This document shows positions 1-64,000 of a stretch of 64,000 nucleotides of DNA, one piece after another. The stretch's first letter is position 1. Every line of letters starts with the position of its first letter. Source of the stretch: Candidatus Latescibacterota bacterium (GTDB lineage: Bacteria > Latescibacterota > UBA2968). A program made the translations under genes and the position numbers. A model generated the notes under the pieces. The model was not told the origin of the DNA. It ran no database searches and saw only the letters and a program-made list of their open reading frames with translations. Where the stretch lies: NCBI GenBank assembly GCA_965116885.1, contig OZ220741.1, forward strand, positions 4,224,001 through 4,288,000, read 5' to 3'.

Positions 1-464
1 TCACGCTTTATTGTGACCGTCTTGACACTATCTACATCGAACTTTCTGCTCTTGTGGTATCTGAATACGCACTTGCCAATACGCACTTTGTTACGCTCAA
101 GGAATTTGTATCCAGCCTGTTTCAGCGTATAGGACTTGTATTTGAGCTTGCTACGGAATTGTGGTGGTCGCTTATTATCTCTATCAAAGAATTTCTGATA
201 GCCAAAGTCTATACGCTCAATCACATTTTGCAATGCCTGGCTCGGCAACAGACGCCAATGTGCAAAGCGCGTTGTCCTTTTCAGCTTTGCCAAATGGTTA
301 ATCATTGTGAACTTACTCGGATACTTATTGAATCTCTGGTAGTATCGCTTATGCAAGTCAATGAAATGATTATACACACCAGCAAAGGCGTCTATATCTC
401 TATGGATATACTTATTGCGGTCACAGCGACTATACATCTTGTATTTGTATGTTAAGTATTCCAT
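1..464 (-). CDS. tnpB: IS200/IS605-family TnpB RNA-guided endonuclease, N-terminal part (truncated by window edge)
   Basis: Manual translation from ATG 464 is open to the edge: MEYLTYKYKMY...FAGVYNHFIDLHKRYYQ...LAKLKR...LPSQALQNVIERIDFGYQKFF...PPQFRSK..YKSYTLKQAGYK...VKTVTIKR. This has the TYKY, VYN, SQxLQ and P.F.S motifs typical of the TnpB N-terminus. Confidence 0.85.
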   Translation of the reverse strand, partial: MEYLTYKYKMYSRCDRNKYIHRDIDAFAGVYNHFIDLHKRYYQRFNKYPSKFTMINHLAKLKRTTRFAHWRLLPSQALQNVIERIDFGYQKFFDRDNKRPPQFRSKLKYKSYTLKQAGYKFLERNKVRIGKCVFRYHKSRKFDVDSVKTVTIKR

Positions 465-685
465 AGTATAAATATACACAAAAACAGTAACTTATGCAAG
501 TTTTGTGTGGTCTGTGAGCGGATGATTCTGATTGATGAAGTGCTGGCGCACTTGTACACCGCTCCACCGCCCATATCGCCTTGTGCGATATGCCACATGC
601 TAAAGTACCACACCATAAAGGCGAAGCCCTTCGCCATGCGACCCAACGCTAAAGCTCTCTGCGAGTGGGTCTTACGGGCTTGTTA
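1..685 (-). mobile_element. Left part of an IS200/IS605 (IS1341-like, tnpB-only) element with subterminal hairpins
   Basis: tnpB plus upstream hairpins CATATCGC-cttgt-GCGATATG (572-592), GGCGAA-gccc-TTCGCC (620-635) and ACCCA...TGGGT (641-670). No tnpA upstream. Boundary approximate. Confidence 0.6.
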
Positions 686-697
686 GAGAATTAAATC

Positions 698-1363
698 ATG
701 ACCGAAAAAGCATTGACAGAACTCAAGCGTGAAATTTTGCACAAAATAGAAAGTGCTGCGCGCAATGGTGAAATTCAAAATGTGATCTTAAATTCCAAAC
801 TGCTCGAATGTGTCGAGGGATTGTTGGCAGATTACAGAAGCATGGATAGTAAGTTTGAAGGCTTGAAGAGAAGTTTCACTCTACAATCAGATGCAGAGCT
901 TCCGTTATCCCCTCCAATTGGAAATAGTGAAAACGAAAAGAAAAACGACGAAACACTCTCAGCAAAAGCTCAGGGCCAATTACGGCGGGAAGCTTTTATC
1001 GAAATCGCCCGCAAAAAAGGAAAGGGACTCGAGCAAGTCAAGGGTGTGAGATACAGCACCGAACATGGTGACTTGCTCGGTGTTGCCAGCGCTTCGGAGA
1101 AATCACCTGGGCGTTGGGCTCTCGGGCTTCCTCCAGCCCGGTATGGCACTTTTGTTCTGTTATGTGAAGATACAAAAGGCGAAATCCATACGTTCATTGC
1201 ATCCAGAAATTTTACACAGAAATTCATAGACAAACTCAGCCGTGACTATAATGGCCAGATCAAATTAAACGTTAAAAAAACCGGCTCCAAATTTTACCTG
1301 ACCATACCGGGAAGTCACGATGAGTCGATTGTAAATCTGAAGGATCAATTTGAGAATATCTAA
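698..1363 (+). CDS. Hypothetical protein (N-terminal helical region, C-terminal alpha/beta domain)
   Basis: 221-aa ORF, directly upstream of the catabolic genes; no recognised motif. Confidence 0.6.
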   Translation: MTEKALTELKREILHKIESAARNGEIQNVILNSKLLECVEGLLADYRSMDSKFEGLKRSFTLQSDAELPLSPPIGNSENEKKNDETLSAKAQGQLRREAFIEIARKKGKGLEQVKGVRYSTEHGDLLGVASASEKSPGRWALGLPPARYGTFVLLCEDTKGEIHTFIASRNFTQKFIDKLSRDYNGQIKLNVKKTGSKFYLTIPGSHDESIVNLKDQFENI

Positions 1364-1374
1364 GGAGTCAGAAA

Positions 1375-2430
1375 ATGGAACAGGAATTTCAGGAGCGTGT
1401 CGTAAAGATAGAACCTCCAAAACGTCACTTTGTATTTCTGATTGCACCTGACGGTTCTATGCTCGGCCTTGATGAAAGTGGCGAACTCGCCTTACACGAC
1501 GAAGCCGACGATCGCGTGATCTGGGATCGCACACCAGAAGGCATAAAGCACGTGGCAACCAGTAAAGATGTATCCACCGATATCGATGAGGATGTCTGCA
1601 CATTGTCTGTCGGTTCAGACGAGATGACCTTCACTATCTATCACGGCCCTGAAAAATTGCCGTCTGAATATCTCGAACACTTAAAGCGCGAAGGCTGGGT
1701 CTGTCTGACCTGTATTCTGCCACCAGACATTTTAGAAGATATGGAACGCGTCGCCGGTACAGATCGTTACGAACACCTGGAAATGAACATCGACATACCC
1801 AGGATCTGTCAGAGTGTCTCTGTTGCCAGAGCAACCATTGAGCCCATCTCCATTTGGTTGGCCAGGCAGTATATGGGAGCCCGCGATTTACACCTCTCGC
1901 ATCCACCCGGTTTTAGAATCGAGTACCCGGATGATGGCAAAAGAAAACTGGGCGGTTGGCACTCTGATTTTCCCTATTCGGCGTCAACCGGTGGCAATGA
2001 GCCTCCCGACAGAAAGGGACCCATTAAGGCCATGCAACGCAATGTCTGTGTGTCTGACTTTACCAGGATTCGCGGTGCAACAGCATTTAAACTGGGTTCA
2101 CATCTATCAGACACACCCCCACCACCAGAGTGGAACGACACACAAGCGAGTCGCTTTCCCTATCACGGCCCTGAAGCCGATGTGATAGAAGCGCCCAGTG
2201 GTAGCGTCATCCTCTACGATGCCAGGATGTGGCATCGAGCAGGCATCAACCGCAGCCAGCAGAAAAGAGCTGCAATGCTACAATCGTTCCAAGCACCAGA
2301 TGTTCTGCCCAAGAACGACACCACAACCACGTATGAACGCCTTGTGGAGAGTCCCATTTTCAATGAACTAAATGATAGAGAACAGAAGGATATAACAGCA
2401 CTACTGACCAACAAGCCAACAATCGGTTGA
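1375..2430 (+). CDS. Phytanoyl-CoA dioxygenase (PhyH) family Fe(II)/2OG oxygenase with N-terminal extension
   Basis: WHSDFP (HxD), distal WHRAG and conserved R (QKRAA); AAGGAG RBS. Confidence 0.85.
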   Translation: MEQEFQERVVKIEPPKRHFVFLIAPDGSMLGLDESGELALHDEADDRVIWDRTPEGIKHVATSKDVSTDIDEDVCTLSVGSDEMTFTIYHGPEKLPSEYLEHLKREGWVCLTCILPPDILEDMERVAGTDRYEHLEMNIDIPRICQSVSVARATIEPISIWLARQYMGARDLHLSHPPGFRIEYPDDGKRKLGGWHSDFPYSASTGGNEPPDRKGPIKAMQRNVCVSDFTRIRGATAFKLGSHLSDTPPPPEWNDTQASRFPYHGPEADVIEAPSGSVILYDARMWHRAGINRSQQKRAAMLQSFQAPDVLPKNDTTTTYERLVESPIFNELNDREQKDITALLTNKPTIG

Positions 2431-2445
2431 TATACAGGAGTTGTA

Positions 2446-3897
2446 ATGGCCAACCAAAAACCACTGAATTTCATATTTTTTCAGCCCGACGAAATGCGAG
2501 CCGAAAGTTTGGGCTGTTACGGTCATCCATTGGTCAAAACCCCAAATTACGATCGCCTCGCAGCAGAAGGTGTTCGCTTTGATCAATGCCATGTGCAAAA
2601 CGCCCAGTGTACGCCTTCCAGAGTTTCGATGATGACGGGGCTTTATCCTCACTGTGCCGGACATCGCTCCATGTGGCATCTGATCAGGCCTCACGAACCC
2701 CATCTTTTTAAATATCTCCATGAAGCTGGCTACGACATTCACTGGTTTGGCAAAAACGATATTCTCGCGCCCGGAAGCTTGTCCTGCATCAAAGAATATT
2801 ATGAACACAAAGACGACAAAAGAAAGAACCGCTGGCAAAGTGGCGACAAAGAATTCTATAGCTTTGACTATCTCCCCCTCGACTGCGAAAGAGAAGAGAT
2901 TGCCGACTATGTGAAAGTCAAATCGGGAATCGATTTTTTGCGCAATCGCAATGACGATGACAATCCCTTCTTTTTATTTTTGCCACTTCTCCAACCCCAT
3001 CCAAGCTACACCACCCACCCTGATTTTTACGACATGTATGATCCCAAAGACATACCAGATTTGCGACCTCCAGACCTGGACAAAAAGCCAGACTTCTACA
3101 CACTCATCAGGAAATACCGTCGCCTTGATGAATTGTCAGATGCTTTCTTTCGAAAGTTGAATGCCGCTTATCTCGGCATGATCAGTTTTACCGACTGGCT
3201 TCTCGGAGAGCTGATGGCTGTTATGGAGGAGAAGGGCCTTTTTGAAAATACGGTTCTCATCGTTTCGTCTGATCACGGCGACTGGGCAGGCGACTATGGT
3301 TTGGTGGAAAAATGGCCCAGTGATTACAGCGACACACTGACGCGCGTACCGCTATTGGTCAAAGCACCCGGTAACAAAGCAGGTCATGTGGTCGAAGGCC
3401 CTGTTGAAATGTTTGACCTCCTGCCATCCGTTCTGGAACTGGCCGGTCTTTCACCCACACACACGCATTTCGCCAGGTCCTTTGTGCCTCAACTCCACGG
3501 AGAAGCAGAAGACAAAGACAGATTGGTATTCGCAGAAGGTGGCTATGAGACCCAAGAACCCCATGTGTTTGAAGGACGATGGAACTTGTGGAATAAGAAT
3601 CCCGAGCAGGATAGCATCTATTTGCCCAAAGGCAAATTGCAACAAGAAGTGCCCGAAAGTGTCTGCCGTACGACCATGATCAGGAGTTTGAATCACAAAC
3701 TTATTCGACGCACAGGCGGTCAGGACGAATTATACGATCTGGAGAATGATCCACGAGAGTTAGAAAATTTGATTGATGATCCTGGTATGCAAGAGACAAA
3801 ATCAGACCTGGAAAGTGCCATGCTCGATTGGTATATGAGAACCTCTGATACGGTTCCCGTAGGCGGAGATCCAAGAGGGTTTCCGCTTGAAAAATAG
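2446..3897 (+). CDS. Sulfatase (choline-sulfatase-like, Cys-type)
   Basis: CTPSRVSMMTG (CxPxR), PHP and SDHGD motifs, ELYDLENDPRE. Confidence 0.92.
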   Translation: MANQKPLNFIFFQPDEMRAESLGCYGHPLVKTPNYDRLAAEGVRFDQCHVQNAQCTPSRVSMMTGLYPHCAGHRSMWHLIRPHEPHLFKYLHEAGYDIHWFGKNDILAPGSLSCIKEYYEHKDDKRKNRWQSGDKEFYSFDYLPLDCEREEIADYVKVKSGIDFLRNRNDDDNPFFLFLPLLQPHPSYTTHPDFYDMYDPKDIPDLRPPDLDKKPDFYTLIRKYRRLDELSDAFFRKLNAAYLGMISFTDWLLGELMAVMEEKGLFENTVLIVSSDHGDWAGDYGLVEKWPSDYSDTLTRVPLLVKAPGNKAGHVVEGPVEMFDLLPSVLELAGLSPTHTHFARSFVPQLHGEAEDKDRLVFAEGGYETQEPHVFEGRWNLWNKNPEQDSIYLPKGKLQQEVPESVCRTTMIRSLNHKLIRRTGGQDELYDLENDPRELENLIDDPGMQETKSDLESAMLDWYMRTSDTVPVGGDPRGFPLEK

Positions 3898-3908
3898 GAA
3901 AATGAAAT

Positions 3909-6137
3909 ATGGAATCAAATTTTCGTGGCAAGATAGGCATCTCCTACAAGGATTCGGAACCAGATTGGCTTTCTCCTCCATCGTCAGACGGCGCTCCAAA
4001 CGTCCTTGTGATTCTTCTGGATGATACCGGATTCGGCAATCTGGGTTGTTATGGTTCGACCATTGAAACACCAAACATGGACGCCCTCGCAGCAAACGGG
4101 TTGCGGTACAACAATTTTCATGTCACGCCCCTGTGTTCCCCGACCCGAGCGTCGCTGTTGACAGGCCGTAACCACCATGCCGTTGGTATGTCCACCATTG
4201 TCGATGGTGGTGATGCTGGGTTTCCCAACCGACGGAGTCGCGTTAGTCGGCACGCAGCTACCCTGGCAGAGATGCTGAGCGAAGAAGGCTTCGCCACCTT
4301 TGCGCTCGGCAAATGGCATCTCAACCCCAGCACACAGAACTCGGCTGGGGGATCTCACGCCGAATGGCCATTGCAACGCGGGTTCGATCGCTTCTACGGA
4401 TTCTTACCCGGTGCAACCGATCAGTTTTATCCAGAACTGACCTATGACAACCACCCTGTATCGCCCCCAAAAACGCCTGAAGAAGGTTATCACCTCACAG
4501 AGGATCTGGTAGATCACGCCATCGAGTTTGTCAATGACCTCAAGGCCATGCGTCCCGAAACACCGTTCTTCATGTACTTTGCACCCGGTGCTATGCATAA
4601 CCCACATCAAGCACCGAAAGAATACATCGAAAAATACCGCGGTCGTTTTGACGAGGGATGGGACGTCATCCGTGAGCGCTATTTCCAAAAGCAAATCGAA
4701 CTTGGGATTATTCCCGAAGACACTCGCCTGCCACCCAGGAATCCCGGAGTACAACCGTGGGAAACACTGAGCCAGAATGAGAAAAATTTCGTGTGTCGAT
4801 TGCAAGAGACCTGGGCAGGTTTCCTTGAGCATACGGATGCACAAATCGGACGACTGATCGAACATCTGCGCGCTATTGATCAACTGGATAATACACTCCT
4901 GATACTCACCGCCGACAACGGCACCAGCCAAAACGGCGGTCCTTATGGTGTTATGAACATCGGACCCAGCCCTCTCCGAAATGCCACAAACGATGGGCAG
5001 ACTGTAGGCGGGAAAACCGGTCGCGCTTTACCAGAAGAAGACTTTGATGCCATACAGGAAAAACTGGATGACATCGGGAGCCCGCACAGCTACACCGATA
5101 TCCCCTGGGGTTGGGCTCAGGTGGGCAACACACCCTTGCCATGGTACAAGCAGGATACACATGCGGGCGGTGTACGGGTGCCGATGATTATTCATTATCC
5201 ACCATCCATAAAAGATGCTGGCGGTGTAAGGGGGCAGTTCCACTTCGTTTCAGATCTCACACCAACAATACTTGAAGTACTCAATTTACAACCTCGGTCG
5301 TGCTACCGTGGATACGATCAGATGCCTATTACGGGAACGAGCATGGCCTACACTTTTGACGACAGAGATTGCCCTACGCAAAAACCAGTTCAGTATTTTG
5401 AAATGATGGGCAACCGTGCGCTCTGGCTCGACGGCTGGATGGCCGTTACCAGACACGACCCAGACGACGATTACAATGATGACGAATGGGAATTGTATTA
5501 TCTTGATGAAGATTTCTCGCAATCCAATAACCTCGCAAAGGCCGAGCCAGATCAACTGAAAAAGCTGATCGAAAGATGGTGGGTAGAAGCCGGACGCTAT
5601 GGCGTCTTGCCTCTGCGCTCTGGGCTACCACCGCGCCCCACCACTGCGGAACCCGATTCGCTGACGTATCATTTTGTTCCGCCAATGGCTCGCATTGCAT
5701 CAAAACAATCGCCCACACTGGAACAGGGAAACTGGTCATTAACTGCCGAAGTTGAGATCCTGCCAGAAACCGAAGGCGTCATCTATGCCCAGGGAAAATC
5801 CCTCGATGGATTTTCTTTGTTCATACAGAATGGCACACTGTGCTTTGTGTATAACGCGCTGGGTCAAACAATCTCAGGTCGTTCCACAACGACGCTTCCC
5901 AATGGTCGTATTACCGTGGGCGCTGCGTTCAAACCAGCCGACGATGGCACGGGAACCATCACGCTCACGGGAGATGGCGAGACAATCGGTTCGATCCAAA
6001 TTCCAGACGCCACACGCAGGTCAAAGATGCGCGGTGTAGAAGTCGGTCGCAACCGACATTCACCCATCGCGGGCGTTTCACCTTTTGAATTCACTGGCGT
6101 TATCCATTTTGTAGATATATGCGTAGAACTCAGGTGA
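3909..6137 (+). CDS. Arylsulfatase (long AtsA/AtsD-like) with C-terminal beta-sandwich domain
   Basis: LLDDTG, CSPTRASLLTG, GKWHL, GFDRFYGF, ADNG motifs. Confidence 0.93.
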   Translation: MESNFRGKIGISYKDSEPDWLSPPSSDGAPNVLVILLDDTGFGNLGCYGSTIETPNMDALAANGLRYNNFHVTPLCSPTRASLLTGRNHHAVGMSTIVDGGDAGFPNRRSRVSRHAATLAEMLSEEGFATFALGKWHLNPSTQNSAGGSHAEWPLQRGFDRFYGFLPGATDQFYPELTYDNHPVSPPKTPEEGYHLTEDLVDHAIEFVNDLKAMRPETPFFMYFAPGAMHNPHQAPKEYIEKYRGRFDEGWDVIRERYFQKQIELGIIPEDTRLPPRNPGVQPWETLSQNEKNFVCRLQETWAGFLEHTDAQIGRLIEHLRAIDQLDNTLLILTADNGTSQNGGPYGVMNIGPSPLRNATNDGQTVGGKTGRALPEEDFDAIQEKLDDIGSPHSYTDIPWGWAQVGNTPLPWYKQDTHAGGVRVPMIIHYPPSIKDAGGVRGQFHFVSDLTPTILEVLNLQPRSCYRGYDQMPITGTSMAYTFDDRDCPTQKPVQYFEMMGNRALWLDGWMAVTRHDPDDDYNDDEWELYYLDEDFSQSNNLAKAEPDQLKKLIERWWVEAGRYGVLPLRSGLPPRPTTAEPDSLTYHFVPPMARIASKQSPTLEQGNWSLTAEVEILPETEGVIYAQGKSLDGFSLFIQNGTLCFVYNALGQTISGRSTTTLPNGRITVGAAFKPADDGTGTITLTGDGETIGSIQIPDATRRSKMRGVEVGRNRHSPIAGVSPFEFTGVIHFVDICVELR

Positions 6138-6159
6138 GGAACTAATCGGGGAATGATAT

Positions 6160-8403
6160 ATGGAACATGACAGGCATTTCAATGGGACCATCGGTCGGAC
6201 CTTTGAAGACTCAACTGCATCATGGATCACGAAACCGACTGAGTTAAAACAGTCGCCCAACATCGTGATGATTGTGTTAGACGATGTCGGGTATTCACAA
6301 TTGGGCTGTTATGGTTCTGACATTGATACACCTGCGCTGGACAGTTTGGCAAAAGATGGCTTGCGATATGCCAATTTCCATGTAACCCCACTGTGTTCCC
6401 CTACCCGCACTTGCTTGTTGACGGGTCGAAACCATCATAGTGTCGGTATGGGCCGCGTGACTGAGATGAACAACGGCTTTCCCAATACACGCGGTTTTAT
6501 TTCCAAAGAAGCCGCCAATCTGGCTGAACTATTGCGACCCCATGGCTATCAGACCCTCGCCGCAGGCAAATGGCACTTGAATGCCATCGATGACACGAGT
6601 CCGGCAGGGTCCTATGATCACTGGCCTTTACAACGTGGCTTTGACCGCTTCTATGGTTTCCTGGCTGGCGAGACCAACCAGTGGCATCCCGAACTCGTCA
6701 TGGGCAACGAGCGCATTGAACAGCCACCCACCGAGGACTATCACCTGTCGGAAGATATCGTCGACCAATCTTGCAAATGGCTTCGGCAGTTGGTTTCGGC
6801 AGACCCCGACAAACCCTTCTTTCTGTACCTGGCATTTGCGGCTGGTCATTCACCCCACCACGTGCCACGAGAATTTGCAGACAAATACAAAGGTCGGTTT
6901 GACGATGGCTGGGATGTTGCGCGTGACAAAACCCTAATTCGCCAGAAAGCATCCGGTCTGTTGCCTGATGATCAACGTCTCGCCTCGCGGAATGATGGTG
7001 TACAACCCTGGGACGAACTGAGCGCAGATGAGCAACGCCTTGCATCCAGGTTCGAGGAAGTCTTCGCTGGCTTCATGGAACACACCGATGCTCAAATCGC
7101 CTGTTTGCTTGCCCAGTTGGATGCACTCGGTAAACGCGACGACACCATTGTGATCGCCCTTTCTGACAATGGCGCAGCATCTCTGGGTGGTCCTCATGGT
7201 AGCTACCATCATCTGCGTTCTCGCATAGGAGATCCACCCACAGTTGAGGAAAATCTCGCCCACATTGATGACCTCGGCGGTCCTCTAAGCTATCCCATTT
7301 ATCCTTCCGGCTGGGCGATGGCGGGCAACACGCCGTTCAAACGCTATAAAGGGAATACCTATGCAGGCGGTGTCCGCGCACCGCTGCTCATCCGTTGGCC
7401 AGCGGGTATCCAGGCCAAAGGCGAAACGCGGCGACAGTTTTATCATGTGGTGGATATAACCCCGACCCTGTTAGACCTTCTGGGGCTGGATCTGCCCAAT
7501 CAGGTGAATGGCATAGAACAAATCCCTTTGCATGGTACGTCGATGGCTCACACACTGAATGACAATACGGCGGATACCCGAAAAAAAATCCAGTATTTCG
7601 AAACGACTGGTCAAAGAGCGATCTGGCACGAAGGCTGGAAAGCCGTGACCTTCCACACCAGAGGCACCGACTTCGATACAGACGAATGGGAGCTTTATCA
7701 TTTGGATCAGGACCTGGCCGAGATAGACAACCTGGCAGATCAGCACCCTGAAAAATTAAGAGAAATGATCGACCTCTGGTGGCGTGAAGCGGAGCAATAC
7801 GGCGTCTTACCTCTGGATGATATAGGTGGCAGAAATGGTGTGGGCTGGTGGCCTGAACCCAAGGATCGCTGGGTATTATACCAGGATGCGGTACTGCCCC
7901 ACCATTTTAAATCCGGCCCAAGAGTGCTCGGTCTCTCACATCGCATTACCGCACGCATTGAACGTAAATCAACGGACGTCGAAGGTACTATTGTCGCCGA
8001 TGGTGGTCGATTTGGTGGCTGGAGCTTATTCATCCACGACAATCGCCTGCACTATACAAACAACCACTCCGGCGATCAAAAACGCATCTCTTCATCAGTG
8101 ACAATTCCACCGGGCAATGTAACACTTCGTCTTGATGTGGTGAAAACCGGAGAAGATGAAGGGCATGCACGTTTCTTCGTAAATGACCAGCCTGCGGGCG
8201 AAGGTCTTACATCACCATTTCGCCAATATAACTTTGTCAACGAACCCTTTGAAGTGGGGCGAGATAGCCAGACACCCGTTGACGATCACTACAACGCCCC
8301 GTTTGTATTCTCAGGCCAAATCGTCAATGTGGTGATCGAGGCCGTAGGTGAAGAGATCGCGGATCAAAATACCCTGCTTGAAGAACTGATGAGTAGTCAA
8401 TAG
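6160..8403 (+). CDS. Arylsulfatase, paralog of 3909..6137
   Basis: VLDDVG, CSPTRTCLLTG, GKWHL, SDNGA; colinear with the upstream paralog. Confidence 0.93.
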   Translation: MEHDRHFNGTIGRTFEDSTASWITKPTELKQSPNIVMIVLDDVGYSQLGCYGSDIDTPALDSLAKDGLRYANFHVTPLCSPTRTCLLTGRNHHSVGMGRVTEMNNGFPNTRGFISKEAANLAELLRPHGYQTLAAGKWHLNAIDDTSPAGSYDHWPLQRGFDRFYGFLAGETNQWHPELVMGNERIEQPPTEDYHLSEDIVDQSCKWLRQLVSADPDKPFFLYLAFAAGHSPHHVPREFADKYKGRFDDGWDVARDKTLIRQKASGLLPDDQRLASRNDGVQPWDELSADEQRLASRFEEVFAGFMEHTDAQIACLLAQLDALGKRDDTIVIALSDNGAASLGGPHGSYHHLRSRIGDPPTVEENLAHIDDLGGPLSYPIYPSGWAMAGNTPFKRYKGNTYAGGVRAPLLIRWPAGIQAKGETRRQFYHVVDITPTLLDLLGLDLPNQVNGIEQIPLHGTSMAHTLNDNTADTRKKIQYFETTGQRAIWHEGWKAVTFHTRGTDFDTDEWELYHLDQDLAEIDNLADQHPEKLREMIDLWWREAEQYGVLPLDDIGGRNGVGWWPEPKDRWVLYQDAVLPHHFKSGPRVLGLSHRITARIERKSTDVEGTIVADGGRFGGWSLFIHDNRLHYTNNHSGDQKRISSSVTIPPGNVTLRLDVVKTGEDEGHARFFVNDQPAGEGLTSPFRQYNFVNEPFEVGRDSQTPVDDHYNAPFVFSGQIVNVVIEAVGEEIADQNTLLEELMSSQ

Positions 8404-8466
8404 GAGCACGCAAAACATGAACACAGAATCAAATGTCTGTAACCTATGACGAGAAACGAGGATTGA

Positions 8467-9141
8467 ATGATCTATACCATCCGCACATTTCACGTTCACC
8501 GCAAAGACTACGCCGAATTTGTTCGCTTTAGCGAAGAACAGATCTGGCCAGCCATCGAAAAAAAAGGAGCGCGTGCACTCGGCCTCTGGGTCGTTGCCAT
8601 AGGTGGCCCCGAACGCATCTTTCTCATGACGCGATACGAAAGCCATGGTCATTGGGAAGAAACCCGAAACTGGGACAATCTCGCCAATGAAGGCAGTGGA
8701 CGTGCCGCACTCGTACACGAAACCGAATGTATTTCCCTCTTGCCCCTCACGCAAAGACAGCCCGATAGCGACGCCCCCGAAAAAGAGCCTGGTATTTATA
8801 CGCTGCGCTCATTCAAAGTTGCACCCACCGACGTTTCGCGTTTTGTTGACCTATCAGAAAATCAGTGGTGGCCCTGGGTCACCCGAGGCGAAGGTGTGCG
8901 CCCCATTGGCCAATGGATAACCAAATCAGCACCCGAAGACCGCATCTACATGATGACGCGATACGACAGCCTGTATCATTGGGAAGGCCATCACAGCAAT
9001 GTCGGCACCATCGCACAACCCGATGATCCCGAAATGGGCAAAGTCTGGGAAATCGGCCAAAAAGCCATTCAAGAGCGCAAAAAAATCACCATCGATACCA
9101 ACGTCAAAGTTCTGCGTCCCATCACCAGCAGAAGACCATAA
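8467..9141 (+). CDS. Tandem NIPSNAP-family (dimeric alpha/beta barrel) protein
   Basis: Two internal repeats: IYT(I/L)R.F....W......G.W......RI..MTRY.S..HWE. Confidence 0.75.
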   Translation: MIYTIRTFHVHRKDYAEFVRFSEEQIWPAIEKKGARALGLWVVAIGGPERIFLMTRYESHGHWEETRNWDNLANEGSGRAALVHETECISLLPLTQRQPDSDAPEKEPGIYTLRSFKVAPTDVSRFVDLSENQWWPWVTRGEGVRPIGQWITKSAPEDRIYMMTRYDSLYHWEGHHSNVGTIAQPDDPEMGKVWEIGQKAIQERKKITIDTNVKVLRPITSRRP

Positions 9142-9153
9142 AAGGAGACCCCA

Positions 9154-10827
9154 ATGCCCCAAATGACAGGTGCACGATTTCTCGCAGAAACCGTGCATGG
9201 CCACGGAATAGACACCGTCTTTTTTATGCCCTACATCGCACCCCGAGCATTGATGGAAATGGAAAATCTCGGCATGAAGCGCGTGCAAACCCACGGAGAA
9301 AAAGCCGCCGCGTACATGGCCGATGCGTATGCGCGCGTCAGACGCGGTCCAGGTCTTTGTATGGCCCAATCCGTTGGTGCCGTTAACCTCGCTGCTGGTC
9401 TTCAAGACGCCTATCTTGCCTGCTCGCCAGTTATCGCAATCACAGGCAAAGAAAGCCATGTCAATCAGCTCCGCCATGCCTATCAGGAAGTTGATCACCG
9501 AAACCCGTTTGATGCAGTTACAAAATACACCGCTGATGTCCACGCTGTCGATCTGTTGCCCGTGTATTTGCGGCAGGCTTTTCGATCAGCCACCACAGGC
9601 ACACCCGGTCCCGCACATCTCGATCTGCAAGGTCTAGCCGGTCAAGTCGTCGTTGAAGCCGAAGCCGATTTTGAAGTCGTCATCGAATCTGCCTTTTCCC
9701 AGATTCCACCTTTTCGCCCGACTGCCGAACCCGAATTGATCACCGAAGCCCTCAGCCTTCTTTCTCAAGCCAAAAAGCCGATCATCCTGGCCGGTGGGGG
9801 TGTGACCACATCCGATGCCAGCGCCGAACTCATCGCCCTTGCCGAGAAGCTTTCTATCCCCGTTGCCACATCCCTCAATGCCAAAGCCATGTTTCCCGCC
9901 GATCACGAACTCGCTATCGGCACACCCGGTTCATACTCACGCGCCTGTGCCAATCAGGCCATGTTTGAAACCGATCTGGTTTTCTTCATCGGCAGTCATA
10001 CGGGCGGGCAGGTTACCAATGGGTATAAAGTGCCGCCACAAGGTACGCCCATCATTCAACTCGACATCAATGCCGAAGAATTGGGTCGCAACTATCCCCT
10101 CGCCCTCGGCCTTCAAGGCGACGTGCGAAACACATTGCGCCTCATGATTGATCAGGCCAGCAAAGCAGAGCCTCGCACCCAATGGATCGCCCGCATCCAC
10201 GAACTCGTCAACGCATGGAAAGAAGACATGGCCAAACATGTCAACTCCGACACCGAACCCATGCGTCCCGAACGCCTCTGCAAAGAACTGTCTGACTTTC
10301 TTCCTTCCGATGCCATACTCGTCTCCGACACAGGACACTCCGGCATCTGGACCGGCACCATGCTCGACTTCAAATATCCCACACAATCTTATATCCGCTG
10401 TTCTGGTTCACTCGGCTGGGGTTTCCCCGCAGCCCTCGGTGCCAAATGCGCCGCACCAGACCGTCCCGTCATTTGCTTCACTGGCGATGGGGGCATCTGG
10501 TATCACATGACCGAACTCGACACCGCCATGAAATCCGAAATCAACACCGTCACCGTCATCAACAACAACCATTCGCTGAACCAGGAACAAGGTGGTGTAG
10601 AACGCACCTATGGCGGTCGTACCAAAGGCTCTGACGAACTCTGGCTCTTCCCAGACGCAGACTTTGCCAAAATGGCCGAAGCCATGGGATGCTTTGGCAT
10701 CACCGTCAACAAAATCAGCGAGTTGCAAAGTGCTCTTGAGCAAGCCCTCAACGCAGGCAAACCCGCCGTCGTCGATGTCAAAACCCATCTCGAAGGCATT
10801 GCTGCAAAAGCCTGGATGCCAGCCTAA
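9154..10827 (+). CDS. ThDP-binding enzyme, acetolactate synthase/decarboxylase-like
   Basis: HGEKAAAYMADAYAR, GSLGWG and the ThDP motif GDGG...NN. Confidence 0.9.
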   Translation: MPQMTGARFLAETVHGHGIDTVFFMPYIAPRALMEMENLGMKRVQTHGEKAAAYMADAYARVRRGPGLCMAQSVGAVNLAAGLQDAYLACSPVIAITGKESHVNQLRHAYQEVDHRNPFDAVTKYTADVHAVDLLPVYLRQAFRSATTGTPGPAHLDLQGLAGQVVVEAEADFEVVIESAFSQIPPFRPTAEPELITEALSLLSQAKKPIILAGGGVTTSDASAELIALAEKLSIPVATSLNAKAMFPADHELAIGTPGSYSRACANQAMFETDLVFFIGSHTGGQVTNGYKVPPQGTPIIQLDINAEELGRNYPLALGLQGDVRNTLRLMIDQASKAEPRTQWIARIHELVNAWKEDMAKHVNSDTEPMRPERLCKELSDFLPSDAILVSDTGHSGIWTGTMLDFKYPTQSYIRCSGSLGWGFPAALGAKCAAPDRPVICFTGDGGIWYHMTELDTAMKSEINTVTVINNNHSLNQEQGGVERTYGGRTKGSDELWLFPDADFAKMAEAMGCFGITVNKISELQSALEQALNAGKPAVVDVKTHLEGIAAKAWMPA

Positions 10828-10882
10828 CAGGATATAAGATCGCAGAAAATCACTTCAACATCATTTTTTTGGAGGAGCAACA

Positions 10883-11629
10883 ATGTCAATTGAGCAATTA
10901 CAAGAAAATGGCCTAACCGGTCCTTTTGAGTTGGCAGACAAATCCCTCGTCGATGCCGTATGTGAGGTCGGGATAGAACTACAAGCGCTACAACGCCAGG
11001 AAAATATCGTGCGCCAGTTGGCAGGACAAGAACCCCAATTTAGAACGAAGATCGATAGACACATGGAATTCAAAGTGATGAGAGACCTCTGTCTCGATGA
11101 CAATGTGAAGTCCGTGGTGTCCGAACATTTCGGCAATGATCTTTTTATCTGGGGTAGCGTCTTTCAATTGAAATCTAAAGGCGTGTCAGAAAATATATGG
11201 CACCACGATCGCGCATACGAAAATGACCGCGATCAAGTCAATCTCTATGACACCAGCAATCACTTCTCTATTCTGTTCGCGCTGACCGACATTGGGTACG
11301 GTGCTGGCCGCATCGAATATGTGAAGGGATCTCATCAACCCATTGATGGATGGAACAGAGATATGCGATTTGTAAAAGAAGTGCCAGAACTCGTCCATGA
11401 TAGGATCGGCACACTCACAATGGAAAGAGGCCAGTTCACGGTGTTTCATTCTCAAATCATGCATCGCAGCCTGCCTTTTGAGTATGGCGAGCCAAGAATC
11501 TCATTGGCTGTAAGACTCGCGAGGAAGGGCACACAAATCCCCGATTATTATCCACAAAATCCAAATCCAGCCGCAGAAACACAAGGAATCGCCCGTTTCA
11601 ATCCGTCGGCAACATTTGATTTTAATTAG
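10883..11629 (+). CDS. PhyH-family Fe(II)/2OG dioxygenase
   Basis: WHHD (HxD), VKGSH, MHRS, PRISL. Confidence 0.85.
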   Translation: MSIEQLQENGLTGPFELADKSLVDAVCEVGIELQALQRQENIVRQLAGQEPQFRTKIDRHMEFKVMRDLCLDDNVKSVVSEHFGNDLFIWGSVFQLKSKGVSENIWHHDRAYENDRDQVNLYDTSNHFSILFALTDIGYGAGRIEYVKGSHQPIDGWNRDMRFVKEVPELVHDRIGTLTMERGQFTVFHSQIMHRSLPFEYGEPRISLAVRLARKGTQIPDYYPQNPNPAAETQGIARFNPSATFDFN

Positions 11630-11686
11630 AACCAGCCTCAAGCGCTGAAACCCATGAAATGGGTTATCGTCATCTAAACCAGAAAG

Positions 11687-12841
11687 ATGTCCGTTATGAA
11701 ACACACACGCTCAGACGGTCCAACCGAACTCACCCGCGAGCAAAAACGCGCTTTCTATCGAGATGGGTACATCATCCTCAAAAACATCGTGCCCAAAGAA
11801 CTGACCCAACGTGCCCGGCGGCTGGTCAACATCACCGCAGGTAAAATCCTGAACGGCACAATGGATCCGCCCAAAAGAAGAAACCGTTATGTCGGCAGTG
11901 AAGACGCCATCACAGACCTCATTAATAAAACAGCACTGACCGACATCCTCACCAACACGATGGGGCCATTCGATCCTCCGACACGCGGCTTTTCACCGGT
12001 CCTGTATCCGCGCGAGCCATCCAGAGAAATCGGCAACCACGGTCTGCCCGACGATGAAGTGCCCAATCACGCCTTCTTCCCGCACATTGATGGCCAGTGG
12101 TCTGGAGCCATTCCCAAAACAGCGGACGAAGTAGATGATTGGCACGTGCCCAAAACACCACACTTTGGCGATCGCAGTGCCAATGTGCTCGGGGTAAACG
12201 GTACGCCTTTGTTTCAGAATCCAGATTGCACGCTCTCTCTCGGCAGTTTTACCTGCTTTGCCGTTGTTGTCCTCAGCGATCAATCCAAATTTGGCTATGG
12301 CAACTTTGCCGTCCTTCGGGGTGCTCATCATCACACGGCTGAGTTCTTTCGGCGACAACGCACCGAGGGTGGCGTCATCGGCCCCGAAGGCCATGGTTGG
12401 CCGCGTTTGAAGCGCGTGGGTGACAAGGGTGTTGGTATCAATACGCTGCCAGAATGGATCGCCAATCATTATCGTGAGGGCGCGCAGTACACACCTGATG
12501 GCCTCATGTGGCCTGAGCCTACCCCTGTGCTCGCTGAAGAAGGCGATGCCGTTATTTCGGTTCACGGTATTCCTCATTGCGGTACCCGCAACGATTTGGG
12601 CGCAGACCCACGCATCAGTGCCTACTTTCGATTGCGTCGCCACCGTCCCGGTGGTGCAAAGGTAAGAGGAGACAGTGATCACCCGGACCGCGGTTGGGAA
12701 GGCGAATTTCTCGACTATCCCGAAGGTTATGATCCATGGCAAATTTCTATCGATAAACTGTGTGATCCCTGGAGTGAGTGGGATGGCATGCAGGAAGTCG
12801 TTGCTGAGGCACAAAATTCGGAAGATCAAAGCGATGCTTGA
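11687..12841 (+). CDS. PhyH-like Fe(II)/2OG dioxygenase
   Basis: FYRDGYIILKNIV start, PHIDG (HxD), RGAHH, distal PHCG, PRISAYFR. Confidence 0.75.
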   Translation: MSVMKHTRSDGPTELTREQKRAFYRDGYIILKNIVPKELTQRARRLVNITAGKILNGTMDPPKRRNRYVGSEDAITDLINKTALTDILTNTMGPFDPPTRGFSPVLYPREPSREIGNHGLPDDEVPNHAFFPHIDGQWSGAIPKTADEVDDWHVPKTPHFGDRSANVLGVNGTPLFQNPDCTLSLGSFTCFAVVVLSDQSKFGYGNFAVLRGAHHHTAEFFRRQRTEGGVIGPEGHGWPRLKRVGDKGVGINTLPEWIANHYREGAQYTPDGLMWPEPTPVLAEEGDAVISVHGIPHCGTRNDLGADPRISAYFRLRRHRPGGAKVRGDSDHPDRGWEGEFLDYPEGYDPWQISIDKLCDPWSEWDGMQEVVAEAQNSEDQSDA

Positions 12842-14102
12842 ACTTGGCGTGATCGCAGATGATCTCACAGGTGGGATGATGGTCGCGAGTCTGCTCGAAA
12901 GAGAAGGCGTGCGTTGTCCACTGGTAACATCTGGTGATGCACTCAATACACTCGGCGACGATGCACAAGCTGTGGTCGTTGGCCGAAAACTCCTGATCCA
13001 ACCCCCTGACGATGCCCGTGCCGATGCAAAACGCACGGCTGAAGCGCTGCTCGCCAAAGGTACGAAACAGATATACTACAAATACAGTGCGCTCTTTTCA
13101 TCTACAGCACGTGGCAATATCGGGCCTGTGGCAGAAACGTTGATGGACTTGACCCAGGCCGACCACGTATTTTTTTGTCCCATCTGGAAAAACACAACAA
13201 TCTATCAGGGGCGGTTGTTTCTCGGGTCAATCATGCTGCACGAATCACCGAGACGCAATGATCCTGTAACACCGATGACCAATTCCAATCTTGTTGAAGT
13301 ACTACAGAAACAAAGTCAGGTCAAGGTTGGTCTTTTGCCATATCAAATTGTGGCGTCCGGAACAGACGCTTGCGAGAACTACATTTCAGAGCAGAAGGCC
13401 CTGGGCGTAAAGTTTTTTATTGTTGACGTGATTGATGAGTCGAATCTCGAGCAATTGGCAACACTGTCCAGGGATTTGCCGTTGAGCACTGGCGCAGACC
13501 TACTCCCTGTGATGCTTGCGCGCAACTGGCAGAGGGACAAAAAGAGCCAACCGAAAACATTACTGCCGCCTGCACCTGGTTGTGAAGCCGTTATTTCTGG
13601 GAGTTGCACGGGAAAATCAGTCCGGCAACTTGCGCATTTCGAGCAAACGCATCCGGTGTTTCGCATTGACCTTTTAGAAGCAGCTCAAGACGCCAACATG
13701 GTTGACCGCATTGTCGAATGGGCAAAAGACCGATTGGAAAAAGGGCCTGTAGGTGTGGGTACCTCAACGGATCCTGAAGGCGTAAAAAGAGCCCAGGCGG
13801 AACTCGGGCGAGAAGGCGCTGCAACACTTGCCGATAAGCTTCTGTCCAGTGTTGCCCAGCATTTCTATCAGCACGGTGTACGCAAATTTGTTGTGATGGG
13901 AGGAGAAACGTCAGGGGCCGTCATGGCATCTTTAGGTATAGAGCAAGTTTCGGTGGCGACATTCGACGTTCTCAACGGTGGTTATTGTCATAGTGCAGGG
14001 CGCGATCCATTGTCGTTGGTACTGAAAGCGGGCGGTGTTGGTGAAGACAACTTTATTCATACCGCCCTGGAGCAGATGCGTGAAGCAGACAAAAATCAAT
14101 AA
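12834..14102 (+). CDS. Four-carbon acid sugar kinase family protein (3-oxo-tetronate kinase OtnK-like, DUF1537)
   Basis: LGVIADDLTGG, YYKYSALFSSTARGNIG, SGSC, GGETSG, LKAGG. Start moved to ATG 12834, overlapping the upstream stop. Confidence 0.85.
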   Translation: MLELGVIADDLTGGMMVASLLEREGVRCPLVTSGDALNTLGDDAQAVVVGRKLLIQPPDDARADAKRTAEALLAKGTKQIYYKYSALFSSTARGNIGPVAETLMDLTQADHVFFCPIWKNTTIYQGRLFLGSIMLHESPRRNDPVTPMTNSNLVEVLQKQSQVKVGLLPYQIVASGTDACENYISEQKALGVKFFIVDVIDESNLEQLATLSRDLPLSTGADLLPVMLARNWQRDKKSQPKTLLPPAPGCEAVISGSCTGKSVRQLAHFEQTHPVFRIDLLEAAQDANMVDRIVEWAKDRLEKGPVGVGTSTDPEGVKRAQAELGREGAATLADKLLSSVAQHFYQHGVRKFVVMGGETSGAVMASLGIEQVSVATFDVLNGGYCHSAGRDPLSLVLKAGGVGEDNFIHTALEQMREADKNQ

Positions 14103-14112
14103 AGGAATACAT

Positions 14113-14772
14113 ATGGAAGATGATCCCGTTTATGAAATGGCCTTACGCGAGCAATTGGTTTTTTATTATAAAAAAGTTGGAGAGCTTGGCTTAAACGAAA
14201 TGTCCTCTGGCAATCTGAGCGTCCGATTTGGCGACAAAATGCTCATCTCTCCCAACCGTGCAACCGCAGACAATATTACCACAGAAACGATTGTCAAAGC
14301 CACCTTCGACGGTGAGTATGCAGGCGACCGCAAACCCTCTTCGGAATCGCCCATGCATGGTGCCATCTATAAAAAGCACCCCGAAGCCGGAGCAGTGGTT
14401 CACACCCACTCCGATTACTGCGTTGCGGTATCGTGCCATGTGATGACCCTACCGGGCTTTCACTACCTCATGGGGGTGTTCGGCGGTAACGATGTGCCCT
14501 GTGTCCCTTATTCCACATTTGGCAGCCAATCGCTTGCCGAAGACGCATCCGAAGCGCTCTATGACCGCACGGCGTGTCTCCTCGGAAACCACGGCATGGT
14601 CTGCCACGGACCAACCTTAAAACGCGCTGTCAACCAGGCCCATCGTCTGGAAATCATGTGCCGACAATACGTGCTTTCCCGTCAGCTTGGCGAACCAAAA
14701 TATCTGACCGATGACGATTGGTACGCGTTTCACAACAGAGGCGTGGAAAACCAATACGGCAAAAACGGTTAA
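14113..14772 (+). CDS. Class II aldolase/adducin family (FucA/OtnC-like)
   Basis: SGNLS, PSSE..MH, VVHTHS and NHG zinc-ligand motifs; AAGGA RBS before ATG 14113. Confidence 0.88.
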   Translation: MEDDPVYEMALREQLVFYYKKVGELGLNEMSSGNLSVRFGDKMLISPNRATADNITTETIVKATFDGEYAGDRKPSSESPMHGAIYKKHPEAGAVVHTHSDYCVAVSCHVMTLPGFHYLMGVFGGNDVPCVPYSTFGSQSLAEDASEALYDRTACLLGNHGMVCHGPTLKRAVNQAHRLEIMCRQYVLSRQLGEPKYLTDDDWYAFHNRGVENQYGKNG

Positions 14773-14805
14773 TAGAGAACGCATCCGTTGTGTGTATCAC
14801 CAGCA

Positions 14806-15573
14806 TTACACGCCCGTGGTCAAGAGACCGCCATCCACGGGTAGGGAGGCTCCGGTAATATTGCCTGCCGCTGGCGAGCAGAGAAAGGCAACTGCTCGTC
14901 CGATGTCCTCGGGGGTGCCGCGGCGCTCCAGGGGGATATTGGTTTTGAGTTCATCGGACACACTGCCCACAGACGGAGCCTGAGTGCCAAAAATATGGGT
15001 CACGTCCATATACCCCGGCATCACGGCGTTGCAGCGGATATTGTGGGGACCTAAGTCCACAGCCATGCTCTCGGTGAGGCGCAGCACACCGGCTTTGGCT
15101 ACGCCGTAGGCCGTATCGTCGGGCCAGGCGCGATAGGCATGGACTGAAGAAGTACTGACAATGCAGCCACCCTCGCCCTGTTGTACCATGATGCGGGCGG
15201 CCTGTTGGCTGCAAAGAAAAAAGCCTTTGAGACACACGTCCAGGGTCAAATCCCAGTTTTCTTCGGTGATTTCGAGGAAGGTAGCCCCGCTTCCGGCATA
15301 GGGGTTGTTAACCAGGATATCGAGGCGGTTAAAACGGGCGATGAAGGCGGTGAACATCGCTTCTACCTGTGCTCGGTCGGATATATCAGCCTGAAAGAAG
15401 TCGGCTTCTCGCCCCTGGTCCCGGATCAGTTCCAGGGTCCTGTCGGCATCGGCATCTCGTTCCAGATCATTGATGCCCACATCACAGCCTGCCTGAGCCA
15501 GAGCAAGGGCAATGCCGCGACCGATATTGCGGCGTCCACCAGTGACGAGAGCTTTTTTTCCATCGAGTGACAT
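14806..15573 (-). CDS. Short-chain dehydrogenase/reductase (SDR)
   Basis: TGGRRNIG, LVNN, YGVAK (YxxxK), VDGG; start chosen by AAGGGAGA RBS. Confidence 0.9.
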   Translation of the reverse strand: MSLDGKKALVTGGRRNIGRGIALALAQAGCDVGINDLERDADADRTLELIRDQGREADFFQADISDRAQVEAMFTAFIARFNRLDILVNNPYAGSGATFLEITEENWDLTLDVCLKGFFLCSQQAARIMVQQGEGGCIVSTSSVHAYRAWPDDTAYGVAKAGVLRLTESMAVDLGPHNIRCNAVMPGYMDVTHIFGTQAPSVGSVSDELKTNIPLERRGTPEDIGRAVAFLCSPAAGNITGASLPVDGGLLTTGV

Positions 15574-15791
15574 AGTGCGATCTCCCTTTTGGTGTAGTAG
15601 TGCAAGATTGTTATATTTCAATATACGCCAAAAACCGTGTGATGCGATAGAGAAAGCCAGGCTACACCAAACCCCGTGTATCGTCTTAAAAATTGCTTTC
15701 GGCGATGAGGTATGTTATCATTACTATTCCCCTGATTACCGGGGATAAAGCGTCCTGTCTTGCTTTCACGTCTGGGAACTCGCGTTTTGTT

Positions 15792-16268
15792 ATGACCAAA
15801 GAAATTGAACGGAAGTTTTGTGTGCGAAAGATGCCGGATCTGACGGCTTGTATAGGAGTAGAAATCTCACAGGGCTATATTTCAGTAGGCGAGAATGGTC
15901 CAGAGGTCCGCTTGCGTCACAAAGGCGACCGATTTTATCAGACTGTGAAACAGGGCAAGGGTGTGCAACGGACGGAAGTTGAGGTGGAATTGAGCCGAGC
16001 GCAATTTGATAACCTCTGGCCTTTGACTGCGGGCAGGCGGGTCGAAAAAGTGCGTTATGAGATAGCCGAAGGAATATGGACAATTGAGCTGGATGTGTAC
16101 TGCGGCCGCCTGAAGGGCCTGGTAGTGGCCGAGGTTGAGTTTGAGACCTTAGATGAAAGTTCAAGTTTTGTCCCGCCCCCCTGGTTCGGACGAGAGGTGA
16201 CAGATGATAGTCATTATAAAAATGCCTATCTGGCATTGATGGGAATTTCAAATGATCACGCGCAGTGA
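15792..16268 (+). CDS. CYTH domain protein (triphosphate tunnel metalloenzyme)
   Basis: KEIERKF (ExExK), QGY, KVRY, AEVEF, PPWFGREVT motifs. Confidence 0.9.
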   Translation: MTKEIERKFCVRKMPDLTACIGVEISQGYISVGENGPEVRLRHKGDRFYQTVKQGKGVQRTEVEVELSRAQFDNLWPLTAGRRVEKVRYEIAEGIWTIELDVYCGRLKGLVVAEVEFETLDESSSFVPPPWFGREVTDDSHYKNAYLALMGISNDHAQ

Positions 16269-17775
16269 AACTTATGTCTTACGCGAGTCTGCTGGTCCGG
16301 ACCTAATAGAAACACTTGGGCTTGAATACAGTAAATCTCTGCCTGAGAAAGAGGAAATTATTCAGTATTACGATACATTTGACTGGCGCTTGTATCAGAA
16401 GGGACTCGCGCTGATACAGGCGGGAAATGCGGTGTATTTACAGCGAATTTCAGATGGTGCATACCCGCACGATCAGATCGAAATGAAACAACATCTGGAA
16501 GGTCGCTTCTGGTGGATGTTTCCAGAGGGCGAGTTGCGCGACACATTGCGGAGTGCGCTCTCAGTTCGGGCGCTGTTACTTCAAGCACAGGTGAGGCAGA
16601 AGGTTTGCGGATTTGGCGTTTTAAATGCAGATGAAAAGACAGTCGTTCGGTTATTTTTCACGCATACCAGCACGGAAAAAGGACACGTTGCGACTTTGAC
16701 ATTGCGAAGTGTGCGGGGATATGAGCGCGATTTTGAGAATTTGCGCCGTCGTTTTATGAAATTGGATGTTGCACATGTGGCAGAGGATGTATTTGAGCGC
16801 GTGATGAATCTCGCGGGGTGCGTGCCGGGCGATTATTCTTCAAAGCTGAATCTCGACCTGAATCGCGAGGCGAGTGGGCGTGAAGCAACATGTGAGATTT
16901 TGAAATGCCTGCACGATGTGATGCGCCAAAATGAAACGGGCATTCGCTCGGATTGGGATACGGAATTTTTGCACGATTTTCGGGTTGCGATTCGGCGCAC
17001 GCGGTCGGCGCTGAGTCAAATCAAAGGCGTTTTGCCCGAAGATGCTGTAGAACATTTTAAGGATGAGTTCCGGCAATTGGGCAGATCAACCAATCGGTTG
17101 CGCGATCTGGATGTGTATTTGCTCGATGAAGAGACTTATCGCGCGATGTTACCCCGGTCGCTACAACCCGGCCTGGACGCCGTGTTCTCGCGCTTAAAAA
17201 GCGAGCGTCGGCGTGCTCTTAAAGACATGGTGCAGGTTCTCGATACTCCTGAATATCGGGACCTGATGGATTCATGGGCGGCTTTTTTGCAGGGCGAACA
17301 GTATCGGGGAGGGAAGGACGCCGCTGTACCTGCTATAGTCCTTGCGCGAAAATTTATTTTTAAACGCTTTAAGCAGGTACTCAAAAGGGGCAAGGCGATC
17401 GGAGACCATACGCCCGACGAGGCATTACACAATTTGAGAATCGACTGCAAGAAATTGCGGTACTTGTTAGAATTTTTCGCTTCGTTTTTTCCCAAAGACA
17501 AGATGGATAAACTCATCGGGTATATGAAGAAATTGCAGGATAATCTGGGAGATTTTAACGATTTATCGGTACAACAGGGGGAATTGACGACCTACTTGAA
17601 CGAGGTATTGCCCCGCAGCCGGCGTGCGGACCGCCTGCTTTGTACTGCGGCTATTGGCGGGCTTATTGCGCGTTTGCACGACCAGCAACAAGGCGTTCGG
17701 CGCAAATTTGCCAGTGCTTTCACCACATTTTCGGGAAAGAAAAACGCTCGGTTGTACCGCGATTTATTTAGATAG
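16252..17775 (+). CDS. CHAD domain (polyphosphate-binding) protein with N-terminal CYTH-like region
   Basis: YYDTFDWRL, LHDFRVAIRRTRS, RDLDV, LHNLRIDCKKLRY, LQDNLGDFND. Confidence 0.9.
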   Translation: MITRSETYVLRESAGPDLIETLGLEYSKSLPEKEEIIQYYDTFDWRLYQKGLALIQAGNAVYLQRISDGAYPHDQIEMKQHLEGRFWWMFPEGELRDTLRSALSVRALLLQAQVRQKVCGFGVLNADEKTVVRLFFTHTSTEKGHVATLTLRSVRGYERDFENLRRRFMKLDVAHVAEDVFERVMNLAGCVPGDYSSKLNLDLNREASGREATCEILKCLHDVMRQNETGIRSDWDTEFLHDFRVAIRRTRSALSQIKGVLPEDAVEHFKDEFRQLGRSTNRLRDLDVYLLDEETYRAMLPRSLQPGLDAVFSRLKSERRRALKDMVQVLDTPEYRDLMDSWAAFLQGEQYRGGKDAAVPAIVLARKFIFKRFKQVLKRGKAIGDHTPDEALHNLRIDCKKLRYLLEFFASFFPKDKMDKLIGYMKKLQDNLGDFNDLSVQQGELTTYLNEVLPRSRRADRLLCTAAIGGLIARLHDQQQGVRRKFASAFTTFSGKKNARLYRDLFR

Positions 17776-17784
17776 GGAACGAAT

Positions 17785-18525
17785 GTGAGTATCTTTGCGT
17801 TGTACAGCATGAAAGGTGGCGTAGGGAAGACCGCCACGGCCGTAAATCTGGCTTATGAAGCGGTTCGCTCTGGTGCGAGTGCATTGCTGTGCGATTTAGA
17901 CCCTCAAGGGGCTGCGGCTTTTTATTTTCGCATTCGAGCAAAAAAAAAGTTTGGACGCAAGCGTTTCTTGAAGGGCGGCAAGCATTTAGAGAATAATATT
18001 CGGGGGACGGACTTTGAAGATCTGGACTTATTGCCTTCGGCCATGTCTTTTCGCAATATGGATTTGGGGTTGGACGAGCGGGCAAAAAACAAAAGCTATT
18101 TAAAGCGTCTGTTGACGCCGATGCGAAAAGAGTACGATTATATTTTTTTAGATTGCCCGCCCAACCTGACGCTCCTTGCCGAGCATGTTTTCAGGGCGGC
18201 TGATTATGTGGTTGTTCCGTGTATTCCGACAACTCTGTCGATGTTGACACATCAAAAGCTGGTAGAGTTCTTTAAAAAAAATAAATTGAAGCGGAAAAAA
18301 ATGGTGTCGTTTTTTTCAATGGTTGAACAGCGCAAGACAATGCACAGGGAAATGATCGCACAGGTGGGCGAGCGCGAGGGAAAATTTCTGAACGCGCAAA
18401 TTCCCTACACGACGGATGTGGAGCGAATGGGATGGGCGAGACAACCCGTAGCATGCTTCAAGTCGCGTTCAAAGGCAACTCAGGCGTATCGAGCATTGTG
18501 GACAGAATTGCAAATGCTTGAATAA
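17785..18525 (+). CDS. ParA/Soj-family ATPase
   Basis: Deviant Walker A KGGVGKT, DLDPQG, DCPP. Confidence 0.9.
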   Translation: MSIFALYSMKGGVGKTATAVNLAYEAVRSGASALLCDLDPQGAAAFYFRIRAKKKFGRKRFLKGGKHLENNIRGTDFEDLDLLPSAMSFRNMDLGLDERAKNKSYLKRLLTPMRKEYDYIFLDCPPNLTLLAEHVFRAADYVVVPCIPTTLSMLTHQKLVEFFKKNKLKRKKMVSFFSMVEQRKTMHREMIAQVGEREGKFLNAQIPYTTDVERMGWARQPVACFKSRSKATQAYRALWTELQMLE

Positions 18526-18554
18526 GTGATGTGCAACAGCAATGTCTAAAAATA

Positions 18555-18592
18555 ACCAACCCCCCGATAAACTTGTCGGGGGGTTGGTGTTT
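18555..18592. terminator. Bidirectional intrinsic terminator between parA-like gene and tonB
   Basis: ACCAACCCCCCGA-taaacttg-TCGGGGGGTTGGT 13-bp stem between convergent genes. Confidence 0.75.
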
Positions 18593-18603
18593 GCGTTCGT
18601 AAA

Positions 18604-19290
18604 TTATCGAGTAATTCGAAAACGTATGGGTATGACGAGATAGACTTTAACAGGTCTATCATTTTGACGGGCTGGCTTAAAACGGTATTGATTAACGGAC
18701 TGAAGGGCCGCTTTGTAAAAAATTTCTTTGCCTTTGACAGCAACGGCCTGTTCGACTACTCCGGCTTTGTCAACCAGTATTTTCAAGTGAACGGTGCCTT
18801 CAATCCCCGCCTTGAGGGCGACCGGGGGATATACTGGTGCTACGCGATGGATGAGCACGGGTTTTTCTTCGACCATGAAATATTCGAGTATCTCTTCTTC
18901 TGGTTCTTCTATTACAGCAGTCTCACCGGGAGGTGGGGGTACATGGAGATCGACCTTATCGAAATCGAGGTCGGTAGTTTCAATAGTAACATCGTCGGGA
19001 ACATCATCGCTTTCAGTTGCAATGGGTATAGACGGTCGTGGCGGTGGCGGTGCACGGTGAATTTGACGAGTTTCCGGTATATCGACGTTCTCTATGACGA
19101 TGGTGCGTCTCTCTATTTTGCGCGTGCCAGCCGTAAATGTGGGAAACATCAACCCTATGCCTACATGCAAGATGAATGCAATCACCATGCTGATGCGAAA
19201 TACGCGCTTATAAGTGCGTTTGAGATCACAATCTGGATTTTTGATACGCGGAATTTCAGGCGTGATCCACTGGTCTGTGTTTTTTTCCAT
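18604..19290 (-). CDS. tonB: TonB energy transducer
   Basis: N-terminal TM helix, Pro-rich linker, C-domain YP..A...GIEGTV...FKPARQ..RPV. Confidence 0.88.
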   Translation of the reverse strand: MEKNTDQWITPEIPRIKNPDCDLKRTYKRVFRISMVIAFILHVGIGLMFPTFTAGTRKIERRTIVIENVDIPETRQIHRAPPPPRPSIPIATESDDVPDDVTIETTDLDFDKVDLHVPPPPGETAVIEEPEEEILEYFMVEEKPVLIHRVAPVYPPVALKAGIEGTVHLKILVDKAGVVEQAVAVKGKEIFYKAALQSVNQYRFKPARQNDRPVKVYLVIPIRFRITR

Positions 19291-19506
19291 AGCCTTTCTC
19301 GGTGGCAAGAACGATGAATCTATGTAATTAAGCTATTGGCTTATTTTGCTGAACACTTATACCTATCTATAAATTCTAACACTGCTGGCATAGAAAGGCA
19401 AGATATTTTTGCAAGCCCTTGTTCGACAAAACTACTTGTTTATTCATGGTTCATATCAATATATTGAAGCCTGTTAATCAATTATCACCTTTCTCGTGGT
19501 TCAAAA

Positions 19507-21069
19507 ATGGGAAACCGCTTCTCTCATTTGCTATTTATGTGTGCTATGGGCCTTCTGGTCGGATGTTATAACCCCCAACGCGATCTGAGCATAGACCCAT
19601 ACAATACACCGCTCATTCACATTCTCGATGCTTCCTTTAAGATTGAGGATTCCACCACGGGAGTAGTCGTTGTGCAGTGGGAGTATCTCGGGCAGAAGCG
19701 CGTTGAGAACTTTGTCCTCCAGCGTCGAGATAATATTTCTGGCTTTAGAAATATCGAGCGTTCCTCCGGTGCCGATGGCGATGGCAGATACGCGACTGTG
19801 GGCGCATTTCAAGACCGCACACTATTTGCTGGCGAGCGCTTGCAATACCGCGTAGTTGCCGAACATAGCGAAGGTGGTCTGGTGAGTACTTCTGCTGTTG
19901 AAGTCCCTATCCCCGGTGCTGCTTTACTCGAAGTTCGGCGCGACCCCATTGCCCTTGACGTGCAACTCGTCTGGCATGATGAGGGAAACACGGCAAGAAG
20001 GTATGAAATTCTGCGGACGCCTGAAGGTGACCATAAAGAGGTGATTTCCGTCATAGAAGCCTGGTTGGGGAAGACTTCCTTTTGGGATCGATCAATTTCC
20101 GACAATCTCCCTTATACTTATACCATAAGGTCTTTCCATTTTATTTCAGAGGCTGGCATTTCCTTGCCGAATATGAGTCTCACAAGTCGCAGCGTGCGCA
20201 TGCAATTTTATCGCGAAGCAGGACGGCATGTCGTTGAGACCCTGAGTGGTGCAAACGAGCGAATGCGACTTTCGGCTGCTGATCCCAATAATTCCGATGA
20301 CGAAGCCGACATGCTCGCCCTGATTGTTCGCCCCAACCAGATATCGCTTTCTCGCCTGCGGCATACCTTGAGTGTCGATATTTCCAATACGCTATCGCGC
20401 CACCTCGTCGGGACTTCTTTTCCGCGGTTGAACGATCTCGTGCCGCAATCGGTGGATCTGGCTGGCCCTTCGCTTGCGGGGCAGGGAGCTTTTCAACGCG
20501 CTTATATCGGCGGTCTGGATCGGGTTGGGCGCGTTGTAGTTGTGGGTATTGAACTAATTAATAACACCACGGTGTGGCGCATTCCCGACAATTGGGTAAG
20601 CGCGTCTTCGCATGTGCGACTGGCTCAGGACGATAAACAGCGGGTTTATGTTGCGACAGGCGGGCAATTGCGCGTCTATTCTGCTACAGGTTCTCCGGTG
20701 GGCACTTTCGATCTCGAATATGGAAATCCCGTAGATATCGCAGTTCACAATGGCGTTATCTGGACCGCCTGGGCAAATCGAGTTCAACGAGGGATTTTGC
20801 GCTTTTCGAATGATGTCCTCAGTGATATTACATGGGATGAGCTACATTCTCAGATCGAACCGCGCGCTTTAACGCTCAATACTGCGGGACAGGTTTTTGT
20901 ATTGGATCGCACGCAGGTGCGCGTGTTTCAGGCAGATGGGACACCTCTTCTCTCCTGGGAACTGCCTTCGGGCGCATTCTCAGCAGATGATCTAACTATC
21001 GGCGGATCAACCAGAAATTTTGTCCATCTTGCAGATGGAGATGGAAGGATCATAACATATGTACCGTAG
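19507..21069 (+). CDS. Lipoprotein with FN3-like and beta-propeller-like regions
   Basis: Lipobox LLVGC; FN3-type W...Y.YRV and YTYTIRS strands; NHL-like C-terminal repeats. Confidence 0.6.
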   Translation: MGNRFSHLLFMCAMGLLVGCYNPQRDLSIDPYNTPLIHILDASFKIEDSTTGVVVVQWEYLGQKRVENFVLQRRDNISGFRNIERSSGADGDGRYATVGAFQDRTLFAGERLQYRVVAEHSEGGLVSTSAVEVPIPGAALLEVRRDPIALDVQLVWHDEGNTARRYEILRTPEGDHKEVISVIEAWLGKTSFWDRSISDNLPYTYTIRSFHFISEAGISLPNMSLTSRSVRMQFYREAGRHVVETLSGANERMRLSAADPNNSDDEADMLALIVRPNQISLSRLRHTLSVDISNTLSRHLVGTSFPRLNDLVPQSVDLAGPSLAGQGAFQRAYIGGLDRVGRVVVVGIELINNTTVWRIPDNWVSASSHVRLAQDDKQRVYVATGGQLRVYSATGSPVGTFDLEYGNPVDIAVHNGVIWTAWANRVQRGILRFSNDVLSDITWDELHSQIEPRALTLNTAGQVFVLDRTQVRVFQADGTPLLSWELPSGAFSADDLTIGGSTRNFVHLADGDGRIITYVP

Positions 21070-21835
21070 TTTATTGGTCTGGATGTTGTTTTGTCTGGCG
21101 ATGGGTTCGGCATGGGCGAATGACCAGAAAATTATTGAAAAAGCGCAGGCCGCCTATCGCGCGGGGGATTATGCCAGTGCGTTTGAGACGCTCTCACAGC
21201 TTCCGCGCTTATTGGGCGTGGTGCCCTTGTTCGACAGGCCACAACAGAGTCGGAGAGCCGAGATCTTTTTTGACCTGGGACGCATTCACATGGCTGCCAG
21301 CGATACGGCTCGTGCACGTCTGGCACTTGCCGAGGCTTTTCGCTTGGATCCAGAAGTCAACAAGGGAATTATGGATATTGGTCCGGATCAGGCACTTGCA
21401 GATACGCGGACGTTGCTTTTGGGCATGCGCGGCATAACACTACGACAAACCCTTGGGAAAACCACGTTTTGGGGTGCTGCGAGCCGCTCGCTTATTTTGC
21501 CAGGGTGGGGGCAGTTGTACCGAGGACACAAAAAACGGGGGTATGTCTTTATGGGGACTTCGGCAGTGCTCGCTGCGGCCTGGCTTGTGACCGATATATC
21601 CTATCGCAGTGCATATAGCACCTATCGCGGCACGCGTTTGAATGATTTGCAACTGGGGCAACCCATAGCAGGCACGGATTCCGATGCATTTACCCAAAAT
21701 TTTGAACGCGTGGAATCTCGTGCAGGGAGGGCCAATCTCGTGCTGGGCCTGCTCGCGGCGGTCTGGTTATCCAGTGTATTGGATCATCTGGTGATTGGAC
21801 CAGCTCAAGTCTCATTATCGGTGCCCATCAAGTGA
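21059..21835 (+). CDS. Exported TPR protein with C-terminal DUF5683-like membrane region
   Basis: Signal peptide, TPR-like helices, RSLILPGWGQLY motif followed by TM helices. Confidence 0.65.
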   Translation: MYRSLLVWMLFCLAMGSAWANDQKIIEKAQAAYRAGDYASAFETLSQLPRLLGVVPLFDRPQQSRRAEIFFDLGRIHMAASDTARARLALAEAFRLDPEVNKGIMDIGPDQALADTRTLLLGMRGITLRQTLGKTTFWGAASRSLILPGWGQLYRGHKKRGYVFMGTSAVLAAAWLVTDISYRSAYSTYRGTRLNDLQLGQPIAGTDSDAFTQNFERVESRAGRANLVLGLLAAVWLSSVLDHLVIGPAQVSLSVPIK

Positions 21836-21847
21836 AGGAGATCGGAC

Positions 21848-24800
21848 TTGAGGCGTTTGTTAAAAAAAATTTTATTCTATCGGGTACACCTTTATACACT
21901 GACCGCATTGCTATTGCCTGTCAGTACTTTTTCTCAGCCGCCTGCTACCTTCCGATTGGCAATCGCGCCCTTTTATTCTCCTTACCATGGCGATTACGGC
22001 GTCTATATGGCCGATCGCATCGCCTATGAACTCTACCGCCGCGCCTATGTGCCTGCTCTGGGAAGGGCGCGTTTTGTTTTAATAGAAACCGATGTGACAA
22101 TGGGGGAGATAGATCAGACCGATAGACAGCTTTCTCCCGAGCTACGCGAGTTCCTTAGCAAAAGGGTTCCCGCCACCTATCTTTTGACGGGTTCTGTCGC
22201 GTTTACAGGTATTTATACAATTAAACTCAAGCTCATTGATCTTCAGACGGGTATAATTGTCTGGACGGGTGATGCGCGGGACAATCCTGCGTGGGTGTGG
22301 ACGCGTGCACATCGGTCTGTGGGAGAGATCCCCGCTGTCGAAGTGCGGTCTTCGCTTGGGTTTGCCGAAGAGGAAACACCTGTACCCGCGCCAGAAGTTG
22401 AACATTTGCCACACCATATTCTCATGCAACCACTCCACACGACAGAATATCTGCCTCTTGCTGCCGATTGTGAAATGCACTTCAAAAATGCGATTCAGCG
22501 CGATGGCCTGTTTTCCCTCGTGCCAGGGGCATTAAAAGGGAGACAGGGACACGAGCGGTTTGCTCGCATCAGTCCTGATTTGCGACGGCAAGCATCGGAA
22601 ACAACGCTTGCAGAAGCCATCCTGACGGGCAGCTTGCTTGTACTGGGCAAAGATGGATCAATGGATAATTTCGGGGTGGTGTTGCGTTTGATTGATGTGG
22701 AGACCGGACAAATTCTCTGGATGGGGTCTTCGACTGGGCGAAGAGTCTGGCGATGGGACAAAATAGCGGATATTGTGTCTGCGACCATTGGACGACTTGG
22801 TGAAGACTTCGCGCAATACGGGGCAGGGGCAGCAGAAACCCAGATTGCGGCGTTGCGCGATCATGCAAAAGATGGGAAATCGTGGAGTGTGCTCGGACAT
22901 GCCTATCTTGAGCGGGGACTGCTCAAGCAGGCTGAAGAAGCATTTGAAAAAGCCATGATTTTCCCCGATGCTCCGGCAGAGGCAAGCGCGGGAAAAGGGC
23001 TGGTGTTGCTGAGACGAGGCAGGCATTTCGATGACGGAGTACAGGCACTCAGATCTGCAATCCGAACTGATCCAGATTATCTGGATGCGTACAGCTATCT
23101 CGCGCAGGCTCTTCTCGATCAGGGGATGATTGATGGCGTGAAAATTGCCGAAAACGCCATTCGGCGCGATTCGACATATCTCCCGCCATACCGCGTGCTG
23201 GGCGATTGGTATGCCGACCGTGAAGATCACCAAAGAGCGCGGGGGTTTTATCAGACTTATTTGACGCGTAACCCCGACGATGAAGTCGCTGAACGGTTGG
23301 GTAGAAGCCTGTTGCAGTTGAAAAACTATCGGGATATCGACCGCTTTATCGCGCCCATCGCACGCGAAAAACCCGAAGCCTCTCATTTGTTGCCCATTAT
23401 GGCAATCAAAGCGTTGCGGGTGAAGCGCTTTGAGGAGTCGGCCCAATTATTCGAGCGATTTCTCGCGCAAATTAACGCGCGCGAACGCCAGCTTTACGAC
23501 GATATTCAGGTGCTGTTGTCAAATGAGGAAATAGGGACTTATCGCACGCTTAACGATGCGGAAAAGAATAATTATGTGGTGCGTTTTTGGCGTGCAAAAA
23601 ATCCGAATTTGTCCAGCGCATACAACGAGCGACAACTGGCGCACTACGAACGGGTCTGGATGGCGCGCTGGGCATTTGGGCGGGAAAATTATCCCTGGGA
23701 CCGGCGCGGTGAGGTCTATATTCGCTACGGTGAACCCGATTACCGCGCTCGCTCGGGATGGATTTCCTCGCTACCCTCAACGCGTGTGCAGGAAGTGAAG
23801 GAAAAGGTGTATCGAGAATTGTATCGGGATCCCAATGAAAGCGAATTGATTGGACCGGTTTTTCCCATTCGAAGCGATCGCGGATTTGCTGCTGAGCGCG
23901 AAAGAGAGGTGCTCGATATACCCGATCAAAATACCTTTGGCTCGGTTGAAGGACGCAGTGAAGGAGCCTCTCGCAGCGACCCTTCTCAGGAGGCATACGC
24001 GCCTGTTACCATGCAACACGACCGCAGTATCGTGCCCTGGGAGTCGTGGGTCTATACCGAGGTGGATGGCGGCATGGTCATCGATTTTACACGCGAATTG
24101 GGTGGCGTCTCCGGGTTTGATTTCGCTCCTATTCCGCCTATTCCGCCCACTATGCTCAGAGATAATATTCGAATTGCCGAACACGCTCCGGCAATTCGCT
24201 ACAAAAACGCCACAGTGAGCCAGTCCGATGAATTTCGCAAAGCACCTCGCTTGTCGCTGGGCACTTTTTATTTTGATCTGGTGGACTTTCGGGGTAGTGC
24301 AGGCAAAACCCGCGTAGATATTATTTCCGGCATACCGCTTGAAAATTTGCTCGTCGTTACAGACGGACAGCACCCCCAGGTGGTGCTTGAACGCGCGGTC
24401 GCGCTGACCGATTCGGCATACCGCGTGGTGTATCGAAACGCGCAAAAAGTGCAGTATTTTGTAGATACCTCAAATGTCATCACCCAGGAAGTTGTGGATA
24501 TCACGCGCCAGGATGTGCCCGCAGGCCTGTATCATCTCTCACTGACTGTTACCGATGCTATGACCGCACGGCAAGGGGTGTTCGCGATCGATGTGACGAT
24601 TGATGAATACGACGAAGAACAGCTTCATATCAGCGATCTCTTGCTCGTTAAAAGTCTATCGGATACGCTGCGCGATACGCGATTTCGCCGGGGAAATTGG
24701 CAAGTAGTTCCCAATCCCCGAAGGACTGTTCACGCGCCTAATCCACTGGCGTTTTATTGCGAAGTGTACAATTTGGCAAAAGACGAGTTTGGACAGACTC

Positions 24801-25045
24801 GCTATCGCGTGACAACAGCAGTCAAGGCAACGGAAACAGAGCAAAGACGTGGGCGAGAGAATGTTGACCAACCCGAGGTCGCGCTGTCCTATACACAAGT
24901 AGGCAACAGCGATTGGGAACGCTTGCCCCTTGAAGTACACCTCGAACACGCACAGGCAGGGCAAAATCGCCTTTTTGTAATTATTGAGGATCTCGTCGCA
25001 GGGACACGGGTGGCAAAGGATACTTTTTTTCAGTATATTCGATAA
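21848..25045 (+). CDS. GWxTD-domain protein with TPR repeats
   Basis: FW...NP....YNERQLAHYERV..A...F...PWDRRGEVYIRYGEPD (GWxTD-family core), central TPRs, N-terminal CsgG-like domains. Confidence 0.8.
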   Translation: MRRLLKKILFYRVHLYTLTALLLPVSTFSQPPATFRLAIAPFYSPYHGDYGVYMADRIAYELYRRAYVPALGRARFVLIETDVTMGEIDQTDRQLSPELREFLSKRVPATYLLTGSVAFTGIYTIKLKLIDLQTGIIVWTGDARDNPAWVWTRAHRSVGEIPAVEVRSSLGFAEEETPVPAPEVEHLPHHILMQPLHTTEYLPLAADCEMHFKNAIQRDGLFSLVPGALKGRQGHERFARISPDLRRQASETTLAEAILTGSLLVLGKDGSMDNFGVVLRLIDVETGQILWMGSSTGRRVWRWDKIADIVSATIGRLGEDFAQYGAGAAETQIAALRDHAKDGKSWSVLGHAYLERGLLKQAEEAFEKAMIFPDAPAEASAGKGLVLLRRGRHFDDGVQALRSAIRTDPDYLDAYSYLAQALLDQGMIDGVKIAENAIRRDSTYLPPYRVLGDWYADREDHQRARGFYQTYLTRNPDDEVAERLGRSLLQLKNYRDIDRFIAPIAREKPEASHLLPIMAIKALRVKRFEESAQLFERFLAQINARERQLYDDIQVLLSNEEIGTYRTLNDAEKNNYVVRFWRAKNPNLSSAYNERQLAHYERVWMARWAFGRENYPWDRRGEVYIRYGEPDYRARSGWISSLPSTRVQEVKEKVYRELYRDPNESELIGPVFPIRSDRGFAAEREREVLDIPDQNTFGSVEGRSEGASRSDPSQEAYAPVTMQHDRSIVPWESWVYTEVDGGMVIDFTRELGGVSGFDFAPIPPIPPTMLRDNIRIAEHAPAIRYKNATVSQSDEFRKAPRLSLGTFYFDLVDFRGSAGKTRVDIISGIPLENLLVVTDGQHPQVVLERAVALTDSAYRVVYRNAQKVQYFVDTSNVITQEVVDITRQDVPAGLYHLSLTVTDAMTARQGVFAIDVTIDEYDEEQLHISDLLLVKSLSDTLRDTRFRRGNWQVVPNPRRTVHAPNPLAFYCEVYNLAKDEFGQTRYRVTTAVKATETEQRRGRENVDQPEVALSYTQVGNSDWERLPLEVHLEHAQAGQNRLFVIIEDLVAGTRVAKDTFFQYIR

Positions 25046-25126
25046 AAACAATCCACTTAAATTTTTTTAGGCTGACTGATTGACAGAAATGCGAGCATTG
25101 CTTAAGTTTGCTTGAAGGAGAGGAAA

Positions 25127-25477
25127 ATGGAAAAGCCAGATTTTAGCGAAGATGATCGCATATTGTCCGTTTTGACGGACAATGCAGATATTGAGGCATT
25201 TAGCAATCTGATGGAACACGCACACGGGCAAGGCGTTAGTGCGGCTGATTTTATCCGCGAAGAACCCAGGCGCACCTCTCGAAAGCGCATTCGCAAGCTC
25301 TGTCTGAAAAACCGCAAACGATCTCTACAGGTGATGTTCCAATCCGTCATCAAATCGCTATGGGATCGTCCTGTTACCGACACATCAGTTGTAGAATCCT
25401 TGTATGGGGGGATGCCTCCACAGTTTGGAAAGCCCCACCGCAATGGTCATACCGACAAAAGGAATGAGGGTGAATAA
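25127..25477 (+). CDS. Hypothetical protein
   Basis: GAAGGAGAGG RBS; TTGACA box at 25080 upstream. Confidence 0.55.
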   Translation: MEKPDFSEDDRILSVLTDNADIEAFSNLMEHAHGQGVSAADFIREEPRRTSRKRIRKLCLKNRKRSLQVMFQSVIKSLWDRPVTDTSVVESLYGGMPPQFGKPHRNGHTDKRNEGE

Positions 25478-25646
25478 TCCACTGATCCTTCGGGCACATA
25501 TTGATGAAATAGAAGCGCTTAGAGATGACCTGTTGCCATCTGCAAAACGCGGACAGGGCGATGCGCGTGAACTCGCGATTGTCCTCCACAAGATTGCAAT
25601 GGAAAAGCGGGATCGTTTGCGAGGGCATACTAATAAACAACCCTGA
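25470..25646 (+). CDS. Small hypothetical protein
   Basis: Fills the gap between 25477 and ruvX with translational coupling; start uncertain. Confidence 0.4.
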   Translation: MNNPLILRAHIDEIEALRDDLLPSAKRGQGDARELAIVLHKIAMEKRDRLRGHTNKQP

Positions 25647-25648
25647 TT

Positions 25649-26059
25649 ATGGCGCGTATTCTATCCGTTGACTTTGGCAGGCGCCGCATTGGGCTTGCAG
25701 TATGCGACGAATTGCAAATTTCTGTTCGGGGATTGCCCACACTTAAAGTTCGCAATTTCAATGATAGTGTGGCGCAGGTTGCACAGGTCGCAGGAGATGA
25801 GGCTGTTGGGGAAGTGGTTATTGGCTTGCCCTTAAACATGGACGGCAGCCGTGGGGACATGGCGCAGGTCGCAGAAAATTTCGCTTCTCAACTCGCTGTT
25901 TTGTGCAATATACCAGTTCGCATGTTTGATGAACGACTTTCATCGGTGGGTGCAAAACGCGAATTGGATGCCATGCAGGCAAAGAAACGCAAAGGAGAAA
26001 TAGATCGCATGGCTGCTGTATTAATCCTCGAAACTTATTTGCAGCACAAAGGAAGATAG
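25649..26059 (+). CDS. ruvX: Holliday junction resolvase RuvX/YqgF
   Basis: ILSVDFGRRRIGLA, VIGLPLNMDGS, DERLSS, ID..AA.LILE. Confidence 0.93.
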   Translation: MARILSVDFGRRRIGLAVCDELQISVRGLPTLKVRNFNDSVAQVAQVAGDEAVGEVVIGLPLNMDGSRGDMAQVAENFASQLAVLCNIPVRMFDERLSSVGAKRELDAMQAKKRKGEIDRMAAVLILETYLQHKGR

Positions 26060-26065
26060 CCCCTT

Positions 26066-27091
26066 ATGAAACGGTTTCTCTTTATTTTGAGCATTGTGCC
26101 AATTGTGTGCATTTTTGTTGCTTGCGCGGGGATTTTTATTTTTAATCGGCCAACGGGAGTGGGGAAGAAAGAGGTCGAGGTTCGACATGGAGCAACCGTT
26201 AAACAAATCAGCCATCAACTCTATCAGAAGCGCCTGATCCACAGCCCGCGCCTGCTGCAGTTTCTTGCACAGATCAATGGGAGTAGTCGTCGTTTGAAGG
26301 CTGGGATTCATCCCTTCGACGGTCAGATGACGACCTGGGAGGTTTTGCTCGAGTTGGAGCGTTCACGCGATGTCACACAAAATGTCACGGTCCTCGAGGG
26401 TTTAGAAAAAAAACACGTTGCGGCGATCCTATCTGAAAAATTGAATCTCGACCAGAAAAAATTGCTGTTGTTAATGAATAGTGCTGCTTTTTGTATAACT
26501 CTTTCTGTGCAGGCCAAAGATCTGGAAGGCTATTTATTTCCCGAAACCTATAATTTTCCGACAACAGTATCAGAACAACAGGTTCTGCGCAGGATGGTTG
26601 AGCATTGTCAGGCTGTTTTTGATGAACGGCTTCAGAGACGCGCAGATGAACTCGGAATGAGTATTCACGAAGTGATCACGCTCGCATCTATTATCGAAGG
26701 GGAAACCAGTTGGGATTCCGAGCGAGACACGATTGCGGCAGTTTATCACAATCGCCTTAAAAAAGGCATGCGTCTGCAAGCCGATCCCACGGTGCAATAT
26801 GCTATTCCCGGTGAACCTCGGCGTCTGTTTTATAAGGATTATGACTACGAATCTCTCTATAATACCTATCGCCATGCGGGACTCCCACCCGGGCCGATTA
26901 ACAGTCCTGGACGCGCATCTATCGAGGCTGCTCTATTTCCCGCTGATGTCGATTATTTGTATTTTGTCGCCACCGGCAAAGGTGGTCATGTTTTTACGCG
27001 TACTTTGCAAGGCCACAAAGCTGCCATAAGAAGTACCGCGGCTGTAAGAGAAAATACCTGGAAAAAAGAAAAATTGGTGACGGGAGATTGA
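26066..27091 (+). CDS. mltG: Endolytic transglycosylase MltG
   Basis: LEGYLFPETY, LASIIEGE, LQADPTVQY, YNTY...GLPPGPINSPG. Confidence 0.93.
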   Translation: MKRFLFILSIVPIVCIFVACAGIFIFNRPTGVGKKEVEVRHGATVKQISHQLYQKRLIHSPRLLQFLAQINGSSRRLKAGIHPFDGQMTTWEVLLELERSRDVTQNVTVLEGLEKKHVAAILSEKLNLDQKKLLLLMNSAAFCITLSVQAKDLEGYLFPETYNFPTTVSEQQVLRRMVEHCQAVFDERLQRRADELGMSIHEVITLASIIEGETSWDSERDTIAAVYHNRLKKGMRLQADPTVQYAIPGEPRRLFYKDYDYESLYNTYRHAGLPPGPINSPGRASIEAALFPADVDYLYFVATGKGGHVFTRTLQGHKAAIRSTAAVRENTWKKEKLVTGD

Positions 27092-29256
27092 TGCTTTCCA
27101 TTCTCGATGGATTAAATGATGCACAACGAAAAGCTGTACAGGCCGTAGATGGCCCTGTACTCATTCTCGCGGGGGCGGGGTCCGGCAAAACGCGTGTTTT
27201 GACGCGGCGCATCGCCTATCTGTTGAGTGAGTGCGGTGTTGATCCGCGCCAGATTCTGGCGATGACTTTTACCAATAAGGCCGCGGGAGAAATGCGCGAG
27301 CGCGTTGAAGACTTGCTGCATCGTTCGTGCAACACCATGTGGATTGGCACGTTCCACAGTTTGTGTGCGCGTCTTTTGCGATCACAGGCCGAACGCGTGG
27401 GACTGAGATCCAACTTTACGATTTACGATGCAACGGATCAACTCGCGCTTCTGCGACGAGTTATTGCTGATGAAGAACTTTCTGAACGCGACTTTCCAGC
27501 GCGTTTGATTCGCACGCGGATCAGCCAGGCGAAAAATCAGATGGTGGGCATCGATGTGTTTGCCCAGCGTGCGAGTACATTTCGGGAACAGATAATCGCG
27601 CGGGTTTTTCGCCACTACCAGGATGCTCTGAAGCAGAATAATGCCGTTGACTTTGATGATTTGTTGACATTGAGCGTGGAGTTAATCCGCGACCACGAAG
27701 ATGTGCGCCAGACCTACCAGGCTCAGTTTTCACATATTTTAATTGACGAGTATCAGGATACCAATCGCCCACAATACCTTTTTGCGCGTTATTTGGCAGA
27801 AGTTCATCAAAATATATGTGTTGTTGGCGATGACGATCAGAGCATCTATGCGTGGCGTGGTGCAGATATTCGCAATATTCTCGATTTTGAAGCCGATTAT
27901 CCAAACGCGCTTGTTGTGCGTTTGGAGCAAAACTACCGTTCGACGCAGATTATCCTGGATGCCGGCAATGCCCTGATTCGCAACAATGCGGGGCGCAAGG
28001 GAAAAGAACTGTGGACAGATCGCGCACGGGGCGAGAAAATCCGTTTAAAAAGATGCGCCGATGAGGCAGAAGAAGCCCGCTGGATCGCCGGCGTAGCGCG
28101 AGACTTTAAGCGCGATCATACCTACCGGGATATGGCAGTGCTCTATCGCACCAATGCACAGTCTCGCGCCCTTGAAGAAGGGTTCAGACGCGCCGATATC
28201 CCGTATCAAATCGTGGGGGATGTGCGCTTTTACGAGCGCAAGGAAGTCAAAGATGTGCTCGCGTATCTCAAATTGGTGGTCAATCCGCGCGATTCCATCA
28301 GCTTTTGGCGCGTGATTAACACGCCGCGCCGCGGTATAGGTACGACATCTACGGGACGGCTCGATGAGTTCGCCATGCGCGAGGGGCTTGCGCCCTATGA
28401 GGCACTTGCAAATTGCATTGATACAATTCCGAAGCGCACAGCTCTCGCGATGCAGCGCTTTTACGACATGGTTGAGGGTTTTCGCGTGGATATGGAGACG
28501 ATACCCGCAGATGAACTCGCGGCAAAAATTGTCGATGAATCTGGATATTTGCGCGATTTTGAAAAACTCCTGCCGGAAGAACAGATGTCGCGAAGAGCGC
28601 ATGTCGCAGAATTGCTGACAGATATTCAGCTTTTTGTCGAGCAGTCGGACGATGTCTCTTTAGAGGCGTATTTGCGGAAAGTTTCCCTGGTGACAGATGT
28701 GGATCAGTGGGAAAACACCGAGGATGCGGTTACACTGATGACTCTCCACAGTGCTAAGGGGCTGGAATTTCCCATTGTGTTTGTTACCGGCCTCGAGGAT
28801 GGGCTGTTTCCGATTTTGCGAACCGCTGGCGATGACGGCAATATGGAAGATGCGTTAGAAGAGGAACGCCGTCTTTTTTACGTGGGTATTACCCGCGCCC
28901 AGGATCGGCTCTTTTTGTCTTATGCGATGCGAAGGCAAAGATACGGCGGTGCGGTATCCTGTTCGGCCTCGCAGTTTTTGTCCGAAATCCCCGAAGACCT
29001 GCTCGATGCCGGTTTTAAGATCAGTGAGGCCAGCAGCATTCCACGCAAAAAATCGGGCAGAGAACCCGCTCGACGGGTCAATCCTGGAGAACCGTTTTTA
29101 ATGGATGTCGGATCCTGGGTCGTGCATCCCGCCTGGGGACGCGGACAGATTCAAAACCGCGCGGGGTCGGGACAAACAGCCAGACTCAAAGTGCGATTCG
29201 ACGGCGGGGCCGTCAAAACGCTCATGGTCAAATTTGCCAATCTTCAGCCAGGATAG
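27088..29256 (+). CDS. pcrA: ATP-dependent DNA helicase PcrA/UvrD
   Basis: AGAGSGKT, DEYQD, VGDDDQSIY, HSAKGLEF, EERRLFYVGITRA, C-terminal Tudor-like domain. Confidence 0.95.
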   Translation: MMLSILDGLNDAQRKAVQAVDGPVLILAGAGSGKTRVLTRRIAYLLSECGVDPRQILAMTFTNKAAGEMRERVEDLLHRSCNTMWIGTFHSLCARLLRSQAERVGLRSNFTIYDATDQLALLRRVIADEELSERDFPARLIRTRISQAKNQMVGIDVFAQRASTFREQIIARVFRHYQDALKQNNAVDFDDLLTLSVELIRDHEDVRQTYQAQFSHILIDEYQDTNRPQYLFARYLAEVHQNICVVGDDDQSIYAWRGADIRNILDFEADYPNALVVRLEQNYRSTQIILDAGNALIRNNAGRKGKELWTDRARGEKIRLKRCADEAEEARWIAGVARDFKRDHTYRDMAVLYRTNAQSRALEEGFRRADIPYQIVGDVRFYERKEVKDVLAYLKLVVNPRDSISFWRVINTPRRGIGTTSTGRLDEFAMREGLAPYEALANCIDTIPKRTALAMQRFYDMVEGFRVDMETIPADELAAKIVDESGYLRDFEKLLPEEQMSRRAHVAELLTDIQLFVEQSDDVSLEAYLRKVSLVTDVDQWENTEDAVTLMTLHSAKGLEFPIVFVTGLEDGLFPILRTAGDDGNMEDALEEERRLFYVGITRAQDRLFLSYAMRRQRYGGAVSCSASQFLSEIPEDLLDAGFKISEASSIPRKKSGREPARRVNPGEPFLMDVGSWVVHPAWGRGQIQNRAGSGQTARLKVRFDGGAVKTLMVKFANLQPG

Positions 29257-29264
29257 GACTCCCT

Positions 29265-29552
29265 ATGTCTGTTTCAAAAGATGATGTCCAAAAAGTGGCG
29301 CAACTTGCGCGCCTGGATTTTGCGCCGGAAGAAGAGGCGCAACTAATTGACGATTTGAACCGCATGCTCGAATATGTTGCGGCACTTGATCAACTCGATA
29401 CAACAGAGGTCTCCCCAACAGCGCATGTACTCCCCCTGGAAAATGCGTTTCGGGACGATGTAATGGGGCAATCGTTGGATCGGTCAGACGCGCTGGCGAA
29501 TGCCCCGCTTTCTGGACAAGGTCACTTCCGCGTTCCCAGAGTGATTGAATAA
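29265..29552 (+). CDS. gatC: Asp/Glu-tRNA amidotransferase subunit C
   Basis: VAQLARL...LDT..V.PT....N.FRDD...NAP....HFRVPRVIE. Confidence 0.93.
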   Translation: MSVSKDDVQKVAQLARLDFAPEEEAQLIDDLNRMLEYVAALDQLDTTEVSPTAHVLPLENAFRDDVMGQSLDRSDALANAPLSGQGHFRVPRVIE

Positions 29553-29615
29553 GCACAAGTGTCGGCGGTAAATTCCCGCCGATTTTCTTTTGTCGAACAC
29601 AGATGGAGGCACATT

Positions 29616-31397
29616 GTGAAAAAAAATGATCGCGAACCAAAATACATCGTGGTTGCCGGGGGGGTGATCAGTGGCGTGGGGAAAGGACTCGCCACGGCTT
29701 CTATCGGTAAAATTTTGCAGTACTACGGCTATAAAACCACGGCCATAAAAATTGATCCCTATTTGAATTACGATGCCGGAACGCTCAGGCCCACAGAACA
29801 CGGCGAGGTGTGGGTTACGGATGACGGGGGCGAGATCGACCTCGATTTGGGCAACTACGAGCGGTTTCTCGGCCTGGATTTACCCCGCACGAACAATCTC
29901 ACGACCGGACAAATTTACCACGCGGTTATCGAGCGCGAGCGGCGGGGCGAATATCTCGGGCAGACCGTTCAGCCTATCCCACATATTACTGACGAGATTA
30001 AAAATCGAGTTCAGCAGGCTGCACAGGGGTTCGATATCGCGCTGGTCGAAATTGGCGGCACCATTGGCGACGATGAGAATATCCCTTTTTTCTTTGCAAT
30101 GAAGGGGCTGGAGCGGGAAATTGGCGAGGCCAATATCATGTATGTGCTGGTTAGCTATTTGCCCGTACCCGATCATATCAACGAGATGAAGACCAAACCC
30201 ACGCAACACGCAGTCAAACTGCTCAGCGGGCATGGCATGGTACCCGACTTTATTATTTGCCGCGCCACGCGACCGATTGATGAGGTGCGAAAACGCAAAA
30301 TTGAGGTCTCTGCCAATATTCCAAAAGATCGCATTATTTCTGCGCCAGATGTGGATATCGTGTATCAAGTTCCGATCCATTATGAAAGCGAGCAAGTAGG
30401 TGTTAAAATGCTCGCACATCTGGGGCTAAAACCAAAAAAAGAACCCGATTGGACGCGGTGGACGCATTTGGTGCAGAAGATTCGTCAGCCTTCACAGACA
30501 GTTAAAGTGGCGATGGTTGGAAAATACGTCGAGATCGGCGATTACGAATTTACAGATTCGTATATTTCAGTGAACCAATCTCTCGAACACGCCGGTGCCA
30601 ATTTGGACACGCGCATCGACATTTCCTGGATTGATTCGGCCAGCCTCGAAATGGGAGGGGTCGAAGATGTACTTGGAGAATTTGATGGCATTATTGTGCC
30701 GGGGGCCTTTGGTGAAGGAGGGGCGGAAGGGGTGATTGAAGCCATTCGCTATGCGCGAGAAAACGGTCTGCCATTCCTCGGACTGTGTTATGGGCTTCAG
30801 ATGGCCATTGTTGAATATGCGCGAAATGTGGTGGGGTTGGAAGATGCCAATTCGGCTGAAAATGATCCCGATACACCCCATGCAGTGATCGATATTCAGA
30901 TGAGCCAACGGGAAATTATTGAAGAAAGTCGTTTCGGAGGTACGATGCGGCTGGGAGGATATGTGGCAGTACTGCGCCGCGAGAGTGTCGTACTCGATCT
31001 GTATGAGCGCACGGGGCGCCTGGAAGAAGACGCCTGGCGCATCGATCAACTGAGAAAGAATCCGGCTGAGGCTTTCCGTCTGGGTGTTCTTCTCGACAGC
31101 GAGCGCTGTGTGATTGAACGCCATCGCCATCGCTATGAAGTATCGCCCAAATTTGTCGATTTACTCGATGAATTTGGCCTGATTTTTTCCGGGTATCACC
31201 GTCGAGAAGATGGCACAAAACTCATGGAATTTATCGAGTTACCCGATCATCCTTTTTTTGTGGCTACGCAAGCCCATCCCGAATTTAAGTCGCGTCTCGA
31301 ACAACCAGCCCCTTTATTTTACGGTTTTGTAGAAACTGTTGTCGCTCACGCAAAGGCACGAATTGGTGATACGTCGGTTTCTGAAAAAAGCGTCTAA
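29616..31397 (+). CDS. pyrG: CTP synthase (divergent type)
   Basis: GGVISGVGKG, KIDPYLN, KTKPTQ, GLCYG, ERHRHRYE, HPE. Start GTG 29616 follows GGAGG. Confidence 0.95.
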   Translation: MKKNDREPKYIVVAGGVISGVGKGLATASIGKILQYYGYKTTAIKIDPYLNYDAGTLRPTEHGEVWVTDDGGEIDLDLGNYERFLGLDLPRTNNLTTGQIYHAVIERERRGEYLGQTVQPIPHITDEIKNRVQQAAQGFDIALVEIGGTIGDDENIPFFFAMKGLEREIGEANIMYVLVSYLPVPDHINEMKTKPTQHAVKLLSGHGMVPDFIICRATRPIDEVRKRKIEVSANIPKDRIISAPDVDIVYQVPIHYESEQVGVKMLAHLGLKPKKEPDWTRWTHLVQKIRQPSQTVKVAMVGKYVEIGDYEFTDSYISVNQSLEHAGANLDTRIDISWIDSASLEMGGVEDVLGEFDGIIVPGAFGEGGAEGVIEAIRYARENGLPFLGLCYGLQMAIVEYARNVVGLEDANSAENDPDTPHAVIDIQMSQREIIEESRFGGTMRLGGYVAVLRRESVVLDLYERTGRLEEDAWRIDQLRKNPAEAFRLGVLLDSERCVIERHRHRYEVSPKFVDLLDEFGLIFSGYHRREDGTKLMEFIELPDHPFFVATQAHPEFKSRLEQPAPLFYGFVETVVAHAKARIGDTSVSEKSV

Positions 31398-31902
31398 GGT
31401 TCTGTTATGCACCCTGTGTGCCTGCGCCTCTGCTGACCGGATAGAGCAAGCGGCGAATGAAGGGCCGGTTAACCGGGAAATGTGGCACTGGTCCACGCAC
31501 ATTACAGATCGAGGCAAATCCCGAGCGCAGGTTAGCGCTGGCTCTTTTCAACAGGTGTCGGAAGATGAACCCGCGCGGTTTTCCGATGGCGTTCGGGTTG
31601 TATTTTTTAATGCCCAGGGCGATACGGTTTCCACACTGAGGGCTGAACGGGGTGAAATAAACGCATCGGGCGACGATATGAAAGTGTTTGAATCTGTCGT
31701 GGTGGTCGCGCGAGACTGTACGCAATTGCAAACGGATTCGCTACGTTGGCAGCGCGATGAAAATCGCATTATGGGCGAGGGCCATGTGACGATTTCTCGG
31801 CCCGACGGTACAGAGACAGGGGTGGGTTTTAATGCATCATCAGACCTGAAACAGTGGACGCTTTTATTTGTAAATACGCGGATGAGACGCAAAAAGCCGT
31901 GA
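31366..31902 (+). CDS. lptC: LPS export periplasmic protein LptC-like
   Basis: Beta-jellyroll pattern (STLRAERG, LQTDSLRW, GVGF.A..DL) and position before lptA/lptB; start uncertain. Confidence 0.75.
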   Translation: MIRRFLKKASKVLLCTLCACASADRIEQAANEGPVNREMWHWSTHITDRGKSRAQVSAGSFQQVSEDEPARFSDGVRVVFFNAQGDTVSTLRAERGEINASGDDMKVFESVVVVARDCTQLQTDSLRWQRDENRIMGEGHVTISRPDGTETGVGFNASSDLKQWTLLFVNTRMRRKKP

Positions 31903-33212
31903 AAAATATCAGACATTATTTTTTTTTGCGATCAGAACTCCGGGGCTTTCTCGGAGTTCTGTTTATATGCACCTGCACGGAAGTATATGCCGAGCAGAAG
32001 CTCAGTGCAGATTGGGTGGAAACGCTGCTTTTGAATGACCAGACGCAGCGCAATTACCGCGGAGGCGTGGTGTATGAAGACAGCTTGCGTCAGCTTATTG
32101 TAAAAGCCGATTCTGCACATGTGCGCGTTGGGGATGCGACCTATCTTTTTGTACATCAGGTGAGTTACAAAGACACAGTGCGAAAAATTCGTGCCGATAC
32201 ACTTGTTTTCCAGGACCGCGAAGACATCGCGACGTTTCGGGGGCATGTCTTTCTGAGCGACGATCAGCACACGCTTGAGGCGCATATCGTGCGATTTTTG
32301 AGCGAGGATGACTCGCTCATTGCCGAGGGTGATGTCGTCCTTCTGTTGCCCGAAGGCCGCAGACTTCGCGCTTCTCAATTGCGGTATGATTTGATCCGCG
32401 AACGCGGAAATCTGCAGGGCCAGACGCAGTTACAAGTGGTAGGGGAACGCGGCGATACCCTCGAGGCGCAGTCCGATTCCATTGCCTTTGTCAATCGCGG
32501 GCAAGAACTCTTTCTCAATGGCAACCTCATCCTGCGACAGGGATACACGCGAGGAAAAGCCCTGTCTGGCGTGTACGCGGATTCTGTGATCGCCCTTTCC
32601 GGTAGGCCCTTGATGATCTGGTCCAATCCCAGTAGGCGCGATTCCGTTTCTGCACAGGGCGAAAAAATTCTTATGGAAATGTCTGATCGGACTATTGGTG
32701 CGTTGGAGCTTTCGGATAGCACGCTCATCCATGCTGTGGCTCTTGCCAATGGTCATGCGCAAAAAATACGCTCAGATTCTGCTCGGATTGTCTTTCGCGA
32801 TGAGACCCCGCAGCGCATGCACGCATGGGGAAATGTAATGCTCGATCTGAGCGAGCGAGATACATCGCGGGCAGTAATGTCTGGCGGTGATCTCATATTG
32901 GCCTATCGAGATGGAAAACTGGATAGTTTGACGCTGTCTGGTGGCTGCCTCGGTTCTTATATTGCCCAGGATAGCCTATCGGAAAGCCACCTGGGGGGCA
33001 AGCGGTGTGTGTTGTGGTTTTCCAATGGGGAGTTAGACCAGATGGCAATTTTCGATGAAGCACATTGCACGCGGGTCACGAAAGATAGCGACGATGTAAC
33101 GGTTTCTGGGGATTATCTCCTTTTGAAATTTACCCCCGGACGGTTGTTGTCTATCCAGGCTGAGGGAGATGTACGAGGGTACTACACCGCCGAATTGGAG
33201 GATGCGCCGTGA
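31899..33212 (+). CDS. OstA/LptA-like extended beta-jellyroll protein
   Basis: Repeated ADS/GDV beta-strand motifs; lies between lptC and lptB. Confidence 0.7.
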   Translation: MKNIRHYFFLRSELRGFLGVLFICTCTEVYAEQKLSADWVETLLLNDQTQRNYRGGVVYEDSLRQLIVKADSAHVRVGDATYLFVHQVSYKDTVRKIRADTLVFQDREDIATFRGHVFLSDDQHTLEAHIVRFLSEDDSLIAEGDVVLLLPEGRRLRASQLRYDLIRERGNLQGQTQLQVVGERGDTLEAQSDSIAFVNRGQELFLNGNLILRQGYTRGKALSGVYADSVIALSGRPLMIWSNPSRRDSVSAQGEKILMEMSDRTIGALELSDSTLIHAVALANGHAQKIRSDSARIVFRDETPQRMHAWGNVMLDLSERDTSRAVMSGGDLILAYRDGKLDSLTLSGGCLGSYIAQDSLSESHLGGKRCVLWFSNGELDQMAIFDEAHCTRVTKDSDDVTVSGDYLLLKFTPGRLLSIQAEGDVRGYYTAELEDAP

Positions 33213-33934
33213 ACCTGCGAGCCGAGGGGCTGGTGAAAAAATACGCGCGCCGCCTGGTTGTCAATCAGGTCAACTTGATCGTCAATCCCGGCGAAATTGT
33301 AGGACTCTTAGGGCCTAATGGCGCGGGAAAAACGACGTGCTTTTACCTCATTGTCGGCGCAATTTCATCAAATGCCGGATACATTTTTTTGGGTGATCGA
33401 GACATTACTGCATTGCCGATGTATCGCCGCGCACGGCTGGGCATAGGTTATCTGGCACAAGAATCTACGGTTTTTAGAAAGATGACCGTGCTGGAAAACG
33501 TACTATCCGTCCTCGAATACGAAAAAATGGGTAAGACAGAACGATTAGACCGCGCCCAAGAGGTATTGGGAGACCTGGGAGTTGGGCATTTATCGCACCA
33601 ACGCGCTGATAGTTTGTCGGGGGGGGAAACGCGCCGGCTGGAGATCGCGCGGGCACTCTCTCGAGATCCGCTCTTTATGCTACTCGACGAACCTTTTGCC
33701 GGTGTGGATCCGCGTGCTGTGGAAGATATTCAGAATATTATCGCCGAACTAAAACGCCGCAATATCGGAATTCTGATTACCGATCACAATGTGCGAGAAA
33801 CGCTCGCAATTACAGATCGTTCCTATTTACTTTCCGAGGGAAAGATTCTTCTCTCAGGTACACCCCGGGCATTGGCAACAAGCGATGAGGCGCGTCGCAT
33901 TTATCTGGGCGACCGGTTTCGCCTCGATTCGTGA
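33209..33934 (+). CDS. lptB: LPS export ABC transporter ATP-binding protein
   Basis: GPNGAGKTT, PMYRRARLGIGYL.QE, DEPFAGVDP, ITDHNVRETL, YLG..F.L. Confidence 0.95.
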   Translation: MNLRAEGLVKKYARRLVVNQVNLIVNPGEIVGLLGPNGAGKTTCFYLIVGAISSNAGYIFLGDRDITALPMYRRARLGIGYLAQESTVFRKMTVLENVLSVLEYEKMGKTERLDRAQEVLGDLGVGHLSHQRADSLSGGETRRLEIARALSRDPLFMLLDEPFAGVDPRAVEDIQNIIAELKRRNIGILITDHNVRETLAITDRSYLLSEGKILLSGTPRALATSDEARRIYLGDRFRLDS

Positions 33935-34012
33935 CAAATTTGGAAAAAGGGTTTACAACCCTCTCTGTTATTTGTTATTATTAAAGTTGCCTCTTTTACT
34001 TACTGAACACCA

Positions 34013-34573
34013 ATGAGGACAAAAATGAAACATGTAACGCTGGCAGAGTTAGAAACGGGATTAGAAAATATCCGTCAGTCGCCCACAAATGCAGGCGTAT
34101 TAGAGTTGATTGTGCGCCGGCCGCAGATTGAGGCGAGGGAGATCCTGAAAGTTGGCGAACTCGATCTGGTTGAAGGACTCGTGGGCGATAATTGGAAAAC
34201 ACGCGGCAGTTCTCAAACCGCAGATGGGTCAGCCCATCCAGACATGCAACTCAACATCATGAACGCACGCGTGATTGCCCTATTAGCACAAAAAAAAGAG
34301 CGTTGGTCACTGGCGGGAGATCAGTTGTATATGGACTTCGATTTGAGCGAGGAGAATGTGCCGCCGGGCACCCGACTGAGTCTGGGGGATGCGGTGATCG
34401 AAGTTACAGATCAACCGCATACGGGCTGTAAAAAATTTGCTGCGCGTTTTGGGTTGGACGCACTAAAGTTTATTAGTTCTCCCGTGGGCAAACAGCTTCA
34501 GTTGCGCGGGATCAATGCAAAGGTTATTCGCTCTGGCGCGATACAGATTGGCGACACCGTAAAGAAAGTGTAA
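34013..34573 (+). CDS. MOSC domain protein
   Basis: GLVGDNW, AGDQLY.D.DLS, PHTGCKKF, LRGINAKV...G.I..GD. Confidence 0.85.
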   Translation: MRTKMKHVTLAELETGLENIRQSPTNAGVLELIVRRPQIEAREILKVGELDLVEGLVGDNWKTRGSSQTADGSAHPDMQLNIMNARVIALLAQKKERWSLAGDQLYMDFDLSEENVPPGTRLSLGDAVIEVTDQPHTGCKKFAARFGLDALKFISSPVGKQLQLRGINAKVIRSGAIQIGDTVKKV

Positions 34574-34576
34574 TCT

Positions 34577-36067
34577 ATGATTGGTCTTGATCATACACAA
34601 TCTCAGTTGCTTCAGCAGAAACTGGCGCCGCAACTCATCCAATCTTTGCGCCTGCTCCAATTGCCAACTCTGGAATTAGCGAAGTTAATTCAACAAGAAT
34701 TGGAGATCAATCCTCTCCTGGAAATTGACGAAGATGTCGCATTGGATTTGGAACAAGAAGAACCCAAAGCTGAACTGGATGACGAAGCCGAGAGCGAAGA
34801 CCAGGATGAAGAACCCGTAGAAGAATTGGAATTTGAAGACTCGGACTTAGACACACTCAATTCAGACGTATTTGATGAACACGACTGGGATCACTACTTA
34901 AACGAATCCGGGTATGCCAGTCCCCGCGAAGAATTTGAATCCAATACTGAAGACTGGCACAACGACAGAACCATTGAAAAAACGCTACGAGATTCACTTT
35001 TAGAACAGGTGGCAATCGCGGATCTTTCGCCGAGTAATCGCGTCATAGCCGAATACTTAATTGGCAATATTGGCGAAGATGGGTTTTTGGGATGTTCGAC
35101 AGGAGAAGTGGCAGATGAACTTGGGGTCAATCTCGATAATGTGGAATGCGTTTTGGGGATTATCCAGACATTTGACCCGGTAGGTGTTGGTGCGCGAAAC
35201 CTTCAAGAGTGTTTGTTGATTCAATTAAAAGAAAAAAATATCACAAACGGTTTGATTGCAAATGTGGTGCGCAATCACCTCGACGACTGGATCAACCGTC
35301 GTTTTAGCCAGATAAGTCAGGAACTCGATACAAGTGTGGATGATATGCGCGTTATTGAGGAAGTCCTCGCATCGCTCAATCCCAAGCCCAATATTGAACC
35401 CGAACCCGCATTGAATCTCAATCATGTCATTCCCGACCTCGAAGTTCAAAAGATCGGTGACGAGTACGTCGTTTCCCTGACCGACCACACCCTGCCCGAA
35501 TTGCGTATTAGTCCAATGTATCGCACCTTGCTCAGACAATCGGATAAACCGGAGCGAGATGGCCAAAAATTGCGAGAGACCAAAAAATTCGTCGTTGAAA
35601 AACTCAATTCTGCACGCTGGTTTATCAATGCAATTCACCAAAGACGCGCAACCATGCTAAAAGTCATGCGATGTATTGTCGAAAATCAGGTTCAATTTTT
35701 CGAACGAGGGCCTGGTTTTCTCAAGCCAATGGTGCTTCAAGAAGTAGCTGATAAGGTGCAGATGCACATTTCGACTATCAGCCGCGTGAGCAATGGGAAA
35801 TATGTGCAAACACCGCATGGCGTTTTTGAGTTGAAATATTTTTTTGATGGCGGATTGAGTCGATACGATGGCGACGATGTCTCTGCCAGAAGTGTAAAAG
35901 AAAAAATTGCAAAGCTCATTGACGATGAAGACGTGCAGGATCCACTGAGCGATCAGCACATAGCGGCTATTCTTAAAAAAGAGGGCATTAATATCGCACG
36001 GCGCACGGTCGCCAAATACCGAGATCAACTCAATATCAGCTCCGCGCGACTTCGGAAGGCACTTTAG
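34577..36067 (+). CDS. rpoN: RNA polymerase sigma-54 factor
   Basis: Q-rich region I, PVGVGARNLQECL, HISTISRV, RpoN box ARRTVAKYR. Confidence 0.97.
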   Translation: MIGLDHTQSQLLQQKLAPQLIQSLRLLQLPTLELAKLIQQELEINPLLEIDEDVALDLEQEEPKAELDDEAESEDQDEEPVEELEFEDSDLDTLNSDVFDEHDWDHYLNESGYASPREEFESNTEDWHNDRTIEKTLRDSLLEQVAIADLSPSNRVIAEYLIGNIGEDGFLGCSTGEVADELGVNLDNVECVLGIIQTFDPVGVGARNLQECLLIQLKEKNITNGLIANVVRNHLDDWINRRFSQISQELDTSVDDMRVIEEVLASLNPKPNIEPEPALNLNHVIPDLEVQKIGDEYVVSLTDHTLPELRISPMYRTLLRQSDKPERDGQKLRETKKFVVEKLNSARWFINAIHQRRATMLKVMRCIVENQVQFFERGPGFLKPMVLQEVADKVQMHISTISRVSNGKYVQTPHGVFELKYFFDGGLSRYDGDDVSARSVKEKIAKLIDDEDVQDPLSDQHIAAILKKEGINIARRTVAKYRDQLNISSARLRKAL

Positions 36068-36072
36068 ACGCT

Positions 36073-36849
36073 TCAGTCTGTCTGTTGGGTACTGATTTCG
36101 TCTTCTGAGATTTTGTGTACACTTTTGGGATTAAAGGTCTGCTGGGTATTGATGCGAAGTGCAACTTCAATCCGCCCGCCAGTTAGCACAAAAAACTGAA
36201 TTAGAAATCCGCCACCTTGCATGGTTTCAATCTGGTAGGAATCGGTGTCTAATCCGTCGAGCAACTGAGGATGGGTGGTTTCAAACCGCGGGTGTTGTGT
36301 AATATTGGGAGGCAACGCCATAATCAGGGTTCCCGGTTCTTCATTGAGATAACTACCAATGCGTTGTCGCGTGTTGACCATGTGAGAAATAATCCTGCAT
36401 GCATAATCGAAATCATCCCCGCCGTTTCGCTCTGGTGGTACGATGCCCCAGGTCAGGTGATGGATAAAGGGATTGCCGTATCCCTGTCCGAGCATCTGAT
36501 CAAGCGCGGGTTGGTCAACGGGGTGAACCACTGCGACATAGTGAAACCAGCCCCGTGCGAGAGCGGGATGTCCGGGTGGTAAACCCGATGGCACATTGAT
36601 ATAATCCTGTTCATCGACAGGGGAGGGGTAGCACTTGGTGTCCCAACCTGCAATATAACCCATTGTTTTTAGAGGTCCCGCAACGAGATAAGGGGGATCC
36701 GTAAAGATCGCTGCGTGGTCCATGTTGGGATACAATTTGACGCCGGCAGCAGAAATTTTTTCGGCGACTTGCAAGGCCTCGTCAAAGCGTTCAGATGCAT
36801 TCTCTATTTGGAGAACTGTGTGAAAGTCTTCGGGTAATTTACAGTCCAT
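36073..36849 (-). CDS. Hypothetical protein, possible VOC/glyoxalase-fold metalloenzyme
   Basis: AGGAGGA RBS before ATG 36849; DHAAI, IHHLT and FLIQFF...RIE.A.R...F pattern. Confidence 0.6.
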   Translation of the reverse strand: MDCKLPEDFHTVLQIENASERFDEALQVAEKISAAGVKLYPNMDHAAIFTDPPYLVAGPLKTMGYIAGWDTKCYPSPVDEQDYINVPSGLPPGHPALARGWFHYVAVVHPVDQPALDQMLGQGYGNPFIHHLTWGIVPPERNGGDDFDYACRIISHMVNTRQRIGSYLNEEPGTLIMALPPNITQHPRFETTHPQLLDGLDTDSYQIETMQGGGFLIQFFVLTGGRIEVALRINTQQTFNPKSVHKISEDEISTQQTD

Positions 36850-37076
36850 AGTCTTATCCTCCTGTTGGTTAGACGATGTAATCAATAACACGTTTTTTTC
36901 ATATACGTCAAGCATAAATAAATCCCGGTCACTTTGGTGGCCGGTTTTTTTTTGAAAAATTTGATTCACCCATTGCTGGAAAATTGAACGATTCGTTCCC
37001 CAATGCTATTTGGTTATACAGATCTCCAGAGGCGTAACTTCCTGATTTAACGTCTCTTGCGCCATTTTTAAGATTT

Positions 37077-37092
37077 TGGCACGCGATTTGCA
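37077..37092 (+). promoter_or_regulatory. Sigma-54 (-24/-12) promoter
   Basis: TGGCACGCGATTTGCA matches the TGGCACG-N4-TTGC consensus exactly, 37 bp before ATG 37129. Confidence 0.85.
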
Positions 37093-37128
37093 TAAGTCAT
37101 GATCAAAAAAACATTGCGGGAGGTCAAT

Positions 37129-40100
37129 ATGATGAAATGTGGGATTGTTGTTGTGATGGTGGGAATGCTTTGGGGAGGGCAGATTTTCGGTGCTGAAAAG
37201 GATGTCGTGATCAATGAGGTCCTTGCAGACCCGCCAGCAGGAGATAGGGGTGATGCTAATAGGGATGGGAACTGGCCCAAGACGAACTATGAGGATGAAT
37301 TTGTAGAAATACTGAATACGGGATCGGATACTGTTGCGATTGGTGGGTGGGAATTGTCAGATAAAAAACCCGGCTCAAAAGGGCCGTTCACTTTTCCCCC
37401 AGACACCAAAATTGCGCCAGGCGAATACATCGTACTTTTTGGTGGCGGGGATATAACAAAAATTAAATCTAAATTTGAAGGCAAAGTTTTTGTTGATGAC
37501 GGCAAGATCGGTGGGGGATTGACCAATTCAGGAGACGCGGTATTTCTCATAAAAACTGAAGGCGATACCATTGCAAAAGCAGAATGGGGGAAAGAAGGGG
37601 GTAAGGACCAATCCCTGGTGCGCTATCCGGATGGGACTGGCAGGTGGGTGTTGCACAGTGCTGACCCCGGCAAAGGGTTATTTTCACCGGGCAAACCGCG
37701 GTCGCTTTTCGACAAACTCGAGTCTCTGCCCGAATATTTGGACCTGATAGAAGGAGAGTTCGTTTCACTGATCCCCGTGATTTATAGCTACGAAACTGGG
37801 GAAACAAGGCGTATTGAAGACGAAGTTTTATGGGTATCGTGGGATACCACTGTCGTGCGAATCGAACACGGCGATAAGGTGGTTGCCGTGCGTGCTGGTG
37901 AGACAGAAGTTGGGTTTTTCTGGCGTGGTCGCGAGAGTCTTCACACATATATCCGGGTGTTGGAAAAGGAAAAGCCGCCCCTGGTGATCTCAGAGGTGTA
38001 TCCCAATCCCGCCTGGGGCGATGCAGGCGATACCAACGGCGACGGGGTGCGGCACACTTATCAGGATGAATTTATAGAAGTGGCGAATCAGGGCAAGAAT
38101 CCCATCGATATTGGTGGCTATTACCTCGGTGATGACGATGCCTCAATAGATCGCCTATTTCGATTTCCCGATAACACAGTGCTCGATACACAAGCAGTTG
38201 TCGTGCTCTTTGGTGGGGGGGACATGCCCCTTAGCGAGCGAATATTTGCCGATGACGGGCGCATTGGCGATGGCCTGTCCAATTGGAGCGATACCGTGCA
38301 GCTATTGGCACCAGATAGCAGTACGGTGGTCGCTTCAATGGTATATGAACGCTCGACCAGAGGCGTATCTTTTGTCAGAGACGATAATGGCAATTATGTC
38401 TTGCACAATCAGATATACGAAGAGGATTCAACTTCTGTCGGACGCTTAAAACCTGGAGATGACCCGATTGAGCCTGAAGGATTGACCGACACATTGACTG
38501 TCCCGGATGGTATCGCATTTTCCGAAATTCTGATGCTACCCGAACAGGTAGATGCCAACAACGATGGGATTGTCGATCGGCATACAGATGCTTTTGTCGA
38601 ATTGACCAATATCGGCGTTGATACCCTCGACCTGAGTGGATGGATGATCGGCGATGACGATATCATTGTCTCTCGATTCTTTCCCTTTCCAGATAATGTA
38701 GTGCTCGTGCCCGGCGGTTATATCACCATTTTTGGTGGAGGGACACCTGTGGGTATTCCCGGTACTGTCTTGTCTGCCGGGGATCAGATTGGCAATGGAC
38801 TCAGTAGCGGTGGCGATGTCGTCCACCTGATCATGTCCGATGGTAAGACCGTGGCGCGGTCTGTGCGCGTGCCAAAAGCGACACCAGATGTTTCATGGCT
38901 GTTCTCGCCTGATGCCCCTCCAAAGTTACATCCCCAAATCTCAGGCAGGCAGGCGATGTCGCCAGGCACATCATCAGACGGACAGGAAGGGCCTTCAATA
39001 GATACAGCAAATCGAGACACGCTCGACACACAATTTCCCAAAAACCTTGTGATCTCAGAAGTCTATCCCAATCCCGCCGCAGGCGATGCAGGCGATACCA
39101 ATGGCGATGGGGGACGACACACCTATCAAGATGAGTTTGTCGAGATAGCTAATTTGGGCGTACATCTCATCGATATTGGTGGCTATTACCTCGGTGATGA
39201 CGATGTACCTGTGGAAAAACTTTTTCGATTCCCCGACAGTACAGTGCTCGATACGCAAGCAGTCGTGGTGCTCTTTGGTGGGGGGGATATGCCCCTTAGC
39301 GAGCGAATATTTGCCGATGACGGGCGCATTGGCGATGGCCTGTCCAATAGAGGCGATACCGTGCAGTTGCTGGCACCAGATGGAAGCACAGTGATCTCCA
39401 AAATGACGTATGAAAACGCTCCCAAAGGTATATCCTTTGCCAGGGACGACAATGGCAATTATCTGTTACACAATCAGATATACGAAGAAGAGAATATTTC
39501 TGTAGGACGCTTAGGACAGGGCGATGATCCGGATCAACATGAGGGATTAACTGTCTCCAATGATATCGTATTTTCCGAAATTCTGATGCTACCCGAACAG
39601 GTAGATGCCAACAACGATGGGATTGTCGATCGGCATGCAGATGCTTTTGTCGAATTGACCAATATCGGCGTTGATACCCTCGACCTGAGCGGATGGATGA
39701 TCGGCGATGACGATATCATTGTCTCTCGATTCTTTCCCTTTCCCGATGATGTCATACTCGTGCCCGGCGGTTATATCACTATTTTTGGTGGTGGGACACC
39801 TGTGGGTATTCCCGGTACTGTCTTGTCTGCCGGGGGTCAGATTGGCAATGGACTCAGTAGCGGCGGCGATGTCGTCCATCTAATCCTGCCCGATAGTAAG
39901 ACCGTGGTGCGGTCTGTGCGCGTGCCAAAAGCGACACCAGATGTTTCATGGCTGTTCTCGCCTGATGCCTCTCCTCTATTACATCCCCAAATCTCAGGCA
40001 GGCAGGCGATGTCGCCGGGTACATCATCAATTGCGGAGGCGGAATCGGACACCCTAATTGGTGTGGATGGCGTATCGGGAAAACCCAGTGTTTCTGAGGG

Positions 40101-40440
40101 GAAAGACCAGATGGTTAACAGTCCTATCTCTGACGATTCTAAACTTAGTGGTCTGGCAATGGAGGATCACAAATGGGGCATTTACCCAGCACCCAATCCT
40201 TTCAATACAACCACTGTATTGGGTTTTTACACGTCGGGAGGCCCTGTTGATGTGACCATATATAACATCCTGGGCCAACCCATCCGTCAGTTGGTACAAC
40301 AGCATTTGCCAGCCGGATATTATCGGCGTATATGGGATGGAAAAAATGACTTTGGAGTATCTGTGAGTTCTGGAATCTATATAGTCTTTCTAAAAGATAA
40401 GAAAGCGACATTTACACAGCGCGTCGCGCTCTTGAAGTGA
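37129..40440 (+). CDS. Secreted protein with five lamin-tail domains, an Ig-like domain and a C-terminal FlgD/sorting domain
   Basis: Signal peptide; 5x (I/F)(N/S)E...D.N.DG...FVE..N.G....D..G..L.D; C-terminal PNPFN...YNILGQ...WDGKND.G..VSSGIY; GGGAGGT RBS. Confidence 0.85.
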   Translation: MMKCGIVVVMVGMLWGGQIFGAEKDVVINEVLADPPAGDRGDANRDGNWPKTNYEDEFVEILNTGSDTVAIGGWELSDKKPGSKGPFTFPPDTKIAPGEYIVLFGGGDITKIKSKFEGKVFVDDGKIGGGLTNSGDAVFLIKTEGDTIAKAEWGKEGGKDQSLVRYPDGTGRWVLHSADPGKGLFSPGKPRSLFDKLESLPEYLDLIEGEFVSLIPVIYSYETGETRRIEDEVLWVSWDTTVVRIEHGDKVVAVRAGETEVGFFWRGRESLHTYIRVLEKEKPPLVISEVYPNPAWGDAGDTNGDGVRHTYQDEFIEVANQGKNPIDIGGYYLGDDDASIDRLFRFPDNTVLDTQAVVVLFGGGDMPLSERIFADDGRIGDGLSNWSDTVQLLAPDSSTVVASMVYERSTRGVSFVRDDNGNYVLHNQIYEEDSTSVGRLKPGDDPIEPEGLTDTLTVPDGIAFSEILMLPEQVDANNDGIVDRHTDAFVELTNIGVDTLDLSGWMIGDDDIIVSRFFPFPDNVVLVPGGYITIFGGGTPVGIPGTVLSAGDQIGNGLSSGGDVVHLIMSDGKTVARSVRVPKATPDVSWLFSPDAPPKLHPQISGRQAMSPGTSSDGQEGPSIDTANRDTLDTQFPKNLVISEVYPNPAAGDAGDTNGDGGRHTYQDEFVEIANLGVHLIDIGGYYLGDDDVPVEKLFRFPDSTVLDTQAVVVLFGGGDMPLSERIFADDGRIGDGLSNRGDTVQLLAPDGSTVISKMTYENAPKGISFARDDNGNYLLHNQIYEEENISVGRLGQGDDPDQHEGLTVSNDIVFSEILMLPEQVDANNDGIVDRHADAFVELTNIGVDTLDLSGWMIGDDDIIVSRFFPFPDDVILVPGGYITIFGGGTPVGIPGTVLSAGGQIGNGLSSGGDVVHLILPDSKTVVRSVRVPKATPDVSWLFSPDASPLLHPQISGRQAMSPGTSSIAEAESDTLIGVDGVSGKPSVSEGKDQMVNSPISDDSKLSGLAMEDHKWGIYPAPNPFNTTTVLGFYTSGGPVDVTIYNILGQPIRQLVQQHLPAGYYRRIWDGKNDFGVSVSSGIYIVFLKDKKATFTQRVALLK
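37984..40029 (+). repeat. Intragenic ~1 kb direct duplication (about 37984-38976 and 39049-40029)
   Basis: Long near-identical nucleotide stretches, e.g. TCCGAAATTCTGATGCTACCCGAACAGGTAGATGCCAACAACGATGGG at 38521 and 39574. Confidence 0.9.
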
Positions 40441-40474
40441 GAAGCAAAATCCAATAGAAGGGAGGTGAAACAGG

Positions 40475-40756
40475 ATGGCACAACCCGAAATTACATTCCG
40501 TCATGGTCTGTGCAGTGCTTCGATTTTCGAAAATGAATACACGCGTGGTGGAGATTCTTTCACCGTACGCACGGTTTCATTTCAGCGAAGTTATTTGGAC
40601 AAAGATGGGAATTGGCAAAGGACCAATAGCCTGAACGTAAACGACATACCCAAAGCCGTATTGGTGTTAAATAAAGCGTATGAGTTTTTGACATCGAACA
40701 GCCAGGCTGAAGCAGAAGCAGATGATGCGGCTGCAATAGCAGATGAACAGGTTTGA
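40475..40756 (+). CDS. Small putative single-stranded nucleic-acid-binding protein with acidic tail
   Basis: ASIFENE...TVSFQRSY.DKDG.W..TNSL...DIPKA..VL.KAYEFL followed by an acidic tail; AAGGGAGGTGA RBS. Confidence 0.6.
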   Translation: MAQPEITFRHGLCSASIFENEYTRGGDSFTVRTVSFQRSYLDKDGNWQRTNSLNVNDIPKAVLVLNKAYEFLTSNSQAEAEADDAAAIADEQV

Positions 40757-40812
40757 GGAATTGGTGTACTAATACCTCATACCCTTTCATTTATCAGTCC
40801 GATAATTCAAAT

Positions 40813-40852
40813 ACAAAAAGGTCCATCTAATAGCATAGTTGGACCTTTTTGT
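40813..40852. terminator. Bidirectional intrinsic terminator
   Basis: ACAAAAAGGTCCA...TGGACCTTTTTGT between convergent genes. Confidence 0.8.
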
Positions 40853-40897
40853 GTTATGAACCGTTATTTTATTTTTTGTATGGTTTGCTTCGAGCAT

Positions 40898-41194
40898 CTA
40901 CTCGTCCAAAGGCTCATGCAATGCTTTCTTGATCAGAACGCCAGCTTTGAAATAGCTCTTTCGCCGCGCAGGAACATAAACAATCTCGCCTGTGCGGGGG
41001 TTGCGTGCAGCGGGTTTTGGTTTGGTCGGCTTGATGCCCAGCACACCAAATCCCCTGATTTCGATTCGGTCACCGGCGATCAGGTTTTCGCGCATCGTGT
41101 TAAAAAGTGTATTTACAATCTCATAAGCGAGTTGTTTTTTGATTCCCAGACGATCGGAAATTTTTAACGCGATATCTTTTTTTGTCATTGTCAT
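40898..41194 (-). CDS. HU/IHF family DNA-binding protein
   Basis: MTKKDIA...RIEIRGFG....ARNPRTGE...VPARR...FKAG; GGGAGGA RBS. Confidence 0.92.
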   Translation of the reverse strand: MTMTKKDIALKISDRLGIKKQLAYEIVNTLFNTMRENLIAGDRIEIRGFGVLGIKPTKPKPAARNPRTGEIVYVPARRKSYFKAGVLIKKALHEPLDE

Positions 41195-41353
41195 TCGGTC
41201 CTCCCATTTCACATATATTGTCACGACATTGGCTAATATAGCCCTAAACATCTAAGATGCAAGATAAAAATGTCTCACACTCGTCACAAAATTGAAAAAT
41301 TGCTTTTGCTTTGTATGTCGCTTATTTTATTATTGTTAGCGAGGATAATATAC

Positions 41354-42181
41354 ATGAGAACAAAATCGGAAACCAGTGTAATACACCGCGTCACGCGATA
41401 TGATGGCTCTACGGGCAAATCCGCGGATGATGTACTCGTCGTAGAGGAACCACTTGAAATTCGCGTTGCCGGAGAATCCGTTGCCGTGACCATGCGAACG
41501 CCGGGAGCGGACCGCGCCCTTGCGCTGGGATTTCTGTATGGTGAGGGCATCATCCGTGAAATCCGCGATATCGGGCGTGCAGAACACTGTGGGCGCCCGG
41601 GGACTCCTGAGTATGGAAATGTGATCGATGTTCTCCCTCGCCCGGGCGAGATGCTTGACCCCGAAAGGATTCGGGCGGGACGAAGAGGCACACTGACTTC
41701 ATCGGCGTGCGGGGTATGTGGGCGCGAGCAGATCGAAGATATGATGCAACGGTGCCAACCCATTGGCGACGCCCGTGCCGTTCAAGCGGCAATGATTTTT
41801 TTTGCACAGGAGCAAATGCGTCAATCTCAATATGTGTTTGCACAAACAGGGGGCGTTCATGCTGCTGCCGCATTTTCTGAAACAGGGGATATGTATTGCT
41901 GTTTTGAAGATATTGGCCGGCACAATGCAGTAGATAAGGTTGTGGGGCATTTGCTCGAAACGCATAACATAGTAGAAGGGGAGGGAGTTCAGATACTCGC
42001 GGTGAGCAGCAGAGCGAGTTTTGAAATCGTACAAAAGGCCGTTGTTGCACGCATACCTGTCGTGGTTGCCGTATCTGCGGCGAGTTCATTGGCAGCAGAT
42101 CTCGCACAGGCGATGGGAATAACTCTTATTGGCTTTGCGCGCGGCAACAGGATGGTCATTTATACAGGGACTGTGCAATAG
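41354..42181 (+). CDS. fdhD: Formate dehydrogenase accessory sulfurtransferase FdhD
   Basis: EEPLEI, MRTPG, SACGVCG, TGGVHAAA, EDIGRHNAVDK. Confidence 0.93.
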   Translation: MRTKSETSVIHRVTRYDGSTGKSADDVLVVEEPLEIRVAGESVAVTMRTPGADRALALGFLYGEGIIREIRDIGRAEHCGRPGTPEYGNVIDVLPRPGEMLDPERIRAGRRGTLTSSACGVCGREQIEDMMQRCQPIGDARAVQAAMIFFAQEQMRQSQYVFAQTGGVHAAAAFSETGDMYCCFEDIGRHNAVDKVVGHLLETHNIVEGEGVQILAVSSRASFEIVQKAVVARIPVVVAVSAASSLAADLAQAMGITLIGFARGNRMVIYTGTVQ

Positions 42182-42212
42182 GGTGGGGAAGAAGGTCTCG
42201 CATCCCTCTATA

Positions 42213-42240
42213 AGCGGTTGGGCCAATTGGCCCAACCGCT
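42213..42240. repeat. Perfect 28-bp palindrome
   Basis: AGCGGTTGGGCCAATTGGCCCAACCGCT is its own reverse complement. Confidence 0.9.
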
Positions 42241-42255
42241 AAATTTTGCCGTCTA

Positions 42256-42272
42256 TGGGAACACTATTTGCA
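42256..42272 (+). promoter_or_regulatory. Candidate sigma-54 promoter of the ABC/RND operon
   Basis: gGGAACACTATTTGCa: GG-N10-GC with TTGC, 47 bp before ATG 42319; imperfect -24 box. Confidence 0.45.
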
Positions 42273-42318
42273 AATTTCAGGTCTAATCGTTGGCAAAGGT
42301 AAATGAGGAGCCATACGG

Positions 42319-43212
42319 ATGATCATTCGGATTTCAAACCTGACAAAAATATATCGCCGTGGCGCGGTTCCCGCCCTGGATGATGTCACATTGACCATTC
42401 CTCACGGAACATTTGGTCTGCTGGGACCCAATGGTGCGGGCAAGACAACGCTGATTAAAATTTTATCGACTCAGATGGACGCATCGAGCGGCAACGTGAC
42501 CATGGATGAGTTTGACCTCGTAAAAGACCGCACAGAAATTCGCCGGCGCCTGGGATATTTGCCCCAGCACTTTGGGACGTATCCGCAATTGACGGCCTGG
42601 GAATTTCTCGATTATATGGCTGTTTTGGGCGGCATGCATAATAGAAGTTCGCGTTTGAATCGCGTGGAGCAAGCTCTAAACGAAGTCGGCTTGTACGAAG
42701 CGCGCAATCGGCGTTCGGGCACATTTTCCGGTGGCATGATGCGCCGCCTTGGTATTGCACAAACCATTTTGACCGATCCAGAGTTTCTCATTGTCGATGA
42801 ACCCACCGTAGGACTCGACCCGGAAGAGCGCATCCGATTCCGGGGGATTTTGGGACGCTTGAGCAGCGATCGTGCAATTTTGATTTCCACGCATATTGTG
42901 GGCGACATTTCAAGCACCTGTGAAGATCTTGCGGTTTTGGATACCGGCCGGCTGATCTTTCGCGGTTCTCCCGGAGAACTCATTTCAAAAGCCGATGGCA
43001 AAACGTGGGAAGTACAGGTTGATGACGCTGGCTTTGAAATGCTGTCGCGTGTGTTTCGCGTGGTCACAGTAAATGTTGAGGGCGACATGATGCGTTTGCG
43101 TATGGTGGGCGATGGCGAGCCACCCGCTGATGCCGAAGCAGTCGCGCCCAATCTCGAAGATGCCTATGTCTATTTTGTCGGAGGCGATACCACAGGCGAA
43201 ATTGCCGCTTAA
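42319..43212 (+). CDS. ABC-2-type transporter ATP-binding protein
   Basis: GPNGAGKTT, YLPQ, FSGGM, IVDEPT, STH, C-terminal PNLEDAY. Confidence 0.93.
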   Translation: MIIRISNLTKIYRRGAVPALDDVTLTIPHGTFGLLGPNGAGKTTLIKILSTQMDASSGNVTMDEFDLVKDRTEIRRRLGYLPQHFGTYPQLTAWEFLDYMAVLGGMHNRSSRLNRVEQALNEVGLYEARNRRSGTFSGGMMRRLGIAQTILTDPEFLIVDEPTVGLDPEERIRFRGILGRLSSDRAILISTHIVGDISSTCEDLAVLDTGRLIFRGSPGELISKADGKTWEVQVDDAGFEMLSRVFRVVTVNVEGDMMRLRMVGDGEPPADAEAVAPNLEDAYVYFVGGDTTGEIAA

Positions 43213-43226
43213 AGGATTAATACACT

Positions 43227-46200
43227 ATGCTATCTATTTTTTACAATGTATGGGGCGTTGCGCGTTATGAGCGCAAAATGCTCTTGAGAACCACAAAATT
43301 CCGTATTTTGGGCGGCCTGGGTATGAGTATTCCCGTTTTGCTCGGCATCGGCTTTGCCATAGCAGAGGCCAACGGTGCTGAGCTACCTGTGGGCATTGAT
43401 TCTTATGTTCCATTTTTGGTGTACAGTTTCTTACAGACTATTGTCATTGCATTTATTGTGGGGGATTTTAGAGCAGCGGATGAACAGGCACATATTTACG
43501 AAGTTGTAGCCGGGCGTCCCATTTCAACTGCGGAGCTGGTTGCGGGTAAGTATCTGGGCATTGTTAGTGCGCTTATCTTTTTGAGCCTGGGCGTTCTACT
43601 TTTAACCCTGAGTATCCAGGCTGCAAAAATCAGCATGACGGGTAATCCATTTACAATAAAACCCTATATCAGCTACCTCGTGCTCATGAACCTGCCCGCC
43701 CTGATTTTTATGTCTTCTGTAACATTTTTCCTGGGTGCAGTGTTGCGACGACAAGCGGCAGTTGCTCTGATAGTGATCGGATATTTGCTGGCCGTCCTGT
43801 TATTCCTCGGCAGGCGATATGACGGCATCTACGACTTTGGTGCTTTTTTTACGCCTCTGTATTATTCCGACCTGATTGGTCTGGCAGATATTACGCAAGT
43901 GGGACTACAACGCCTGTTTTACATCTTACTCGGCATTGGATTTTTTGGCTTTTCAATTGATTGGTATCCCCGTCTTGCACATTCCATAGTCGCGCGGTGG
44001 TTTGGCCGAGGATGCGCGCTGACCGGTTTTGGTCTGGCTGTGGGCCTTTACTTTTATATGGATGCAGACGCGCAAGACGGGAAAGCGTATCGCACCTCGT
44101 TGTTAGAGCAACAGGAAGCAGTTGCGAATATTTCCGTCGCGGAAATAACCCATTACGATCTGGCATTGACGCTTTTGGGAGAGGAGCCGCTTGCTGCCTC
44201 AGGTACGATTAGATTGAAAAATCCCCACGAAGCGCCACTCGATACGCTGATTCTTTTGCTCAATCCCGGATTTAAAATCCAGAGTCTGATGCGCGGCGAT
44301 GGCGGCACAATAGCGTGGGAGCGGATGGGAAGTGTGATCCGCGTCGTGCCCGACAACCCTCTGCAATCGGAGCAAGCACTCGATCTGACATTGGCTTATG
44401 CGGGTGATATTAACACAGATGGTTTTGATCTCCAACGAGAAAAAGCCAGACCAAAGTTACGCAAACGCGAAGGGCCATTTGGTATATTTAATAAGGGCTC
44501 TTTGACGGCGTGGATTCGCGACAATTCCATCTTTTTGCCTCCGCGCAGCCGATGGTATCCCGTAACGGGCGTTGATTACGGCTATGAAGATGCGCGTGCG
44601 GTCTCTTTTTCAACGGCAAATTTGCAAATAACATATCCGCAAGGCATCGAAGTCATTACTCAGGGGCAGGTAGGCGAGGCTGATACGCTCGGCACACAGA
44701 TAACGCGCCAATGGATCGTCGAAAAACCCGTGCCCGTCCTGTCGCTAAATGCAGGCGAATATCGCGTTTATCGCGCGACCATTCACGACGTCGAATGCGC
44801 CCTTTACGCCCATCCATCCCATCTGCGTCCGGTCCGATTTTTTGAAGGTGCCGAAGAAGAGATTTTGCGTGCGCTTGAGCAAATCATGGACGCAATGGAA
44901 CAAGAATCGGGCATGAAATATCCCTATCCCAGTCTTTCTTTAGTAGAAATCCCCTTCCATGTTCAATGGTATTACGAAGGCTGGGAAGAAAAGGGCGGGT
45001 TGACACAGCCCGGCGTGTTGATGATTGAAGAGGATGTGTTCATGAGGCAGCAATTTACCCGAGATTTTAAGCGTTCTCAAGAGCGCTCACGCGGCAATCG
45101 TGAACCCAAAGATATTAAAAAAGATCTTTTGGTACGCGCTGTTTTTTCGACCTTTTTTTCCAGAGAAGGAAATTCGGGTAGGCAGGGACAACCCGGTGGG
45201 TTATTTCGCAGCCCTGTTGTTCAACTCTGGGCTTATGACAAGCAGTTTGTGGGCGAACATCATTCCCTTCTCAAAAAGGGCATGCCCCTGTATCTCCAAA
45301 ATGATTTGAGTTCCAATATGACCTCTGCTTTTTATTCGAGCCAACGACGCGGTGGTGGTGGCGATAGGGGGCGTGGCGGTCGCGATGGTCCCGGTGGGCG
45401 CGGTGGTCCCGGTGGGCGCTTCGGGTCGGGCGGGGGATCGGGTGCTGCCTGGGATACGTTAATTGCGAAAATGCAGCGAAAGTCGTTTGCCGATTTGAAT
45501 CCCGAAAAGCAAGCCGGCCTCTATCGCCAGGTTCTCGACGCCAAGGGGCCCGCACTTTTTCAAATGATGGAATCTTTTTTGGGGGAGGAAACATTTCGCA
45601 CGGTCTTAGACGACATAGACCACAATCACAAATACGAAAACATTGATTTTTCGACCTTTGAACGCGCTGCTGTGGGCGATACCACAGAAAGTGCAGAGAG
45701 CCAAAAATTGCAACGCCTCGTCAACGACTGGATTTTCAGTACAGAAATCCCGGGCTATACTCTTACAAGGGTAAAAGCCCTGAAAATGGACGACGGATTT
45801 GGAATGGTGGTCTATCAATTGATTCTGAGAATTAAGAATAGCGAACCGGGCAGGGGATATGTGCAAATTACGGCTACGGGGCGAGGCGATGAAGCCCTGA
45901 AGGGCGTAGAGATTGAAGGCGGACAGGAAATTGAAGTGTCGATGGTCTTGTGGGAACAGCCCTTCAGGGTGATGGTCGAACCCTTTTTTGCACGCAATCG
46001 ACGACCTCTTATGTCACCCGTGCGCGTTCCCGAAGATGTCACAGAGGGATTTCCGGTCGCTTATGTCAAAGACGTGACGGGCGAAGAGTCTGGTCCTGTT
46101 GAGATTATTGTAGATAATGACGACGATGAATTTTCTATGCCCGTGCGACGTGCAACGCGCTACTTCCGTCCGGGACTCAAAGGCGGCAACTGGCGCGAAC

Positions 46201-46715
46201 AAGGCCTGCCAATGGCTTTCGGACGATTTGAGACAAATTATCGAAGAAAGTCTCAAGGGGATGGTGCACAGCCTGCGGTTTGGGCAGCGCAAATGCCCAG
46301 AGACGGCGAGTTTGATGTAAGTTTCTATTTTGTCGATCCCGCAATGGCCAGGCGCATTCGAATTGCATCGACCTTTACACTCACGGTTTTTCACGGGGGC
46401 AAAGCCGATACACTCGAAATAGAACGCGACCAGATGAAAGCGGGATGGAATTATCTGGGGCGATACAAATTTACCGAGGGCGAAGAAGCCGCAGTCGAAT
46501 TGTCTGACCGCGCGGAAGGGCGAGGGGGGCTCTATGCCGATGCCGTGCGATGGCGCTTTTTTGATCCGGAAAACCCCGATGCCTACGAAGATGAAATGCC
46601 CACCTTTACTGGGCGCGGCAGAGGTGGACCAGGTGGTGGGCCTGGGGGGCGCGGCGGGGATGGTAGGCGAGGTCCCGGTGGTAACAGAGGTGGCGGCGGG
46701 TTTTTGGGCTTTTAA
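43227..46715 (+). CDS. ABC-2 permease fused to a degenerate M1-aminopeptidase-like region and a Golvesin/xanthan-lyase CBD-like domain
   Basis: N-terminal multi-TM region (RPISTAELVAGKYLG); ITHYDL..L, RWYP, YPYPSLSLVE and KG..LF.M (M1-like, no HExxH); C-terminal IIVDNDD...GWNYLGRY.F...ADAVRW. Confidence 0.75.
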   Translation: MLSIFYNVWGVARYERKMLLRTTKFRILGGLGMSIPVLLGIGFAIAEANGAELPVGIDSYVPFLVYSFLQTIVIAFIVGDFRAADEQAHIYEVVAGRPISTAELVAGKYLGIVSALIFLSLGVLLLTLSIQAAKISMTGNPFTIKPYISYLVLMNLPALIFMSSVTFFLGAVLRRQAAVALIVIGYLLAVLLFLGRRYDGIYDFGAFFTPLYYSDLIGLADITQVGLQRLFYILLGIGFFGFSIDWYPRLAHSIVARWFGRGCALTGFGLAVGLYFYMDADAQDGKAYRTSLLEQQEAVANISVAEITHYDLALTLLGEEPLAASGTIRLKNPHEAPLDTLILLLNPGFKIQSLMRGDGGTIAWERMGSVIRVVPDNPLQSEQALDLTLAYAGDINTDGFDLQREKARPKLRKREGPFGIFNKGSLTAWIRDNSIFLPPRSRWYPVTGVDYGYEDARAVSFSTANLQITYPQGIEVITQGQVGEADTLGTQITRQWIVEKPVPVLSLNAGEYRVYRATIHDVECALYAHPSHLRPVRFFEGAEEEILRALEQIMDAMEQESGMKYPYPSLSLVEIPFHVQWYYEGWEEKGGLTQPGVLMIEEDVFMRQQFTRDFKRSQERSRGNREPKDIKKDLLVRAVFSTFFSREGNSGRQGQPGGLFRSPVVQLWAYDKQFVGEHHSLLKKGMPLYLQNDLSSNMTSAFYSSQRRGGGGDRGRGGRDGPGGRGGPGGRFGSGGGSGAAWDTLIAKMQRKSFADLNPEKQAGLYRQVLDAKGPALFQMMESFLGEETFRTVLDDIDHNHKYENIDFSTFERAAVGDTTESAESQKLQRLVNDWIFSTEIPGYTLTRVKALKMDDGFGMVVYQLILRIKNSEPGRGYVQITATGRGDEALKGVEIEGGQEIEVSMVLWEQPFRVMVEPFFARNRRPLMSPVRVPEDVTEGFPVAYVKDVTGEESGPVEIIVDNDDDEFSMPVRRATRYFRPGLKGGNWREQGLPMAFGRFETNYRRKSQGDGAQPAVWAAQMPRDGEFDVSFYFVDPAMARRIRIASTFTLTVFHGGKADTLEIERDQMKAGWNYLGRYKFTEGEEAAVELSDRAEGRGGLYADAVRWRFFDPENPDAYEDEMPTFTGRGRGGPGGGPGGRGGDGRRGPGGNRGGGGFLGF

Positions 46716-46732
46716 TTTAAGGGAGGCTGGAC

Positions 46733-47800
46733 GTGAAGTTTGATTTTTGCTCAAAATTTCTGTTGGCAATTGTCCTTTGTGGGATAGTCGCCTGCGATCA
46801 ACAGGCGGAACAGCGCACAGTTGATCTGACGGTCCCCGTTACTGTTCAATCCGTAGAGACGGGAACAATAGAATCCATTGTGACAGCTACCGGAACACTC
46901 AGGCCCGTGCGCGAAGCCCAGATTACAACGGAGATTCGGGGAAGTCTGTACTGGAGCAAAGGGGGTAACAACCGCTTGCTCGCCAAAGGATCAGAGGTTA
47001 GAAGGGGGCAGACTATAGCCAGGCTCGACAGCGATGAATGGGTTGTTGGGGCGCGGGTGGAAGCGCGCAAACTGGCGGTTGAAACAGCCAAGCGAACGCT
47101 AAAAGAACAGGAAACCCTGTTTAGCCGACAACTTTCAACGGAAATGGCCGTTGAAAGTGCGCGTAGAGCCTGGGCCGATGCAGAAGCCAATTATCAGGAT
47201 GCCCTCATCAAGATCGATAAAACTAAGCTTTTAGCCCCCATTCAGGGCGTGCTATCGGAACTCGCGGATATTACGCAGGGAACGCTGGTGACTCCGAATA
47301 CCGCAATTGCGAAAATTATGGATTATTCACAGGTATTTGTCGATCTGAAAATCCCCAATGCCCAGATTATTAATGTGGAATTAGGCCAGGGTATCCGCGT
47401 GAGCAATTACGCTTTGCCCGAAGAAGTTTTTGAGGGCGAAATTGTCGAGATGGATCCGGCTATTGATCCGGTCACGCGCACGGTTCAGGTCGTCGGAATG
47501 GTCGATAATCCCGACTTGCTGTTGCGGGCGGGGATGTTTGTCAAAACAGAAATAGTCACGGAATCGCGGCAAAATGTCGTACTTATTACGCGCAATCTCG
47601 TTTTGCGGCGGCGAAATCAGAAGGTCGTTTTCGTCGAAGAAGAAGGCCGCGCACAACAACGCGAAGTCGAAACAGGTCTGGAAGACCGAGACCGCGTGGA
47701 AATTGTGGTAGGACTTGAACCAGGTGAACAGTTGATCACGAGCAATTACGAAACGCTGAGGCCGCGAACTCGAGTGCGGGTCACGGGAGATAGACGATGA
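46733..47800 (+). CDS. RND efflux periplasmic adaptor (membrane fusion protein), lipoprotein
   Basis: Lipobox IVAC, ATGTL, APIQG, IDPVTRT, LRAGMF, V.TG....VEI..GL..GE. Confidence 0.92.
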   Translation: MKFDFCSKFLLAIVLCGIVACDQQAEQRTVDLTVPVTVQSVETGTIESIVTATGTLRPVREAQITTEIRGSLYWSKGGNNRLLAKGSEVRRGQTIARLDSDEWVVGARVEARKLAVETAKRTLKEQETLFSRQLSTEMAVESARRAWADAEANYQDALIKIDKTKLLAPIQGVLSELADITQGTLVTPNTAIAKIMDYSQVFVDLKIPNAQIINVELGQGIRVSNYALPEEVFEGEIVEMDPAIDPVTRTVQVVGMVDNPDLLLRAGMFVKTEIVTESRQNVVLITRNLVLRRRNQKVVFVEEEGRAQQREVETGLEDRDRVEIVVGLEPGEQLITSNYETLRPRTRVRVTGDRR

Positions 47801-50800
47801 ATTTGCCTGAATTTTCAACGCGATATCCCGTGACAATTGCCATGGCGACCCTCGCAGTAGTGTTGCTTGGCTGGATATCGCTGGACGGTTTGGGCACTGA
47901 TCTCTTGCCGGATCTTCAGACGCCAGTCGTCACCATAGACCTGACAGCACCGGGCAAATCGCCTGTCGAGATCGAAGAAAACTATACGCGTCGCCTCGAA
48001 CGCGATGTGAGCACGATTAACGGCGTCAAGCGCGTCTATTCGATTACCCGTTCAGGACAGGCCGTGGTCATTGCAGAATTTGCCTGGGATGCGGACATGG
48101 ATTACGGGTTGCTCGACGTGCAAAAAAGAGTGGGGCGCTATGCGGTCAATGAAGATGTATCACAGTTGGATGTGACGCGCGAAGATCCGCTCTCGCTTGC
48201 GGTGATGCGCATTGCGATTACAGCAGACGAAAACGCGGAACTCGACGCATTGATGGGTACGGTAGAGTTGTTGATCAAACCCAAATTGGAAGCCCTCGAC
48301 GGCGTGGCGTCTGCCGAGGTGGAAGGGGGAGCGGAAAAGGAAGTGCGCGTTACACTCGATCCTTATTTGCTCGAAGCGTTTGGGCTTTCATCCGATGCGG
48401 TCATCAATCGCATCGCACAAGCAAATGCCGATGTATCCGGAGGTACGCTCAGAGAAAATCAGCAGTCGTATCTGGTCAAAGCCCTCGGTCGCTTAGATGA
48501 CATAAACGATGTGCGGGAAGTCATCGTGGGAGAAAGGCGCGGGGGAGGGGGCACAGTTTCTGGCGATCGCGTGCCGGTACGCGTGCGCAACGTGGGCACG
48601 GTTGACCTGGAATATCAAGAGCGAGAAACCATTGTGCGCCTCGACGGACGGGAATGCGTTGGCCTCGCTATTTACAAAGAAGCCGGCAGCAATACAGTCG
48701 CCGTGGTCAATACGGTATTGGATGCGATAGACGATATCGAAGCAGACCTGAGCGGCATGCACTTCACAACCGTCGAAAACCAGGCGCGATTTGTCGAAGA
48801 CGCCATAGGAGAAGTCGAAACATCTGCCATTCACGGGGCATTTTTGGCGATTCTCGTGCTTTTGATCGCGTTGCGGAGCTGGACAGTGACGCTGGTGATC
48901 GGGTTGGCAATCCCCATTTCCGTATTGGCGACATTCACGCTTATGTACTTTGAGGGTTTGACCCTGAATATTATGACACTGGGTGGATTGGCTCTGGGCG
49001 CGGGCATGCTCGTTGACAATGCCATTGTGGTCATTGAAAATATTTATCGCCATCTCGAAAGCGGCGAGGATGCGCGCACAGCGTCGAGCCGCGGTGCCTC
49101 TGAAGTCGGCGTGGCAATTTTGGCTTCAACGCTGACGACCGTGGCTGTCTTCTTGCCCATTGTCTATTTGCAGGGGCTGGCGGGCAAACTCTTTGTGGAT
49201 CAGGCATGGACAGTTGCATTTTCTCTGTTGTCTTCTCTGGTTGTGGCAATGACGACGATTCCGATGCTGACATCGCGCATCTTTAGACGGTTGAATACGA
49301 CGCACAAAACGACTGTTCGGTCGGACAAATACTATCGGTTTCTCAATGGTATTTTGAACCGCAAACTCATCATGCTCGGCGTCGTATTGCTCATTCTGGG
49401 CGGAACCGGGTATATCGCCCGCGAGTTGCAGACCGAATTTATCCCGCGCGAAGATCAAGGGCTATTCCAAATTGACCTCACATTGTCCGAAGGCTCGCGT
49501 GTGGAACTGAGCGATCAGGTCGCCCTGCACGTCAAAGAGATTGTCGAAAGCGTTGGCGGGAGCGATGTGGCGCATGTGTACGCGCTGACCGGCCTCAACC
49601 CCGCTCGGATATCGACCGGAGGCGAACCGACGGGTCCCAATCGCGCGACTCTATCGGTGGCGTTGCACACACAGCGGTCGCGCAGCGTCAGCGAATTGGT
49701 GCGCGACCTGGATCCCATTTTAAGTGCCATGCCCGATATCGAAGTGAAATACAAGCTGCACGAAACCGCGCTTGAAGGCGTGATGGGAGGACAAGAAGCA
49801 CCCATTCAGGTCGAAGTGTCCGGGGAAAATCTCGATATTTTGGCGCGTATCACCAAAGAACTTCAGGCGAGGATCGAGGGTCTTCCCTCGGTGTATAATG
49901 TGCGCACGAGTTTTCAGGGCGGGCAGCCAGAAGTCGATCTGGCGATTCGCGATGAGGTAGCGGCGGCATTCGGATTGACCACCCAGACCATCAGCCGCAC
50001 ATTGGAAAGACAACTATCCGGTGAAGTTGCTGGCGAACTATCTAAAGACCAGCGCACGCGGGATATCCGGGTAAAATATCGAGATATTGATCTGCGCGAA
50101 CTCCACACCATGCAAATCGAAGGAACAGATGGCGCGATCCTGACGTTGGGGGATATTGCCGAGCTCAATATTATTGAAGGTCCCCGCGAAATTTTGAGAG
50201 AAGATCAGCGTCGCGTAGGGCGCATTACGGGATATCTCACAGAAGGACGCATTTTAAGTGAAGCCGTTGCCGACGTACGCGCCACCATGCAGGAAGTGGT
50301 TGTGCCGTCGGGGTATCGCGTTGAAATTGGCGGGGAAGAGCGCGAACGTGCAGCGTCATTTGAAAGTCTCAAATTCGCACTTCTGCTTTCGATTGTGCTG
50401 GTCTATATGGTTATGGCGTCGCTATTTGAATCCACGCTCCATCCATTCACAGTCATGTTTTCCGTTCCATTAGCCGGCGTCGGCGTGATATTTGGATTCT
50501 ATCTTTTAGGTGAACCGCTCAGTGTGATGGCTTATATCGGCATCATTATGCTGGGCGGTATTGCGGTCAACGATGCGATCATTCTCGTGGATCGCATCAA
50601 CCAGCTCAGGCAAGCTAGCCTGACGTTGCGAGAAGCGATCCTACAGGGCGGTCAGGACCGCTTGCGCCCCATTATGATGACGAGTGCGACGACCATTCTC
50701 GCCCTGCTGCCCATGGCACTCGGTTTTGGCGAGGGGGCAAAATTGCGCGCACCGATGGCTATAGCCGTCATTGCTGGCCTCGTAACATCGACATTGATGA

Positions 50801-50862
50801 CCTTACTCGTAATACCCACCATGTATGAACTGGTTGACCGACTTCGGAGGAAATCCGCGTGA
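47797..50862 (+). CDS. AcrB/SwrC-like RND permease
   Basis: [14 protein letters not shown] (TM4), [29 protein letters not shown]. Confidence 0.93.
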   Translation: [1021 protein letters not shown]

Positions 50863-53800
50863 CACTTGCTGGTATTGCCGTTCGGCGGCCCGTGACCACG
50901 GCCATGTTTTTTCTTGGTCTGGCTATTTTAGGCGCGATTTCTCTGGATCGATTGCCCGTTCAGATATTTCCCGAACTCGTCCGCCCGGAGGTCTTTGTCA
51001 CAGTCACTCAGCAGGGCTATTCGCCCGAACAGGTCGAGCGGGAATTGGTGATGCCCGTCGAGAGAGAGGTGGGCAAACTCGAAGGCATTGAGGCGTACGA
51101 ATCCTTTTCTCGCCAGAACAATGGCGGGGTACGCATTTCCTACGCGCCCAATACGGATATGAAATTCGCCCTGTTGCAGCTCGAAAGCCGCATCACGCGC
51201 CTGCAACCGCTTTTGCCCGAAAGAGCGCGGGTCAACATACAGCGCTTTGATTCCTCTGATCTGAGTGCTTCGGTGATGCAAATTCACGTGTTGGGCGAAG
51301 GCGATATAAACTGGTTGCGCGAATTTGCCGAGGAGAAAATCAGACCGGAATTGGAAGCGGTCGATGGCGTTGTCAACGCGCAGGTCCTGGGCGGGCAAAG
51401 GACGGCTATTGAAATTATTGTCGATCCATTGATGCTGCAGGCGCACCAGCTTTCGATGTCTGATGTTCGCAATCGCATCAATGCGTTTAATACGCGACGA
51501 CAATATCTCGGGCGAGTGTACGACGGCGACCAGGCTTATGCGGTCAGCATTCAGGGCCAATTTACAGACCTCGTGCAAATCCGCAGAGTCGTGATCAAAC
51601 CCGAATTGCCCCTGCACCTGGGCGACATTGCCAAAATTCTCTACGGCCTTCAGGAGCGTACAGATCTGCAACGCATCAATGGCAAAGCCGCCGTTGGCAT
51701 CCGCATTCAAAAAGACGATGAAGCCAATCTCATCGAACTTGCAGGAGAACTCGAAGACACCATCGAACGCGTCAACAGCGATCTTGCATACGAAAATATC
51801 CAACTCGTGATCAGCCAGAATCAGGCAGAGATTATGAACGAAGCCCTCAATTTCCTCAAACGGGCCGCTGTTGTCGGGGGATTGCTCGGGCTTTTTGTTT
51901 TGTTCTTATTTTTGAGAAATCTGCGCTTTGTCGCTGTTTTGCTCCTCGCCATTCCGTGTTCTTTGTTGCTCACATTTAATCTGATGTATATGTGGGATCT
52001 CAGTTTGAACGTGCTCTCGATGTGCGGCCTCGCGCTTGCAGTTGGCATGTTGATGGACAATGGCATTGTGGTCATGGAAAATATTTTCAAGCATTTTGAA
52101 CAGGGCAAATCTCCCAAAGAAGCCGCAAAAGCAGGAACCGATGAGATCGCACGCGCCGTTGTTGCGGCAACCGCGACTACAATTACTGTTTTTATACCCG
52201 TAGTTTTTATTCAAAGCGACTTTCAAGATATCCTGCGAGAATTCGCGCTGTCCATCGCCTTTCCTCTGCTTGCCTCTCTGCTCGTAGCCCTCACACTTGT
52301 GCCTGCCCTCGCATCGAAAACCCTTTCTCTCGCATCTCGACCACCGACGGGAACAGGCGCATTGATCGAGATGTACACGGTGTGCCTCAAAGCGGGCTTG
52401 CGCCACAGAATTAGCGTGTCACTGGGTATTGTCGGCGCGCTTGTCATCACGTTGATCATTTCTTTTTTCTTTATGCTACAACAAGATATCCGTCGTGAAG
52501 AAAGCCGTTTTACCGTCTATATCAGCATGCCCGAAGGCACGACTATTGAAGCCCTTGATGCTGTTGTTGGCGAAATTGAAAGTGCTGTGCGAGATCTCAA
52601 AGGTATAGATCGCTTTACGACCAGTATCAGCGAAACCCAGGCGAGTATCAATGTGGAACTTTTGCCCTTATCCGAACGCCCCGACCAGATTTCTGTCGAT
52701 CTCATCAAGGAAAATCTCGAAGAGTCATTCGGTGATGTCCAAAATGCGATTGTGAGTTATGAGGCCATCGCGCGCACGGGCAGGGGAGGTGGTGGGGGCC
52801 GAGGGGGAGGCGGGGGAGGCGGTATTCGGGGCACCCGTCAGGCCTCGGGCGGATTCAATCTGGAAGGGGGCGCGCCTTCGGAAATGGCTGTCATTCGCGG
52901 CTATGATTTTACGGTGCTTCAAATGCTTGCCGACGATCTGGTCTATCGCCTCGAAGAACTGGAGGAAATCGATCCGAATAGCGTAAGAGCCGATGCAGAA
53001 CGCGGCGCATCCGAAGTGCATGTGTTGCCCGATGAGGAAGTAATGTTTGATCGGCGATTGCAGGTGCGCCAAGTGCTCAATGCCGTATCCGACGCCAATC
53101 CGCGCGGTGCGCGATCCAATATTTCATTTCTCACGCCCGAAGGCACAGAAATCCCGATTGATGTTCGCAATGTCGAAGACCCCGAAGAAGAGGGGGAGGG
53201 GATTGCGGGATTGAGACAGACGCCGATTCTGGGTACGGGAGGGACTTACATTCCCCTTGTGGAAGTTTCGCATGTGCGCCGGGATCAGGGCAGGAGTATG
53301 ATTTTGCGCACCGATCAATCGCGGCGCGTGATTGTCTCGTACCGCTTTGCCGAAGAAATTTTGCAGTCTCAACCTCTGCTGGAAGCCTCCCGCGCCTATG
53401 TGCAAGCCGTGGTCTCTGAAATGGTGCTGCCCGAAGGGTATAGCATCGAAATGATCGAGGCAGAGGAAGAGACGATTTATTACTGGATGATGGGCATTGC
53501 CGCTCTATTGATTTTTATGATTTTGGCCTCTTTGTTTGAATCGCTTTCCGCGCCTGTGATTATTTTGTGTACGTTGCCCGCAGCAATTATTGGATCGTGC
53601 TGGGCACTGATCTTATCGGGGACGGGATTGACCTCGCAAGAAGCGCCAATGGCACTGTTGGGACTTATTGTTTTGAGCGGTATTGCCGTCAACAATGGGA
53701 TCGTGCTGATCGATGCGATTGAAACCCTTCGCCGCCGTGGGTTCAGGCGAGAACGCGCGGTGCTCACGGCGAGCCGGTCGCGCGTGCGTCCTGTTTTAAT

Positions 53801-55583
53801 GACTTCGGCAACCACCATTTTGGGCATGTTGCCTCTGGCACTCATATTTGGCGGCGATTACGAAATTTGGCCCCCCTTTGCGATTGTGGTAATCGGAGGG
53901 CTGGCTGTTTCAACGGTTTCCACCCTCGTATTTATTCCCGTGGTGTACATGGGAATTGATCAGACCAAAGCCTGGTTGACGGATATTGGGTGGTTCGGGA
54001 TCGTATTGGGAACAACGGCAGCCGCGGGATTGACATATTGGGTTGACGGTTATTACCAGAGTTTGTTCTGGACCTGTCTTTTGGCATTGCCAGCCTGGAT
54101 GTTGTGTATGGGTGTAATCTGGATAGTGCAACGCATTTATCGCGCGCGTATGGCTTCTCTTGCCGAGATCGGCAATATTGAACATCTCGAAATTCGCAAT
54201 CTGACCAAAATTTATGGCGCGCCGGGACGATTTAAGCACGAATGGGATCGCTTTAAGCGGCGTCATCAGCGCCTTTTAGAGCGCGGGCAGGTATTGATAG
54301 ATAAAAAGGCTATTAAGGACAGTTTGTGGTGGAAGTTACCACTTCTGGCACTTTTGATTTATTTGGAAACCTATTTTGAACAGGGAGCCTGGATATTTTT
54401 GGCAGGGCTTGCTATATGGGGCCTCGTGCATCACCTCATACTATGCGCGGCAGCTTTGCGCGATTTTCAGATTGAGAACAGATGGATATCACAAATCGCC
54501 CGATTGATTTTGCCGCTGGTCTTTATCGCCTTTATCCATTGGCGTTTGGAACTTATATCTTTGACCATCGCCACTACTGCAATCTACTTGCTCTATCGCA
54601 TCATCGGGTTTTTGGCAAATCGCGTTGGACAAGGTCGCGTTGACCCCGAGCATATACCGGGCAAATTAGGCCCTGTTAAAGGCATCGTGTACCGCGGGGC
54701 GGCAGCCGTTCCCCTGATTGGCGTTCCGCGCCCACAATTCCAGGCTCTCGGCGGTGTGAGTCTCGATATTCCGCGCGGGATGTTTGGGCTTTTGGGCCCC
54801 AATGGCGCGGGCAAGACCACGCTGATGCGGATTGTGTGTCGGGTTTTGTCGTCAAATTACGGGTCGGTACTCGCCAATGGCACAATACCGCTTACACATC
54901 GGAATATGCAGGGGGTGATTGGCTATTTGCCGCAGCACTTTGGCCTGTATCTGCACATGTCTGCGTATAATTATCTGGAATACCGCGCGCTTTTAGAGGG
55001 ATTTAAGGATGGGGTCGCGCGGCGCAAGCGCGTTCAAGAATGTCTGGAGCAGGTCAATCTGTGGGATAGGCGAGACGATCTGATTGGTTCGTTCTCTGGC
55101 GGTATGAAACAGCGCGTGGGCATTGCACAAACCCTGCTGCACTTACCGCAGATTATCGTAGTGGATGAACCGACAGCGGGATTGGACCCACTCGAGCGTA
55201 TCCGGTTCAGAAATCTGCTGGCGCGATTTAGCCAGGAAAAAATTATTATTTTTTCCACACATATTGTCGAAGATATTGCGGGCAGTTGCAACCGATTGGC
55301 CGTGCTGAATCACGGTAAGCTGCTTTATACGGGAACCCCGATTGAAATGCGCGATTTGGCGCGCGATAAGGTGTGGGAGGCTCTGCTGCCAGATCCGCGT
55401 TTTGAAGCACTGGAACGCGACCTGGATATGATTACACATGTGCGCGTGCCCGATGGGATTCGGGTGCGGTTTCTCGCCACTGATCCCATCCCAGAAGCGC
55501 GTGCTGTTGCGCCCACCCTCGAAGATGCGTATCTCTACCTTTTGCGACATGGCGATGAATACAAACAGTCTAACATGGCGTGA
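50859..55583 (+). CDS. RND permease fused to a C-terminal ABC ATPase domain
   Basis: Full RND ([22 protein letters not shown]), then extra TM helices, then an NBD with [27 protein letters not shown], STH in one continuous 1574-aa ORF. Confidence 0.92.
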   Translation: [1574 protein letters not shown]

Positions 55584-56283
55584 GTTGCTTTTCTTTGTCG
55601 GGAAAATGCACAGTCTGAGCATGAGAATCGTTTTTCACCGCAAAATGATTTTTATGTTTGGCGGGATTGTCGCGTATTACGCAATTTTGTACGCGATTGC
55701 AATCTGGCGTCCAGGTGAAGGGCTTTCAGTCGAACAAGCCCTCCATGTATTGGTTGAAGTGCCGGGCACGGTGCTTGCAATTTACCTGACGATGGATCTG
55801 GTGTCGGGGGAGAGGGATAAGGATACGCTTGAAATTCTGTTCAGCACGGCGGTCAGCCACTACGCGACCTGGGCCGTGAGAATTGTGTCGATCAGCGTTG
55901 CGCTATTTGCCACGCTGATGGCAATGAGCACGATTTCCTACTATTTTTTTGCGGAGTTTCCCTATCTCCTGGGGGGATTGAATGCATGTATCCCTGCCTT
56001 TTTTATGGTAGGAGCCACATTTCTGTTTTCTGTCTTGTGTCGCAGTGGCAATGCGGCTGGCATGCTCGCCGTTGGCCTTTTGATTGCGATTTTGCTTTCG
56101 ACGGAGGCGTTTGAGGATACATCGTATTACCTTTTTCTCAAGCCATTTGACCCGCCTTCAGATTTAGATACCAGCCTGTGGGTAAATCGCGTGGTCTTAA
56201 ACCGCGCGGGCATTGCCATTCTGGGAATACTGTTCATTTTTCTCGCTCTGAGACGAATGATAGACCGCGAAAAGCTGCTGTGA
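55549..56283 (+). CDS. ABC-2-type permease
   Basis: About 6 TM helices with ERDKDTLEILFS coupling-helix motif; overlaps the end of the RND-ABC gene. Confidence 0.8.
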   Translation: MAMNTNSLTWRELLFFVGKMHSLSMRIVFHRKMIFMFGGIVAYYAILYAIAIWRPGEGLSVEQALHVLVEVPGTVLAIYLTMDLVSGERDKDTLEILFSTAVSHYATWAVRIVSISVALFATLMAMSTISYYFFAEFPYLLGGLNACIPAFFMVGATFLFSVLCRSGNAAGMLAVGLLIAILLSTEAFEDTSYYLFLKPFDPPSDLDTSLWVNRVVLNRAGIAILGILFIFLALRRMIDREKLL

Positions 56284-56340
56284 TAGAGTCAAAAGCGTCC
56301 GCAGATGACGCAGATGAAAGTCAAAAGCAACATCCATAAG

Positions 56341-56376
56341 AAAGCCCCTTGTCAATACAGACCAGGGGGTTTTTTA
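56341..56376 (+). terminator. Intrinsic terminator of the ABC/RND operon
   Basis: AAAGCCCCTTGTC-aataca-GACCAGGGGG followed by a T tract. Confidence 0.75.
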
Positions 56377-56425
56377 TGCCATTATTCAACAAAACAAAAA
56401 CGCATCAACGAAGAAAAACAGCCCA

Positions 56426-56460
56426 AATCAGAAATACGCAAGTGCTAATCAGAAATACGC
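56426..56460 (+). promoter_or_regulatory. 14-bp direct repeat with 21-bp period (probable AraC-type operator)
   Basis: AATCAGAAATACGC at 56426 and 56447. Confidence 0.6.
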
Positions 56461-56691
56461 GAGGATTTTTTGAATTGCAATTACAGGTGTGATGGTGGTA
56501 TCATAAAAGAGCCGCCGACAAGACGAGAACAAGTCAACTGTCAGCGGCGGTAGTATCTCAAGCTGGGAACTTGAGAAGACTAAATGAAAAGTAACGACCT
56601 GAAGCGCGATTGTCAATATGTACGACTGCGTTTCATTGCACCTGAATAATGTGGTTTTAAAAATTTCACGGCGTACTGATGATGACAAAAG

Positions 56692-57498
56692 ATGGGCAAA
56701 CAGAAAATTCTTATTGCAGATCACGATTCCCGCGTTCTATCGACACTCACAGAATTTTTGAGTGATGAACCTTATGAGATATTCAAGGCGGCAAATGGAA
56801 TGGAAGGGCTTGACGTTTTAAGACGCGAGAAGATTGATCTTGCTATTGCTGAAAAGCATATCGCGGGTCTTGGTGGGATAGCATTTTTGAAGGCCGTGAA
56901 GGTAGAGAAAATTCAGACAAATATTTTGATCATGGGCGGGATTGAGCATATGGAATCAACAGAAAAAATACTCAAGAGTGGTGCTATAAGCGTACTCGAT
57001 AAACCCGTCAAGAAGGGTGACTTTTTGGCAAAGATCAAAGCATTTATGCCACCAAATAACGGCAGAAACTGGTCTGAGAACGGCCAGTCAGGATCGGAAG
57101 CCTCGCCTTCATACCCCGTCCCAGTACAGGTTTCACAAGACAAGTGGAAAACTGATTTGGAATCATTTTTGAATGAGCGTTACCACGATCCAGACCTGGA
57201 ATGTGATGTTCTCATGTGCTACTTCGATTTATCGCGGTCACATGTTTGTGCGCTATTCAAAAAATATTTTGACAAGACTTATCGTGAAGTATTGCGAGAG
57301 GTCAGAGTAGCACAGGTAGAGCGTTTCTTAAAAGAATCATCTCTGAGTGTGAATGAAATTGCACACCTGTGTGGGTTTCATTCATCAGATCGTTTGCGTG
57401 TGGCTTTCAAGAAGATACATGACATTTCTCCTACCCTTTACCGCAAAAAAGTTATAAGCGGAGAAATTCCAAGAAGGTCCGGAAGGTTCAAGCGATGA
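56692..57498 (+). CDS. Receiver-domain/AraC-family transcriptional regulator (atypical receiver)
   Basis: N-terminal REC fold (KILIADHD, A.NG.EGL, DLAIAE, LDKP); C-terminal AraC HTH (S.SVNEIA..CGF......FKK...ISP..YRK). Confidence 0.88.
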   Translation: MGKQKILIADHDSRVLSTLTEFLSDEPYEIFKAANGMEGLDVLRREKIDLAIAEKHIAGLGGIAFLKAVKVEKIQTNILIMGGIEHMESTEKILKSGAISVLDKPVKKGDFLAKIKAFMPPNNGRNWSENGQSGSEASPSYPVPVQVSQDKWKTDLESFLNERYHDPDLECDVLMCYFDLSRSHVCALFKKYFDKTYREVLREVRVAQVERFLKESSLSVNEIAHLCGFHSSDRLRVAFKKIHDISPTLYRKKVISGEIPRRSGRFKR

Positions 57499-60020
57499 AG
57501 ATTTTACATATTCTGGATGTTTCGCTGCCACACCGACAAAGCGGCTACAGTTTGCGAAGCCAATATATCATCAATACGCAGAAAGTCCTTGGCTTTGATC
57601 CTGTGGTGCTCACGCGGTGGGGCGTGTCTGAACAACTCGTGGATGGAGTTGAATATATCAACGATGTGCCTTATTTGAGAAATACTTCTGAATCATACAC
57701 AGCACGTCTGTCCGAACGTCTGGGCAAATTTCAATTGCCAGATACCCCACGAATCTATCGTGTGGGGCAGGAGCATCACTTTCGCAAGCGCGTTGCGCGG
57801 GCGATTGAGACGGAAAGACCCGATGTGTTACACGCGGCGTCACCGGGTAGAAATGCACAGGTTGTGATTGATATAGGACATCACTGTGGTCTGTCTGTGG
57901 TGTACGAGGTGCGGGGTTTGTGGCACGATAGCGGTGTGGCGCAGGGTATGCTGGCTCCCGATTCAGAGGTGTATCGCCAGCAGCACGCGCAACATGTCAA
58001 TGCGATGCAACAGGCCGATGCTGTGGTGACGCTGTCCGAGGTGTTAAAAGTTGAGTGCATACGCGAAGGGGTTGACGAAGAGAAAATTGGCGTAGTGCCC
58101 AATGGTGTGGCAGTTGAGCAATATGCACCGAAAGATCGGGCCGGCGAACTTGCCAATCGATTGGGTATTGAATCGGGCGATGTGGTGTTGGGCTATATCG
58201 GTCTGGTGCGGTCACTGGAGGGATTGCGGTTGTTGTTGCAGGCGTGTGAGGTTCTTCGCGGGCAGTATGCCAATCTCAAAGTGTTGATTGTGGGGGGTGG
58301 ACGAGACCTGCCAGCATTGCAGCGCGAAGCACAGAAACGCGGTCTGGCGGATGTGGCGATTTTTATGGGTGAAATACCGCACGATCAAATCGCGGACTAT
58401 TACGCGATGTTAGATGTTTTTGTGATTCCGCGTACGCGTAGCCGCGTTACCGAACTGGTCACGCCGATGAAGCCTTATGAGGCAATGGCGATGGAAAAAG
58501 CCGTTGTCGTCAGCGATGTAGCCGCACTCAAGGAGGTGGTTACAGACGGAGAAACCGGGCGCGTTTTTGTGGCAGATGATGTCGAAAGTCTCACCCAGAC
58601 GTGTGCCGAACTCATCGAGAATCCCTCGCTGCGGATGCAATTAGGACAAAAGGGCAGCGAATGGGTGCGGTCAGAGCGCACATGGAGGCAGGTTGTGGAA
58701 CGCTATCGCGGGATCTATGAGGCCGCGATAGCCGTTTGTCCTGCCCGTATGGAATGTGTTAATCAACAAGCAAAAACCCGCACACGCGTTGCATTTTACA
58801 GCCAGCATCTCATTGGCGTTGGGCACCATTTTCGCAATCGACAGATTGTCAATGAACTGGTCAAAACACGCGATGTGTTTTTTATCGATGGTGGACGTCC
58901 TGTTCCCGAGGCTGACCTCGATGAGCGGGTGACGCGTATTTCTCTGCTGCCCCTTCGCCTGGGCGCACAGGGTATTGAGTCTGTTGATAAAGAGCGCGAT
59001 TTGCAGACTGTGATGCGCGAGCGCCAGACACAGCTTGCCGACGTGATGGAGCAGATTCGCCCCGATGTGTTTTGTGTTGAGTTTTTTCCCTTTTCCCGGT
59101 GGTCGCTCAAGAGCGAGATTCTCAATACTATTGTCAGGCTCAATGAGATCAATCCCGGCGCGAAGGTGTTGTGTTCGCTGCGCGATATTCCCACGCGGGC
59201 AAAAAGCGATGTGTTGCAACCGACTGTTGCGCTTGCACAGAGACGCGATGGAGATGCGATGCGGTTTTATTCGGTGCCTTTTGGCGGGATACATCACGAG
59301 TATTTGGCTTTTAATCGGCGGTATTACGAGGAGGTTGTGCCCGTGTTGAATCAGTATTTCGATGCGGTGATGGTGCATGGCGATTCCCAACTATCCCGGT
59401 TGGAAGATCACTTTCCCTGGGTTGCTGATATCGGTATTCCCATCATTTATACGGGGTTTGTTTCTGAGAAACTCGAGAACGCATCTCGACCTGATGGTGC
59501 GCCGAATAGGTATGTGCTGGTCAGTGCTGGCGGTGGGGCTGAGGGGCTTGCGCTTGTTGCGCCGTGTATTGAAGCGTGGAAGCAATTGGCACAGGACAAT
59601 ACGCTCAACGGACGTGAGATGGTGATTTTTGCCGGTGCGTTTATCGAAGAGAAGCATTTTGACGCTTTGCGAGAATTGTGCGGTGATGGTCCGTTTCGCA
59701 TTGAGCGCTTTACGTCCAATTTTTTGGCGTGGATGAAATACGCAGATTTGTCGATTAGTCGTGCGGGCTACAATACGTGTATGAATGTGCTCGAGACACA
59801 GGTCCCATCGATTCTGGTGCCGAGTATTGCGATGGATGATCAGGGATTTCGCGCGCAGCAGTTGATGGGGTTGGGTATTGCCGGGGTGATACATCCCGAT
59901 CAAATAGGTGCGGGAAAGATGGCAAAAGCTATTGGCGAAATGCTCGCAAGTTTTGTGCCTGAACACCATCTATCTCTGGATGGTGCCGAGCAAACGCGAA
60001 AGTTTATAGAATCAGTCTAA
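57495..60020 (+). CDS. Fused glycosyltransferase: GT4 plus a second GT-B module (COG4671/GT28-like)
   Basis: N-half SGYSLRS, YEVRG.W, VPNGV, TPMKPYEAMA; C-half FYSQH..G.GH, E.FPF.R, SLRDI, VSAGGG, SRAGYNT. Confidence 0.88.
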   Translation: MKILHILDVSLPHRQSGYSLRSQYIINTQKVLGFDPVVLTRWGVSEQLVDGVEYINDVPYLRNTSESYTARLSERLGKFQLPDTPRIYRVGQEHHFRKRVARAIETERPDVLHAASPGRNAQVVIDIGHHCGLSVVYEVRGLWHDSGVAQGMLAPDSEVYRQQHAQHVNAMQQADAVVTLSEVLKVECIREGVDEEKIGVVPNGVAVEQYAPKDRAGELANRLGIESGDVVLGYIGLVRSLEGLRLLLQACEVLRGQYANLKVLIVGGGRDLPALQREAQKRGLADVAIFMGEIPHDQIADYYAMLDVFVIPRTRSRVTELVTPMKPYEAMAMEKAVVVSDVAALKEVVTDGETGRVFVADDVESLTQTCAELIENPSLRMQLGQKGSEWVRSERTWRQVVERYRGIYEAAIAVCPARMECVNQQAKTRTRVAFYSQHLIGVGHHFRNRQIVNELVKTRDVFFIDGGRPVPEADLDERVTRISLLPLRLGAQGIESVDKERDLQTVMRERQTQLADVMEQIRPDVFCVEFFPFSRWSLKSEILNTIVRLNEINPGAKVLCSLRDIPTRAKSDVLQPTVALAQRRDGDAMRFYSVPFGGIHHEYLAFNRRYYEEVVPVLNQYFDAVMVHGDSQLSRLEDHFPWVADIGIPIIYTGFVSEKLENASRPDGAPNRYVLVSAGGGAEGLALVAPCIEAWKQLAQDNTLNGREMVIFAGAFIEEKHFDALRELCGDGPFRIERFTSNFLAWMKYADLSISRAGYNTCMNVLETQVPSILVPSIAMDDQGFRAQQLMGLGIAGVIHPDQIGAGKMAKAIGEMLASFVPEHHLSLDGAEQTRKFIESV

Positions 60021-60032
60021 ATGAGGTGAAAG

Positions 60033-61436
60033 ATGAAAATTTATGTGTCACATCAGTATCACGACCGCGAGAAAGTAATGGCGTCTAATAGCGGGGCAGT
60101 TCTTTCGGGGTTTAACCATGTACAGGCGTTATCAAAGTATTGCGATGTGTATATGCCAGCATCTGAAGCGGTGGATTATGGTCCGAATTTGCACGGCATT
60201 CAACCAGCTTATGAGACGATTGATGCTTCTCGCCAGTGGTTTGCGCGGCAAAATTTTGATGGTGTGTTGATGTTTGAACCCAAGGCAGATGACCTGGCAT
60301 TTTTTCGCCATGTGTGTCCTGCACCCATTGTGATTCGGCTGTCGTGTTCTTTTGGAAACAATCGGGATTTTGTCGATAAGGTGCTTCAATGTTATTCGCT
60401 GTTACGGCCTTGTGATGCGCTGTCGCCCAAGTCGGCCTATGTCGCTGACGAAGTGGGCAAGATAGTGTTTGACCGATCGTATTTGCACGCGATTACCAAT
60501 GGGGTAGATGCCGAGGTGTTTGTGCCGATGGATAAGTTGCAAGCGCGCAAAGAGGTCGCGGATAAGACGGGTGATCAACGTTTTTTGGAGATGCCTGTGG
60601 TGGGTTTTTGTGGGCGGTTTGAGCCGGGCAAAGGCGCGTATCCGTTTTTGCGGATGGCCGATCTGAATCCCAATGTGTTGTTTGCGGTGATTGGCAAGCA
60701 GTTCGCACCTGTGACACATCCTCCCAATGTGATCTTTTTGGGCGCGCAACCCTATACGGATATGCCGCTGTATTACAATATGCTCGATGTGTTGTGTGCG
60801 CTGTCGGTGTATTCGTATGAGTCGTGTCCTTCAACCGTGATAGAGGGCATGGCGTGTGGTCTTCCAGTTGTGGCGACAAATTTTGCGGGCGCGCCAGAGT
60901 TGTTGGGCAGTTGTGGGCGATTGATTGAGATTGAGCGATTTGAAGACGAGCCATTGAATGTGACGGGTTATATCGCTCCTGAGGTGATTTCGGATGCTGT
61001 GCGCGATTTGTTGAATAGCAAAACGGAGCGTGTAGATATGGGGGAGCGCGCTCGCAAACGCGCGCTCGATTTTTCCTGGGATTGTATGGCGCAGCAGCAC
61101 ATGGCACTGTTTGAAAGTCTGCGGATCAAACGCGATGTCTCCGTCTGCCCGATTCCAATAACCGTAAGTTTTACACAGGGTTGTGATATGTCCGGTGTGC
61201 CGAAAAGTGTGTCCAAAGGATTTAACTATTTGGGAAGCGCGCAAGGTCCGTTGCCTCGCATTTCGTTTTTTGGGCAAGATATGTCCCTTATTGAAGGCCT
61301 GGGCCTTCACTTGATGCAACATTTACATCCAAACGAAGTCGAAGCTGCTCTGATAGGTTTATGCGAGACGCGTGCTGAAGCTTATAAGACGCTTCGCAAA
61401 ATCCGACACTTCAGCGATATGCTCACAGCTCCCTGA
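60033..61436 (+). CDS. GT4-family glycosyltransferase with C-terminal extension
   Basis: ITNGVD, GRFEPGKG, ESCPSTVIEGMACGLPVV (EX7E), FSWD. Confidence 0.88.
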   Translation: MKIYVSHQYHDREKVMASNSGAVLSGFNHVQALSKYCDVYMPASEAVDYGPNLHGIQPAYETIDASRQWFARQNFDGVLMFEPKADDLAFFRHVCPAPIVIRLSCSFGNNRDFVDKVLQCYSLLRPCDALSPKSAYVADEVGKIVFDRSYLHAITNGVDAEVFVPMDKLQARKEVADKTGDQRFLEMPVVGFCGRFEPGKGAYPFLRMADLNPNVLFAVIGKQFAPVTHPPNVIFLGAQPYTDMPLYYNMLDVLCALSVYSYESCPSTVIEGMACGLPVVATNFAGAPELLGSCGRLIEIERFEDEPLNVTGYIAPEVISDAVRDLLNSKTERVDMGERARKRALDFSWDCMAQQHMALFESLRIKRDVSVCPIPITVSFTQGCDMSGVPKSVSKGFNYLGSAQGPLPRISFFGQDMSLIEGLGLHLMQHLHPNEVEAALIGLCETRAEAYKTLRKIRHFSDMLTAP

Positions 61437-61508
61437 CAGGTGCCACGGAGATGCTATCTGTGCTTCGCTGAGATATTGAAGAAGGGAGGTGAGAGATGAC
61501 AAGACGAG

Positions 61509-61542
61509 TTGTATCAAATCCTATGCAATCGATTTGATACAA
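61509..61542. promoter_or_regulatory. 12-bp perfect inverted repeat (operator or RNA hairpin) upstream of 61604
   Basis: TTGTATCAAATC-N10-GATTTGATACAA. Confidence 0.55.
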
Positions 61543-61603
61543 TGTAGAAAGGCAAAAAAGAAGTTGATGTACATTACAATTCACTTATTTTTTGGAGGAT
61601 ATC

Positions 61604-61954
61604 ATGTCTCAAACATTGTCAAACCGCATGACAACGGTCCCGCAGCAATCGTTTTTGAATTGTGTATCTTTATCTATACGGGAGGAAGATTTAAACACAA
61701 GTGAGTTAGATGGACTTCACGGTGGTAATCCCAGGATAGTTCAATTTGTTCTAGAAAATATCCCAAGAGTCTATAACCAAGCTCAACAAGCTATCAATAG
61801 AGGGATGCCCCCTGTTATACCTGCTACTCTGCACAAAGCTGAACAACTTATTGATGCTTGTGATAGTATTATAGATGAAATATCAGAGGGAATTGAGGAT
61901 TTAGGGAATAACTGGGAGCGGTATCTTTACCATGCTGCATACAGTGGACGATAG
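61604..61954 (+). CDS. Putative double-glycine-leader peptide (bacteriocin/RiPP-like precursor)
   Basis: GGAGG RBS; EEDLNTSELDGLHGG matches the L..SEL..I.GG leader pattern. Confidence 0.55.
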   Translation: MSQTLSNRMTTVPQQSFLNCVSLSIREEDLNTSELDGLHGGNPRIVQFVLENIPRVYNQAQQAINRGMPPVIPATLHKAEQLIDACDSIIDEISEGIEDLGNNWERYLYHAAYSGR

Positions 61955-62087
61955 CCCAAAGGCTTCTGGTAGGGCTTCGGCAGGAGCAGCCCATCATCCC
62001 TGTCTGCTCTGCCGACAGACCGGCATCTTTCGAGAACGCTGAAGATGATGATAAGCCTGTAAAAAGACTTCCTCATCGGTCACCACA

Positions 62088-62400
62088 TTACGCACCTAGT
62101 GATCGTTTGAGCTGTCGGTTCAAACTCTTTGGCCAAATCGTTGGCACTACGACCAGACTAGCGCGGACATTTGTTGGTGAAATGCCGCTGGATATGATCT
62201 TTTTCTTCCCACTTTGGACTCCTCTCCCTGAAAGAGATAAGTTGTCCACTAAAACGACGCTGTTGCCGAATTCCGAATTCTGTCTTGATGCAACTAAACA
62301 TAGGGCTTATGAGCCTGAATTCAGACACCAATAGCCATTTTTCCAACTACAGAGTCCTCTTGATCAATTCGGCAACAGCATCTAAAACGGGGCAAGTCCA
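62088..62400 (-). mobile_element. IS3-family remnant: left IR plus frameshifted orfA
   Basis: After removing the MITE, the minus strand reads TGGACTTGCCCCGTTTTAGTGGACA (IS3-type IR), GAGGAG RBS, GTG 62212, MGRKRSYPAAFHQQM / GRSANDLAKEFEPTAQTITRCV (IS3 OrfA HTH). Confidence 0.8.
62256..62382. mobile_element. 127-bp MITE with 17-bp TIRs and TAAAAC target duplication
   Basis: GACGCTGTTGCCGAATT ... AATTCGGCAACAGCATC (16/17 match); TAAAAC at 62250-62255 and 62383-62388. Confidence 0.85.
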
Positions 62401-62435
62401 ATCTCAAGCGTCCGAATCATTGGGAAAATTAAAAA

Positions 62436-62678
62436 GTGAAAAAAAACCATTCTTTTAGTTACTGGCAATTGCTGTTCAATTTTATAGTAGGGGTTTTTTT
62501 CGGCCCAATCTGCCTCACTGTGTTATTTATGCCGATACACCTTGATGGTCTCATTTTGATGTTGAGTAGTATTGTAGGTGCCTTTGCATTTAGTGGATTT
62601 TATTGGATGATTTATAAGCCAAGGAAATGCGAGAACCACCCTTCTAAAAAAAATAAATACCAGCGTCAGACAGAGTAG
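62436..62678 (+). CDS. Small membrane protein (2 TM), possibly the first half of a split gene
   Basis: Two hydrophobic helices; a coupled hydrophobic ORF follows at 62678..62827. Confidence 0.45.
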   Translation: MKKNHSFSYWQLLFNFIVGVFFGPICLTVLFMPIHLDGLILMLSSIVGAFAFSGFYWMIYKPRKCENHPSKKNKYQRQTE

Positions 62679-62974
62679 TGGATATTTACCAGATCTTTGT
62701 CCTTTTTCCTTTCATTGTCACCACACCCATTTCAGGTCTTATTCTGTGGTTAGGTCCATCCATCAGGTCGCTATTACTCTTCAGTTTCACAACAGCTTTT
62801 TGTGCTGGTGATGTCTTGATATTTTGAAATATCGGGCAAATGGAAAATGACCAATGGATTCACGATCATCCGACGGAAATAGGTTGCGACGTATTAGCGG
62901 AGTCTATCGTTGTGTCCTCTGAAGAATACCGCGGATAGATCAAAACCAACTAAAACTCACATTGGAAGCGTGAG

Positions 62975-63838
62975 ATGACATATCCAAATCTGAAACAGTC
63001 AGTTTGGCTGCTGGTATTATTGTGCCTCATTACAATTGGTTTAGCCATATTGATGGGTGTTATAGGTGCCATTATTGACGAGCCACTGTCTGATAATACT
63101 TACCTGACGAGCCTTGTGTCATTGGTAAGTATTATTCTGCTTCTGTGCTACGTTTCGCATCGGACAGGTCGAGCATGGACAGATATGTTGCCTCTTGCGA
63201 TTAAAAATATAGACTATGATTGGCGCATGTGGCTTGCCGTTGGGTTATCCATCTTTGGACTGGGAGTTGTTCTTTCTGAATTGGACAATGCGGTGGTATC
63301 TATATTGCCAATGCCCGAAATGTTTCAGGACATCTTTCAGATAATGATCGGGAAAAAAACATCTTATCTGTCAGCCTTATTTGGCGCAGTCGTGATAGCA
63401 CCTCTTGGTGAAGAGATCGTTCATAGAGGCATTATTTTGAAAGGTTTATTGGCACATTATAGTCAAAATTGGGCGATTGTTTGGTCGGCAATTCTGTTTG
63501 GTCTGATGCATCTGAATCCGTGGCAATTTCCAATAGCTTTTATATTGGGACTTGTCTTTGCCTATTGGGTTATTCAAACGGGGTCTTTGTGGCCTAGTAT
63601 TTTGGGACACGCACTGCACAATTTGATAACTGTGACATTTTGGCATTTCGATGTACCGGGTTTTCCTGTTTCGAAAGATTTGAATGTTGTAATTCACAAT
63701 CCATGGTGGTTGAATGTGTGCGGACCAATATTGGCCACGATTGGGTTGTGGTGGTTTTATAAGGTGGCGAAACGCGAAAAAACAGATCACCGTGAGACGG
63801 AGGTTGAACTTGAAGAAACTTTAGGATGCGATAATTGA
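62975..63838 (+). CDS. CPBP (Abi/CAAX) intramembrane metalloprotease
   Basis: APLGEEIVHRG (EExxxR), FGLMH (FxxxH), HALHN (HxxxN). Confidence 0.92.
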   Translation: MTYPNLKQSVWLLVLLCLITIGLAILMGVIGAIIDEPLSDNTYLTSLVSLVSIILLLCYVSHRTGRAWTDMLPLAIKNIDYDWRMWLAVGLSIFGLGVVLSELDNAVVSILPMPEMFQDIFQIMIGKKTSYLSALFGAVVIAPLGEEIVHRGIILKGLLAHYSQNWAIVWSAILFGLMHLNPWQFPIAFILGLVFAYWVIQTGSLWPSILGHALHNLITVTFWHFDVPGFPVSKDLNVVIHNPWWLNVCGPILATIGLWWFYKVAKREKTDHRETEVELEETLGCDN

Positions 63839-64000
63839 GAAGGATATGTGCCGATCCACACAGTACAGTGGAGAAAGTTAAAAAATGAACCTTTCGCACT
63901 TTTTCATCAATAACTCAGTTCGGTCACAATCTGTTCCTTTTTCCTTTGGGAGCATTGTTTTTCAACAGGGTCAAGATGGTGAGGCGTTTTACATCGTGCA

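Follow-up and report, generated by a model that had tools for sequence, protein, structure and literature searches.

Within the window, that is, the whole stretch of 64,000 nucleotides of Candidatus Latescibacterota DNA analysed here, one gene (P0001) fuses an RND permease to an ABC ATPase, and the nucleotide-binding domain (NBD) of this ATPase is split between its strands β1 and β2 by a segment predicted to carry four membrane-spanning helices (Table 1). On balance, we favour the reading that this insertion is an enlarged, membrane-spanning gate helix, which would couple the NBD to an ABC-2 permease, to the RND pump or to both.

Table 1. Features of the cassette and of the RND::ABC fusion (nucleotide positions in the window; residues of the fusion protein; AF2, AlphaFold2 model P0122 with its own numbering).
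Feature	Position	Strand	Details
Stand-alone ABC ATPase	42319..43212	+	contiguous β1-β2; 45% identical to fused NBD
1162-aa protein	43227..46715	+	ABC-2-like membrane part, M1-peptidase-like part, Golvesin_C domain
Periplasmic adaptor (MFP)	46733..47800	+	HlyD_D23; TIGR01730 RND_mfp 185.5 bits vs cut-off 94.9
Unfused RND paralogue, 1021 aa	47797..50862	+	ACR_tran E 2e-230; 4-nt overlap with fusion gene
RND::ABC fusion gene, P0001	50859..55583	+	1574 aa, single open frame
RND permease part, res 1-1039	50859..53975	+	complete; relay TM4 Asp-Asn, TM10 Asn-Asn
Two extra predicted membrane helices past RND TM12, res 1044-1066 and 1069-1101	53988..54161	+	AF2, hydropathy
NBD strand β1 with A-loop Tyr1119, res 1109-1119	54183..54215	+	AF2 strand 70-80, profile, superposition
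Insertion between β1 and β2, 174 residues, res 1121-1294	54219..54740	+	direct reading
Predicted basic cytosolic helix, res 1124-1141	54228..54281	+	AF2 helix 85-102; directly past A-loop, after GAPGR turn
Predicted inserted helix a, res 1149-1172	54303..54374	+	AF2 helix 110-133; moderate hydropathy
Predicted inserted helix b, res 1176-1200	54384..54458	+	AF2 helix 137-161; mean hydropathy 1.89
Predicted inserted helix c, res 1208-1230	54480..54548	+	AF2 helix 169-191
Predicted inserted helix d, res 1233-1257	54555..54629	+	AF2 helix 194-218
Predicted short cytosolic helix with conserved Tyr1278, returning to β2	54669..54707	+	AF2 helix 232-244
NBD remainder and C-terminal domain, res 1294-1574	54738..55580	+	stand-alone ATPase profile, motifs
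Walker A	54795-54821	+	within NBD remainder
Q-loop	54933-54935	+	within NBD remainder
Signature	55092-55115	+	within NBD remainder
Walker B with Glu	55149-55169	+	within NBD remainder
H-loop	55254-55262	+	within NBD remainder
Putative small ABC-2-type permease, about 244 aa	55549..56283	+	start overlaps fusion end by about 35 nt

The split of the NBD is real. An earlier note on this DNA had claimed that about 174 residues interrupt the NBD just past the A-loop tyrosine, and direct reading gave exactly 174 in-frame residues beginning two residues past Tyr1119: the 11-residue motif of that note (nt 54186-54218) corresponds to residues 1110-1120 of the open reading frame, and the ATPase sequence resumes in the same frame at nt 54741 with QALGG (residue 1295). 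The stand-alone ATPase quoted in that note is the one encoded in the same cassette at 42319-43212. In BLASTP, the fused NBD was 45% identical to residues 14-287 of this ATPase, an identity spanning the NBD core and the C-terminal domain; because the alignment starts at residue 14, nothing in the contiguous stretch of the fused NBD corresponds to the first 13 residues of the stand-alone ATPase. A profile built from 38 stand-alone ATPase homologues was then used to locate the missing start. Its positions 15-290 align to residues 1293-1566 (342.8 bits), where positions 1-14 are absent, while positions 2-13 scored 15.2 bits at residue 1109, the top of 1563 windows (runner-up, 9.2 bits; z 5.3). The best window for the profile start also lies far upstream of Walker A, by 191-289 residues, in 135 of 136 long relatives. 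Lys1117 of β1 is the one residue invariant across 124 sequences, and Tyr1119, Trp1158 and Trp1178 are invariant or nearly so in the aligned relatives.

The split is also conserved among homologues, a check that the earlier note had proposed: 140 full-length relatives carry the inserted segment, and its occupancy is above 90% in 110 aligned relatives. The spacing from the tyrosine to Walker A exceeds 140 residues in these 140 long relatives versus 22 in stand-alone ATPases. Within the phylum of the window, the split was present in 77 of 168 genomes (30 of the 52 high-quality ones) and, excluding the window's own genome, in 20 of 20 genomes of the genus. All 120 relatives listed contain both ACR_tran and ABC_tran, and one of the relatives, named from Mangrovibacterium marinum, is an example of a cultured carrier.

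AlphaFold2 was used to model the last 535 residues of the fusion (P0122; 110-row alignment, pLDDT 90.2, pTM 0.76), and residues 1109-1119 were predicted to form an 11-residue strand, the first of the NBD. Solved NBDs, from their residue 1-2 on, superpose onto the model from its residue 67-70. The best structural match was TM_1403 (4yer_B, Z 28.1); LptB (4p33_A) aligned over 229 of 235 residues (rmsd 2.2, Z 26.6; model 69..525 on chain 2..236), and MJ0796 (1l2t_A) over 216 of 230, with its residue 1 on model residue 70. Moreover, the membrane module folded without the NBD core contained just two strands, residues 1116-1119 and 1294-1298, and these two must accordingly be paired. The strand, the superpositions and this pairing with β2 agree with the assignment of the distal motif as the first NBD strand, and the models thus support the interpretation of the earlier note that the NBD may be stitched to the membrane by a segment within its own fold. 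The strand-1 model should be read with caution, given the strong tendency of AlphaFold2 to complete an NBD.

The fused NBD looks complete and catalytically competent. Pfam assigned both parts of the fusion protein (ACR_tran, E 1e-180; ABC_tran, E 4e-25), and residues 1299-1440 scored 89.3 bits against the ABC_tran (PF00005) cut-off of 25. The Walker A, Q-loop Gln, signature SGGM, Walker B with its Glu, D-loop and H-loop His are invariant in the 110 aligned sequences, in agreement with the earlier proposal that the motifs are intact, and Tyr1119 is predicted to provide the A-loop aromatic at the end of strand 1 of a complete NBD fold. Its nearest families are the ABC-2-type ATPases GldA and DrrA, of which it is a relative rather than a member according to the equivalog models (TIGR03522, 170.5 vs cut-off 402.6; TIGR01188, 155.6 vs cut-off 312.45).

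In the AlphaFold2 model of the insertion, four long hydrophobic helices follow a basic one and precede a last, short one. The GAPGR turn ahead of the basic helix is conserved, residues 1121-1148 contain on average 7.4 Lys and Arg in the family, and P83, E89 and W90 (P0122 numbering) are nearly invariant in 110 sequences. Inserted helix a has charged residues, a mean hydropathy of 0.38 here and 0.63 in the family, and an invariant Trp1158; in the same 110 sequences, Y239 (Tyr1278) of the return helix is nearly invariant and P246 invariant. The sequence conservation of helices b-d is weak relative to the NBD, and the insertion residues that are invariant or nearly so are Trp1158, Trp1178, Gly1268, Tyr1278 and Pro1285. 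The outer turns have 2-3 residues and an average of 0.02-0.12 Lys and Arg versus 3.7-7.5 in the cytosolic segments, and the positive-inside rule is therefore obeyed. With this charge pattern and four long helices, the even number of transmembrane helices anticipated in the earlier note is upheld by the model, and the four inserted helices probably lie in the membrane. Two further helices before β1 were predicted at residues 5-27 and 30-62 of P0122, and the hydropathy peaks agree with them. When the membrane module by itself was compared with the folds of 48,161 chains, no specific fold emerged: the best match was MrpF (7d3u_F, Z 10.1 over 85 residues), the top matches were generic helix bundles under the level meaningful for helical models, and the type V transmembrane domain was absent from them, although such a fold might still be present. 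No usable match came from an ESM Atlas search in which the insertion was the sole query. The inserted helices as a copy of the downstream permease were rejected (hhalign probability 0.3%).

The RND part belongs to PF00873 and is of the AcrB/MdtB kind, with 12 transmembrane helices and periplasmic domains; its closest solved relative is MdtB (9lyq_B, E 8e-72). The TM4 Asp-Asp pair and the TM10 Lys of MdtB align to Asp-Asn and Asn in the fusion, which lacks the canonical proton relay (D407, D408 and K940 in AcrB numbering) and retains the Arg and Thr of TM11. This Asp-Asn/Asn pattern was found in all 140 split fusions (class a) and in 7-8 of eight short-loop fusions (class b).

These eight short-loop RND::ABC fusions (P0168, P0170, P0172, P0192, P0198, P0205, P0226 and P0259; about 1390-1450 aa) have 23-52 extra soluble residues at the insertion site and lack extra membrane helices on either side of β1, and the six that were scanned contain full ACR_tran and ABC_tran domains in one chain. 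A quick, unrooted IQ-TREE tree with SH-aLRT support only placed the NBDs of short-loop and split fusions in one clade (99), while the branching order of the two forms received supports of 32 and 59. The one near-full short-loop fusion locus found (L122) was broken into short frames. An unfused form of the module was not found among the short matches inspected (P0149, P0224 and others). The contig of P0149 (526 aa) is 2.4 kb long, and a 1567-aa member belongs to the same cluster as this protein; P0224 (539 aa) has relatives of 53-58% identity inside 1598-1605-aa frames at the three of 22 loci inspected (L089, L098, L103); and the other short matches start within RND sequence.

The fusion gene is part of a conserved six-gene cassette, in which two RND genes (47797-50862 and 50859-55583) follow one adaptor gene (46733-47800) in an MdtBC-like layout. 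Related loci were searched with generic Walker A and Walker B patterns, by which two of 80 loci (L001 and L002) were family members. An unfused RND frame precedes the fusion in seven of the seven other loci inspected, and the adaptor gene was seen in four of them (L001, L002, L117 and L118); in L089, L098 and L103 the flank stops inside the first RND frame. The gene for the 1162-aa protein recurs in L117 and L118. Scans of positions 41000-57000 gave no excess of promoters (23 vs 15.2 +/- 3.5 in shuffles) or terminators (19 vs 17.8 +/- 4.4).

An ABC-2-like permease gene lies downstream of the fusion in all eight loci inspected (the window and seven others), and the MAGs that carry these loci are assigned by their labels to the window's phylum and to three others. 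The permease of the window scored below the cut-offs of ABC2_membrane_2 and ABC2_membrane_3 (18.4 and 16.9 bits), and its relatives reach 26.2 bits against a cut-off of 27.2. Complex prediction of the module with this permease gave a score of 0.58 versus 0.29 for the best control, with at least 81% of contacts in common between runs and a partner pLDDT of at least 72. The support is weak: the mark was attained by 116 of 157 solved complexes and two of 215 mismatches, yet only 18 of the 157 solved complexes, and both passing mismatches, scored at or below 0.60. The pass may also mirror mere likeness, because NBD-ABC-2 complexes have already been solved. Another ATPase and another ABC-2-like protein are encoded in the cassette and could be the real partners.

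Among known systems, the type V exporters Wzt and TarH, which transport lipid-linked polysaccharides and teichoic acids, provide the closest guide to the insertion site. In PMC6379404 and PMC13018209, their essential gate helix is described as a basic helix at the cytosolic membrane interface that moves upon ATP binding in ABC-2-type systems, and PMC13018209 defines it as a sequence insertion right after the A-loop tyrosine, which is where the fused NBD carries its own. The gate helix of those exporters is soluble and about 23 residues long; the insertion of the fusion is 174 residues long, with four helices predicted to span the membrane, and the fused NBD, unlike that of Wzt/TarH, is covalently joined to an RND pump. 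Exporters of the Wzt/TarH kind also have a partner transmembrane domain of the Wzm/ABC-2 fold, for which the downstream permease is a candidate in the fusion's case, and a polyprenyl-phosphate-linked polymer as substrate. According to PMC2217481, the regulatory insertion of CFTR NBD1 (residues 404-435), about 30 residues long, separates strand 1 of the β-subdomain from strand 2, and this site therefore appears to tolerate insertions; the CFTR segment is described there as soluble, mobile, phosphorylated, eukaryotic and outside the membrane, whereas the insertion of the fusion is predicted to be membrane-embedded.

Stand-alone DrrA/GldA-like ATPases (TM_1403, 4yer; 42319-43212 in the window) share the catalytic motifs of the fused NBD but have contiguous β1 and β2 strands, with the 22-residue spacing given above. 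MdtABC-type pumps have the gene order adaptor, RND, RND in common with the cassette, while the fusion differs from them in having an ATPase and in lacking the Asp-Asp and Lys relay. ABC-type ATPase folds are broken by large insertions in Rad50/SMC and UvrA as well, where coiled coils or soluble domains are inserted at other sites; none of these insertions is known to lie in a membrane. Our literature search, with subscription journals outside its coverage, found no description of an RND-ABC fusion or of membrane helices inside an NBD, and four membrane helices between NBD strands 1 and 2 thus appear to be a new layout with respect to the literature searched.

Because its site matches that of the Wzt/TarH gate helix, the insertion may be read as an enlarged counterpart of that helix. 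The last 535 residues of the fusion would then form a membrane-embedded ABC ATPase module, to which the insertion contributes two transmembrane hairpins flanked by a basic cytosolic helix on the β1 side and a short helix leading back to β2, and β1 would be clamped between membrane anchors beyond RND helix 12, since two extra helices precede the strand. ATP binding and NBD closure would shift the inserted hairpins within the membrane, and their movement might gate the module or couple it to the ABC-2 permease encoded just downstream, while the insertion would hold the ABC exporter against the RND pump, both acting on one substrate stream. Prediction bears out the split, its conservation, the motifs, the fold and the topology parity; we infer the location of the helices in the membrane, their movement, the identity of the partners and the substrate. 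The symmetry mismatch between an RND trimer and an NBD dimer speaks against such coupling, as do the modest hydropathy and the charges of inserted helix a and the missing kinship of the inserted helices with the permease.

The insertion might instead be a passive anchor, which we regard as possible but distinctly less probable: the strand would complete the NBD and the helices would span the membrane, merely holding the ATPase near the RND pump with no signal, and the permease would be coupled through an ordinary coupling helix. Such a role fits the predicted fold and topology, the weak conservation of helices b-d and the lack of a specific fold match, and a short soluble loop suffices at this position in related fusions. 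Yet the covalent RND link and the two helices before β1 already anchor the ATPase, the five insertion residues listed above have been kept invariant or nearly so, and the site itself is known to move upon ATP binding, as stated in PMC6379404 and PMC13018209.

It seems unlikely that the fusion is an ATP-powered RND pump, whose hairpins would pack on the RND transmembrane domain and relay an ATP-driven movement that replaces or supplements the non-canonical proton relay. The module does start directly after RND helix 12, and the altered relay is common to split and short-loop fusions; however, the neighbouring unfused RND paralogue has the same Asp-Asn, with Asn-Asp in TM10, and the pattern is therefore a mark of this RND lineage rather than of the fusion. 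The TM11 Arg and Thr and one Asp are retained, strict conservation favours a working relay of another type, and a dedicated ABC-2 permease always stands alongside the fusion at the loci inspected. We accordingly doubt, to the same degree, that the four inserted and two preceding helices transmit the ATP motion of the A-loop into the RND transmembrane domain. Very improbable is a distal motif outside the NBD, as a chance look-alike or relic, with an NBD that lacks strand 1 or borrows another segment. The conserved Tyr1278, 35 residues before Walker A in a loosely A-loop-like segment, might suggest such a substitute, but this segment is helical in both AlphaFold2 models, whereas the distal strand tops the profile match in all but one of the 136 relatives, contains the one residue invariant across 124 sequences and receives the superposed solved NBDs.

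ABC ATPases are usually seen as soluble cassettes that meet their membrane partners only via the coupling-helix groove. The cassette predicted here would pass through the membrane at a point within its own fold, beside the adenine-binding tyrosine; if this is true, membrane helices could read nucleotide binding directly, and the gate-helix idea, which concerns a surface helix, would extend to a transmembrane element. RND and ABC transporters are the two principal types of efflux engine in Gram-negative bacteria, and their presence in one chain makes the cooperation between them directly testable. If the ATP-powered reading were true, an ATP-driven or ATP-gated RND pump would be a third way of energising tripartite efflux.

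The fusion protein P0001 combines a full AcrB-type RND permease (Pfam ACR_tran, E 1e-180) with an ABC ATPase domain (ABC_tran, residues 1299-1440, E 4e-25), and the earlier note had proposed that the first strand of this nucleotide-binding domain (NBD) is parted from the remainder by a membrane insertion of about 174 residues, a length which the in-frame reading gives exactly. Three sequence tests agree that the distal motif is the missing first strand. In BLASTP, P0122 (the C-terminal 535 residues, comprising membrane module and NBD) was 45% identical to the stand-alone ATPase over ATPase residues 14-287, residues 1-13 being the sole part without a partner in the contiguous fused NBD. NCBIfam profiles matched the stand-alone ATPase from position 1-4 and the fused domain from about 14-17, and a profile of 38 stand-alone homologues aligned positions 15-290 to residues 1293-1566 (342.8 bits). 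When profile positions 2-13 were scored on all 1563 12-residue windows of the fusion protein, the window at residue 1109 came top with 15.2 bits (runner-up 9.2; z 5.3). The top-scoring window preceded Walker A by 191-257 residues in 129 of 136 long proteins and by 263-289 residues in six more; the lone exception, P0255, aligns with the query over the NBD core only.

Features of the fusion protein, its gene and the surrounding genes
Feature	Window nt	Residues	Strand	Remark
Lamin Tail Domain protein	37099-40440			1113 aa; five domain matches, weak FlgD Ig-like match at end
Six-gene cassette	42319-56283			Tightly packed; stand-alone ABC ATPase, 1162-aa protein, RND adaptor, RND permease, fusion, ~244-aa permease
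Stand-alone ABC ATPase	42319-43212		+	Unsplit beta1-beta2, quoted in the earlier note; gene identified in window
1162-aa protein	43227-46715			ABC-2/GldF-like membrane part, weak M1-peptidase-like match, Golvesin_C domain
Unfused RND paralogue	47797-50862
RND::ABC fusion gene	50859-55583		+	1574 residues; single uninterrupted frame
TM4 relay site	52056-52094			Asp-Asn
Gly/Arg-rich low-complexity stretch	52764-52898	636-680		Within RND periplasmic part; runs of 5 and 7 Gly
TM10 relay site	53664-53708			Asn-Asn
Pre-strand helices		1044-1066, 1069-1101		AlphaFold2
Strand 1		1109-1119		AlphaFold2; 11 residues
Distal motif	54186-54218	1110-1120		Read from sequence; 11 residues
Insertion	54219-54740	1121-1294
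Helix after A-loop		1124-1141		AlphaFold2
Four long inserted helices		1149-1172, 1176-1200, 1208-1230, 1233-1257		AlphaFold2
Short helix		1271-1283		AlphaFold2
Strand 2, then normal NBD		1294-1305		AlphaFold2
Second NBD piece	from 54741	from 1295		Same frame as distal motif; 27 residues quoted in the earlier note
Fusion end overlapped by permease	55549-55583
AraC-type HTH fused to response-regulator receiver	56692-57498			Directly after cassette; G+C lowered, 0.42-0.43 vs ~0.52
GT4-type glycosyltransferase joined to Glyco_tran_28_C	57495-60020			841-aa frame; Glycos_transf_1 + Glyco_trans_4
Second GT4 gene	60033-61436

An AlphaFold2 model of P0122 (110-row alignment; mean pLDDT 90.2, pTM 0.76) likewise makes the distal motif the first NBD strand, although AlphaFold2 is strongly biased by its prior toward completing the NBD fold. 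In VIA-align solved NBDs superpose on the model nearly whole, beginning at that motif. E. coli LptB (4p33_A) aligned over 229 of 235 residues (rmsd 2.2, Z 26.6; chain 2..236 on model 69..525) and MJ0796 (1l2t_A) over 216 of 230, with chain residue 1 on model residue 70, while the top match was TM_1403 (4yer_B; Z 28.1). Residues 1040-1300 folded alone (124-row alignment; pLDDT 91.3, pTM 0.67) contain strands only at 1116-1119 and 1294-1298, which would pair with each other since the model has no others. The predicted helix count is even, as the earlier note had anticipated: with the RND C-terminus in the cytosol, two helices would return the chain for strand 1 and four more for strand 2. Averaged over 110 relatives, Lys+Arg number 0.02-0.12 in the predicted outer turns (three, each of 2-3 residues) and 3.7-7.5 in the inner segments. 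The first inserted helix is no more than moderately hydrophobic (0.38 in the window protein, 0.63 as family mean).

The split is conserved, with insertion columns more than 90% occupied in the alignment of relatives, and the catalytic motifs previously described as intact are all invariant among them. Lys1117 of strand 1 is invariant in 124 sequences, as are Trp1158 and Pro1285 in 110, and Tyr1119, Pro1122, Glu1128, Trp1129, Trp1178, Gly1268 and Tyr1278 are nearly so. Both Pfam families occur in all 120 relatives listed for the region (109 of them 1480-1700 aa), whose labels include Gemmatimonadota, Latescibacterota, Acidobacteriota, KSB1, Calditrichota and Bacteroidota; those at least 90% identical are MAGs labelled Gemmatimonadota or Latescibacterota. 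The gap from A-loop Tyr to Walker A, normally 22 residues, exceeds 140 in 140 long and 27 mid-length retrieved proteins. With a 201-residue query of strand plus insertion (E <= 1e-8), matches were found in 77 of 168 genomes of the phylum and 30 of 52 high-quality ones, including 20/20 of the genus (the window's own genome left out) and 28/30 and 19/22 of the two nearest families. Open frames of about 1570-1830 aa contain most of the full matches, and no match has an internal stop; shorter frames (435-1504 aa) come mainly from fragmented assemblies. The window's genome, one 5.56-Mb contig, has one copy of the split fusion.

In addition to these four-helix (split) fusions, an exhaustive search of public data found eight full-length fusions of 1389-1451 aa (P0168, P0170, P0172, P0192, P0198, P0205, P0226 and P0259) in which strand 1 is followed, after the A-loop Tyr, by a soluble loop of 23-52 extra residues without extra membrane helices; in the six scanned (all except P0205 and P0226), ACR_tran and ABC_tran are both complete. 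A quick IQ-TREE tree built from 91 NBD cores (31 split, 8 short-loop and 37 stand-alone among them) places split and short-loop forms in one clade (SH-aLRT 99) separate from the stand-alone ATPases, so that fusions with an extended beta1-beta2 connection have a single origin; order inside the clade has supports of just 32 and 59, and the four helices may have been either gained or lost. P0261 and P0267 (1311-1336 aa), whose RND-like body is divergent and whose NBD is nearly contiguous, branch elsewhere with P0239 and the stand-alones (support 100); P0267, of spacing 36, was binned as short-loop by script but was assigned to the group of P0261 for the tree.

All six cassette genes also occur in two other genomes of the phylum (loci L117 and L118), followed in L118 by an outer-membrane factor gene; the 1162-aa protein, paired with the stand-alone ATPase, is kept beside the RND genes in both. 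Two Bacteroidales MAGs have outer-membrane factor, adaptor, RND, fusion and small permease in that order, and RND, fusion and permease are also found in Acidobacteriota MAGs and one MAG labelled Gammaproteobacteria. The small permease has a family of 115 relatives; its start is most likely at Met38 or Met40 in the ORF as listed, giving an overlap of about 29-35 nt with the fusion, and the overlap is 4 nt in the related loci L001 and L103. The predicted complex of module and permease scored 0.58 against 0.29 for the best control. Of 157 solved complexes 116 reached that mark, as did 2 of 215 mismatches, but in the range up to 0.60 lay only 18 of the 157 along with both mismatches; at least 81% of contacts were common to the runs, with partner pLDDT of at least 72. 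This lends weak support to a contact, and the pass may reflect mere likeness, since similar NBD-permease complexes have already been solved.

The insertion begins two residues past Tyr1119, where a conserved GAPGR turn leads into a strongly basic helix, and it is therefore read, by analogy, as an enlarged insertion at the gate-helix site, the element after the A-loop Tyr in Wzt/TarH type V exporters of lipid-linked polymers, grown to 174 residues with two putative transmembrane hairpins. In published work, Tyr11 of a gate-helix exporter NBD stacks on adenine (PMC6379404), deletion of residues 18-40 abolishes function (PMC13018209), and the regulatory insertion 404-435 of CFTR NBD1 also lies between strands 1 and 2 (PMC2217481). 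On balance we favour, with some reserve, a whole, active NBD whose A-loop strand would be clamped between membrane anchors, the hairpins being the equivalent of the gate helix in membrane-spanning form; they would couple ATP binding with the ABC-2 permease encoded downstream and keep this exporter against the RND pump. That the hairpins are a passive anchor only is rather unlikely, and a distal motif outside the NBD, against which the strand tests and the predicted superpositions speak, is highly improbable.

Another alternative, that ATP drives or gates the RND pump, appears improbable, and bears on the RND part itself, whose closest solved relative is MdtB (9lyq_B). MdtB has Asp-Asp in TM4 and Lys in TM10; these are replaced in the fusion by Asp-Asn and Asn, with Arg and Thr of TM11 retained. 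In AcrB the canonical relay residues are D407, D408 and K940. The pattern recurs in 140/140 split and 7-8 of the eight short-loop fusions, and because it is so strictly conserved the altered relay is a lineage trait, not decay. It leaves room for ATP helping to drive the RND part. The unfused paralogue likewise lacks the canonical relay (TM4 Asp-Asn, TM10 Asn-Asp). Like the stretch at residues 636-680, the family consensus contains a Gly-rich segment.

Neither an RND-ABC fusion nor membrane helices inside an NBD were found in a literature search whose coverage lay outside subscription journals. The RND::ABC host protein is thus without description in the literature searched, while the insertion after the A-loop tyrosine that it carries is of a kind already known.
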